The notes: a model not told the origin generated them from the sequence alone. A stretch of 63,950 nt of DNA, filler included, from Raillietiella orientalis (GCA_036172245.1; 6 parts of 6 records of this genome joined end to end with filler, not necessarily neighbours in it), one strand, 5' to 3'. Positions 1-63,950 are shown, counted from the first letter of the whole stretch. Numbers and translations: made by a program.

Positions 1-2091
1 AGGCGTCAATGAAGAAATGTTCTTCCGTAGTAAGAATTACGACACTTGAGGCTGCTTGTGACCAAGCCGCTTATGAATTGCGCAACAACCGTCCGATGAT
101 GCGAACATTGCAGCACTTGGAGAAAGCTGAGGGAAAATCGCCGATCTTTGATTCCATGAGTTGCTGATGAGAGAACGCGTTTTTCGTCAGAATGCAAAGC
201 GACACATTATCCGTATCCACAGCGAGAAAACCGCCAGGGTGTTGACACGTCAATATGCACAGTTAAACGCAGGGGTACAAAGGAATCGACGCATCCACTT
301 TTCAGCAGGAAGAATCCGTTGATATGAATAGATGCATGTGAGCATCGGACACGTGTCTTCAGTTCCATCGACTTTGATAACCAAAAGATCAAGTCCATTA
401 TCGCACTTGGTACATGGAATTTTGAGTTCATTCGTAATCGAAGGCACGTAAGTTGCTTTGCAGCAATCGAGAACCGTGAAAGTACTGGTAGAAAGAAAAG
501 GACCGTAAAGTATTGACACATTCGTTCCTCCATATGTATTCAAGTTGATGATAATAGGCTGTTGGTTAGATAGTCCGCGAGTGAAAATCATATCACCATT
601 AGTAGCCTGCTATCAACCAGACAGAAATAGCGCCATATCGAGGGATGGATGGCGCACATCAAGCACTTTGGAAGACCCTTAACGTCCAATAGAGAGTTTG
701 CGAGCGGCGTGTTCCAATGTCGAAGAAACTTGCATGAGACATTGCGGGTGGTGGCTTCCTTAATTGCCGGGTTGTATCTATGCTCCCAAAAGATTGCGTT
801 TTGCATCGGTGGAGCGCCTTATTTCCACACTTCTTCATCTCGGCACCAGGTTGATGGATATCTGGACAGCAACTCAAGTACGTGGAAAGAGCGGAGTTGG
901 TTCGCATCATGTTCTTGCGTGTGAAAACTCTCAAGTGACTTGGTTTAAGAGTGCCTTTTGTTCGGTTACGTACAGGGACCCGCCGTGAAAGTAACAGCAC
1001 GTGTGTGCGATGGCGGATCGCAACGTAATAGGGAGGCTCTACAGAATGTTCCCACTTTTCCACATCATCTACTTCGAAACGACGATGGCAGCACACCAAT
1101 TTACTCAGAGACCGCTTGCGACTATTAGACCCAACAAATTGTTGGGGGCTTCTGGAAGCAAAATCCGTCCGGAGGTTCCACTTTTGCTAGAGAACACCTG
1201 CATCTTCAGCGTCTAAGCTAACTGAGGTTTGACACCTCCGTCACAAGCATCACGATGCGAATGACAGTTGCCGTCGCAAACGGTATGAGCATCTCGAAAC
1301 AAGTGAACCGTGCAGAGCCGCAACTCACAATTTGGTTTCTCCAGATAGTCTAAAGCGTTGCCATTTACGCCCGAGAGGCACGAGACCAAGTGCGTGCTGC
1401 AGAACAGATTCTGAATCCGCTGCTTGCTTTCCGTGAAACGTCCAATCCCAGAAGAGCGCCTGATCTCGATGGAATATGCATCCGAGTGTGTTTCTCAAGA
1501 ACACGAGGTTATGCAGGCTACAATCAAGTGCACAGAAAAGTTCAAATGTGAAAATAGTGAAATGTGGAACGAAGAATGTGTGTTGGAGGTATGCAATTCT
1601 TGTTGACATTCTCGAGTACCACACGTAAGCTATGATCATTTCTGAAAGCGAGAACCAAGGCAAATAACCAACCGCTATTCTCTAGGACAGCATGAAACGC
1701 GTTCCCTGCATACGTGCGTCAACTGTAGCTATGCATACGGCAATGCTCACTGCTTCTGACCATGAGCAAAAGGAGCAAGTTGCGCGGAGGGAAAATACAT
1801 CGTCAAGGCACAGTGCCAACGTACATTCAGGTAAGACCACATCGCGGTGGTCATTGTGTCCCCACGAAGACTTCTGTCTACATGGATCACGGGTCATACA
1901 CATGCAACTTCAAGAGGCGCAGCGACTGGTAAGCAAACTGGCAGGGGAAGGATTACCATTGTCAAAACCCTCATTCTTCATGCTTTGCACATGAAGAACT
2001 CGAAAATACCCAACAGCCAAGGTACCCATGAACAAAGAGCATCAGCCACTTAATCATTATCTCTTTCCATTATTCTCTATTCATAATCCCA

Positions 2092-2147
2092 GCCTTCATA
2101 GTTTAATTGAAACATTGATTTCGTAAATCAAAAAAAAATAAAATGCA
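2092..2147 (+). tRNA. trnT: Mitochondrial-type tRNA-Thr relic lacking the T-arm (within NUMT)
   Basis: D-arm GTTT-AATTG-AAAC, anticodon arm TTGAT-TTCGTAA-ATCAA (CGT, probably mutated TGT), A-rich TV-replacement loop; acceptor stem only partly paired. Confidence 0.6.
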
Positions 2148-2158
2148 ATAACCTTTCA

Positions 2159-2212
2159 TCAAGACATAATCCTTTAACACCCAAAATTACTATTCTCATA
2201 AACTAATTTTTG
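2159..2212 (-). tRNA. trnP: Mitochondrial-type tRNA-Pro relic lacking the T-arm (within NUMT)
   Basis: Minus strand CAAAAAT-TA-GTTTATGAGAA...TAAT-TTTGGGT-GTTA...GTCTTGA: TGG anticodon loop and typical trnP 5' end; no T-arm. Confidence 0.65.
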
Positions 2213-2279
2213 ACATCACATACCCCCCCATTCTTCCCATCAAATCATACCCATTCATTCTTCCCATCGCTACTTTCCC

Positions 2280-3141
2280 TCCCGACAATAAGAAATAAAA
2301 CACACAATATAATAAAACACCCCAACACAGATATATCTACTTATCATAACGATAACGAGGCAATACCCATCGTAATCAAATAATCACATACATTACAAAT
2401 AAAGTTTTGATTCTCACCATATAACAACCTCCTAAAAATTAAAATCTTGTATTCAACCTTCAATAAACGATAAATCCATATTCCGACAAAAATAAAAAAA
2501 GCAAACAATATACCACCATACTCCGCATTATATCCAGACACCAACTCAGATTCACTTTCCAGAAAATCATACGGTAAAAGATTAACTTCTACTAAACATT
2601 CAACAATCCATACAATTAATCCACCCGCCCTACAAAACACTAACCAGCTCTCTACCTCCACATCTAATTCATATCCACCCAAATATACTACTATACCCAT
2701 TAATACAACAATCATACATACTTCATAAGAAATCATCTGAGCTACTGAACGCACCACACCAACATACCTATATTTCCTATTACTAGCTCAGCCACCCATT
2801 AATTCTCCACATATCCTAACTGTTAAATAACACACAAACAACAGTAAACCTATGATTTCCCCCACCAATCCCCAACTTCTAGGATAAATCACTCACATTC
2901 CTACCATCTCTGACACCATAATCAACGAACCCAACTTATCACCAACTCTATTTCTACCCATTACATCATAATGTTCCTTATTCAACAATTTTGAACCATC
3001 GACAATAGGCTGAAAAATACCAACCCCTACTTTACCCGGCCTCTCGAGTCATTGTACTCTTAAAACCTTACGCTCAACCAAAGTCACGAAAGACACACTA
3101 ACCAATACCAGTAACATCGCAAATATTCTCTGAATGATCAT
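2280..3141 (-). pseudogene. nad1: NADH dehydrogenase subunit 1 pseudogene (invertebrate mitochondrial code)
   Basis: Motifs FVTLVERKVL, FQPIVDG, WASNSKYS..G.VRSVAQMISYEV, PYDFLESESELVSGYNAEYGG and LPRYRYDK*MYLCW; TGA=Trp and AGG=Ser usage; frameshift near 2485-2500 and TAG at 2337-2339. 3' end approximate. Confidence 0.93.
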
Positions 3142-3229
3142 TAACACGTTCAACTTTCAAAATATCTGAAATTTCCAATAATTAATTCTAAGAAAGTCTA
3201 ACTACTCAAAGAATTCTTTAAATCATGCA

Positions 3230-4370
3230 TATTAAAATTTTCCTTTACCCAAAAAATATTTTAACTTTCCAATTCTTTCGTACTAACAAAACAAGTTATA
3301 ATTTAAAGATGTAAACCAATCTGGCTTACGCCGATCTAAATTCAAATCATGTAGGATTTTCAGTCGAACAGACTGTTGCTATAAACCTTCTTCGTCTTAT
3401 AGATGCCTAATTCAACATCGAGGTCGCAAAATTTCATATCAATTAGAACTTTCCATGAAAATTACGTTTTTATCCCTTAGGTAACTTTTTCTTCATTTCA
3501 AGATCAATATTACTTAATATATAAATTTTGAATCATGAAGATAAATTCTTCATTATCCGCCCCAGATAACATCTCATCAAAATCTCATTTCACTACCACA
3601 TTTTCAATCTATTCAAAGACACTAGATCTGAAGGGTCTTCTCGTCCCCTAAATTCACTATAGATTTTTCACTATAACATTAAATTCAAATACACAAAATA
3701 AGACAGTCTTGCTTAATACAATCTTTCATTCAGGTTATCAATGAAATAACTAACTAGTATGCTACCTTAGTACAGTCAATACACTGCAGCTGTTTATTAT
3801 ATACCGGGCAGATTATACCTTATATTACTCATAAGGAAATGTTTTTAAGAAATAGTTGAAACAAATTTTTGCCTAATTCCTTATAATATTCTCACTTCAC
3901 AATCTAATCTTACCTAAGATCTTAGTAATTGAAGCATTATTTCACATAAATTATTATTAATTACATTAGATTACCATAATACTTTTAAAATCAACATTAA
4001 CTTAGTATTAAAACTTTGTAATAGCTACTTCAATGCTCCTAATTTATACCTATTATTATATTTATAAATAAATCAAGTTTATCCCCAATTTTTACTTACT
4101 AATAATTAGAACTATTAATTTGTCAGCATATCACCCCTAAATAAAATTCCGCTATATTTTGTTACATACAACAATCATTTTATTTAACTCATTAACATTC
4201 AAACATTAAATATAAATTTTCAATTGATTCCACTCTGATACAAAAGGTAATTAATTTTAATACTTTATCACTATTAATTGACTGTCGTATTCAGTACTTT
4301 TCACTATCATTATAAAATAAAATTTCTTACTAATAATCTCATACTCAAACTTAACCAAATTTTAAATAAT
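3230..4370 (-). rRNA. rrnL: Mitochondrial large-subunit (16S) rRNA relic
   Basis: Conserved blocks seen on +: CTTTCGTACTAA, CCGATCTAAATTCAAATCATGT, CAACATCGAGGTCGCAAA, TTATCCCTTAGGTAACT, AGGGTCTTCTCGTC, TATGCTACCTT. Ends approximate. Confidence 0.92.
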
Positions 4371-4417
4371 TATCAACTTCAAGCCAATCGTTACTTCTAC
4401 TAGTAAATTACCCATTT

Positions 4418-5130
4418 GCCTAGATACACCTTCCGGTACATCTACTATGTTACGACTTATCTAATATTATATCAGAGCGACGGGCGATTTGAATTTAATG
4501 ATTGTTAAATTCAACTTGCTCTTCTTAAACAAATTTACAATTAAATCCTATTTCAATTCAACACATCCAAATTTAAGATAACGTAGTACACAAATCATTC
4601 TTTTTTATACTGCATCTTGATTAGCACTCTTAATTACAATCTATTTAGAAAATTAATTACTCTTAAATAAACGAATCAACGATATACAAACACTAGAAAA
4701 AGGAAGTTCCTCGCGGATTACCGTTTACTAAGCAAACTCCTCTAATAATTCTCATTACCACCAATTCATATAAGTCCCCTTCCCTTTATTTTTTAATATC
4801 CAGCATTTATATTAGAGTATCTAATTCTATTTTATTTATAATAGCTTATTAAAAACCAATAACCTCCTATCGAACCAAAAGTTCTCATATTAAATTAATA
4901 AAACATTAATGTTAATTTAACTTTCACGTTTAACCGCTATTGCTGGCACGCATATTCATAAAACATTAAATCATTACTAATTCAAATCCCTTTTAGAATT
5001 AAAATTAAATACTATGTATCTGCTTTTAAAATTTATACATACCTTATTATTCCAATTAACACTAAACCTCATGCAAAAATTATTACTAATAGCCTTTAAC
5101 GTAAAGCATAATTCAATCCCAAATTTAATT
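4418..5130 (-). rRNA. rrnS: Mitochondrial small-subunit (12S) rRNA relic
   Basis: Conserved blocks seen on +: CACCTTCCGGTACATCTACTATGTTACGACTTATCT, AGAGCGACGGGCGAT, GTATCTAATTCTA, TAACCGCTATTGCTGGCACG. Ends approximate. Confidence 0.92.
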
Positions 5131-5490
5131 TCTGTCATATTAGTATAAATAAAGAAATTTTCCTTTTTGATGTAAACAAAATATTCATTAAACTATTTCT
5201 TTTTATGAAAAATGAATCTGAATTCATTTTTTTTAAAATTAAAAATATTTTGGGAATTAGTTTTTTCATACTAACTGAGGATAATATATTTTATAATAAT
5301 AACAATAAATGATTGTTATATAAAACATTTGGAGTTAATTATAAATCAAAGAATGTTCTTTGTACTCTGAAAATTTAATATAACTATTACATTATATGTC
5401 AGGTATAAAATTAATATTTTATTATAATGAATAATTAATGTACTTAAATATTTTTATCTTACAGTACATAGAACATGTATGTATAATGAA
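5130..5490. other. AT-rich control-region-like segment of the NUMT
   Basis: Extremely AT-rich with T-runs, directly upstream of rrnS where a control region is commonly located; no coding signal. Confidence 0.5.
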
Positions 5491-8400
5491 AGATGTTAAA
5501 TATAATTATACATATTCATTTGCATTTGTACATATATATTTATATATATGTACATATGTATCATCGCTGCCTTCCAGAAGTGAATGGACTTCTGCCGCAC
5601 GTTGAATCTCGTAGGATACAAGTAGAAATAGATAACTCCCAAGTTGATGACACCGATCTCCTGGATAGAAAACGAAACGAAGATTTGGCAGCGTTCTGTT
5701 CAGAAATAGCAAAAAAATTGTTCTTCTCCTCAATCAGCAATAGTACTCAAATCGTGAGGAGTATCGTGGTTTTAAATCCCTGAACCACGCAGAGTTTCAG
5801 GGTGTAATGAAGGTTTCCTTTGTGTGTGATTATTATGATTGCGGAAGGATACCTCGTCTCGTCGCATAACGCCTACTAGACCATAAAGATCACAAACTTT
5901 TGACTGCTCACCTTCTCCAGGTTGAAATTGGAATTCCCCGATTTCCTTTGAGTCCACAATTCCCTTCAGAACCTTAAAATGCTTGCGTGAAAGTCCGAAA
6001 TTCAATTGCTGGAAGTCAAAATTAGCAAGATATCTTCTTTGCAGAGCGTGCAATAGTTGATCTTCAGTATGGTAAACGAAACGTGGAGCTTTGTGAATTG
6101 ACCGTATGTGCACGAGGTTACACCTTTCCTGGGAACGAACACGTGCGTTTTTGGGAAGGATGTTGGAATACCATGGGAGACAGAAACTCCGGCAGAGGCA
6201 TTGCTCTGGAGAAATGTACCGAAGCTACATTATCTAAACGTAGTCGGGACAGCATATGGCAAGGAATATCTGACCATGAAGAGTAACCTCAATCCGCGGC
6301 TTTGCTCGCAGATACTCCGACAGCGGAAAATCAAGTACAGTCTTGGTGGCACGAAAGTGGGAAGAAATTCGTAATAAATGATAAATAGGCTGCCTGAATG
6401 CAGCGTGTCAGTGCTCCGTGACAGCAAACGGTAGGTCGACGAAAACCTTCCCCATACATCGACCTATGCATATCGATGAACGTATATGATTCGGCTCTGG
6501 CGTTGTGCAGACATTTGGAATGTTGTCTTCATAAATGCTTTCACTATCTAGGAAAAAAGTCAGATAGAGAGTGCTTGAGCAGTAGAGATTCCTCTCGATT
6601 TAATCCAAACTTCAGGAGAGAGGATCGATTTGAACGTTGTTCAACGGCGATGGTGCATGCAAGTGAACATTTGAAAGCTCGCAGGGACCGGACGATCACA
6701 GCGAAACAGCAACAACCATGAGGTCAACTCTTTTTCACGAGATCCACTTCATTCCATAACATTCAACGTAATGATAAGGGATATGTGAGACAGTAGCTCA
6801 TAGACGCTGGTTCACGATGGACGCGATCGGCCTTGAGCACATGGAGCACGACAGTGTGCTCTTCTATCTAGTCCTTTTTCGGATGCGAACGTGCTGGCAA
6901 CCTGTTGCCCGTTTGCTTTATCACGACGGAAAGCGCTCTGTCCGACGGTGACGATCGTTCCTGAAGTGCTCGAAAAAGAAGAACAAAGATTTTAGAGAAA
7001 ATGGAACCGAGATTAGAAAGTATCCATGGTAACAACGGATGGAGTGAAATGATTTGATTCGGTGAGAGCATTAAAGAAAGCATTCAACCGTTCAGAAGAC
7101 GTGCTTTCTAGATGGCACACTACCATGGGATATTCGTGGAGAGCGTTGGGGGCCTCTGCGGGTACTTGTTGCCACTTTGGGATAAACGGGATTCGTTTTG
7201 ATGAGAACCGCTCTGTAACGAAGGTGACACTTCAAAGATTCTTCGCTCGGATGACAATCATAAACGACATTCGTTTAGCGGAAATAAAGCATTTTCCGCT
7301 TAAGTACAGTAAGCTCTCCGAACTGAAAATCAACAGCGAAGATTGCGCTTTGCAGCCCACCCTCCAGCCGCTTACGGAAGGCTCTTCAGATTGGTACGGG
7401 CAAAATGCGTGCCGTGGCGAAATGCGAAATTTCTGCAAACGGAGACCTTTGTGTACTCTGCATGGCGCACGAGGGAACTCTGAGCGGGCAAGCTCCCACC
7501 TCCATCACCGTTGCACTGCAGCAGTTCTCGGGCCGCGTGGCCGCACTTCCTCACAGGTCCGATGTTGCCAGCCGACCGCAATTCTCCTAGCAACTAGCAT
7601 GCTCTTCGAGGCGCGAGCAACAGGTGCTGACAAATCGACTTCTACACGACATCGTTTCCAGAGACTGTGAATCCTTTTATTCCTGAGAGCTGTGCGTATC
7701 CCACGGGGAAAACTGAAACGGAAATGAGCTCTTCCCTGTACCGGAAACTATTGCTGTGCACCGTTTCAATTGCGCACGGACATTCCCATGCTTCGAAATG
7801 TGTGAACCTATTGGTTTCAGTATCTTTCAAGGAACACAGAACAAGCGACGCATTAAGAATACATACACCTGTCTCGAGAATGGACTTTTCCATGCTTTTG
7901 TAGAAACGAATCGAAAGTTTAAAATTTTTGGATGCTCCGTCAAGTGTGATGAATGTCTCAATCTCTGGTATTTCCATTCGTATACGCACAAAATAAACAT
8001 GTCAAGAATGGAAATTAAGATAAGGATTTCCACCGAACATTAGTTTCTTAAGAACTGTGCCACTTCAGTTTCAGTTCAGAAAGAACACCTCAAGGATTCC
8101 CGCCGCCGCTCAGCAGTAGCTTGTCTTCGATTCAAGCATCGCTCAGGCTGTTTGTCTAGTTTCCTATCGACGCCGTTATGAAAGCAACAACCTTCAATGT
8201 TGAGAGTTAAGAGAGGAAGGATTTGATCCGTTTGCCCCAAGCGAACCAGGAAAATGGAGGTGTTCCTGTCGAAAGTAAGCGGCCACGAGTTCCTCGAAAG
8301 ATTGAGCTGATAAATGTGCATACGCACAAACCGAAAACGTGACTCCTGCTTAAATGAAATTCATTATCGTGCTAGGCCGCGTTGGAAGCTGTACAGCTTT

Positions 8401-10254
8401 ACCATTTCAAACTAAAGGTTTAATCCGCTCATCTACTTTGGAAAACTATCATCTACCAAAGAAGTTTCTTAACATTCGCCACATGTTTGATGGGCGTATG
8501 TAAGAAAAGTTTTGGTCTCCTACGAAACCCCCAACCAATATTGTGAATCCAGAAACACAGGCAGACATCTTCCTATGATTTTGCTTCAAATGATGCTCAA
8601 CTATATACAACACGTCCCAGCCACGAACAGCTTTCAAAAGGCAAATGATAAAACATATGGTGTATGCATAATATTCCTGCAAGTAATAGGTTGCATCATT
8701 TTCAAGTTACGCAATAAAAGAATGTTGTGAAAATAAGAATCTTGGTATCCGTAGCTCATTTTCTGCAACTAGCATGGATAAAAAAGATTTGCTCTCTCAC
8801 TACTTTCCGCAAAAGGACTTGTCTCTGCGCCATTCTCGATTTTATTACGGAAGCAGTCCGCGACCGCAGCACGTAGGTAGCAAGCAAGCGCGGAAAATGC
8901 ACTTTCGCTACTTGCAAGCCAACGATCCTTAAGAGCACCACGTTGTTGCCATGGGGCACAGAAAAAAGCTAGGGAAGAGGAGAAGAAGCGGCCACATCGG
9001 GATAGAAATAAACGAATGTTTCCTACCTCGTATGCTCACCAAATTGAGTGACATCCCAGTGGGTAACAGGGCAACGAAGAGCATCACCACTTTCACCAGC
9101 AGCTGCCTGCGTCTTGTGCAATCTGGCCACGCAGTCAGCAAATTTCTGTAGCGTGGGACTGCACGGATCGCAATGCCTAAGGCAACCAAATCCAAAATTT
9201 ATATTTGGCTCCCGAAATCTCGATTCTGCAATTCACTTTGCGGCGTGGCAAAACTGGAGGCTAGATACCTCTTTTCGATCGCACAGAAATGGCTTTCCTG
9301 AACTGCGGAGGATCTGCAATCGGGATGTACTAAAGTTCTGGTAGGATGCGCTCTGCTCTAGAAACGAGCTTGTTTTCTGAGGGATCATCTTCCTTGCAGC
9401 AGTGTTAGTTACGACCTTTGAAAACCTTTCCATGACGACACCACAATAGGCAGCGTCGACGCAATTCCACTCGAGCTCATTAGCAATCCATGTGCCCGTA
9501 AGAAAGAATTTACATTTTCTCAACCAACTTAGTATGATGAGCAAATGTATAACAGGTATAGGAAGTTTAGAAACATCGAAGATACATTCAAATTACTTCC
9601 ATTAAATTGTATTGGTGTTTATAAAAAGCCATATATGGGAACATGTAAATAGAATGTCTATGAAGCCAGAGAATCTATACACTGTTTCAACTTGCCAGTA
9701 TTGTGGAGAATCTGTGGCAATAAGGAGAAAAAAGGGAAAGTCGTGGAACGAGTTTCTAAAACCCTTCCCATTTGGCCTTCCGAATTCTTACGTCTGAATT
9801 GAATGTAGAAAAAATTTTTCAAGTATTGGGTGAATGACGGTGCTTTCGGAAACGCAAGCGCACGAGGAATGCATGTGTTCAACATTGTTGAATCCTATGT
9901 GTATATTATCTTACTTCTGCTATGTGTCTAGTGATGTACCCAACGAACAAAAACCACAAATACAACTTCATCTGTTAGCAATCTCAAAGCATAAGTCCAA
10001 GCAAATTCCTGAATATGTTCCTGATATGAGCTTGTTAATAAATATTGAGGCTTGGTTATTCCTCTAGTTTATTTGCTTATTAATAAACATACGAATTTCA
10101 CTTAAGATTGCCCGGCAACTTTGAAATCCGTAAACTCACTGAACTCCAGAATTTGGATTTGCACACGAAACTAAATAGCGGATCATCAAACAGAGGACGA
10201 AGAAGATGAGCGGACGGCACTCGTGTCAACAGGACGATTCCATTGCTTGTTCCG

Positions 10255-11434
10255 CTACCACCAAATCAGAAACCTGAAGCAGGGAACAAACGCCACTGGG
10301 GAACGAAGGTCGCGACGAAGAAGTACTAACCTGAGATAGAACACTAGCAGTAAATAGGAAATTAGAAAAAAACACCATATTGCTCCCCATGATAGGCTTG
10401 GCGCTTGGGGGTCTCCATCATCGTCACTCTCGCTCGGTAGCATGCAGGCCGCATCCAAAAAACCAAGTACGCGATCCCAGCATCGCGAAAGATGACCTGT
10501 AATGCAATAAGAGGCATGTTTATTGCTAGAGGATCCGTGCTGCGTGGAGCAGCGTCCGCGTGGACGCCGTTCTGCTTCGTTGGGGTCGTGCTCCGGCCGG
10601 CACGCGAGCGCGTCCATGGCGCCAGACAGCAGCTGCTGCTGATCCGGCTTCCGAGCTGCTAAGTGCTCCTGCAGGTGCTCCTGGTACCGCTCCATCTGCA
10701 CTGCAGGTGTCTCCTCATGCTGGTGCTCCTGAACGGCGTACCCCGCAAGAAGTTGCTCTATCAGCTCCGCGCTTTGCTCTTCTTCGGGCACCTCGACGAT
10801 GGTGAGAAGCTTCGTGCGGTGTATGAAATACCAGCGGAGGAAGCGTCTGTTCTGGAGTAGAAGGCGAAGATTGATCCTAGTCCGCTTTCGTAGCGTAGGA
10901 TTTGCTGATTTCTTCGGCATACCTGGAAGAAACAATCATAGAGAGAAACATCAATCCACTTCCTTGGTACGCTGAGGGAGTTCAGCTGTCACACAGGTGA
11001 GCTAGGCTGTGGCGATTTACCGTGAACAGGTGGCGAGCATTGCACGTAAAGTTTGGCTTCTTCCGCGTTCGAATGGCGTCAAAAGCAAGTTCGCCCGCGC
11101 ACGGTCTGCCCGCTGGCACAATCCGCAGACGCGAGCAGCCGCCGAACGCTGACAGGGGTGTTCAACGTGAGCGAGGGCGGCCAGCGGTGCACTGGCCGCG
11201 CACTCCATACTGCTGACTGAGGTCCTCTTGGAAGCGGTACTCACAGCTGGAGGCTGAGGTGGATCCGAGAGCCCGATGGTCCGCCTTGCGTGCAGTCGAA
11301 ACGTTTGAAGAACAGCAATCGTGCAGGACGCGAGACAAGAGAGAACACAGTCCGTCGTATCCTGAAAGTATTTCTCGAATGCTGGAAAATTCGAATTCGT
11401 GATCCGCCAATAGAATTATAAACGACGATGCCAT
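10255..11434 (-). CDS. Possible two-exon gene of unknown function (exon 11434-11245, exon from 10922)
   Basis: ATG at 11434, donor CT|GTGAGT at 11244, pyrimidine-rich acceptor TTTCTTCCAG|G at 10923; splice phase joins into the 226-aa ORF 10255-10935 (Glu/Gln/His-rich). No recognisable domain. Confidence 0.3.
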
Positions 11435-12223
11435 GATGTGTGTCGTCAAGGCAGCGAGACCAATGTTCTGCTGGATATGAGTGCACGTAACGTTAGCGCG
11501 ACCGGTGTTCCGCGGGCAGCGAACCGCGCCTGCGCGCTGGCGAGCAGTTGAGGAGCCGCATACGCTGTATCTCAGTCAGTTGTGGGCCGCCGAGAACGAA
11601 GCTCTGCGCCCGCCTCCGCGTTCCAACCGCGAACGCGTATTTGGGATCTCGTTGTAGAAGGCGCTCCATGAGGGTCTCTTGTGGCTGCTGGAATACCGCG
11701 ACTTAGGGTTTAGCTACGTAGTTGCCACGGGAAGGTTTCGTTTCCTCGCATCATGCGACCGCATTTACACTGCAAATCGATTGAACTCTTATTCCAGAAT
11801 TTTGCAATTTTACCATTAGTGTTGTTGCCGAATTCACTTGAATTTATTTTTGAATGGAGGAATTGTGAAATGATTGGAAGCGAATCCTTCACAAAGTTCC
11901 CTCCTTTCCAGCGTTACGACCAAGCGAATTGAAATTCATGACTGTTTTACCGTGATATTCCGAGAGATAGTGGGACGCACGTTGCTCTTAAAGATGAGGA
12001 TAAAGATTAAGGCGGGTCAAAGGCTTTGGGGTTAAGGCTTTTGTGTTTGGCACAATGCGTCGCGAAATCGAAGGATATGGCAGAAAATGACGCAACTGCG
12101 TCGTTGGGTTCCGAGTTTCTCCTGCAATGGCGATTGGAGTATGATGAAATTCGGTCGGGGCACCGATGGTAGTTTAAGCCGGAGACTTCTCATGAACCCC
12201 GGAACAATGGCAGTCGATCATTT

Positions 12224-12323
12224 NNNNNNNNNNNNNNNNNNNNNNNNNNNNNNNNNNNNNNNNNNNNTTAATTAATTAANNNNNNNNNNNNNNNNNNNNN
12301 NNNNNNNNNNNNNNNNNNNNNNN
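12224..12323. other. Artificial contig linker
   Basis: 44 N + TTAATTAATTAA (stops in all six frames) + 44 N. Confidence 0.98.
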
Positions 12324-12493
12324 GTGAACATGCTTCGCGGCTCAAAGTATTGTACGCACGACAACTTAATCAGTTAATTGTGCTTGTGTGTGCCCGGAGA
12401 GGGGAAGTTTCCAGACGAAACTACAAAAGAAGCGGCGAGGAGATCGCGGCAAAAGACCTGCAGTGGTCCCGTGCAGCAAGACCAGCTGCCAGG

Positions 12494-14227
12494 ATGAAGG
12501 CACCTATAGGAGGAGTAGAGAGACCGTGGTCCCCCATGGAAGCCATGGATGTAACGTGCGGCAACGGCGAGGCGGTGGCAGGCATGCCGAGGATCGCGCC
12601 CGCGGCGGGCTTTGCTGCGCCGGCGGCGGCGATGCCAAGGGTCGTGCCCGCGGCGGGGAAGGTCGCGCCTGCGGGGGCGATGTCGAGGGTGCCGCCCGCG
12701 GCGGCAACGCTAACGACGTCGAGGGTTGCGCTCGCGGCGGCGGCGTCCCAGGCAGGACCCGCGGGCGTCCACGCGGTTCAGGGCGAGACGCCATCTTGTT
12801 CGGCTGCGGAGGCGCAGCCCTTTTCCTATGCGTCGGTGGCGGCTGGACAAGCGAGTGTCCACCCACCAATAAAATTCGGGAAGCCGCTATGCGGCAAAGT
12901 CCAAAAGGTGGATCGGACGATCGTGGAGTTAAAGCCGAATGTGGAGTCCATAATTTTCAAGACTGGGCTGATCAAATTTAATAATATCAGGGAGGTGTAT
13001 CTGTCCCTCGATAAAACGGATATTAATTTTGATCGCATACAGGCGATCATACCGCCAAATAACGGGTTCACAGTCTTCACAGGCTGTGAAAATATTAGAG
13101 AGCGATTGATCCAGAAGGGGATCAATATACAAGGGAGGATGGTTTGTGGTATTAGCGAAATGCCATACACAACCGTCTTTCTGAACGACATCTACATCCT
13201 CACACCGCAACTAACGGTGTGGAACTTTTTGGAGCAGTATGGGGAAGTTCTGGACCTTGAATTCCAGAACTTTTCTGAAAATATATTTTCTGGAGACATG
13301 ATCGCCAAAATGAAGTTGAAAGAGGGAGCTGTGATCCCTGGATTAGCCGTTCTTCACGAACAATCCCAGGGAGTGAACGTGCGTTACCGGCAACAGCCGA
13401 TATTCTGCACCGAATGCAAGCAGTTCGGCCACAGGGCCGGCTCTTGCCCAACGTCTCATTGTTTCCGCTGCGGCAAAGTAGGACATCAAGTCCGAAACTG
13501 CCCGCAGCCGGAGGTGTGCTCCTTCTGCAAGAAACACGGACATGCGAAATAAAGCTGTCCGCAGTTTGCAAACTGCAGAAGGATTCGAGGTCTCTCTTTC
13601 GTGAGAGAGAGAAACAATAAGGAGGCGGAACAGCCTCAGAAGGCAGGAAGGCCGAAGAAGGTGAAAGAAGCCGTCATGTTATCGGAACACGGCTTCATAC
13701 AGGTAGGGAAGAAAGAAAAGAGGAGGATGCTCGTCAAGGAGCAAGAAGCTTCTCTTATCCTGAAAGGTGAAGAGCAAGAAGGCGAGAAGATGGAGGTAGC
13801 GCAGGAAGGTGCGGAAGAAGAAATAGCCGAAGCCACTCCGGTGTCGCAGGAGGCCCTGCGATCTACGGAGGAGCTGGCATCACTGGCTGATGAAGTCCTA
13901 GAGGTGCTGAGCGGTCCCCAGCAAGAGAAAATCTTGCATAAAATCTGCAATGCACAGGAGGAGGTCAACCAGGTTGTGGAGATCACCGAGCGAGAGAAGC
14001 TAGAGCAACAGCTTCTCGACGTAAAGGCGAACTTCTGCGCCAAGGTCCAGATAGAGACGCTATCTCGAAAATTGATCGCGCGGGCCGATCACTCGACGCA
14101 GGAGGCGGAAGTAACCGAACACACCGGAACAGAGAGTGACGCCGGCAGCGAGAAGCCCGCTGCTTTTTCATTGTCTGGAAGAGCACGCTCTCTCTGACAG
14201 AAGAAGCTCAGGAAGGCTAAGAAATAG
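12494..14227 (+). pseudogene. A1 ORF1, gag-like nucleic-acid-binding protein with three CCHC knuckles
   Basis: CTECKQFGHRAGSC, CFRCGKVGHQVRNC, CSFCKKHGHAK*SC; premature stops at 13550-13552 and 14195-14197 are sense codons in copy A2; true stop TAG at 14225-14227. Confidence 0.88.
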
Positions 14228-14240
14228 GTCTTCCCCTTTT

Positions 14241-17200
14241 ATGACCTCTTCCCTATCGACCGCCAGGAGGCTGAACATCGCCTTCTGGAATGTAAACGGT
14301 GTGGTCGACCAGGGAAAAAGAAAAAGGATTGTGCGGACCATCGCACAACAAGACATAGTGTGCCTGCAGGAGACCCACAAGATGGGTCTCAATATTAGTC
14401 AGCAAATGGAACGGCAATTCAACGGGCAGATGTTGGTCAGCGAGGGAGAACGGAACACGCAGGGTGTGGCGGTCCTAATCAAGAACAACTTGGCCCTTAC
14501 TATTCTGGAAGTGTTCTGTCCCCAACCCGGACGAATCATCGGCGTGCGACTGGCCTGTTCCGCAACTGTTCACCTTATCCTGGTGAACGTGTACGGGCCG
14601 CAAAGGCTAAAACATCGTTGTGCAGAGGCGCTGCATGCAGCACTCCGTGAAAAGGTCGCCCCCAACTACGTCGTGATTGCTGCTGGCGATCTCAACATAT
14701 TATATGAGATCACTCATTCCCAGGACGCCAGAGGAAGGACGGCGTATCGGCGGCTATCCGACGAGTTCGGAATGGTGTGGCGAAAAGCAAGTCACAAACC
14801 GAACGATCACGTACTCCACAGCACCGTACTAGGGAATCGCATTCAGGGTTTTCGAGACATTATGACCACGGTGTCCGATCACCTCCTCATTCGGTTTTAC
14901 CTAAGAATGGAGAATCCTCGGCAAAGGCAAGGCACCAGGGCTGCGCACATCAGCATGCCCGCTTGGTTCGAAACCCATCCCGGACATCAGGCTGTCCTGG
15001 AGACGATTCTGAAGGCAACAACAATCCGAAGAGTTGCCGACTGGGACAGCCTGAAACACAGGATACACCTGTTTGCAAACACGCAGTTCGGGGATAGGCG
15101 CTTGAAGCAGGAGGCGTATCGACAGCTGAACATCCAAGATCGCTCACTCTCAAAGTACCTCGATCAGTACGAGAGTCGGTACGTCTTCAAGAACATAAAA
15201 GGGGAACTCGGCGTTCTGGAGAAGAGAAATCTGGCAACAGATATTCTCTGCATCCAGTACGACGGTCAAAAGCGACAGTCGTCTGAGGACATCGTGGATG
15301 CCTTTCACAGGCATTACACGAAACAATTCAGGCGACAACATCTCTGTCGCTTTCGTCAACAGACCTTTCTGAGCTACCTCGAGAAGAGGACCGACGATCT
15401 CCAGCGGAACAGACTCGAGGAGGAATTCTCCGAAGACGTGGTGAAGACTGCGTTTGGTCAACTACGCAAGGACGTGGCAGCGGGCCCTGACAGCGTACCC
15501 ATCACTCACTATCAGCGGTACCTGCACGCCTACCTGCGCTTGTTCCACCAGTTGACCCTCTGCATCCGGGAAGAAGGCAGACTACCTCAGTCCTTCTACG
15601 AGAGTCGGATGAGATTGCTGCCGAAAGGAGGCGACTCTACCCAGATCGCCCAATGGAGGCCAATCTCGATCCTAAACTCCGATGCCAAGTGGTTGGCGAA
15701 GATCTGGTCCAACCGCTTAGGCAAGGTCATGTCGAGGCTGATCTCTCCGGTCCAGACATGTGCAGTCCCAGGACGACACATGTCGGACAATGTCAAGTGT
15801 GCCCAGGCCACTGTTGGACTCAGTCGATACGTCGGCGAGAACCTGGTGCTGGTGTTCACTGACATGGAGAAGGCCTTCGACTCCATCGACCACGGGATGC
15901 TGCTGAAGGTTCTGGAGAAGCTAGGGCTTCCGGAACACTTCAGCAACTTCGTGAGGGCGATACTCCAGAACCAGTACTGCCGGTTCAAGATCAACGGCCA
16001 GGAGACGGCAGCAATCCGGATGGAACAAGGAGTCCGGCAGGGCGCTTCGCTAAGTCCGATGCTGTTCGTCATCTTCATGGAGGCGTTGTCTTCCTTTATC
16101 GAGAAGAGCGTACGACAGCAAGGCATAACAATCGATGACCAGCGTCTTACCCATCTTGCATACGCTGATGATCTACTCTTCTTTATCAAGGGAGAGAGAA
16201 ATCAACGAGCGTTTCTGGATGTGGTAGACCTGATGGATCAAGGCCTGGGTCTAAAGATCTACGCCCAGAAAAGCCAGCTCTTGCCCCTTGCAATCCTCGA
16301 TCTCTCCGCTCTAGCGGGGAGAGGATTCCGAACGGTGGACAAGGCCAAGTACCTGGGTGTCTACATTTGCGACATCTCCGCGTCGAAGCTATTGTGGACC
16401 GAGATCCTAGAGAAAACGGCCAAGGAAGCAGCCAAGTACACCCGAACGGACCTTGGAATGAAGCGAAAGGCCAACATATGGAACGGAGTACTCCTTCCAA
16501 AAGTGCTCTTCGAAGCGGCCTTCGCAAGAATGAACAAGGACACAACAAGGGAGTTCGACAAGCTGCAGAGAAAAACACTGTGGGGCCACTATCGCCCAAG
16601 AGTCCGACTAAAACCCCTGTGTCGTCCCAGGGAAGAAGGCGGTTCCGGGATGAAGTCGCTTGCACACTTTATAGAAATCATGGATACGCGACACATCCTG
16701 GACATTGACACTAACTGGGATGACAGGCCGTATGCGGCGCACAGGGCCTACAGGTTGTTGTTGAACAACTCGGAAGGCCTGATGACAGCGCTGCTAGGCC
16801 GTGCCGGCGAATGGAAAAAAATCGACCCAAACTGGACGAGGAAGCAACAACTGGTGCGAAAGCACAAAATCAAGATCGTGCCGAGAAGTAGGGAACTCTG
16901 GCAGGACGAGTCCATCCTGGTGATCCCTTGGATGCTTCCTGTCCCGCCGGACACGAGAAGCTGGATCCACCAGCGGTCCAGAGTTACCCTTCAAGGAATC
17001 CAGGAGTGGAAACGAGGAGGGTACCTACATCACACTCGTATACTTAGGTATATAGAAATGATGTTAGGAAGGTTTACCCACATGACTCGCGAAGTTTGGT
17101 TCAACCACAACGACTTTGCGTGGTCCAGGGTAACCAAAACAAACCTTTGAAGACTAATTCAAGAAGAATACAGTGATAACAGTGCTCTCCAGGAAGCCGC

Positions 17201-17759
17201 CGATCGCTACGGGAATGACCGGATAAACCTGTTAGCGATTGGCACGACGCTCTGGAGGAGTGACCTTCCGCCGGGCAGCCAGGATGACCTCCTGATGTTT
17301 TATCATGGAGGAATCCAGAGTGGGTCCCGATTGCAGCACTACACCGGAAGAAGGGAAGCCCGAGACTGCGCAGCATGTGGACACACAGACATGAGACTTC
17401 ACGTCTTGACGTGTCCCACATTGCTGCATGACTGATTGATCCTGAAAAGGATCATCGGACTCACCACCAGGTCCGTAATGGAGATCCTCGCCGGGATGTT
17501 TCAGGGGGATGGTAATGTTCTCTGTTACAATCCCATGGTGAGGACGACCATCGCCCTCTTCATCACCGCCATACTTGTGTGGTGGTGGAAAATGAGGAAA
17601 GCCAGAAGAGCCGCACCACCGATGGAGATTCTACAAGGGCTCCTTAAGAGGGACATCGGCATTAGAAACTGTGGGAAAATCCATGCCTGGACGTACCGAT
17701 TCATCCTGAAGAGGATAGAAGACGACGCCCGGGACCAAACAGCAGGAAACCCACCATGA
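14241..17759 (+). pseudogene. A1 ORF2, APE endonuclease - reverse transcriptase - C-terminal zinc motif
   Basis: EN: WNVNG, LQETH, VNVYGP, GDLN, SDH; RT: WRPISILNSDAK, DMEKAFDSIDH, GVRQG..LSP.LF, YADD, KYLG; C-terminal CAACG...HVLTC; stops at 17148-17150 and 17433-17435 are sense codons in A3. Confidence 0.95.
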
Positions 17760-17902
17760 GTGCAGAACTTGTGAGAACCCAAGGACTTCATAGTGGTAAA
17801 AAAAAAAGTGCTAATGGTATGGATGAGATTGTAGTGTGAATGTTTTGTAGAAAAATTTTAGAGAAATGAATTCACCCCACCCCTCGTGGGACTTGAGGAA
17901 AG

Positions 17903-19275
17903 CTGCCGAGTCGGCGATGGGGCGACTGCATGCAGCGTGCTTTTGCTCGTCGCGACGCTGCTTTATTCGGCTTTCGTAGCCTTTGCAGAGGGGTCTGCGC
18001 TGCAGTGGGGCTGTCCGGAACTCGGAAGGGACAACAAAATGGGGCAAGAAGTCTTCGCACTGTTGCGATCTTCCTGTTTTTCTACCATTCCCTCTACGGT
18101 GTTACGGAGATTTCCTGGTTCCTGGCTCGGAGAGGTGCCTGCGAGTTCGGCAGCGAGGGAGAGCACGGCACGCGTCAAATTCTCGCGCAACTTTTTAATT
18201 GGCTTCCCCGCCGTGACTTTCCCCTTTCGGTGCGTTGCTGGCGGGGACACTTTCTTTTCATCCGCGGATCGCTCGTTGTTTTTTCCGAGTTTTTGCGGAC
18301 AACGTTTTTTATTTGCTGCTGCGACTTTTCGTGCAGTGGTCTCTTGAACCCGACGAATCTCCGCTGCGGCTCTTCATCTTGCAAGTACCGGGCACTTTTT
18401 GATTTCGTGCATGGAATCTTTGCAATAGCGGCATCTTGTAGAGGGGCACTCCTTAATTCGGTGCCCATCCTTGCCGCACTGCTCGCACGCGCGAGTCTGA
18501 GATATGAACCAAAGGTGAATGACCGTGCCGTTCACCTGCAGCTGCTCAGGCACAACACGCCTGTTCGCGACGGTGATCCGCGCGGAGGCTTGTCCGATGT
18601 GGACAGAGGAGAAATCCTTCAAAGAGTTCGGCCTCCTCCACAGGACGTGCACGGTGCCGATCTTCGCCAGCACGGTTACAACATCGCGGTCGGAGATTTC
18701 TGGTTCGATGTCGCACAATTGAACGACAAAAGAGTCGTCCATCGCGGTAGGTAGGACTTCCTTGCCATTGATGGTCAACGGCGTACGGAGAAGGCGCTGC
18801 ACAAATGCTGCGTTCTTCCACCGAATCTTCGTATATTCCATCCTGCCAGCAGGCATTATGGCAAGGAGTTCTTCCTCGCGAACGCCGATCCGGACGAGCT
18901 TATCATTGAGCTCACGACCGATTCTCATGTTAAGGGGCCCACTGACCTTATAACGGAGTGCAGGCATGTATCCTGATGACACATATGCCTGGAACTCCGC
19001 ATCGCAGGGTCCTGGTCTTTGGAAGGTAACGGCGGCGCAACTCCTTACCGGGGGGAGGAAACCATTACGGAGGATGCGGCCACTTCAAGTGCAGCTGAAG
19101 TGCATATAGTGGCTTGCTCCTCCACACTATCCTGTCTACTGGCCATGTTGCACTATGCTACTTGGTAGATTGCACAGGAACACAAAAGTGCGAGCGAAAA
19201 CGCAGGCACAAAGTTGCCTTATAGTTGGCGCGGATACACGCGGAAACCTGTCTGCACTGTACGAGCGCAGGAGAT
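17903..19275 (-). mobile_element. Family C non-LTR element copy C1: 5' UTR and 5' part of gag-like ORF1 (ATG 19146), interrupted by A1
   Basis: CEQCGKDGHRIKEC and CRYCKDSMHEIKKC knuckles; homologous to 60314-61688 and 48174-48916; in-frame stops at 18374 and 17963. Confidence 0.88.
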
Positions 19276-19278
19276 TTC

Positions 19279-21065
19279 TCACCCGGTCACGCCGGGGCGT
19301 TTATTCCATATAACATATTAAAAAAAAGCAATTGTACAAAATAAACCAGTTGGGAACCAAACTCCCAACCGACGACTGAACAAGAATGAAGAGAATATTG
19401 CTGGCACGCAGGCCAGAGTAACAGTTTTTTGAACGGTGTGGGGGGGCGGGAAACACAAAGAAACCAAAATAAAATAAAAACAATGAATAAGGAGGGCGGG
19501 ATAAGGGTCTTTGGGATCGCTCTGGAAGACACGGGGATAAAAGCATGGGCACGGGAAATTTTACCGAGCGAACGGGGACGGGGTATGGGTGGGCGAGAGG
19601 TCGCAGGGGTCACCGGATTACGCCGTTCTCAAAGGTGTGTAAACCGGCGATGTATGCCGGTGATGTCCTCATTCACCTTGTCACGAAGATGAGACCACCT
19701 TGAAGCCTTCTCCATGAATTGAGCTGCAAGCAGGTGAGCCTCCCTTCGCTGCGATGACAACTCCAGGGCGTAGCGGGCCTTCACGATGGCGCGAACGCAA
19801 CACATGGTTGCGACAATCGTGCCAACCGAAAGTCCATTTCTGCTGAAGAAGCGCCGCAGCACATCAATGGCAGTGCCTCCTTGTGGCATGATGGCCGAAG
19901 TGAGCCTTCGCCACAGTTCCCGGAGGTCACCGCAGTCCAGCAAAAGGTGCGGAAAAGACTCGAACTCTCCGCACCTTAAACAGTTTGGCAAAGCAGCTCC
20001 CCCGGAAACGATGCTTCCGTGCCTATTACAGTGAAATGCACAATGTAAAAAGAGCAGCACATCTTGTTTCCACTTAAGGGGGAACACGGAGCTGTCCAAA
20101 CAAACGGAGGTAACCACTATCTCTCCGGGGGGCACACTTAAATGTTCGCTCCACCGAAGCAGTCCCTTCGCCCGATTCCGAGGTGTGGCGGCTTGCACCA
20201 GCTCCTTTGTCGTCCAGCTGCCGAGGAGCTTACTGACTCTTGCTATTTTGCAGAACTCCCATTCCGCCGCTAGGCAACCGTCGTTGCTTGCTTTGATGGC
20301 AGACAGCGCTGCGGCGAGTGGTGTGGCGGCCAGACGTTCCGACAACTTCTTGTCCTGCATCACTTCGTCCATTTGATGACTGAGGAGAAGTCGCAGGCGT
20401 CGAAGATCTTCCGGGCGCGTTCCTTCGGAAGCTGCCCACGATGAAAAAGATTCCTGCCGCCATGCATTAATGTTCATGGGGTGGCAGGAGATCCAGCTTT
20501 GGGCTTCCAGCAGTGCGGACAGCTGCCTCAGCGGGAAGCCAAACCCTATTCTGGTGTGCCGAAAGTGGGGTAGCAAGGAAAGCAGTCCCTCGCTTCCCGT
20601 GCAGCGCCTCAGTATAAGGCGTGCGGGTAAGCACCACGGCGTACACCACAGCTTGGCACAGAGCCGCAGCATGCGAAACTGCACCTGCAGTTCGATGCTG
20701 TTTAAGTCGAGGATGCCCAAGCCTGCATCCTGACGCGGCGCCACCAAGTCTTTAAGTCTAACCCGGGATCTTGCAGCGCCCCACAACGCTTTGCGTGGAA
20801 GGCGCTGCGCCCAGACTTTGACTTCCTGGGAGGGTGGACAAACAAAAAACAGGGGGCGGAGGAGGGGGGCAACGAAGGTGTTCCAGATGCAGGCCCGTTC
20901 CGGCAAGACGAACTCGCCTCCTGAAAACGGGCCAAGTGCACGCTCTGCCTTCCGAAGGCAGTCCGACCACGCTTCTGAGATGCAGAAGTCGCCCAACGGC
21001 ACGCCAAGGTACCTGAGGTACCTGCCCGTGGGGATCCCCAGGTCGATCCAGTCGGACTGCCCCTT
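19279..21065 (-). mobile_element. Family B non-LTR element, 3' portion (end of RT, zinc motif, 3' UTR)
   Basis: ORF 19629-21002 with upstream RYLGVPL, DAGLG and CLRCGEFESFPHLLLDC; T-rich 3' UTR ending AATAAACGCCCCGGCGTGACCGGGTGA. Confidence 0.9.
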
Positions 21066-21362
21066 AGAAAGGCCAGTAGCGACCCCACGAGGAGATCGTT
21101 ACTATTGGCCTAGGACGATGGTAATCCTTGGGTTCTTCTTTTTCTTCTGTCTTCGCTGTTTTCCTTCCAGCTTTTGTTTTTTTTTTTTTTTTTTTTAAGA
21201 GTTTTCTTTTTTTTGGTTCGCTAAGTACCTCAGAGCCGGTCGCGTGCCTCGCGGCGCGCGTGGCTCTTTTTTTTTAACATTAACACACTGTTTTGTTTCC
21301 ACGCCTGTCCGCGGCAACCGCAGGGGGGGGCGTGTAATTCTTCAGTGTAAATATTCTTCAGG

Positions 21363-21974
21363 ATAGGGGGCACCCCGGGATGGGGTCCGCCCTATTGAAT
21401 CCAGGAAGGGCTCGGGAGTCCGTTCCTCTCACGCTTGGGGAGGGATCCCCCCCGGACGGGGGGAATCTCACCTCCCACCCTGGTTGTCTCCGAAGGGGAA
21501 CCCCGAAGGGAACTCTCCTTCCTCATTCTCTCCGGAGGGACACCCCCCCTCTTGCGGGGTGGTGGTCCTCTCCATTTCAACTTTTCCGAAGGGAACCCGG
21601 AAAGGATCCGCTTCTAGGAATTTCTTCTCCAGAGGGAACCCGCAAGGGAACCGCTCCTTTATTCACTCCTCTGAAGACAACCCCCACAGGGGTGCTTCCG
21701 AAACTCAGAAGGGGCGCTGCAGCTTCCCGCAGGGAATCGCTCTCGCTTAGCTTCTTTCCTTTGTACACACTCTGTGAAGAGGCGACGACTCGGAGGGACC
21801 CCCCAACAGGGAGGTCCGTTCCTTTGAACGACTGGAGAGGTGCCCGTGAGGGCTCCTGCTCCATCTTGAAACCGGAGGCGGTCCCCCCGGTGACGGGGGT
21901 CCACTCTCCTTTGCACACAGGAGGGGGAACTCCCCACTCCTTTATTCTTGGGAGGACCCGAAGGTCGACTCCCA
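21363..21974. repeat. Array of ~14 degenerate GC-rich stem-loops within a ~1.1-kb non-coding block (21066-22175)
   Basis: Repeated GGAG-GG..CCC-loop-GGG..CC-(R)-CTCC architecture every ~45 bp, with compensatory stem variants. Confidence 0.75.
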
Positions 21975-22175
21975 TTGTTCCGGCCTTCATCGGCTGGCCG
22001 CCGGCTTTATCCACCGCCGGGGCCACGCCCGAATGTCTCGGCCAACCAGCGCCGTTCAGGAGAAACTCGGAACCCAAACGACGCAATGGCATCAAGTTAT
22101 CTGCCCAAGTATTCGAACCCGCGACGCATGGTGCCACTCGCGGAAGCCTTAACCACAAAGCCTCCGACGCGGCTG

Positions 22176-24523
22176 GCTGCCCTCCTGGATCCGTAGGGAG
22201 GCACTAAGACGTTCCCACAGGGGTCGGAGGGCAGCACAATCAACAAGGAGGTGGGGTAGGGTTTCCCGTTCCCCACACCTGATGCAGGTAGGATCTGCTT
22301 GACCCCTGGTCCAGTGGTGGCGGCATGCGTTGCAGGGTAGACCCCAATGCAACAACAGATGCGCCGACTCCTGCCACTTCAGGGGGAGGATCCTAGATCC
22401 AATTAATACCGCGGGCCACTTCAGGTCATCCGGCTGGATGCCGAGTAGCTCGCCCATCTCTGCAGTCCTCTCGGCTGGACACTAGGGGTAGTGGCGTCCG
22501 CCAGTTCCCCCGTGGACCAGCCGCTGATCAACTTCTTCCCTGCGATGCGGCAGGAGACTTGCCACCTAGGCTTGCGGCTGCTGGAGAGCGCCTTCCTCAG
22601 GAAGGGCATCGCCGTAGCTAGGGGGGTTGTCTCGGCCCACGTGCTTCTCGCGGGACACTGGAGTATCTTCCGCAGAGTGCAGCGGGAATAGGCGCCGCGT
22701 GGCAGGCAGTTCCACATCTCCCCGTTCTTCTGGTTTATCTTCGCCCACGTGCCAGCTGTCTCCTCCAGCCATGCGGAGGAGTTGGCGAAGCTGCATACCA
22801 TCCAGCCGTTTTCCTTAGCCAGAGTTGCCATGCGTCCCAGGAGAAGTCCGCATCTCTTGATCTTCCTGCCAAGGCACAGAAGATAGAACGCGAGACCCTC
22901 CGTCCCGGATGCACGGCTGGCAAGGAGTCGGGCCGGAACGCACCAAGGGGTGCTCCATAACTTCGCTGCGATGGCGAGGGTTCGCCACCGCAGCTGAATC
23001 TCTACTCGCTCCATCGTCAAGAGGCCGAGACCGCCATACCGACGTGGAGCACACAAGTCCTTTAACGGGACTCGGGGCCTCCCTCTTCCCCAAAGGGCAA
23101 TTCTCAGGAGGTCCTTTGTCCGTTTTTTCAACTCTCTGGGGACGGGGCAAACAAAAAGCAGGGGGCGGAGGATAGGAGCTGCAAACGCGTTCCATACCGC
23201 GGCCCGTTCCGTAAGGAGAAACTTGTCTTCCAGGAACGGGCCGATCGCCGTTTCCACTCTTTGGAGGCAGCCGGACCACGCTTCCGCAGGGCAGTAGTCC
23301 CGCAACGGGACACCAAGGTACTTCAAGCACCTCGCCGTGGGGATCCCCAAGCGGACCCAGTCCTGCTGCCCAGCCCACGCCGCAACGACTGGAACCACCG
23401 TCGACTTCGCCCTGTTCACCGTAAGTCCGGTCCCGCGGCTAAGCAGATCGAAGAAATCCCCGACCACCTTCGCCGGGGTGGACATCGGCAACAGAAGCAA
23501 AAGATCGTCGGCGTACGCTGCTACGGCGGGCGTGCCGGGGCACGAGCTCGGCAAGGGGGCCAAAGTCACCATGTACGCTCTCAGCACCAAATCAAAGTAG
23601 GTGCTAAAGAGCAGGGGACTGAGGCTGTCGCCCTGCCGTATGCCCCGCCGTAGCGGCACGCCGTACGCCATTTGACTTCTGAAAGAGATATTGATCAGCG
23701 CGCTGCGCCAGCAAGAGCGCAGGTAGGTCAGTAGGAAGGGAGGGAAGCCCATGCGTCCCAGGAGCTCCAGCAGGAGATCCTTGTCCCCGCAGTCAAACGC
23801 TTTGTGCAGATCGACTGCGATCGCTAGGGCTCCCTTCCCCACCTGGGAGTCCTGTCCCTGCCCGGCTGACGCTCCCAAAGCGGGGCTGCCAATCCTTCCT
23901 TCTTCCTTTTCTTCACTACTCTGCACATGAAACCATGTGCTCGCGAAGAAGAGGTTGGCCTCTATACTTCGCCCGGGAACAGCGTAAGTCTGCTCCGGGC
24001 TAATTATGGAATTGGCCACCTGCCTCAGACGCGAAGCTAACAGTCCGGCGATCAACTTGGCGTCCGTGTTCACAATTGTGATCGGACGCGAGTTGCTGAG
24101 TTTCCTGAGGTCTCCTCCTTTCGGAAGGAGCCTCACTCTGGCTGACCGAAACAAGGCGGGTACATCGCCTTCATCTCGGATCAGCCTTGTCAACTCAAGC
24201 ATCAGGGGTGCCAACTTTGCCGCGAAGCATTCAAAAAACTCCGCGGGCAAGTTGTCTTCCCCTGGAGCTTTCCGCCTCTTGAGCCTTTTGATACCGGCGA
24301 GAATTTCGCCGGTGGTAAAAGGCTCATCGAGGCTTAACGACTCCTCCTCCCCTATTGCCGCGGCACCATCCGGAAGCAAGAGCCGAGAGGCATCTTGATC
24401 CGGGGGCGCCCTGGCGTAAAGGGAGGAATAATAACTCCGCACGAGATGCCGTACCGACGCCGGGGACGAACATTCCCGGCCCTGGTCGTCCAGCAAGCTG
24501 GCCAACCCGGATTGCCAGGCTTG
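22176..24523 (-). mobile_element. Family B non-LTR element ORF2 fragment (RT through zinc motif)
   Basis: 694-aa ORF 22421-24505: RPITIVNTDAK, DLHKAFD, GIRQGDSLSPLLF, YADD, KYLG; after a frameshift CIRCGERETLPHLLVDC; homology stops at ~22176. Confidence 0.92.
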
Positions 24524-24623
24524 NNNNNNNNNNNNNNNNNNNNNNNNNNNNNNNNNNNNNNNNNNNNTTAATTAATTAANNNNNNNNNNNNNNNNNNNNN
24601 NNNNNNNNNNNNNNNNNNNNNNN
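24524..24623. other. Artificial contig linker
   Basis: 44 N + TTAATTAATTAA + 44 N. Confidence 0.98.
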
Positions 24624-27600
24624 CCCCTTCACGAAGCATCCATTTGCAGTGAGTGGCAAATGCCCGTCATGGAGAGCCGAAGAGCCTCCCAATTTCCTGG
24701 TTTCAGAGGATCATCAAGAATAGTCCGACATTTCATTATGATGTGGCACTTTGCATTCTGTGTTTTCTCTATGGTAACCAATGTCGGAATTTGAAAGGCA
24801 ATCTTCACCTTCCATCTTATTCATTATTTCGTCCAAATTTGCCACTTTTGAGCTTTTGTAATGAACTCGAAGTCAGAAGGTTTCTCCATTGCACCTTGGC
24901 GCCTTTTCACGAAGCATCCATTTGCAGTGAGTGGAAAATTCCCGTCATGGAGAGCCGAAGAGCCTCCCAATTTCCTGGTTTCAGAGGATCATCAAGAACA
25001 GTCCGACATTTCATTAGGAAGTGGCACTTTGCATTCTGTGTTGTTTTCATGGTAACCAATGTCGGAATTTGAAAGGCAATCTTCTCCTTCGCTCTGATTC
25101 ATTATTTGGTCCAAATTTTCAACTCTTCAGGTTTTGTAATCAACTCGAAAGCAGAAGATTTCACCATTGCACTTTTGCGCCTCTTCACGAAGCATCCATT
25201 TGCAGTGAGTGGCAAATTCCCATCATGGAGAGCCTAAGAGCCTCTCAATTTCCTGGTTTCAGAGGATCATCAAGAAGAGTCTGACATTTCATTAGGGCGT
25301 GGCACTTTCATTCTGTGTTGTTTTCATGGTAACCAATGTCGGAATTTGAAAGGCAATCTTCTCCTTCGCTTTGATTCATTATTTGGTCCAAATTTGCCAC
25401 TCTTCAGGTTTTGTAATCAACTCGAAAGCAGAAGATTTCATCATTGCACTTTTGCGCCTCTTTGCGAAGCATCCATTTGCAGTGAGTGGCAAACTCCCGT
25501 CATGGGGAGCCGCTGATCCTCCCAATTTCCTGGTTTCAGAGGATCATCAAGAACAGTCCGACATTTCATTAGGGCGTGGCACTTTGCATTCTGTGTTGTT
25601 TTCATGGTAACCAATGTCGGAATTTGAAAGGCAATCTTCTCCTTCGATCTTATTCATTATTTCGTCCAAATTTGCCACTTTTGAGCTTTTGTAATGAACT
25701 CGAAGTCAGAAGGTTTCTCCATTGCACTTTTGCGCCTCTTCACGAAGCATCCATTTGCAGTGAGTGGCAAATTCCCGTCATGGAGAGCCGTTGAGCCTCC
25801 CTATTTCCTGGTTTCAGAGGATCATCAAGAACAGTCCGACATTTCATTAGGAAGTGGCACTTTGCATTCTGTGTTGCTTTCATGGTAACCAATGTCGGAA
25901 TTTGAAAGGCAATGTTCTCCTTCGCACTGATTCATTATTTGGTCCAAATTTGCCACTCTTCAGGTTTTGTAATCAACTCGAAAGCAGAAGATTTCACCAT
26001 TGCACTTTTGCGCCCCTTCACGAAGCATCCATTTGCAGTGAGTGGCAAATGCCCGTCATGGAGAGCCGAAGAGCCTCCCAATTTCCTGGTTTCAGAGGAT
26101 CATCAAGAATAGTCCGACATTTCATTATGATGTGGCACTTTGCATTCTGTGTTTTCTCTATGGTAACCAATGTCGGAATTTGAAAGGCAATCTTCTCCTT
26201 CGCTCTGATTCATTATTTGGTAAAATTTGCCACTCTTCAGGTTTTCTAATCAACTCGAAACCAGAAGATTTCACCATTGCACTTTTGCGCCTCTTTGCGA
26301 AGCATCCATTTGCAGTGAGTGGCAAACTCCGGTCATGGGGAGCCGCTGATCCTCCCAATTTCCTGGTTTCAGAGGATCATCAAGAACAGTCCGACATTTC
26401 ATTAGGGCGTGGCACTTTGCATTCTGTGTTGTTTTCATGGTAACCAATGTCGGAATTTGAAAGGCAATCTTCTCCTTCGCTCTGATTCATTATTTGGTCC
26501 AAATTTGCCACTTTTGAGCTTTTGTAATGAACTCGAAGTCAGAAGGTTTCTCCATTGCACTTTTGCGCCTCTTCACGAAGCATCCATTTACAGTGAGTGG
26601 CAAATGCCCGTCATGGAGAGCCGAAGAGCCTCCCAATTTCCTGGTTTTAGAGGATCATCAAGAAGAGTCCGACATTTCATTATGATGTGCCACTTTCCAT
26701 TCTGTGTTTTTTTTATGGTTACCAATGCCGGAATTTGAAAGGCAATCTTCTCCTTTGCTCTGATTCATTATTTGGTCCAAATTTGCCACTCTTCAGGTTT
26801 TGTAATCAACTCGAAAGCAGAAGATTTCACCATTGCACTTTTGCGCCTCTTTGCGAAGCATCCATTTGCAGTGAGTGGCAAACTCCCGTCATGGGGAGCC
26901 GCTGATGCTCCCAATTTCCTGGTTTCAGAGGATCATCAAGAACAGTCCGACATTTCATTAGGGCGTGGCACTTTGCATTCTGTGTTGTTTTCATGGTAAA
27001 CAATGTCGGAATTTGAAAGGCAATGTTCTCTTTCGCTCTGATTCATTATTTGGTCCAAATTTGCCACTCTTCAGGTTTTGTAATCAACTCGAAAGCAGAA
27101 GATTTCACCATTGCACTTTTGCGCCTCTTTGCGAAGCATCCATTTGCAGTGAGTGGCAAATTCCCGTCATGGAGAGCCGTTGAGCCTCCCTATTTCCTGG
27201 ATTCAGAGGATCATCAAGAACAGTCCGACATTTCATTAGGGAGTGGCACTTTGCATTCTGTGTTGTTTTCATGGTAACCAATGTCGGAATTTGAAAGGCA
27301 ATCTTCTCCTTCGATCTTATTCATTCTTTCGACCAAATTTGCCACTTTTGAGCTTTTGTAATGAACTCGAAGTCAGAAGGTTTCTCCATTGCACTTTTGC
27401 GCCTCTTCACGAAGCATCCATTTGCAGTGAGTGGCAAATGCCCGTCATGGAGAGCCGAAGAGCCTCCCAATTTCCTGGTTTTAGAGGATCATCAAGAAGA
27501 GTCCGACATTTCATTATGATGTTCCACTTTTCATTCTGTGTTTTTTTTATGGTAACCAATGCCGAAATTTGAAAGGCAATCTTCTCCTTCGCTCTGATTC

Positions 27601-30600
27601 ATTATTTGGTCCAAATTTGCCACTCTTCAGGTTTTGTAATCAACTCGAAAGCAGAAGATTTCACCATTGCAATTTTGCGCCTCTTTGCGAAGCATCCATT
27701 TGCAGTGAGTGGCAAATTCCCGTCATGGAGAGCCGCTGAGCCTCCCTATTTCCTGGTTTCAGAGGATCATCAAGAACAGTCCGACATTTCATTAGGAAGT
27801 GGCACTTTGCATTCTGTGTTGTTTTCATGGTAACCAATGTCGGAATTTGAAAGGCAATCTTCTCCTTCGCTCTAATTCATTATTTGGTCCAAATTTGCCA
27901 CTTTTCATCTTTTGTAATGAACTCGAAGTCAGAAGGTTTCTCCAGTGCACTTTTGCGCCTCTTCACGAAGCATCCATTTGCAGTGAGTGGCAAATGCCCG
28001 TCATGGAGAGCCGAAGAGCCTCCCAATTTCCTGGTTTCAGAGGATCATCAAGAACAGTCCGACATTTCATTAGGAAGTGGCACTTTGCATTCTGTGTTGT
28101 TTTCATGGTAACCAATGTCGGAATTTGAAAGGCAATCCTCTCCTTCGCTCTGATTCATTATTTGGTCCAAATTTGCCTCTTTTCAGCTTTTGTAATGATC
28201 TCGAAGTCACAAGATTTCACCATTGCATTTTTGCGCCTCTTCACGAAGCATCCATTTGCAGTGGGTGGCAAATTCCCGTCATGGAGAGCCGCTGATCCTC
28301 CCAATTTCCTGGTTTCAGAGGATCATCAAGAACAGTCCGACATTTCATTAGGAAGTGGCACTTTGCATTCTGTGTTGTTTTCATGGTAACCAATGTCGGA
28401 ATTTGAAAGGCAATCTTCTCCTTCGCTCTGATTCATTATTTGGTCCAAATTTGCCACTCTTCAGGTTTTTAAATCAACTCGAAAGCAGAAGATTTCACCA
28501 TTGCACTTTTGCGCCTCTTTGCGAAGCATCCATTTGCAGTGAGTGGCAAATTCCCGTCATGGAGAGCCGAAGAGCCTCCCAATTTCCTGGTTTCAGAGGA
28601 TCAACAAAAAGAGTCCGACATTTCATTATGATGTGGCCCTTTGCATTCTGTGTTTTTTTTATGGTAACCAATGCCGGAATTTGAAAGGCAATCTTCTCCT
28701 TCGTTCTGATTCATTATTTGGTCCCAATTTGCCACTTTTCAGCTTTTGTAATGATCTCGAAGTCACAAGATTTCACCATTGCATTTTTGCGCCTCTTTGC
28801 GAAGCATCCATTTGCAGTGAGTGGCAAATTCCCGTCATGGAGAGCCGAAGAGCCTCCCAATTTCCTGGTTTCAGAGGATCAACAAAAAGAGTCCGACATT
28901 TCATTATGATGTGGCCCTTTGCATTCTGTGTTTTTTTTATGGTAACCAATGCCGGAATTTGAAAGGCAATCTTCTCCTTCGCTCTGATTCATTATTTGGT
29001 CCAAATTTGCCACTTTTGAGCTTTTGTAATGAACTCGAAGTCAGAAGGTTTCTCCATTGCACTTTTGCGCCTCTTCACGAAGCATCCATTTACAGTGAGT
29101 GGCAAATGCCCGTCATGGAGAGCCGAAGAGCCTCCTAATTTCCTGGTTTTAGAGGATCATCAAGAAGAGTCCGACATTTCATTATGATGTGCCACTTTCC
29201 ATTCTGTGTTTTTTTTATGGTTACCAATGCCGGAATTTGAAAGGCAATCTTCTCCTTTGCTCTGATTCATTATTTGGTCCAAATTTGCCACTCTTCAGGT
29301 TTTGTAATCAACTCGAAAGCAGAAGATTTCACCATTGCACTTTTGCGCCTCTTTGCGAAGCATCCATTTGCAGTGAGTGGCAAACTCCCGTCATGGGGAG
29401 CCGCTGATGCTCCCAATTTCCTGGTTTCAGAGGATCATCAAGAACAGTCCGACATTTCATTAGGGCGTGGCACTTTGCATTCTGTGTTGTTTTCATGGTA
29501 AACAATGCCGGAATTTGAAAGGCAATGTTCTCTTTCGCTCTGATTCATTATTTGGTCCAAATTTGCCACTCTTCAGGTTTTGTAATCAACTCGAAAGCAG
29601 AAGATTTCACCATTGCACTTTTGCGCCTCTTTGCGAAGCATCCATTTGCAGTGTGTGGCAAATTCCCATCATGGAGAGCCGTTGAGCCTCCCTATTTCCT
29701 GGTTTCAGAGGATCATCAAGAACAGTCCGACATTTCATTAGGGAGTGGCACTTTGCATTCTGTGTTGTTTTCATGGTAACCAATGTCGGAATTTGAAAGG
29801 CAATCTTCTCCTTCGATCTTATTCATTCTTTCGACCAAATTTGCCACTTTTGAGCTTTTGTAATGAACTCGAAGTCAGAAGGTTTCTCCATTGCACTTTT
29901 GCGCCTCTTCACGAAGCATCCATTTGCAGTGAGTGGCAAATGCCCGTCATGGAGAGCCGAAGAGCCTCCCAATTTCCTGGTTTTAGAGGATCATCAAGAA
30001 GAGTCCGACATTTCATTATGATGTTCCACTTTTCATTCTGTGTTTTTTTTATGGTAACCAATGCCGAAATTTGAAAGGCAATCTTCTCCTTCGCTCTGAT
30101 TCATTATTTGGTCCAAATTTGCCACTCTTCAGGTTTTGTAATCAACTCGAAAGCAGAAGATTTCACCATTGCAATTTTGCGCCTCTTTGCGAAGCATCCA
30201 TTTGCAGTGAGTGGCAAATTCCCGTCATGGAGAGCCGCTGAGCCTCCCTATTTCCTGGTTTCAGAGGATCATCAAGAACAGTCCGACATTTCATTAGGAA
30301 GTGGCACTTTGCATTCTGTGTTGTTTTCATGGTAACCAATGTCGGAATTTGAAAGGCAATCTTCTCCTTCGCTCTAATTCATTATTTGGTCCAAATTTGC
30401 CACTTTTCATCTTTTGTAATGAACTCGAAGTCAGAAGGTTTCTTCATTGCACTTTTGAGCCTCTTCACGAAGCATCCATTTGCAGTGAGTGGCAAATTCC
30501 CGTCATGGAGAGCCTAAGAGCCTCCCAATTTCCTGGTTTCAGAGGATCATCAAGAAGAGTCTGACATTTCATTAGGGCGTGGCACTTTCATTCTGTGTTG

Positions 30601-33600
30601 TTTTCATGGTAACCAATGTCGGAATTTGAAAGGCAATCTTCTCCTTCGCTTTGTTTCATTATTTGGTCCAAATTTGCCACTCTTCAGGTTTTGTAATCAA
30701 CTCGAAAGCAGAAGATTTCATCATTGCACTTTTGCGGCTCTTTGCGAAGCATCCATTTGCAGTGAGTGGCAAGCTCCCGTCATGGGGAGCCGCTGATCCT
30801 CCCAATTTCCTGGTTTCAGAGGATCATCAAGAACAGTCCGACATTTCATTAGGGCGTAGCACTTTGCATTCTGTGTTGTTTTCATGGTAACCAATGTCGG
30901 AATTTGAAAGGCAATCTTCTCCTTCGATCTTATTGATAATTTCGTCCAAATTTGCCACTTTTGAGCTTTTGTAATGAACTCGAAGTCAGAAGGTTTCTCC
31001 ATTGCACTTTTGCGCCTCTTCACGAAGCATCCATTTGCAGTGAGTGGCAAATTCCCGTCATGGACAGCCGAAGAGCCTCCCAATTTCCTGGTTTCAGAGG
31101 ATCATCAAGAACAGTCCGACATTTCATTAGGAAGTGGCACTTTGCATTCTGTGTTGTTTTCATGGTAACCAATGTCGGAATTTGAAAGGCAATCTTCTCC
31201 TTCGCTCTAATTCATTATTTGGTCCAAATTTGCCACTCTTCAGGTTTTGTAATCAACTCGAAAGGAGAAGATTTCACCATTGCACTTTTGCGCCCCTTCA
31301 CGAAGCATCCATTTGCAGTGAGTGGCAAATGCCCGTCATGGAGAGCCGAAGAGCCTCCCAATTTCCTGGTTTCAGAGGATCATCAAGAAGAGTCTGACAT
31401 TTCATTAGGGCATGGCACTTTCATTCTGTGTTGTTTTCATGGTAACCAATGTCGGAATTTGAAAGGCAATCTTCTCCTTCGCTTTGATTCATTATTTGGT
31501 CCAAATTTGCCACTCTTCAGGTTTTGTAATCAACTCGAAAGCAGAAGATTTCATCATTGCACTTTTGCGCCTCTTTGCGAAGCATCCATTTGCAGTGAGT
31601 GGCAAACTCCCGTCATGGGGAGCCGCTGATCCTCCCAATTTCCTGGTTTCAGAGGATCATCAAGAACAGTCCGACATTTCATTAGGGCGTGGCACTTTGC
31701 ATTCTGTGTTGTTTTCATGGTAACCAATGTCGGAATTTGAAAGGCAATGTTCTCCTTCGATCTTATTCATTATTTTGTCCAAATTTGCCACTTTTGAGCT
31801 TTTGTAATGAACTCGAAGTCAGAAGGTTTCTCCATTGCACTTTTGCGCCTCTTCACGAAGCATCCATTTGCAGTGAGTGGCAAATTCCCGTCATGGAGAG
31901 CCGTTGAGCCTCCCTATTTCCTGGTTTCAGAGGATCATCAAGAACAGTCCGACATTTCATTAGGAAGTGGCACTTTGCATTCTGTGTTGTTTTCATGGTA
32001 ACCAATGTCGGAATTTGAAAGGCAATGTTCTCCTTCGCTCTGATTCATTATTTGGTCCAAATTTGCCACTCTTCAGGTTTTGTAATCAACTCGAAAGCAG
32101 AAGATTTCACCATTGCACTTTTGCGCCCCTTCACGAAGCATCCATTTGCAGTGAGTGGCAAATGCCCGTCATGGAGAGCCGAAGAGCCTCCCAATTTCCT
32201 GGTTTCAGAGGATCATCAAGAATAGTCCGACATTTCATTATGATGTGGCACTTTGCATTCTGTGTTTTCTCTATGGTAACCAATGTCGGAATTTGAAAGG
32301 CAATCTTCACCTTCCATCTTATTCATTATTTCGTCCAAATTTGCCACTTTTGAGCTTTTGTAATGAACTCGAAGTCAGAAGGTTTCTCCATTGCACCTTG
32401 GCGCCTTTTCACGAAGCATCCATTTGCAGTGAGTGGAAAATTCCCGTCATGGAGAGCCGAAGAGCCTCCCAATTTCCTGGTTTCAGAGGATCATCAAGAA
32501 CAGTCCGACATTTCATTAGGAAGTGGCACTTTGCATTCTGTGTTGTTTTCATGGTAACCAATGTCGGAATTTGAAAGGCAATCTTCTCCTTCGCTCTGAT
32601 TCATTATTTGGTCCAAATTTTCAACTCTTCAGGTTTTGTAATCAACTCGAAAGCAGAAGATTTCACCATTGCACTTTTGCGCCTCTTTGCGAAGCATCCA
32701 TTTGCAGTGAGTGGCAAATTCCCGTCATGGAGAGCCGAAGAGCCTCCCAATTTCCTGCTTTCAGAGGATCATCAAGAAGAGTCCGACATTTCATTAGGAT
32801 GTGGCACTTTGCATTCTGTGTTTTCTTTATGGTAACCAATGTCGGAATTTGAAAGGCAATCTTCTCCTTCGCTCTTATTCATTATTTGGTCCAAATTTGC
32901 CACTTTTCATCTTTTGTAATGAACTCGAAGTCAGAAGGTTTCTTCATTGCACTTTTGCGCCTCTTCACGAAGCATCCATTTGCAGTGAGTGGCAAATTCC
33001 CATCATGGAGAGCCTAAGAGCCTCTCAATTTCCTGGTTTCAGAGGATCATCAAGAAGAGTCTGACATTTCATTAGGGCGTGGCACTTTCATTCTGTGTTG
33101 TTTTCATGGTAACCAATGTCGGAATTTGAAAGGCAATCTTCTCCTTCGCTTTGATTCATTATTTGGTCCAAATTTGCCACTCTTCAGGTTTTGTAATCAA
33201 CTCGAAAGCAGAAGATTTCATCATTGCACTTTTGCGCCTCTTTGCGAAGCATCCATTTGCAGTGAGTGGCAAACTCCCGTCATGGGGAGCCGCTGATCCT
33301 CCCAATTTCCTGGTTTCAGAGGATCATCAAGAACAGTCCGACATTTCATTAGGGCGTGGCACTTTGCATTCTGTGTTGTTTTCATGGTAACCAATGTCGG
33401 AATTTGAAAGGCAATCTTCTCCTTCGATCTTATTCATTATTTCGTCCAAATTTGCCACTTTTGAGCTTTTGTAATGAACTCGAAGTCAGAAGGTTTCTCC
33501 ATTGCACTTTTGCGCCTCTTCACGAAGCATCCATTTGCAGTGAGTGGCAAATTCCCGTCATGGAGAGCCGTTGAGCCTCCCTATTTCCTGGTTTCAGAGG

Positions 33601-36600
33601 ATCATCAAGAACAGTCCGACATTTCATTAGGAAGTGGCACTTTGCATTCTGTGTTGCTTTCATGGTAACCAATGTCGGAATTTGAAAGGCAATGTTCTCC
33701 TTCGCACTGATTCATTATTTGGTCCGAATTTGCCACTCTTCAGGTTTTGTAATCAACTCGAAAGCAGAAGATTTCACCATTGCACTTTTGCGCCCCTTCA
33801 CGAAGCATCCATTTGCAGTGAGTGGCAAATGCCCGTCATGGAGAGCCGAAGAGCCTCCCAATTTCCTGGTTTCAGAGGATCATCAAGAATAGTCCGACAT
33901 TTCATTATGATGTGGCACTTTGCATTCTGTGTTTTCTCTATGGTAACCAATGTCGGAATTTGAAAGGCAATCTTCTCCTTCGCTCTGATTCATTATTTGG
34001 TAAAATTTGCCACTCTTCAGGTTTTCTAATCAACTCGAAACCAGAAGATTTCACCATTGCACTTTTGCGCCTCTTTGCGAAGCATCCATTTGCAGTGAGT
34101 GGCAAACTCCGGTCATGGGGAGCCGCTGATCCTCCCAATTTCCTGGTTTCAGAGGATCATCAAGAACAGTCCGACATTTCATTAGGGCGTGGCACTTTGC
34201 ATTCTGTGTTGTTTTCATGGTAACCAATGTCGGAATTTGAAAGGCAATGTTCTCCTTCGCTCTGATTCATTATTTGGTCCAAATTTGCCACTTTTGAGCT
34301 TTTGTAATGAACTCGAAGTCAGAAGGTTTCTCCATTGCACTTTTGCGCCTCTTCACGAAGCATCCATTTACAGTGAGTGGCAAATGCCCGTCATGGAGAG
34401 CCGAAGAGCCTCCCAATTTCCTGGTTTTAGAGGATCATCAAGAAGAGTCCGACATTTCATTATGATGTGCCACTTTCCATTCTGTGTTTTTTTTATGGTA
34501 ACCAATGCCGGAATTTGAAAGGCAATCTTCTCCTTTGCTCTGATTCATTATTTGGTCCAAATTTGCCACTCTTCAGGTTTTGTAATCAACTCGAAAGCAG
34601 AAGATTTCACCATTGCACTTTTGCGCCTCTTTGCGAAGCATCCATTTGCAGTGAGTGGCAAACTCCCGTCATGGGGAGCCGAAGAGCCTCCCAATTTCCT
34701 GGTTTCAGAGGATCATCAAGAACAGTCCGACATTTCATTAGGGCGTGGCACTTTGCATTCTGTGTTGTTTTCATGGTAACCAATGTCGGAATTTGAAAGG
34801 CAATGTTCTCCTTCGCTCTGATTCATTATTTGGTCCAAATTTGCCACTCTTCAGGTTTTGTAATCAACTCGAAAGCAGAAGATTTCACCATTGCACTTTT
34901 GCGCCTCTTTGCGAAGCATCCATTTGCAGTGAGTGGCAAATTCCCGTCATGGAGAGCCGAAGAGCCTCCCAATTTCCTGGTTTCAGAGGATCAACAAGAA
35001 AAGTTCGACATTTCATTATGATGTGGCACTTTGCATTCTGTGTTTTTTTTATGGTAACCAATGCCGGAATTTGAAAGGCAATGTTCTCCTTCGTTTTGAT
35101 TCATTATTTGGTCCAAATTTGCCACTTTTCAGCTTTTGTAATGATCTCGAAGTCACAAGATTTCACCATTGCATTTTTGCGCCTCTTCACGAAGCATCCA
35201 TTTGCAGTGAGTGGCAAATTCCCGTCATGGAGAGCCGAAGAGCCTCCCAATTTCCTGGTTTCAGAGGATCATCAAGAAGAGTCCGACATTTCATTATGAT
35301 GTGGCACTTTGCATTCTGTGTTTTTTTTATGGTAACCAATGCCGGAATTTGAAAGGCAATCTTCTCCTTTGCTCTGATTCATTATTTGGTCCAAATTTGC
35401 CACTCTTCAGGTTTTGTAATCAACTCGAAAGCAGAAGATTTCACCATTGCACTTTTGCGCCTCTTTGCGAAGCATCCATTTGCAGGGAGTGGCAAACTCC
35501 CGTCATGGGGAGCCGAAGAGCCTCCCAATTTCCTGGTTTCAGAGGATCATCAAGAACAGTCCGACATTTCATTAGGGCGTGGCACTTTGCATTCTGTGTT
35601 GTTTTCATGGTAACCAATGTCGGAATTTGAAAGGCAATGTTCTCCTTCGCTCTGATTCATTATTTGGTCCAAATTTGCCACTCTTCAGGTTTTGTAATCA
35701 ACTCGAAAGCAGAAGATTTCACCATTGCACTTTTGCGCCTCTTTGCGAAGCATCCATTTGCAGTGAGTGGCAAACTCCCGTCATGGGGAGCCGCTGATCC
35801 TCCCAATTTCCTGGTTTCAGAGGATCATCAAGAACAGTCCGACATTTCATTAGGGCGTGGCACTTTGCATTCTGTGTTGTTTTCATGGTAACCAATGTCG
35901 GAATTTGAAAGGCAATCTTCTCCTTCGATCTTATTCATTATTTCGTCCAAATTTGCCACTTTTGAGCTTTTGTAATGAACTCGAAGTCAGAAGGTTTCTC
36001 CATTGCACTTTTGCGCCTCTTCACGAAGCATCCATTTGCAGTGAGTGGCAAATGCCCGTCATGGAGAGCCGAAGAGCCTCCCAATTTCCTGGTTTCAGAG
36101 GATCATCAAGAAGAGTCCGACATTTCATTATGATGTGGCACTTTGCATTCTGTGTTTTTTTTATGGTAACCAATGCCGGAATTTGAAAGGCAATCTTCTC
36201 CTTCGCTCTGATTCATTATTTGGTCCAAATTTGCCACTCTTCAGGTTTTGTAATCAACTCGAAAGCAGAAGATTTCACCATTGCACTTTTGCGCCCCTTC
36301 ACGAAGCATCCATTTGCAGTGAGTGGCAAATGCCCGTCATGGAGAGCCGAAGAGCCTCCCAATTTCCTGGTTTCAGAGGATCATCAAGAATAGTCCGACA
36401 TTTCATTATGATGTGGCACTTTGCATTCTGTGTTTTTTTTATGGTAACCAATGTCGGAATTTGAAAGGCAATCTTCTCCTTCGCTCTGATTCATTATTTG
36501 GTAAAATTTGCCACTCTTCAGGTTTTCTAATCAACTCGAAACCAGAAGATTTCACCATTGCACTTTTGCGCCTCTTTGCGAAGCATCCATTTGCAGTGAG

Positions 36601-36692
36601 TGGCAAACTCCGGTCATGGGGAGCCGCTGATCCTCCCAATTTCCTGGTTTCAGAGGATCATCAAGAACAGTCCGACATTTCATTAGATGATA
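24624..36692. repeat. Satellite DNA, 278-bp monomer, ~43 tandem copies
   Basis: Motif GAAGCATCCATTTGCAGTGAGTGGCAAA recurs every 277-278 bp across the whole contig; several monomer variants. Confidence 0.99.
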
Positions 36693-36792
36693 NNNNNNNN
36701 NNNNNNNNNNNNNNNNNNNNNNNNNNNNNNNNNNNNTTAATTAATTAANNNNNNNNNNNNNNNNNNNNNNNNNNNNNNNNNNNNNNNNNNNN
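36693..36792. other. Artificial contig linker
   Basis: 44 N + TTAATTAATTAA + 44 N. Confidence 0.98.
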
Positions 36793-38606
36793 GAATCCGA
36801 CGGCGACTGGCGAGCCCAGGTGTTACTCCTGGGAAGATGGCGATGCGGCTTCCGCCACCTGTTAGGGCGGGACGCTAGGTGGAGGAGGAGGGTCAGGTGC
36901 TGAAGGCACCTGTTCCTCCTCCTCCTTAGGTAGCTGCGCGTCGAGCGGGTCACCCACAGGTGGAGTCGCGCCTACCTGTGGGCCCTCCTCCATGGGGGCG
37001 GGCTGTTGAGGGTCGGCGACTGCAGGAAGGAGTTCAGCCCCCTGCTCACCCTCCTCCATGGGGAGTGGCCGGCTCGACGGCTACCGATCGTGGGAATTCC
37101 TTCTGCAAAGTTCCCACGCTGGCGACGACTTCCGTCTTCTCCTCCTCGCTGGTGGAGGGAAGGCGCCTCCTGGGCTTCTGGGACTTGCGTCCCGACTTCC
37201 TGGGGGGTGCCTCCGAGGAGGAGGATGTACTTTTGGACCCCAGGTCTAACTCACCTGTGGGGGCCTTTTTCGCCGGAGCCGTCCTTCGAACGGCCTTGCT
37301 CGAGGGGTTCTCACGCTCGGCCAGCGTGGCCGCGAGCTCCTCCGCCGCCTGCGCGAACGCCTTCGCAAACTTCAGGCGCGGCAGAAACGGCGAGTATAGG
37401 CTCTTCGCCCCGGGTGGTAGCCTCGGGAACGCTGACGCGCTCCAGTGCTACCGTGCACTCGCGGACGGTTTTTGAGAGCGGACCGGGTTTTTTCGTCTTC
37501 CCGGCCGTTTTTTTTTTCCGCCTTTCACTCCTTTTTCTCTTGTGCCCCTTTTTTGGTCTCTTTCCTGGACTTAACCAGCTTCCATTTCTCCTCCATTCCT
37601 GCGTCCTCGGGAGTTTTTTCCTCCGACGCCCGTTTGGTAGGAAGAGGAGAAGGCGGCTGGGTCCGGCCAGTTTCTCGTTGCGATCTTTCGACCTTCTTTG
37701 CGGATTTTGCCTGCGCTTTTTTGGCAGCGGGCGGGAGCAAGATGGGGCGTTTAGGGCACACACGACGAACGTGTCCCGTGACCCCGCACGAGTGGCACAC
37801 AATGTTCGGGTACCGCTTGGGCAAGTGTCCTACTGCATTGCAGTAGCCACAGTAGCGGGGTTTGCCCACGAACCAGAGGTCGACGGGTTTATTCGCGACC
37901 TCTAATTTGTGAGGTAAGCCACCACCCTCTTTAACGGTAACACGCGCTGCAGCCTGACCACCAAAAAGACTATTAAAGCCGTCGAAAATGGTGGGTTTAG
38001 GCCACAGTGCGTGCACCTCACTCAACTTGCGAAGTTCTGCACCAACCGCCGACCGCGTCATGCGGCTGGTGATGCCGGTCATGTGGACCATCACAGAGCG
38101 GTGCATTGACACCGGCTATATCTTGCGGCCGTCAACGTTCAGCGTTGCATGGATTAAGCGGTGAGCCAAGGTGACGTCTTTATACACCACCTCGACCCGT
38201 TGCCCGCTGCTGAGGACGGAGAGGCCGTCGAGATCCTTCTCCATTATATTAGCGGTTTTCAGCGCTTTGCTGAAAGCGCGCGTGGTCCGGCCATCGAATA
38301 AGTTCCTCATGTGATATACACGCGATGTCTTGTATCTGGAGGCCTTATAAGCTACCATCTCCGCCATGAGTTCCGCGCTGGGAGCGGCCAACATGGCGCT
38401 CCATGTCCTCGGCGTGGCCAGGGATGATTCCGCGGCGGATGCTCCTGCTCCAGCTGTGGGGGCGAACTAGCCACTCTTCACGCCTACCTCCATCGCGGCG
38501 TCCTCTGGCATCGTAGCCATTGGAAACCGACGATGTACACAAAACACCACACACCAGAAAAAACGTTTTCCTGCGACTCTTTCGGGAGTGAAGGAAAAAC
38601 ACGTCC
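36793..38606 (-). mobile_element. Family B-type element 5' part (U1): 5' UTR and degenerate gag-like ORF1 (ATG 38520) up to the ORF2 start
   Basis: CGYCNAVGHLPKR and CHSCGVTGHVRRVC knuckles; homologous to ORF 46295-47635; starts with GGACGTG. Confidence 0.85.
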
Positions 38607-39999
38607 TCCCACTTGCCTTGGAGGCGGCTGGCTGCAACGAGGCAGCCAGCTCCTCCAAACCTTGCGCGAAGTCTACGTCATCGATGGTGGTGTCGATGAC
38701 GGACGCCGCCGCCAGCTCGCTCTTCTCGCTGTTGACGGAGTCAACAGACGGGTGGTCGTCGGTAGCGGCGAGTTCTTTCTGGAAGCGTTGTCCAGCATCG
38801 GGAACGCGATCGACGACGACGCTACACTGTTTAATTATCGCGCTACCCTGCTCTTTCTTCTTCTGTTGGTGGACGATTTTTTTCTCCAACCTTCTCTCTT
38901 TCTTTGATTTTTTTGTCGTTGCCACCTGCCACCCAGGCTCCTGGCTGGATCCCTTGACATTTTCGGCGTTCTTCGCCAGGGTCTGGGGTGTGGCCTTGGA
39001 TTTGTGCGCGGGTGCCACAGCCTTCGCAGCAGCTTTTGCCGCGAGCCTCTTGTGCAGCAGCCGTGCGCGTTTTTTAAGGTTTCTCTTGGAAACCACCCGC
39101 ACTGCTGCTTTTGGGCACACCTCCCCCCTGTGACCCATTGTGCCGCCTACTTGGCACTGCACGTTGAGACACCTCTTTTTGGAGTGGCCCGACGTATTGC
39201 AGAAGCCGCAGTATTTCGGCCTCCTCACATACTAGAGGTCGCCGGTTTCGCCAACGACCATCAGTTAGTGATGAAGAGTGCAATCCTCCAAACGGTGACT
39301 CGTGCAGCCGTGAGGCCGTGTTGCAGCCTCATGTAGTCCTCAAAAGGACTAACTTTTCACCACTACGCGTCGAGCGTTCCATATTTTTCCAACGCAGCGC
39401 AAACCTGTTTCTTGCGCATCCGCCCGGTACCACCTAACATGTGGATCATCATGCTGCTGTCCACCGCAATGGGAAGGAGCCTGCACGTCCCCATCACCAC
39501 GGGGGTTTTAAGCAGTAGTTGGGCCAGCTCTGCTTGTTTTCGAATGACCTCAAAGTACTGACCCCCGCTGAGGAAGGTGATTGCGGTGAGCTTCTCCTCT
39601 TTGACATCGAGAGCGGGCATTACTTTCGAAAAGGCGTGCGCGCTCTCTAAAGAATATAAATTGCCTACCTTGTAGGAAGGCGAAAAGTTATAATCCTCTT
39701 CCATATAGGCCGAAAATTCCAACGCGGCTGCAGGCGATGGCGCCGACACAACGGCGCTCCACGCCCGCGCTGCAGCGGGGACCGATTCTGTGGGGGCAGA
39801 TGCCCTCACCTCTATCGCCTCGGGGGCGACGTTGCCTCCGCCCAATGGCTCTCCATCGCCACCGGGGGCGACGCTGCCGCTGCCTCCTGGCCATCCCTGG
39901 TGGTCGCGATAGGCATCGCTGCCTGATCGACCACCCAATCATATGACGCTAGCAATAGGGGAGACTTCCTGGCACGAAAAGCACCAAAATAACACGTCC
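38607..39999 (-). mobile_element. Divergent family B-type element 5' part (U2): degenerate gag-like ORF1, 3'-truncated
   Basis: PSYKVGNLY, PKYCGFCNTSGHSKKRC, WQVATTKK; starts with GGACGTG; frameshifted. Confidence 0.8.
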
Positions 40000-42093
40000 G
40001 CCCTCGAGCGCATAAAGCGTTCCACTGCGTGAATCAGGATCTTCTCCTGGAGCTCTTGGAACGCCTCGGTCTCCTGGTGCACCTCGTAGCCTATTTCCGC
40101 GCTTGCTGGCGCCACGCGCTCATTTCCATCTCTTTCAGCGGCTGCCACGTGTACGGCGTACCGGTGTGGCGGGGCATCAGGCAGAGCGACAGTTTAAGCC
40201 CGTTGCTCTTCAGCATCTTCTTTGAGTTGGTGCTGATGGCGTACAGGCTGACGCTGGCCAACCTGCCGAGCTTTTGTCCAGGAACTCCTTCCGTGGCGGC
40301 CTATGCCGACGACCTGCTTCTCCTTTTACGCATGACCACCAAGGGGTCCACTTTGGAGTATTTCTTCGAACTGATTCGCCGGGGAGCGGGCATGAGCGTA
40401 AACAGGAGCAAGAGCATGGTCGTTCCTATTGGTGCGGCGTGAGAGGGGCAGTTCGACTAGATCCGCCTGAAGACCCCGACCGCTTCGTCCATCCAGTATC
40501 TGGGCGTTCCGCTAAGGAACATCAGCCTAGTGGAAGTGTGATCGGACTGCCTTCGGAAGGCTACAAGTGCTTTTAGCCCGTTTCACCATGGCAGGTTCGT
40601 CCTGTCAGAGCGGGCTGCGATATGGAACACCTTCTTTGCGCCCCTCTTGCGCCCCCTGCTTTTTGTTTTCCCGCCCCCCAACTCGGCCAATTTCCAGGCG
40701 CACAGCCTGCTGAGGAACGCTCTGTGGGGACCTGCGAGGTCCAGGATACGCCTTAAAGACTTGGAGGCTCCGCGTCGGGATGCTGGTTCAGGCATCCCGA
40801 CGCTGGAGAGAATCGAGCTGCAGGTGCAGCTTCCGATGTTGGCCCTGTGCGTCAATCTTTGGTTCACTCAATGGTGCGCTCCCGCGCGCCTGCTTCTGCG
40901 GCGCTGCACAGGCAGCGATGGACTTCTGTCGCTGCGGCCGCACACGGAGCGCCCCACGAGAAGCTTCGGTTTACCCTTGAAACCGCTGTACCGGCTCCTG
41001 GCAGAGCAGGAATGGATCTCCTGCCACCCAACCAACTTTCAAGTTTGGCGGCAGGAACCGTTGCATGGCTGGGCAAAGCACCAGGATGTATCCCTCCTGG
41101 AACTCCGTTGCGCTCACCTCTCTCCGTACAACACGGTGGATGAGGTATGCAACAGCCAGGAAAATTGAACTCGCCTGGCCGTCACGCCCCTCGCCGATGC
41201 GCTGTTAGCCCTCAGGGCAAGAGATGACAGCTGCGAACCGGCGAGATGGGAGGTCGCCTGCACCATCGCAGGAACAAACCGACCGATTGGCGGCTGGAGG
41301 ACTTCCGAGCTGGCAGATGCCGCCACGCCTCGCCACATACCGAAGGGACTCCTTCGGTGAAGCGAACAATTGAGTGTGCCCCCAGTAGAACTTGTGGTCC
41401 CCCTGTCTTATTTAAACACTTCTGTGTTCCTCCTTTCTTGGAAGCAGGACGTCATCATGCTGGTGCATTGGGGTTTCACTCCAACCAGCGCACGAACCTT
41501 GTTTCCGGGGGAGTTGTCTCCCCAAACTGTAAGCGGTGAGGGGAAGTGGAAACGCTCCCGCACCTGCTCTTGGACTGCGGTGCCCTCCTAGGACTGTGGC
41601 GGAGGCTGGCCTCAGCTCTCCTGCACCAGGGGGACACCGCGAGAGTCTGGATGCGCTGCTTCTTCACGCCAGGCGGCCTGTCCTTAGGTGCTGTTGTTGC
41701 AACCGTGTGTTGCATTCGCGCCATGGACAAGGCCCACCGACAACCTGAGAAGTTGGCCATCCTTCGTCAGCCCACCAGCTTAGACAGCGCGAGCATATCG
41801 TCGGCAGCCGAGTGGGCGCATCTTCCAGAGAGCGTGAGGAAGGAGATCGCCGGCATCCATCGCCGGTTCTGAAAGGAAGGAAAGGCAGAACCAAAGACCC
41901 CTGTCTTCTGCCCTCCATATCTTCATTTTTATTTTTTCTATACGGTGTATTTGTGTTCCCCTCCCTCCCGTTATGGACTTTCGGCATACCGACCTGCGAG
42001 TCGGGGATGCCACCCCCTTCGTTACTCTATGTCCTTTGTCCGGGAACTTTGTTTCCGGATAGTTTGTAATAAACGCCCCGGCGCACCCGGGTG
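40000..42093 (+). mobile_element. Family B element 3' part (U3): degenerate RT, zinc motif, 3' UTR
   Basis: HKAFHC, GIRQSDSLSPLLF, YADD, ETLPHLLLDC; closest to 19279-21065; ends AATAAACGCCCCGGCGCACCCGGGTG. Confidence 0.9.
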
Positions 42094-44235
42094 ATGAACA
42101 GCCGACTCCCCGCGATCGTCTCGATCTACTGGACTTCTGCCGCGGTGATCACGTGGATCTCCTGCAGCAGTGCCAGTTCGAACTCACGCAGGGTATCGGC
42201 CGTATCTCCTCTGTTGCCGTCGTCGCGCAGCCCGTTGACATTCCAACAGGCCACGCTTATCCGACGGCGACAGGCGAGCCGAAATGCTAATCCTGGGAGA
42301 GTGGCAGTGCGGCGTCCGCCACCTGTTGGGGCAGGACGCTTGGAGGAGGACAGGTAGGTGCGTCGAGCACCTGTTCCTCCTCCTCCATTAATGTCGGCGC
42401 GTCAGGCGGATCGCCCGAAGGTGTGGTAGCGCCTACGTGATCGCCCTCCTCCATAGGGGCGTGCTTCTCGGGTTCGGCGCATGCAGTTGGCTTCGTTACC
42501 CTTCTCACCTTCCTCCTTAGGCGTCGCTTGTGCGCCGGCTTTCGAGCGTGGGAGTTCCCCCTCCGGGTTTCCCACGCTACCTTCGGCTTCCGGCTTCTCC
42601 TCCTCGTTCGAAACGGTAGGGCACCTTTTGGGCTTTTGGGACTTCCGTTCTGCCTTTCGAGGAGGCGCCTCCGCGGAGGATGATGAGTTGCCGGCCTCCC
42701 GGTCGGACTCACCTGCGGGAGGCATTTTCTTCGGAGGCGGCCTGCGAACGCCCTTACGCGACGGGGTTTCGCGCTCGGCGAGCGTTGCCACGAGCTCCTC
42801 CGCGGACTTCTCGAAGGACGCGTCCTCGCTGCCTCCCAACGTTGCCGCGGGCTCTTCCGCGACCTTATCGAAGGCCGCGTCATCGCTTTCGTCAAACGTT
42901 GCCGCGGACTCCTCCGCGACCTTATCGGACGCGGCGTCCTCGCTTTCGGAGCGCCAGTCCCGCGTCTCACCCTCTAAACTTAGAGTGAGCTCGTCCACGC
43001 TCGTTTCGATCGCGACCCCATGAGCTGTTTGCTGAACATTGCCGCGGGCGACCTCCGCAGGAACGGCTAAGCGTTTCAATGCCACCGAGCACTCGCGGAG
43101 TTTTTTTTAAAGCGGCGCGGCTTCTTTCTTTTTGCCGGCAGTTTTCTTCTCCGACTTTTGCTCTCCCAGAATCTTCTTTTTTTCTTTTCTGACCTTAACC
43201 AGTTGCCATCCCTCCTCCACTCCCGCGTCTTCCGCAATTTCATCCTCCTACGCCTAAGTGGGAGGAGGAGGAGATGGCGGCTGGGGCTGACCATTGTCAC
43301 GCGCTGGTCTTTCCACCAGCTATCCGCGCATTCCCTGTGCCTTTTTGGCAGCAGGGGGAACCGGGGTGGGGCGCTTAGGGCACACGCGTCTCACGTGCCC
43401 CTTCTCCCCGCATAAGTGGCACACAATGTTCGGGCATCTTTTTCCAAGATGCCCTACTACATTGCAGTAGCCACAAAATTGGGGTTTCCCCACGAACCAG
43501 AGGTCTACCGGTTCTTGGCAGACCTCCAGTTTGTGGAGAAGGGCACCACCTTCTTTCACCGTGACACGCGTTGCGGCCTGGCCTCCGAAAATGCTATTGA
43601 AGCCATCAAAAATCGTAGGCTTCGGCCAGAACGCGTGCACTTCACCGTGCTTCCGCAGCTGATCACCAATTGCTGACCGCGTCATGCGGCTGGTGATTAC
43701 GGTAAGATGGACCACTACAGAGCGGTCCATCATCACCGGAAAGATCTTCCGACCATCAACGATCAGCAAATCGATGTTCAGGCGTTGGATCGAGGTGATA
43801 TCTTTGCATACCACCTCGACCCGCTGATCCCCGCTGAGGACGGAGCGGCCGTCAAGACCTTGCTCCCGAATATTTGCGTTCTGCAGCGCCTTCGAGAAGG
43901 CTCGTGCAGTCCGCTTATTAAATAATGGTCCTACCTTATATATGAGCGAGGGTTTGTATCCTGCTGCCCGGTAGGCTATTTGTTCCGATAAGGCTTCGGC
44001 GCTGGGCGCTGCCACCATGGCACTCCTAGTCCTCGTCTGTAGCAGCGGGTACGATTCCGGGGCGGATGCCCCTGATCCAGTAGGCTGTGGGGGCGAACTA
44101 ACCTTCCTCACGCCTACTTCCATCGCGGTGTCCTCTGGCAATGCAGCCATAGGACACCGACGATGTGAACGCACAAAACACTTAAAGAAAAACGCTCCTC
44201 TTGCCACGCAGGTGGAGCGAGGGAAAATCACGTCC
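42094..44235 (-). mobile_element. Family B-type element 5' part (U4): gag-like ORF1 (ATG 44150) and start of endonuclease
   Basis: CGYCNVVGHLGKRC, CHLCGEKGHVRRVC; downstream RRISVACWNVNG and LLQEIH endonuclease motifs at ~42260-42150. Confidence 0.88.
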
Positions 44236-46200
44236 ACTCACCACAAGAGGGTTTGGTGGAGGCGTGCGTAACGAGAGATGGTATTAGAGAGCTCGATGTT
44301 ACGCGCGAACACCAGACGTACGCAAGCTAGCCAAATACCGTGCGAGAGCCGAGAGGCAGGCGTGGCAATCCGGGTCGGCCAGCTTACTGGACGACCAGGG
44401 CTCGGAGCACTCGGCCCCCGCCCAGGTAAAAGGCTTATTAAGAAAATTCTACTCTTCCCTGTACGCGCGCGCTCCACCGGAACAAGATGTCTGGCGACTT
44501 CTTCCAAAAGGCCCTCCGGCGATCAGGGAGGAAGATAGAAGAACCCTTGACGAGCATTTCACTATGGGCGAGATCATCTCGGTCATCAAAAAGCTTAAGA
44601 GGCGCAAGGCTCCAGGGGAGGACGGCCTTAAAGAGGAATCCCGTCGATGTTTTGCGGCAGAGCTCACTACCCTGGTAAATAAATTCACCTTGCTGATCCG
44701 CGAAACGGGCGACGTCCCCGCCTCGTTTCGTTCGGCAAAGGTGCGTCTCCTTCCTAAGGGAGAAGACCTTCAAAGCATAAGCAACTGGCGGCCGATTACA
44801 GTGATCAACGCGGACGCCATGTTGCTGGCAAAATTGTGGGCTGAACGCCAAGGGCGATTAGCATAAAGCTTCATCAGCCCGGAGCAGACATATGCTGTTG
44901 CCGGGCAGAGCATGGATGATAACCTGTTCCTCGCCAGCACCTTTTCGCCCTCCAACAAGAAAGGGTCAGGATGAGCAATCGGACTTCCGGAATGTACGCT
45001 GCTAGGAAACGGGATGGTTGAAAAGGGAGGAAGCTCTCGGAGTTGCAGTCGATTTGCATAAAGCATTCGACTGTGTCGACCAGAGGCTCCTGCTGGAGCT
45101 CCTGGAACGCTTGGGCTTCCCGGTCTCTTTGCTGACCTACCTGTGATCCTGTCGGCGCGACGCGCTTATCCAGATCTTTTTCAGTAAACACACCGTGCAC
45201 GGCGTACCGGTGCGATGTGGCATACATCAGGGAGACAGCCTGAGTCCCTTGCTCTTTAGTACCTACTTCGAGTTAGTACTGAGAACGTACAGGGAAGCTC
45301 TAGCGCACCTGCCGCGCGAATGTACCGGTACTCCTGCGGTGTGTCAGCATATGCAAACGACCTTCTCCTGCAGCTCCCTATATCCATCCCGGCATCAGCG
45401 CTCGACGAGTTCTTCGACCTGCAAAGTCGGGGAACCGGGCTTGAGGTGAACAGGGCGAAGTCGTCCTTCATGCCAATCGGTGCGGCGTGGGCAGGGCAGC
45501 CGGACTGGTCCGTTTGGGGATCCCAACGGTACGGTACTTCAAGTACCTCGGTGTACCGATGGGTGATTATGTTTCTTCGGATGCGTGGTCCAGCTGCCTT
45601 CAAAACGTAGAGACGGCGATCGGCCCGTTCCAAAGCCGCAGGTTTTTCCTGCCGTAACGGGCCGCGGTGTGGAACGCATTCGCGGCGCATCTTTTTCGTT
45701 CCCTGCTTTTTTTTTGTCTTTTCACCACAGAAACTAAAAAGCGGACGAAGGACGTCCTAAGGATTGCCCTGAGGGGTAATAGGAAAGCCCGAGTCAGGCT
45801 TGAGGAGTTGAGCGCTTCACATCGGGACGGCGGTTTTGGCCTCTTGACGCTGGAGCGGCTGGAGCTCCAGCTCCAGTTTAGATTACTCTCCATAGTGGCG
45901 AAGTATCGGAGTACGGTTTAATGCGAGTTCGCACGTCTCCTCGTCAAGCAGGCTACAGGCAAGGTGGGACTGTCATTCTTCCTTGCGCTCCGTCGTCGCC
46001 GCCAAGTCGGTTACTGAGGGTTGCAGCTGCGGAGAGTGGCTGACCTCATAAGGAAGAACGCGGGATTGCTCTGCTGTCGCCCCGTTAACGGACCTGCATG
46101 TCTGTAGGAAACATTTCAGACGTGGGCAAGCAGCAACGCACCCAAGAAGAACAGAGACAATTCTTCGCCCGTAACGCCTTCGCCGAAAGCCGGTGTGGGT
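44236..46200 (+). mobile_element. Highly degenerate family B ORF2 fragment (U5), truncated at both ends
   Basis: KAPGEDGL, WRPITVINADA, DLHKAFDC, QGDSLSPLLF in several frames; many stops and frameshifts. Confidence 0.88.
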
Positions 46201-48073
46201 GGACGTGTTTTTTGGTCGCTCCGCCAGCGCTTGTCTGGGAAGCAACCGGAGTATTTAGTGTTGTCAGGTGTAAAGTGTGGGTCGTCGGTATCCGATGGCA
46301 GCTGTGCTAGACACCGCGATGGATGTAGTCGTAGGGGAGGCAAGTCCTACCACAGGACCTACAGCTATGGGGGCAATAGTCCCTAGAACGTCTTCGCAGC
46401 CGGCGAAGTCTTGGAGTGAAATGGTCGCCGCCCCCAGTGCGGAGGCCATGGCCGAGGAAGCCGCCTATCGGGCCTCTGAATACAAGCCATCGCTTGTATA
46501 CAAGGTAGGCCCTTTGTTTGAAGGAAACACGGCGCGCTCATTCAGCAGAGCGCTACAAAATGCTAATGTCCGAGAGGAAGATCTGGACGGTCTGTACGTG
46601 CTCAGCGGGGCGCAGCGGGTTGAGCTGGTGTGCAAGAGCATCAGCTTAGCCAATCGCCTTATAAATACCCCGCTGATCATAAACGGCCGTAAGATCTTCC
46701 CGGTGTCAATGGACCACTCGGTAGTGGTCCACTTGACAGGAATATCCAAGCGCATGACGCGCACTGCCGTAAAAGCAGAATTAAGTAAGTACGGGGACGT
46801 ACACGCGCTGTGGCCGAAGCCCACAATCTTTGAGGGCTACGGATGCCACTTCGGAGGCCTCGCTGCGGCACGCGTAACCCCAAAAAATGAAGCGAAGCTA
46901 CCCCACATACTTGAGGTCGCGGGTAAACCAGTAGACCTCTGGTATGCTGGCAAGCCACGGTATTGCGGCTACTGCGATGCGGTCGGACACATCCGAAAGA
47001 GGTGCCCAAACATCGTATGCTACTTGTGCGGGGAGAAGGGACACGTCCGTCGCGTGTGCCCTAAACGCCCCACCCCAATTTCCTCGGCCGCCAAAAAGGC
47101 GCAAGCGAAACGCGCGGGGAAAGAAAAATTAGAAAACCGTGAAACTGGCCGAGAAAAGCTGCCAATAACCCAAGCTCCAAGCGCGGCATCGGAGAAAAAT
47201 CTTCCCGAAACCGCAGAGGGTGAACAGGGCTGGCAGCTAGTCAAAGCCAAAAAAGAAAAAAAGGACAAGCACGTCCCGAAGAAAGGAGAGAAGGCGGCGG
47301 TCGGAACAAAAGCTCAATCCGTGTCGCGCGTAAAAACTCTCCAAGAATGCACGGTTACGCTGGAGCGCATTGACGTTCCCGCCGACACCACCGGAGGCGA
47401 TACGGCTTCGATCGATTTTCCCGCCGCGACGAATGCGCGCGAAAACCCACCCCCCGCTTCCGAAGAGGGTCAGCCGGACGACAAAATCGCCGGAACCAAG
47501 GACGCAGCCTTCGAGAAGGCCGCCGAGGAGCTTGCGGCAACGCTTGCCGAACGCGAGAACCCTTCGCAAAAGGGGTTGCGTAGGCCGGCAGCGGCTAAAG
47601 TGGCCCCCGCAGGTGAGTCGGACCGGGAGGCCTGAAGTGCATTCTCCTCTGCGAAAGCACCACCAAGGAAAGCGGGGCGAAAATCCCAGAAACCCCGAAG
47701 GAGCATTGCGCCTCCGCGCGAGGGGGATCCAATGGTGGAGGAACCAGTGGATGGCAGCGTGGGAGCCCAAGTCAAGGATCACCCACGTGCGGAAGCCGAC
47801 GAGGAGGCGACTCCAATGGAAGAGGGTAACCAGGGGTCAGCAATGCCCCCTGAAACCGCCGAACCTGAACCATTCGCACCAATGGATGTGGGCCAATAGG
47901 TACGAACAACACCCCCTTCGCACGGGCAGCCGGAGACGTCGGCACGAAAGAAGGATGGAGAGTTGGTGGGCAAGACGCCAACCCCGTCCAGCGACCCGCC
48001 CCAAAAGGTGACGGGAGCCCTACCGCCAGGTTCCCAGGAATAACACCTGGACTGCCTGTCGCCGTCGGATCCG
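46201..48073 (+). mobile_element. Family B-type element 5' part (U6): gag-like ORF1 46295-48043 (two premature stops)
   Basis: Long ORF with CGYCDAVGHIRKRC and CYLCGEKGHVRRVC; starts with GGACGTG; ends ...SQE* like U1 and U4. Confidence 0.9.
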
Positions 48074-48173
48074 NNNNNNNNNNNNNNNNNNNNNNNNNNN
48101 NNNNNNNNNNNNNNNNNTTAATTAATTAANNNNNNNNNNNNNNNNNNNNNNNNNNNNNNNNNNNNNNNNNNNN
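48074..48173. other. Artificial contig linker
   Basis: 44 N + TTAATTAATTAA + 44 N. Confidence 0.98.
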
Positions 48174-48916
48174 GTCCTGTGGTGGAGGCCGAACCCTTTG
48201 TAGGATTTCTCCTCTGTCCACATCGAACAAGTCTCCGCGCGGATCCCCGTCGCAAACAGGCGTGTTGTGCCTGTGCAGCTGCAGGTGAACGGCATGGTCG
48301 TTCACCTGTGATTCATAGGCCAGACTTGCGCGTGCGAGAAGTGCGGCAAGGATGGGCACCGAATTAAAGAGTACCCCTCTCCAAGATGCCGCTATTGCAA
48401 AGATTTTGGGCACGAAATCAAAAAGTGCCCGGTACTTGCAAGAAAAAGAGCCGCAGCGGAAATTCGTCGGGTTCAAGAGACCACTGCTCGAAAAGCCGCA
48501 GCGGCAAATAAAAAGCGTCGCTCGCAAAAACTCGCAAAAAACCACGAGCGATACGCGAATGAAAAGAAAGCATCCTCGTCCCCAACGCCCCGAAAGGGGA
48601 AAGTCACGGCGGGGAAGCCAATTAAAAGCGGCGCAAGGGTTTCACGCGTGCGGTGCCTTCCCTCTCTGCCGAACTCGCAGGCACCTCTCCGAGCTAGGAA
48701 CCAGGAAATCTCCGTAACACCCTGGAGAGAAAGGTAGGAAAACAGGAAGATCCAACGGTGGGAAGACTTCTTGCCCCGTTCCGTTGTCCCTTCCGAGTTC
48801 CGGACAGCGCCACTGCAGCGCACGCTTCTTTGCAAAGGATACGAAAGCCGTAAAAAGCAGCGTCGCGAGGAGCAAAAGCACGCTGCATGCAGACGCCCCA
48901 TCGCCGACTCGGCAGT
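48174..48916 (+). mobile_element. Family C copy C2, ORF1 segment upstream of the A2 insertion
   Basis: Homologous to C1 and C3 knuckle region; ends ...APSPTRQ at the left TSD 48904-48916. Confidence 0.88.
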
Positions 48917-51900
48917 TTTCCCCAAGTCCCACGAGGGGTGGGGTAGATTTATTTTTCTTAAATTTTTCTATAAAAACATTCACACTACAATCTCATCCAT
49001 ACCATAAGCACTTTTTTTTACCACTATGAACTCCTTGGGTTCTCACAAGTTCTGCATTCATGGTGGGTTTCCTGCTGTTTGGTCCCGAACGTCGTCTTAT
49101 ATCCTCTTCAGGATGAATCGGTACGTCCAGGCTTGGTTTTTCCTTCAGCTTCTAATGCCGATTTCCCTCTTCAGGAGCCCTTGTATGATCTCCATCGGTG
49201 GTGCGGCTCTTTTGGCTTTCCTCATTTCCCACCACCGCACAAGTATGGCGGTGATGAAGAGGGCGATGGTCGTCCTCACCATGGGATCGTAACAGGGAAC
49301 ATTACCATCCCCCTGAAACATCCCGGCGAGGATCTCCATTACGGACCTGGTGGTGAGTCCGATTATCCTTTTCAGGATCAGCCAGTCATGCAGCAATGTG
49401 AGACACGTCAAGACCTGAAGTCTCGTGTCGATCTCTCCACATGCTGTGCAGTCTCGATCTTCCCTTCTTCCGTTGTAGTGCTGCAATCGGGACGCACTCT
49501 GGATTCCTCCATGATAAAACATCAGGAGTTCATCCTGGGTGCCCAGCGGAAGGTCACTCCTCCATAGCGTCGTGCCAATCGCTAACAGGTTGATCCGGTC
49601 ACTCCCGTAGCGATCGGCGGCTTCCTGGAGGGCACTAATATCACTGTGTTCTCCTTGAATTAGTCTTCGGAGGTTTGTTTTGGTTACCCTGGACCACGCA
49701 AAGTCGTTGTGATTGAACCACACTTCGCGAGTCATGTGGGTAAACCTTCCTAACATCATCTCTATATACCTAAGTATACGAGTGTGATGTAGGTATTCTC
49801 CTCGTTTCCACTCCTGGATTCGTTGAAGGGTAACTCTGGACCGCTGGTGGGTCCAGCTTCTCGTGTCAGGCGGGACAGGAAGCATCCAAGGGATCACGAG
49901 GATGAAATCGTCCTGCCAGAGTTCCCTACTTCTCGGCAAGATTTTGATTTTGTGCTTCCGCACCAGTTGTTGCTTCCTCGTCCAGGTTGAATCGATTTTT
50001 TTCCATTCGCCTGCTCGGCCTAGCAGCGCAGTCATCAGGCCTTTCGAGTTGTTCCATAACAACTCGTTGGCCCTGTGCGCCGCATACGGCCAGTCATCTT
50101 AGTGAGTGGCAATGTCCACAATGTGTGGCGTATCCATGTTTTGTATGGAGTGTGCAAGCGACTTCATCCCGGAACCGCTTTCTTCCCTGCGACGACACAG
50201 GGGTTTTTGTCGGACTCTTGGGCGATAGTGGCCCCACAGTGTTTTTCTCTGCAGCTTGTCGAACTCCCTCGTGGAATCCTTGTTCATCCTCGCAAAGGCC
50301 GCCCCGAAAAGCACTTTTGGAAGGAGCAATCCGTTCCATATGTTGGCCTTTCGCTTCATTCCAAGGTCCGTTCGGGTGTACTTGGCTGCTTCCTTGGCCG
50401 TTTTCCCTAGGATCTCGGTCCACAATAGCTTCGACGCGGAGACGTCGCCAATGTATACACCCAGGTACTTGGCCTTGTCCACCGTTCGGAATCCTCTCCT
50501 TGCTAGAGTGAAGAGATCGAGGATTCCAACGGGCAAGAGCTGGCTTTTCTGGGCGTTGATCTTTAGACCGAGGCCTTGATCCATCAGGTCTACCACATCC
50601 AGAAACGCTCGTTGATTTCTCTCTCCCTTGATGAAGAAGAGTACATTATCAGCGTATGCCAGATGGGTAAGACGCTGGCCATCTATTGTTATGCCTTGCA
50701 GTCGTCCCCTCTTCTCGATAAAAAACGACAACGCCTCCATATAGATTACGAACAGCATCGGACTTAGCGAATCGATCTGCCGGACTCCCTGTTCCATCCG
50801 GATTGCTGCCATCTCCTGGCCGTTGATTCTAATTCGGCAGTACTGGTTCTGGTGTACCACCCTCACGAAGTTGCTGAAGTGTTCCGGAAGGCCTACCTTC
50901 TCCAGAACCTTCAGCAGCATCCCATGGAAGATGGAGTCGAAAGCCTTCTCCATGTCAGTGAACACCAGCGCCAGATTCTCGCCGACGTATCGGCTGATTC
51001 CGACGGTGGTCTGGGCACACTTGACATTCTTCGACACGTGACGTCCAGGGACTGCACACGTTTGCACCGGAGAGATGAGCCTCGACATGACCTTGCCTAA
51101 GCGGTTGGACCAGATCTTCGCCAACCACTTGGCATCGGAGTTCAGGATCGAGATTGGCCTCCATTGAGCCACCTGCGTGAGGTCGCCTTCTTTTGTAACA
51201 ATCTCATCTGGCTCTCGTAGAAGGACTGTGGAAGTCTTCCTTCTTCGCGGATGCATAGGGACAACTGGTGGAACAAACGCAGGTAGGCATGCAAGTACTG
51301 CTGATAGTGAGGAATGAGCACGCTGTCAGGGCCCGCTGCCACGTCCTTGCGTAGTTGACCAAACGCAGTCTTCACCTCGTCTCCGGAGAATTTCTCCTTC
51401 AGTCTGCTCTGCTGGAGATCGTCGATCCTCTTCTCGAGGTAGCTCAGAAAGGCCTGTTGACTACAGCGACACAGCTGTTGTCGCCTCAAGTGTTTCGTGT
51501 AATGCCTTTCAAAGGCACCCACGATGTCCTTAGACGACTGTCGCTTTTGACCGTCGTACTGGATGCCGAAGATATCTGTTGCCAGATTTCTCTTCTCCAG
51601 CACGCCGACTTTCCCTTTTATGTTCTTGAAGACGTACCGACTCCCGTACTAATCAAAGTACTTTGAGAGTGAGCGATCTTGGATGTTCAGCTCCAGGTAC
51701 GCCTCTTGCCTCAAGCGCCTATCTCCGAACTGCATGTTTGCAAACAGGTGTATCCTGTGTTTCAGGCTGTCCCAGTCGGCGACTCTTCGGATTGTTGTTG
51801 CTTTCAGAATAGTCTCCAGGACAGCCTGATGTCCGGGATATGTTTCGAACCAGGCGGGCATGCTGATGAGCGCCGCCCTGGTGCCTTGCCTTCGCCGCAG

Positions 51901-54545
51901 ATTCTCCGTTCTCAGGGAAAACCGCACCAGGGGGTGATCGGACACCGTGGTCATAATGTCTCGAAAACCCTGGATGCGATTCATAAGTTTGGTGCTGTGC
52001 AGGACGTGATCTATCGGCTTGTGACTTGCAGTTCGCCACACCAGTCCGAACTCTTCGGATAACCGCCGATACGCCGTCCTTCATCTGGCGTCTTTGGATC
52101 GAGTGATCTCATCCAATATGTTGAGATCGCCAGCAACAATCGCGACGTCCTTGGAAGCAACCTTTTTACGAAGTGCTGCATGCAGCGCCTCCGCACAACG
52201 ATGTTTAGCCTGTGCGGCCCGTACACGTTCACCAGGATGAGGTGAACAGTAGCGGACCACGCCAGTCGCACGCAGATGATTCGTCCGGGTTGGATACACA
52301 ACACTTCTGGAATAGTGGGGGCCAGGTTGTTCTTGAATAGGACCGGCACTCCCTGCGTGTTCCGTTCTCCCTCGCTGACGAAAATCTGCCCGTTGAATCG
52401 CTGTTCTATTTGCTGACTAATCTCGAGACCCATCTTGTGGGTCTCCTGCAGGGACACTATGTCTTGTTGTGCGATGGTCCGCACAATCCTTCTTTTTTTT
52501 TACTGGTCGAACATACCGTTTACATTCCAGGAGGCGATGTTCAGCCTCCTGGCGGTCGATAGGGAAGAGGCCATAAGAGGGGAAGTCCTATTTCTTGGCC
52601 TTCCTGAGATTCTTCTGTCTGAGTGAGCGTGCTCTTCCAGACAACGAAGAAGCAGCGGGCTTCTCGCTGACGGCGTCACTCTCTGTTCCAGTGAGGTCGG
52701 CTACTTCCACCTCCTCCGTCGAGTGTTCGGCCCGCGCGATGAGTTTTCGAGATAGCGTCTCCATCTTGACCTTGGCGCAGAGGTTCGCCTTTACGTCGAG
52801 GAGCAGTTCCTCTAGCTTTTTGCGCTCGGTGACCTTCACAACCTGGTTGACCTTCTTCTGTGCATCGCAGATCTTCTGCAAGATTTTCTCTTGCTGCGGA
52901 CCGCTTTGTGCCTCTAGGACATCATTAGCCAGTGATGCCAGCTCCTCAATAGATTGCAGGGCCTCCTGCGACACCGGAGTGGCTTCGGCTATTTCTTCTT
53001 CCGCGCCTTCCTACGCTACCTCTATCTCCTTGCCTTCTTGCTCTTCACCTTCTAGAATAAGAGGGGTTTCTTGCTTCTTGACGAGCTTCCTCCTCATTCC
53101 TTTCTTCCCTAACTGTATGAAGCCGTCTTCCGATACCGGGACGGCTTCTTTAACCTTCTTCGGCCTTCCTGCCTTCTGAGGCTGTTCCGCCTCCTTGGTG
53201 TTTCTCTCTCTCACGGGAGAGAGACCTCGAATTTTTCTGCAGTTTGCAAACTCCGAACAGCTAAATTTGGCATGTCCTTGTTTCTTGCAGAAGGAGCACA
53301 CCTCCGGCTGCGGGCAGTTTTAGACTTGATGTTCTACTTTGCCGCAGCGGAAACAACGACTCGTCGGGCGAGCGCCGGCCCTGTGGCCGAACTGCTTGCA
53401 CCCGGTGCAGAATATCGGTTGTTGCCGGTAACGCACGTTTACTATCTAGGATTGTTCGTCAAGAACGGCTAATCCAGGGATTACAGCTCCCTCTTTCAAC
53501 TTCGTTTTGGCGATCATGTCGCCAGAAAATATATTTCTAGAGAAGTTCTGGAATTCAAGGTCCAGAACTTCCCCATACTGCTCCAAAAAGTTCCAAACCG
53601 TTAATTGCGGTGTAATGATGGAGATGCCGTTCAGAAACACGGTTGTGTATGGCATCTCGTCAACACCACAAACCATCTTCCCTTGTACATTGATCCCCTC
53701 CTGGATCAATCGCTCCCTAAACTTTTCACATTCTGTGAAGACAGTGAACCCGTTGTTTGCCGGTATGATCGCCTGTATGCGATCAAAATTCATGTCCGTT
53801 TTATCGAGGGACAGATACACCTCCCTGATATTATCGAACTTGATCAGCCAAGTCTTGAAAATGATGGGCTTTACATTCGGCTCTAACTACACGATCGGCC
53901 GATCCATCCTTGGGACTTTACCGCATAGCGGCTTCCCGAATTTTCTTGGTGGGTAGACACTCGCTTGTCCAGCCACCACCGACGCATAGGAAAAGGGCTG
54001 CGCCGCCGCAGCCAAACAAGATGGCGTCTCGCCCTGAACCGCGTGGACGCCCGCGGGTCCTGCCTGGGACGCCGCCGCTCCTAGCGCAATTCACGACGTC
54101 GCCACCGTTGTCGCCGCGGGCGGCACCCTCGGCATCGCAGCCGCAGGGGCGACGTTCCCCTCCGCGGGCACTGTCCTTGGCGTCGCCGCCGTGGGCACGA
54201 CCTCCGCCGTCGTCGCCTCGGGCACGACCCTTGGCATCGCCGCCGCCGGCGCAGCAAAGCCAGCCGGGGGCGCGATCCTCGGCATGCCTGCAACCGCCTC
54301 GCCGCTCCCGCACGTTACCTCCATGGCTTCCATGGGGGACGATGGTCTCTCCACTCCTCCTATAGGTGCCTGCATCCTGGCAGCTAATCTTGCTGCACGG
54401 GACCACTGCAGGTTTTTTGCTTCGATGTCCTCGCCGCTTCTTTTTTAGTTTCGTCAGGAAAACTTCCCCTCTCCGGGCGCACACGAGCACAATTAATTGA
54501 TAACGTTGTCGAGCGCACAATACTTTGAGCCGCGAAGCAAGTTTA
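48917..54545 (-). mobile_element. Family A copy A2, full length and degenerate, flanked by a 13-bp TSD
   Basis: Collinear with A1 from 5' UTR to 3' end; CCGACTCGGCAGT at 48904-48916 and 54546-54558. Confidence 0.95.
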
Positions 54546-56280
54546 CCGACTCGGCAGTAGAAGAGCAGTATCCCGACTGTCAAGAAGGTGACTCCATTGA
54601 CGCCTTTTAAAGGCGTAGCGGAAGCAACGCTTGCAGAGAACGCAGCGAAAATCCCGGAGGTTTCCGCAATTACTGTGGCGGAAGCTTTCAAAAATCGCGA
54701 AAACCAATGGAAGGTTGTGGAGAGGAGGACAGAAAAATCTACAAAAAAGCTAAGTAGCATCCATCCCTGAGCTCTTCCAAAGGAAAAAGCAGTCGCGGGA
54801 ATACGAAAACACGCGCAGCTTGTGCCTCTTCCAAGCAAAAAGCCAGCGGCTTCAACGCGTGCAAGTCCGCTTCTGTGACCGCCGAGAAGATTATTCCGGT
54901 GCAATCGGACGGATGCAAGCGCACGTCGATCGTGAGAGCATCAGACTCCGCAAAGGATTCTGATAGCGGCGCTGAACAACCCGTTAATCGCCCGGGAGCG
55001 AGTGCCCACGGGGCTGAAGCCCTGAGGCGTGACACACTCACCGCGGAACGGCGAGTGCTCACCGCGGAACCCACAGGTTCTGCACCCGGGGAGAAGCACC
55101 TGATTACGTGCAGCACAGTTGAGGCCGGTGGCGACTTCGCCCTCCAGCCCGTCGTGCTGCTTATTGCCCGCTCGCCGGTTGACGCAAGCACCACGGCCTC
55201 GCTTTCCCAGCCGTGATGAGGGCAATCGCGTCTTCTCGTCGTGTTGCCGTAACGTCTTGGAACGACAACGGGCTCCAACACGTGGAGAAGAGGAGACTAG
55301 TGGCTGAATCTCTGCGCGATTTCGACTTGACGCTCCTGCAGCAGATTCACAGCATCTCCGGAGAGCAGGCTGCCGAAATCGAACGGCGCGCGGGCTTAAC
55401 GCTACTCAATAGGTGCGGCGTTGCACCTACGTGCGGCGTCGCTTTCCTCGTGTGAGGAAATTTGGCAGGAGCGGTGCGCAGCGTTCGTTTCGACACGGAA
55501 GGCTGAGTGGGACAGCTTGTACTCAAGTGGTACGTGTCGATCGACCTTGTCGTTAACAACGTGTACGCGCCGAGCTGTGCTGGACGATGGACTGAAAGGA
55601 TTGAGTTATTCGGTACACTTCAAAGCCGGTGGCTCACTCGATCTCACCCTAGACGGCCCATCTCATTGCGGGGGACGTTAACGTCCACCTGCTTTCCGAG
55701 ATTAGATCCCACAAAACGGAAAAGCTGCTAGCGGAAGACATGTGCGCGTCCGTGCACGCTTGCAACTTTTTCGCTAGCGACCCTGTTATGGCAGCAACGC
55801 CGGAACACGTTTACCTTGATGAACACTTGCTCTGTCGAGTGGGTTGTTGAGGTCCCGTGCCATGCGTGCTTTCAGATCACAACAGGCTCGAGTTCGAGCT
55901 GCTCTCGCCAGGCAAGAGGCCTCCAAACTGTTTTAGGAGGATGCCAGCAGACTGGCTAAGCCACCCTGAGGCGGCTGAGCATCTTCGCCAGTACCTCCTT
56001 GGATTTGCAAATAGTTAGCTCCAGGACTGGGACGATCTGAAAAGATCAGTCCGCGAGTTCTGCTGCCGGTTTCCCTTGCACCAGCTACCGCGCGGCTTCG
56101 AAGAGGGCGTAGCAAACTGCTGAGATTTTCTGCAGGCCCGCTTTTTTTCCAAGCGCGCTGTCGTTGGTCGATAATCCGACTACAAGGCCAAGGCCGAGCG
56201 CCAGGTCTGGCAGTCAGGGGCAACAGTTCTGCTCGACGACCAGGACCGGGAATGCTCGCTTCCAGCCGACGTTTGCCACC
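54546..56280 (+). mobile_element. Family C copy C2 continued: ORF1 C-terminus and degenerate endonuclease
   Basis: Reading frame resumes after the TSD (PTRQ*KSSIPTVKKVTP...WKVVERR); TGATG stop/start at ~55214; SWNDNG, LLQQIH, NVYAP, AGDVN, LSDH. Confidence 0.82.
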
Positions 56281-59246
56281 CAGAGATGCCGGGGCATTTA
56301 TTATTCTAATTTTCTACAAAAATTAGATAATAAAGTATTTTAAAAGTTAATTGTGGGAACCACTTGGTTTTCCCACCTTGGTTGACTTGTCGGTTGCCGG
56401 TGCATAGACCGGTTAGGTCCATTCCCGAGGCGCATGGGAAGGGAACACTAAAACAAAAACAAACAAAAAGAGAGATAACAAGGAGAGAAAAAGTTGTATG
56501 GGGGGAGGAAGGGGGCAGGGAAGGGATCACTGGGTGCCTGGGTCGGTCCTCCGCATCCTGTTGAGGATGCAGTCAAGTTCCGCTTTTATCGTTAAAGGTA
56601 GACGCCACCTTGTCGCCGTCTCTAAAGAGATTGTTGTCCAGTGGATGGCGTCCCTGCATCTTGGGCCTCTTCTTCTGGCGTGCCACCTTTGCACAATGCC
56701 GCGCACGCAGCAGAGGACTGCTAGAGACGCAGCGGTGCGCAGGCCGTCAGCAGAAAGAGGCGACGGTAAATTTCCTTAGGGTCGCCTACTGGAAGATGGA
56801 GGATTGGGGCGATTCTACTCCAGAGTCCATCCAGGGCGACACACTCGAGGGTGAGATGCGGGAATGTTTCTCTTTCTCCGCACTCGACACAGCGGGCATC
56901 CACATTCCCCAGTGTCCAGTGAGACAGGCGTAATCTGCTTAACAGTCCCCAGTGCAGAAATAGCAACGCCGTCTCCTGCCACTTAAACGGAAGTGTGCCA
57001 CAATCCCAACACGCTGGGGGCCACTTCACCTTCTTCGGAGGTATTGCGAGCAGCTCTCTCCAGCGCGCAAGTCCGTGAGGCGGGACGCTCGGGGTGGCAG
57101 CGTCCGTGAGCTCCCGAGTCGTCCACGCCTTTAAAGGTTTCTTCCTGCCTCGGATGAGGCAGGACACTTCCCACGATGCCAGCACGTTGCTGCTCTTACT
57201 GTATTTCAGGGAGGACAGAACGGGGGCAAGGGGGCTGAAAGATGCCCACAGAAACTTCCGGGGCGTGTTGGTAATATCCTGCAGCGGCTGTTGAGCGTAC
57301 AGTCCTCGTCGTAGGCAGTTGTATTCCGCCTCGCTCGTTTCGTTGATCTTAGCCCACGCGGAAGCTGACTCCTGAAGGCAGGCAGTGCAGTTCGCGGGGA
57401 TGCAGGAGATCCAGCTATTCTCCCTCATCAGGGGGACCATCTGGCGCAAATCGGGACCACAGTTGGAGAGGCTGCGCTGGTAGGCCACGAGGATCGAGGG
57501 CAATCCTTCGCAGCCGGTCGCTCTTCTGGCGAGGAGCAATGCCGGATCGCACAATGGCGTCATCCATAAGCTAGCCGCAAGGGCTAACTTTCGAATTCTT
57601 CTTTGAAGTTGGATACGCTCCAACGTAAGGAGGCCCAAGCCACCATCCCTGCGTGGAGCGCACAAGTCTTTCAATCGGAATCGCGACCTCGCTGTGCCCC
57701 AAAGGGCAGTCCTCAAGAGGTGTTTTGTCCGTCTCTGTATGATGGGAGGGGCGGGGCAAACAAAAAGTAAAAGGCGAAGGAGGGGGGCCGCGAACGCGTT
57801 CCACACCGCGGCCCGCTCCTGCAAGTAAAACTTGCCGTTCCGGAACGGGCCGATCGCCAACTCCACCTTTTGGAGACGGTCGCACCAGGCTTCTGCAACG
57901 CAGAAGTCCCCCAACGGAACGCCAAGGTACTTGAAGCACCTGCCCGTGGGGATCCCCAAGCGGATCCTGTCCGGCCGTCCGTTCCACGCCGTATTGTTGA
58001 AAAGTTGTGGTGATGCTGGAAGGATGGAAGATTTCTCTCTGTTCACCTCGAGGCTTGTCCCGCGGCGCAGCAACTCAAAGAAATCTTCGAGCGCCGACGC
58101 CGGGGTGGACCCGGGGAGCAGGAGTAGAATGTCGTCGGCGTAGGCCGACACGGCAGGCGTGCCGGGACACGAGCTTGGCAGGGTTGCCAGAGTCTCCCTG
58201 TATGCCCTCAGCACCAGCTCGAAGTAGATGCTGAAGAGCATAGGGCTCAGACTGTCACCCTGCCTTATGCCACGCCGAACCGGCGCGCCGTACACGTGCC
58301 GGCCGCTAAAAGAGTTGTTTATTAGAGCGAAGCGCCAACAGGAGCGCAGGTAAGCCCGGAAGACGGCCGGGAATACCAAGCGTTCCAGGAGCTCCAGAAG
58401 CAGTTCCTGGTCGACGCAATCGAACGCTTTACGCAGATCGACTGCGACCGCAAGGGCACCGGGCGCGGCTCTTCCATGAAGGGCGTCCCCTCCCTGGTCA
58501 GAGGAGAATCCAGGATTCTCTTGACCTCCGTGGTCTTCGGTTTGTTGCAGCTGCCACCATGTACTGGCGAGGAACAGGTTGGCCTCCATGCTTCGTCCGG
58601 GACCAGCGTATGTCTGCTCCGGACTCACCACGGATACCGCCACATGTCCCAGTCGCTCAGCCCAAAGCTTGGTACGCAACTTCGCATCCGCATTCACTAC
58701 TGTGATGGGACGCCAGTTGCCTACGTTGCGATTGTCTCCTCCTTCCGGCAGGAGACGTACTCAAGCTGACCGGAACGATTTGGGGACGTCCCCTTGTTCT
58801 CGGATCAGCATGCATAGCCGATGCACCAGGGGGGCCAGATCCGCCACGAAGCCTTGGTAGAACTCCGCGGGCAGATCGTCTTCCCCTGGTGCTTTTCTCT
58901 TTCGGAGCTTTCCGATGGCGGAGACGATCTCCGCCATCGAGAAAGGCTCCGCGAGTTCATGTGCCTGCTCCTCCTGCAGGGCGGGGGCGCCTTGCGGCAG
59001 CAAGCGCTGCGCCACGGCGTTCTCTGTTGTTCTACGCGCGTACAAGGAGGAGTAATAGTCCCGCAGGATGCGGATTATTCTCGCCGGAACTGACCGTTCT
59101 CTGCCTTGGGCGTCCAGCAAGCTGGGAGACCCGGATTGCCAGGTCTGTCGCTCAGCCCCAGGTTTATACTCCGCCAGGCGTCGAACGTCGGGAGTACTAG
59201 AGTAAACACGGGCTTGGTGGTATGCCCGGTCGTTCGTCAGCCCCTC
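56281..59246 (-). mobile_element. Family B element (B3): RT, zinc motif and 3' UTR
   Basis: ORFs 58761-59120 and 56721-58697: DLRKAFD, GIRQGDSLSPMLF, YADD, KYLG, CVECGERETFPHLTLEC; ends AATAAATGCCCCGGCATCTCTGGG. Confidence 0.92.
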
Positions 59247-59346
59247 NNNNNNNNNNNNNNNNNNNNNNNNNNNNNNNNNNNNNNNNNNNNTTAATTAATT
59301 AANNNNNNNNNNNNNNNNNNNNNNNNNNNNNNNNNNNNNNNNNNNN
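59247..59346. other. Artificial contig linker
   Basis: 44 N + TTAATTAATTAA + 44 N. Confidence 0.98.
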
Positions 59347-60313
59347 GGAGTCGTGAGACGTTCCTCTCCGGAGGTGCCCTGGCATACAGGGAGGAGTAGT
59401 AACTCCGCAGCAGGCCGCGGATTTGGGCGGGTGCCGAGTGCTCCTGGCCCTGATCGTTCAGTAAGCTGGCCGATACGAACTGACAGGCTTGTCTCTCGGC
59501 TCCTGCTTTGTATTTCGCCAGCCTACGGATGTCGGGGGTCCTTGAGTAACGACGGGCCTGCAGGTAGGCTCGTTCGTTACGGACCGAGGTCCCAAAACCC
59601 GTAGGTCGGCGGTGCAGAGGTAACTGGTCGCAGAACTTCAGGACCGACCGCTTGAAGCGGTTTCAATCCTGGAGTGTCCGCAGCCTAAAGCTGCGTATGA
59701 ACGTGCAGAGATGTTCCGCCGCGTACAGGAGCTTCAGCCATTCTTTGGGAGACGCCACGCTGACGAGGGTGGGCCCCTTTCGCGCGGATGGATCTCGAGG
59801 ACAAGCGGGCGATGGTCGGACAGCTCGCACGGTAATTTGCCGCGCCTGCCCACGCGAGGGCACAGGTGCTCGTCAAGAAACACGTGGTCAATGCTGTCTT
59901 CCATCCCCGGTGCACTGGCCAACAGATTACAGGTGTGCACCGCCATGCACACCTCGTTGACCAGGTCACGCTCGGGATTCTGCTCATCTGGCTTCAGGCG
60001 AACGTTAAAATCGCCTGCAACCAGATGGGCATTCCGCACGCCTGCTTCGGTCAGCCAGTCTCGCCGGAGGGCAAGGAAAAACTCTTTCCTCGCACTCCTG
60101 TTCATCAGGTCCTTGCCGCTCGGTGCGTACACGTTCGTGACGATCAGATCGATCGAGTCGGAACACGTGAGAGTCAGCTGGCCGACACGACCGTGATCAT
60201 CGAACCGCACGCCCCGAGCCGCGGCCTCGACGGCTAGTCGAAGCAGGTAGGCGACACCGCAACTTTTCGCTCTCCCACACCTGTACCATAGCCGCCCTCC
60301 GGAGATCCGTTCG
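59347..60313 (-). mobile_element. Family B endonuclease/linker fragment
   Basis: CGVAYL, TNVYAP, AGDFN, SIDHVF, LSDH, YYSSLY. Confidence 0.88.
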
Positions 60314-61688
60314 ATCTCTTGCGCTTGTACAGTGCAGTCGTGTTTCCGCGTCTATCCGCGCCAACGATCGGCAACTTTGTGCCTGCGTTTTTGCTCGCAC
60401 TTGTGTGTTCCTGTGCAATCTGCCAAGTAGCATAGTGCAACATGGCCAGTACACAGAATAGTGTGGAGGAGCAAACTACTGGATGCACTTCAGCTGCACT
60501 TGAAGTGGCCGCATCCTCTGTAATGGTTTCCTCGCCCCCGGTGAGGAGTTACGCCACCGTTACCTTCCAAAGACCAGGACCCTGCGATGCGGAGTTCCAG
60601 GCATTTGTGTCATCAGGATACATGCCTGTACTCCGTTATAAGGTCAGTGGGCCACTTAACGGGAGAATCCGTCGTGAGCTCAATGATGAGCTCGTCCGGA
60701 TAGGCGTTCGCGAGGAGGAACTCCTTGCCATAATGCCTCCTCGCAGGATGGAATATACGAAGATTCGGTGCGAGAACGCAGCACTTGTGCAGCGCCTTCT
60801 CCGTACGCCGTTGACCATCAATGGCAAGGAAGTCCTACCTACCGCGATGGACGACTTTTTTGTCGTTAAATTGTGCGACATCGAACCGGAAATCTCCGAC
60901 CGCGATGTCGTAAGTGTGCTGGCGAAGTTCGCCACCGTGCACTCTCTGTGGAGGTGTCCAAATCCTCTAAAGGATTTCCCCTCTGTCCACATTGGACAAG
61001 CCTCAAGGCGGATCACCGTCTCGAACAGGCGTGTTGTGCCTGAGCAGCTGCAGGTGAACGGCACGGTCGTTCACCTGTGGTTCATACGCCAGACTCGCGC
61101 GTGCGTTCAGTGCGGCAAGGATGGGCACCGAATTAAAGAGTGCCCCTCTCCAAGATGCCGCTATTGCAAAGATTCCGGGCACGAAATCAAAAAGTGCCCG
61201 GTACTTACACGAAAAAGAGCCGCAGCGGAAATTCGTCGGATTCAAGAGACCACTGCACGAAAAGCCGCAGCGGCAAATAAAAAACGTCGCCCGCAAAAAC
61301 TCGCAAAAAAACCACGAGCGATCCGCGGATGAAAAGAAAGCATCCTCGCCCGCAACGCCCCGTAAGGGGAAAGTCACGGCGGGGAAGCCAATTAAAAAGG
61401 GGCGCGAGGGTTTGACGCGTGCCGTGACTTCCCTCTCTGCCGAACTCGCAGGCAGCTCTGCGAGCCAGGAACCAGAAAATCTCCGTAACACCCTGGAGGG
61501 AAAGGTAGGAAAACAGGAAGATCGCAACAGTGCGAAGACTTGTTGCCCCGTTCCGTTGTCCCTTCCGAGATCCGGACAGCCCCACTGCAGCGCAGGCCCC
61601 TCTGCAAAGGCTACGAAAGCCGTAAAAAGCAGCGTCGCGACGAGCAAAAGCACGCGCCATGCAGTCGCCCCATCGCCGACTCGGCAGT
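60314..61688 (+). mobile_element. Family C copy C3: 5' UTR and ORF1 5' part (ATG 60442), interrupted by A3
   Basis: 296-aa ORF 60442-61332 with two CCHC knuckles, +1 frameshift in an A-run near 61310; target motif at 61676-61688. Confidence 0.9.
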
Positions 61689-63932
61689 TTTCCCCAAGTC
61701 CTACGAGGGGTGGGCTAAATTTATTTTTCTAAAATTTTTCTATAGAAACATTCACACTAGAATCTCATCCATACCATTAGCACCTTTTTTTTTACCACTA
61801 TGAAGTCCTTGGGTTCTCACAAGTTCTGCACTCATGGTGGGTTTCCTACTGTTTGGTCCCGGGCGTCGTCTTCTATCCTCTTCAGGATGAATCGGTACGT
61901 CCAGGCGTGGATCTTCCCGCAGTTCCTGATGCCGATTTCCCTCTTCAAGAGCCCTTGTAGGATCTCCATCGGTGGTGCGACTCTCCTGGCTTTCCTCATT
62001 TTCCACCACCGCACAAGTATGGCGGTGATGAAGAGGGCGATGGTCGTCCTCACCATGGGATTGTAACAGGGAACATTACCATTCCCCTGAAACATCCCGG
62101 CGAGGATCTCCATTACGGATCTGTTCGTAAGTCCGATGATCCTTTTCAGGATCAGCCAGTCATGCAGCAATGTGGGACACGTCAAGACGTGAAGTCTCGT
62201 GTCGATGTCTCCACATGCTGTGCAGTCTCGATCTTCCCTTCTTCCGGTGTAGTGCTGCAATCGGGACCCACTCTGGATTCCTCCATGATAAAACATCAGG
62301 AGGTCATCCTGGGTGCCCGGCGGAAGGTCACTCCTCCAGAGCGTCGTGCCAATCGCTAACAGGTTGATCCGGTCACTCCCGTAGCGATCGGCGGCTTCCT
62401 GGAGGGCACTGATATCACTGTGTTCTTCTTGAATTAGTCTTCGGAGGTTTGTTTTGGTTACCCTGGACCACGCAAAGTCGTTGTGGTTGAACCACACTTC
62501 GCGAGTCATGTGGGTAAACCTTCCTAACATCATCTCTATATACCTAAGTATACGAGTGTGATGTAGGTACCCTCCTCGTTTCCACTCCTGGATTCGTTGA
62601 AGGGTAACTCTGGACCGCTGGTGGATCCAGCTTCTCGTGTCCGGCGGGACAGGAAGCATCCAAGGGATCACCAGGATGGACTCGTCCTGCCAGAGTTCCC
62701 TACTTCTCGGCACGATCTTGATTTTGTGCTTTCGCACCAGCCGTTGCTTCCTCGTCCAGGTTGGGTCGATTTTTTTCCATACGCCTGCTCGGCCTAGCAG
62801 CGCAGTCATCAGGCCTTTCGAGTTGTTCAACAACAACGCGTAGGCCCTGTGCGCCGCATACGGCCAGTCATCCCAGTGAGTGGCAATGTCCAGGATGTGT
62901 CGCGTATCCATGATTTCTATGGAGTGTGCAAGCGACTTCATCCCGGAACCGCCTTCTTCCCTGGGACGACACAGGGGTTTTAGTCGGACTCTTGGGCGAT
63001 AGTGGCCCCACAGTGTTTTTCTCTGCAGCTTGTCGAACTCCCTCGTGGTTTCCTTGTTCATCCTCGCGAAGGCCGCCCCGAAGAGCACTTTTGGAAGGAG
63101 TACTCCGTTCCATATGTTGGCCTTTCGCTTCATTCCAAGGTCCGTTCGGGTGTACTTGGCTGCTTCCTTGGCCGTTTTCCCTAGGATCTCGGTCCACAAT
63201 AGCTTCGACGCGGAGACGTCGCCAATGTAGACACCCAGGTACTTGGCCTTGTCCACCGTTCGGAATCCTCTCCCCGCTAGAGTGGAGAGATCGAGGATTC
63301 CAACGGGCAAGAGCTGGCTTTTCTGGGCGTTGATCTTTAGACCCAGGCCTTGATCCATCAGGTCTACCACATCCAGAAACGCTCGTTGATTTCTCTCTCC
63401 CTTGATAAAGAAGAGTAGATCATCAGCGTATGCCAGATGGGTAAGACGCTGGCCATCGATTGTTATGCCTTGCAGTCGTCCGCTCTTCTCGATAAAGGAC
63501 GACAACGCCTCCATGTAGATGACGAACAGCATCGGACTTAGCGAATCGCCCTGCCGGACTCCCCGTTCCATCCGGATCACTGCAGTCTCCTGGCCGTTGA
63601 TTTTGATTCGGCAGTACTGCTTCTGGAGTACCACCCTCACAAAGTTGCTGAAGTGTTCCGGAAGGCCTAGCTTCTCCAGAACCTTCAGCAGCATCCCATA
63701 GTCGATGGAGTCGAAAGCCTTCTCCATGTTAGTGAATACCAGCGCAAGATTCTCGCCGACGTATCGGCTGAGTCCGACGGTGGCCTGGGCACACTTGACA
63801 TTGTCCGACATGTGACGTCCCGGGACTGCACACGTTTGGACCGGAGAGATGAGCCTCGACATGACCTTTCCTAAGCGGTTGGACCAGATCTTCGCCAACC
63901 ACTTGGCATCGGAGTTCAGGATCGAGATTGGC
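61689..63932 (-). mobile_element. Family A copy A3, 5'-truncated
   Basis: 3' UTR and ORF2 homologous to A1; homology ends at 63932, where family C sequence resumes. Confidence 0.93.
61832..63932 (-). CDS. A3 ORF2 partial, uninterrupted RT plus C-terminal zinc motif
   Basis: 688-aa open frame: GVRQGDSLSPMLF, YADD, KYLG, CTACGDIDTRLHVLTC. Confidence 0.85.
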
Positions 63933-63950
63933 TTGTCCGCTTCTGTGACC

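Follow-up and report, generated by a model that had tools for sequence, protein, structure and literature searches.

Introduction

Sequence-specific LINEs are found in rRNA, snRNA and tRNA genes, microsatellites, telomeres, DNA transposons and LTR retrotransposons. They are natural models for programmable, RNA-templated insertion, and they illustrate how mobile elements limit damage to their host by landing in multicopy DNA. In the Tx1 and R1 clades, according to excerpts of PMC4494074, PMC4640811 and PMC1919474, the target specificity of the LINE, transposon targets included, is determined by its endonuclease. Tx1L of Xenopus laevis inserts into the piggyBac-type DNA transposon Tx1D (excerpts of PMC4494074 and PMC1919474). 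Among crocodilian families, Tx1-Mar targets Mariner-N4_AMi, Tx1-9_AMi targets Harbinger, and Tx1-8_Crp and Tx1-4_AMi target specific LTR retrotransposons (PMC4494074, in excerpt). R1Bm of Bombyx mori has a defined 14-bp target region, in which nicking of the bottom strand precedes that of the top strand (PMC1919474, in excerpt).

In this study, we describe a LINE family, here called A, which probably targets a single site in ORF1 of another LINE family, called C. Like Tx1L as described in the excerpts, A is a two-ORF LINE with an apurinic-type endonuclease that occupies one sequence within a different, multicopy transposable element. The specificity of Tx1L has been attributed to its endonuclease, whereas for A the endonuclease specificity is putative, and the target of Tx1L is a DNA transposon, whereas that of A is probably the coding region of another LINE. 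Like the crocodilian Tx1 families, A appears to prefer a defined position in one transposon family, and retrotransposons are among the targets of both; the crocodilian preferences, however, were measured over hundreds of copies and that of A over three to four. No LINE is among the crocodilian targets named in section 15 of PMC4494074, whose target list stands in Figure 3 and the supplements. R1Bm, according to the same excerpt of PMC1919474, is likewise a LINE with an apurinic-type endonuclease, and the 13-bp duplication of A implies the same staggered geometry; R1Bm, however, belongs to the R1 clade and has its target in the 28S rRNA gene; for A, nick sites are deduced only from the duplication.

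Results

Structure of family A

The window, that is, the whole stretch of 63,950 nucleotides analysed here, consists of six unrelated contigs joined by N44-TTAATTAATTAA-N44 spacers, and its three copies of family A therefore truly lie on different contigs (Table 1).

Table 1. Coordinates of the LINE copies and target-site duplications in the window
Feature	Position	Strand	Remarks
Family A, contig 5 copy	48917..54545	minus	full length, 5629 bp
5' UTR of contig 5 A	54545-54376	minus	
ORF1 of contig 5 A	54375-52618	minus	
ORF2 of contig 5 A	52574-49058	minus	
3' UTR of contig 5 A	49057-48917	minus	
Family A, contig 2 copy	12325..17901	plus	full length; contig begins 1 base outside the A 5' end
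ORF1 of contig 2 A	12494-14197	plus	1 private stop
ORF2 of contig 2 A	14241-17759	plus	2 stops
Family A, contig 6 copy	61689..63950	minus	3' 2.26 kb; runs off the contig
Target-site duplication at A 3' end	48904..48916	plus	exact 13-mer CCGACTCGGCAGT; extends on neither side
Target-site duplication at A 5' end	54546..54558	plus	exact 13-mer CCGACTCGGCAGT
C left part, contig 5	48174..48903	plus	ORF1, two CCHC knuckles and C-terminal region; contig starts inside C
C right part, contig 5	54559..56272	plus	ORF1 remainder broken by stops, then endonuclease-like fragments from ~55207
C left part, contig 2	17902..19275	minus	C 5' end (19275) to insertion site; target copy 17902-17914
C left part, contig 6	60314..61688	plus	5' UTR 60314-60441; ORF1 ATG 60442; target copy 61676-61688
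E, another LINE	19276..24523	minus	contig 2; 3' terminus ...AATAAACGCCCCGGCGTGACCGGGTGAGAA adjoins the first base of C
D, third LINE	56273..59246	minus	antisense within the C endonuclease region

Family A is predicted to be an autonomous LINE of the L1/Tx1-like group, with a complete coding set and an apurinic-type endonuclease. Its ORF2 encodes an endonuclease followed by a reverse transcriptase, a gag-like ORF1 lies upstream, a target-site duplication is present, and the two ends are mutually unrelated, without terminal repeats. ORF1 has about 567 codons from its first ATG and three CCHC zinc knuckles. In the contig 2 copy, Pfam finds Exo_endo_phos at ORF2 residues 57-256 (E 2.5e-11) and RVT_1 at residues 504-750 (E 2.1e-33); both domains are also matched in the ORF2 pieces of the contig 5 copy, for which coordinates were transferred from the better-preserved contig 2 copy. 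The two full-length copies are 89.9% identical over 5631 aligned bases, and the contig 6 copy is 94.5% identical to that of contig 5 over 2244. The contig 5 copy is decayed, with 5 private stops in ORF1 and two 1-bp deletions plus stops in ORF2; in contig 6 the final 705 ORF2 codons are open.

The target of human L1 is loose (TTTT/AA), the element ends in a poly(A) tail, and its ORF1 protein is not known to have CCHC knuckles. Unlike human L1, A ends in only AAA, sits at one site and has an ORF1 with CCHC knuckles. The best match of A among solved structures is human LINE-1 ORF2p (PDB 8sxt, 8c8j and others; E 8e-51, reverse transcriptase region), which shares with A the order of endonuclease, then reverse transcriptase. 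A protein search with A ORF2 gave 10 matches, the best at 26% identity, all unnamed or 'hypothetical protein', and a protein atlas gave generic RVT_1 and Exo_endo_phos LINE clusters alone; neither gives a clade.

The 5' UTR of A is 170 nt long and its 3' UTR terminates in ...GGGGAAA. A, D and E each have AATAAA about 25 nt upstream of a 3' terminus that reads ...GAAA, GAGAA or GCAAA. D, with RVT_1 and zf-RVT within 56721-58760 (Pfam), has its 3' end, read from the sequence as ...AATAAATGCCCCGGCATCTCTGGGTGGCAAA, at 56273. The A 3' ends fold no better than shuffles (z -1.6, +0.4, -0.9) and only that of D does (z -3.5); 3' terminal hairpins were accordingly dropped as evidence. Among the 5' termini of A, C and the contig 4 elements, nothing convincing was found as a common start motif.

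A shared insertion site in ORF1 of family C

As the original prediction had claimed, the full-length, minus-strand A of contig 5 is bracketed by an exact 13-bp duplication. Allowing up to one mismatch, this 13-mer occurs four times in the window, where 0.06 occurrences are expected by shuffling; besides the bracketing pair, these are the target copies of contig 6 (exact) and contig 2 (minus strand, last base C). The prediction that A lies antisense inside ORF1 of a second LINE also holds: the knuckle frame of C passes through the repeat (...APSPTRQ), and the insertion site is about 160 codons past the second zinc knuckle. To the left of the insertion, 743 bases have counterparts at 17903-18646 (89.4%) and 60946-61688 (91.0%); the A/C junction predicted to recur in two more contigs is found there to the base, at 17901/17902 and 61688/61689. 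In all three window copies the A 3' end meets C at one and the same base, and A is antisense to C in each.

A occupies the site in each of the three C copies that extend across it, and no empty C site was found within the window. C right of the insertion site occurs only once in the whole window, and the A-5'/C junction is visible there only in contig 5; contig 6 ends inside A, and the single base that precedes A in contig 2 agrees with the duplication. The target site holds a 4-1-4 palindrome, CCGA-C-TCGG. A hidden RNA-gene target was considered and rejected, as Rfam has no match at the site.

That removal of A restores a single C frame reaching an endonuclease ORF, as had been proposed, is right in outline, but the contig 5 copy of C is decayed. 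Past the second repeat its frame meets a TAG at once and then further stops, and the endonuclease homology lies in another frame. This homology is a tblastn match of A ORF2 residues 41-163 to 55207-55575 (27% identity, E 1.8e-9); the broken pieces have no Pfam match, and the endonuclease call is that of tblastn to A. By codon alignment, the contig 5 C ORF1 has 3 stops and two 1-bp deletions, none common to the other copies, and that of contig 6 has one private 1-bp insertion, a frameshift.

Public sequence collections

Beyond the three window copies, A was sampled in a single public run, X1 (Logan contigs, 0.07 of words). One X1 contig spans the C/A-3' junction with a 103-letter replacement in the A 3' UTR which is missing from all three window copies, so that it represents a fourth A copy. 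Another spans the A-5'/C junction and differs from contig 5 by 10%. A joint of 48916 to 54559, that is, an empty C site, was not seen in X1 against contig 5, a result given no weight since such contigs show presence and not absence; of its 139 loose ends, none of the 6 listed is at an A end. The A 3' end pattern had 0 loci in metagenome_contigs and 0 in genome_contigs, and the repeat-plus-right-flank pattern had 0 loci in metagenome_contigs. The summed word depth in X1, which does not measure copy number, is 26-72 in most bins of A and 7.5-18 over either C flank. Taken as copy number, it would place many A copies outside C.

The higher depth over A would suit an A that uses many kinds of site, the C site being a hot spot over-represented in repeat-rich short contigs. 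Weak, partial target preference is indeed common in Tx1 and Utopia families (excerpts of PMC4494074 and PMC4640811), and the A copies examined number three. We nevertheless regard such a loose preference as improbable, considering that all three window copies and the fourth in X1 sit at the same base in the same orientation, and that tblastn gave no other A fragment in the window, the remaining matches being at most 47% identical in amino acids.

Probable independence of the insertions

The three A copies appear to have inserted separately rather than to descend from a single event. C begins at one common base in contigs 2 and 6, 128 bp upstream of the ORF1 ATG (contig 2 is 91.6% identical to 60314-61687 over 1375 bases, and the homology ends at the same base), and the DNA beyond is unrelated, being in contig 2 the exact 3' terminus of E. 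This excludes segmental duplication for that pair. Furthermore, no disabling mutation is common to the copies, in A or in C. The alternative set beside the original prediction, one insertion later duplicated with its flanks and its defects, was thus checked in a sample of three copies.

Between copies, A ORF2 has dN/dS values of 0.38, 0.27 and 0.46 (Fisher p 9e-13, 8e-8 and 1e-3), and two shifted frames as controls give 0.91-1.52, none significant. A dead passenger would give about 1, and these values therefore indicate purifying selection on A. C ORF1, in contrast, evolves neutrally (0.72, 1.11 and 1.02, all not significant). A ORF1 was rejected as a selection test, since its in-frame value, 0.59, is matched by 0.61 in one of the shifted frames.

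These values bear on the possibility that A entered C only once and that the composite was then copied, either by segmental duplication or as a C RNA carrying antisense A as a passenger, with C proteins acting in trans. The composite is frequent, on three of the six window contigs, every C copy in the window is filled, and the contig 2 and contig 5 copies of A differ overall at about 9-10% of nucleotides, near the 10.4% of the flank. A passenger should be neutral, however, which A ORF2 is not, and in the pairs with contig 6 the non-synonymous divergence of A is 2-2.4 times below that of the flank (p 2e-8 and 1e-5). The 705 open A codons of contig 6 adjoin a frameshifted C ORF1 with 3.9% private change, contigs 2 and 6 part company in their outer flanks right at the C 5' end, and the RNA would have to measure at least 8.7 kb (5.6 kb of A and at least 3.1 kb of C) with ORF1 broken. 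We consider copying of the composite very improbable.

The insertions also appear to differ in age. Private non-synonymous change in A amounts to 12/1624 (0.7%) in contig 6, 38/1624 (2.3%) in contig 2 and 53/1624 (3.3%) in contig 5, and private change in the adjoining C to 29/743, 40/743 and 36/743, respectively (3.9-5.4%). A and its host C differ with p 4e-7 in contig 6 and 3e-4 in contig 2, whereas in contig 5 their ages are not clearly different (p 0.06). The unequal private change in A, mostly below that of its host, suggests insertions of different ages, mostly younger than their hosts. Heterogeneity of the A-to-C ratio of private changes across the three copies is not significant (chi-square ~5, 2 df, p ~0.08).

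Another account of the shared junction is 3' transduction, in which A entered C once and read-through RNA of A plus a 1375-bp antisense C tail was then retrotransposed to unrelated places. It accounts for the identical junction, the common 1375-bp limit and the unrelated flanks beyond, and it permits selection on A alongside a neutral tail; what lies 5' of A in contigs 2 and 6, moreover, is out of view. Private change in the C flank (5.4%, 4.9%, 3.9%) ranks like private synonymous change in A (5.7%, 4.0%, 2.1%), as this account would have it. Such a matching rank is also predicted by co-inheritance, and with n=3 it may be chance.

Several features make 3' transduction unlikely all the same. 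The common limit, 128 bp before the C ORF1 ATG, is placed as a natural C 5' end would be (compare the A 5' UTR). Read in the A orientation it has no AATAAA, short A tail or terminal hairpin, unlike the 3' ends of A, D and E with their AATAAA. In contig 2 it abuts the exact LINE 3' terminus, which fits a cDNA that reached the 5' end of C RNA rather than a transduced 3' end. Synonymous divergence of A exceeds that of the C flank between contigs 2 and 5 (0.164 and 0.104, p 0.001) and between contigs 2 and 6 (0.116 and 0.083, p 0.035), although between contigs 5 and 6 the two are equal (0.087 and 0.090). The base preceding A in contig 2 fits the duplication, and the X1 contig at 10% difference from contig 5 carries an A-5'/C-right junction, which could be the orthologue in a related genome.

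Discussion

Our results indicate that A is probably an L1/Tx1-like LINE with sequence-specific integration, in a single orientation, at one site of C ORF1, and that the three copies probably represent separate insertions of different ages into separate, pre-existing and mostly decaying C copies. The original prediction of a site-specific inserter in C thus gains from the unrelated outer flanks, from selection on ORF2 against a neutral C and from the different ages, all of this in three copies and X1. An excerpt of PMC4494074 calls a LINE target-specific when one kind of sequence makes up >20% of a family's flanks; the share of window A copies flanked by C at the same position is 3/3 (100%), with an n far too small.

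The geometry of the duplication suggests how insertion may proceed. The A endonuclease would nick the C sense strand at 5'-GGCAGT^AGAAG-3', and the freed C 3' end would prime reverse transcription of A RNA at its GGGGAAA end. A second nick on the other strand, 13 bp away (5'-GTCGG^CGATG-3' by the same geometry), would then yield the 13-bp duplication. Because all A donors sit in the same site, a transcript that reads through into the flank could base-pair with the nicked DNA and so strengthen the specificity. As a multicopy, non-essential sequence, C may offer A a safe landing site.

The original prediction had A disrupt the gag gene of C, and anatomically this is right, the site lying in C ORF1; at least two of the three C copies, however, were already decaying when A arrived. 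Considering this and the neutral evolution of C, a safe haven in dead copies fits better than a parasite that kills an active rival. A stronger reading, which we hold to be tentative and somewhat doubtful, is that A is an obligate hyper-parasite: essentially every A copy, active sources included, would sit at the C ORF1 site, the specificity would have been long kept, and saturation of C, every copy seen being filled and evolving neutrally, would have contributed to its silencing or extinction. Expressed as divergence, the insertion ages of A span about 3.3% to at most 0.7%.

We found no description of a LINE that specifically targets another LINE, in a search without Repbase Reports and most subscription journals, so that one may exist. 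If the targeting of C by A is true, the coding region of another LINE as a landing pad would be a new target class, and A would be a clear instance of a retrotransposon family that lives on a second one, and would supply a new endonuclease whose recognition site is long and defined. And if the hyper-parasite reading is true, A would be a LINE whose niche and victim are one and the same, the gag gene of a rival LINE.

Family A and its position in family C

All results given here are based on the window, in which the six separate contigs are joined by spacers of the form N44-TTAATTAATTAA-N44 (63,950 bases in total), and on one public sequencing run. As originally predicted, a 5629-bp copy of the LINE family A in contig 5 is flanked by exact 13-bp repeats (CCGACTCGGCAGT), which do not extend further in either direction. 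Allowing one mismatch at most, this 13-mer has four matches in the window versus 0.06 expected from shuffles, and the two remaining matches lie in contigs 2 and 6, where further copies of A were found. The single base preceding the A 5' end in contig 2 also agrees with the repeat.

Coordinates of the contigs and of the features found in them
Feature	Contig	Position	Strand	Remarks
Contig 1	1	1-12223		
Low-G+C segment	1	~2000-6000		26-34% G+C, strongly negative GC skew
Bacterial-type large-subunit rRNA fragment (Rfam)	1	3318-3474	minus	81 bits
Bacterial-type large-subunit rRNA fragment (Rfam)	1	3716-3857	minus	32 bits, below gathering score
Contig 2	2	12324-24523		
Family A	2	12325-17901	plus	89.9% identical
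A 5' UTR	2			170 nt
A ORF1	2	12494-14197	plus	three CCHC zinc knuckles, long acidic tail
A ORF2	2	14241-17759		Exo_endo_phos E 2.5e-11; RVT_1 E 2.1e-33
A 3' UTR	2			142 nt; AATAAA ~25 nt ahead of terminus ...GGGGAAA
13-bp match	2	17902-17914	minus	
Joint of E 3' terminus and C start	2	19270-19285	minus	E terminus ...GGGTGAGAA
Contig 3	3	24624-36692		
Satellite array	3	24627-36686		period 278 bp, 43.4 copies, 91% matches
Contig 4	4	36793-48073		
LINE-3'-end-like motif	4	44181-44220		
LINE-3'-end-like motif	4	46230-46264		
Contig 5	5	48174-59246		
13-bp repeat	5	48904-48916		exact
Family A	5	between the two repeat copies	minus	5629 bp
A ORF1	5	54375-52618	minus	
13-bp repeat	5	54546-54558		exact
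Contig 6	6	59347-63950		
13-bp match	6	61676-61688		
Family A	6	61689-63950	minus	94.5% identical; runs off contig

The 743 bases to the left of A in contig 5 reappear beside the A 3' end in contig 2 (89.4%) and contig 6 (91.0%), and the junction between the A 3' end and this second LINE, family C, lies at the identical base in all three copies. The C flank common to contigs 2 and 6 (1375 bp, 91.6%) has an identical end point in the two contigs, 128 bp upstream of the ATG of an ORF with two CCHC knuckles. The frame of this ORF continues for ~160 codons beyond the second knuckle, passing through the 13-bp site (...APSPTRQ), and in contig 5 it picks up after the second repeat copy, with an immediate TAG and further stops. 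Because the C frame crosses the site and resumes in this way, A lies antisense in the C-terminal part of C ORF1, again as predicted. Similarity to the A endonuclease starts at ~55207 of the same C copy, which is interrupted at 56272/56273: a third LINE, D, sits there in antisense orientation, with its 3' end at the junction. D carries RVT_1 and zf-RVT, and its insertion in the C endonuclease region, known from one junction, makes two antisense LINE insertions in one C copy. There is a single instance of the right part of C in the window, which has no empty C site, every C copy seen being filled.

The coordinates of A features were taken from the contig 2 copy, which is the best preserved. ORF1 of A is unusually long (~567 codons), with an Ala/Pro-rich N-terminus ahead of its knuckles and a Glu- and Lys-rich tail of ~210 residues; a stop within the third knuckle is private to contig 2, and contig 5 has Phe there. 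Human LINE-1 ORF2p is the top match for A among solved structures (E 8e-51), and the closest relative in sequence databases has 26% identity.

The first base of contig 2 is the one immediately before the A 5' end, and the first base of contig 5 falls in C ORF1; such assembly breaks, at the edge of or inside the A and C repeats, are expected if these have many copies. Contig 3 consists entirely of a satellite array. The low-G+C segment of contig 1, in which no tRNA gene was found, looks like organelle-derived DNA within nuclear sequence, or a misjoin.

LINE ends and joints

The 3' ends of A (48917), D (56273) and E (19276), a further LINE in contig 2, share AATAAA and a short G+C-rich inverted repeat, and they finish in just 2-3 A residues instead of a poly(A) tail; among the three, only that of D folds better than shuffles. 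In contig 2, the neighbour of the C start is the exact 3' terminus of E (...AATAAACGCCCCGGCGTGACCGGGTGAGAA), which directly adjoins the first base of C without intervening bases; the two elements have the same orientation. Such a joint would result if reverse transcription, on reaching the 5' end of C RNA, had switched template to E RNA, or if E had inserted at the very edge of C. In contig 4, two other LINEs with an ORF1 are immediately preceded, at their 5' ends, by LINE-3'-end-like motifs (a short inverted repeat, then GCAAGA or GAAGCAA), and head-to-tail LINE joints may be common in this genome.

Independent insertions or copies of one insertion

Beyond the common C start, the outer flanks of contigs 2 and 6 are unrelated, which excludes segmental duplication for this pair. 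Since the flanks differ there and the E 3' terminus adjoins in contig 2, the shared boundary is the true 5' end of C. A lineage in which A and the 1375 bp of antisense C became mobile as a single unit by 3' transduction would also account for a shared boundary with differing flanks. We consider this improbable, however, because the boundary falls where the C 5' end is expected, lacks the 3'-end features common to A, D and E, and in contig 2 adjoins a LINE 3' terminus, and because in two of the three pairs A has diverged more at synonymous sites than its flank has.

Between A copies, dN/dS of ORF2 is 0.38 for contigs 2/5 (963 codons, p 9e-13), 0.27 for contigs 2/6 (497 codons, p 8e-8) and 0.46 for contigs 5/6 (p 1e-3), versus 0.91-1.52, none significant, in two shifted-frame controls. 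Thus, much of the A divergence arose in lineages that had to keep ORF2 functional, which a dead passenger could not have done. For C ORF1, dN/dS between copies is neutral (0.72, 1.11 and 1.02, none significant). Private changes were counted over 700 codons common to the three A copies and 743 shared columns of C flank.

Private changes in each A copy and in its host C
Copy	A non-synonymous	A synonymous	Host C	p (A non-synonymous vs C)
Contig 6	12/1624 (0.7%)	10/476	29/743 (3.9%)	4e-7
Contig 2	38/1624 (2.3%)	27/476	40/743 (5.4%)	3e-4
Contig 5	53/1624 (3.3%)	19/476	36/743 (about 4.8%)	0.06

In contig 6, 705 codons are open in A and the host C ORF1 is frameshifted. In the opposite direction, A synonymous divergence between contigs 2 and 5 (0.164) exceeds C-flank divergence (0.104, p 0.001). 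These different ages, from private changes and from the contigs 2/5 pair, indicate that A and C have decoupled histories, and disabling mutations common to the copies are absent in A and C alike. The C copies look like a single old burst in neutral decay, and the A copies come from already diverged source lineages and arrived at three different times. It is therefore very unlikely that an A-in-C composite was copied as a whole, a scenario that conflicts with the age differences as well as with the frame-specific selection acting on A. Some observations point the other way: the order of private C-flank change follows that of A private synonymous change (5.4/5.7, about 4.9/4.0 and 3.9/2.1%), A synonymous divergence equals flank divergence for contigs 5/6, the age gap between A and its host C in contig 5 is not significant, the selection signal in A ORF1 is not frame-specific, and the C copies seen are all filled.

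In the public run (Logan contigs), 0.07 of sampled words matched, and 317 contigs aligned to contig 5, 11 of them at least 99% alike and most 85-95% alike. A 595-bp contig spans the C/A-3' junction (48611-48958, 24 differing letters) and, where 48959-49068 would follow, has 103 unlike letters instead; because this variant is missing from all three A copies of the window, the contig represents a fourth filled copy. A 519-bp contig spanning the A-5'/C junction (54254-54702, 46 differing letters) shows a second two-sided copy, provided that it does not stem from a related genome as the orthologue of the contig 5 locus. Neither the A 3' end nor the target was found in metagenome and prokaryote-genome collections. 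With a sample of three to four copies, A could have a loose preference for which the C site is a hot spot, a reading that we regard as unlikely. Independent site-specific insertion of A is the best reading and probably the correct one.

Discussion

From the geometry of the duplication, the first nick would fall on the C sense strand (GGCAGT^AGAAG) and prime reverse transcription of A RNA, and the second would fall 13 bp off on the other strand (GTCGG^CGATG); the target site includes the near-palindrome CCGA-C-TCGG. This putative nick geometry matches that of R1Bm, for which PMC1919474 describes staggered sequence-specific cleavage of a 14-bp target region. As all donors would lie in the same site, transcripts reading through into the flank could base-pair with the nicked target, and target co-transcription is said in PMC4494074 to reinforce specificity in other elements.

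Target-specific LINEs are found mainly in the early-branching, Tx1 and R1 groups, and PMC4494074 lists piggyBac (Tx1D), Mariner, Harbinger and specific LTR retrotransposons as Tx1 family targets. A literature search, with Repbase Reports outside its coverage, found no report of a LINE specifically targeting another LINE. The original prediction had proposed site-specific parasitism of C by A. This interpretation is partly supported. Its core, independent site-specific insertion into C, is supported by the unrelated flanks, the ORF2 selection and the ages. A appears to work like known target-specific LINEs, with an unusual target, and it seems to land in C copies that are already decaying, which agrees with their neutral evolution, more than to harm a C element that is still active.
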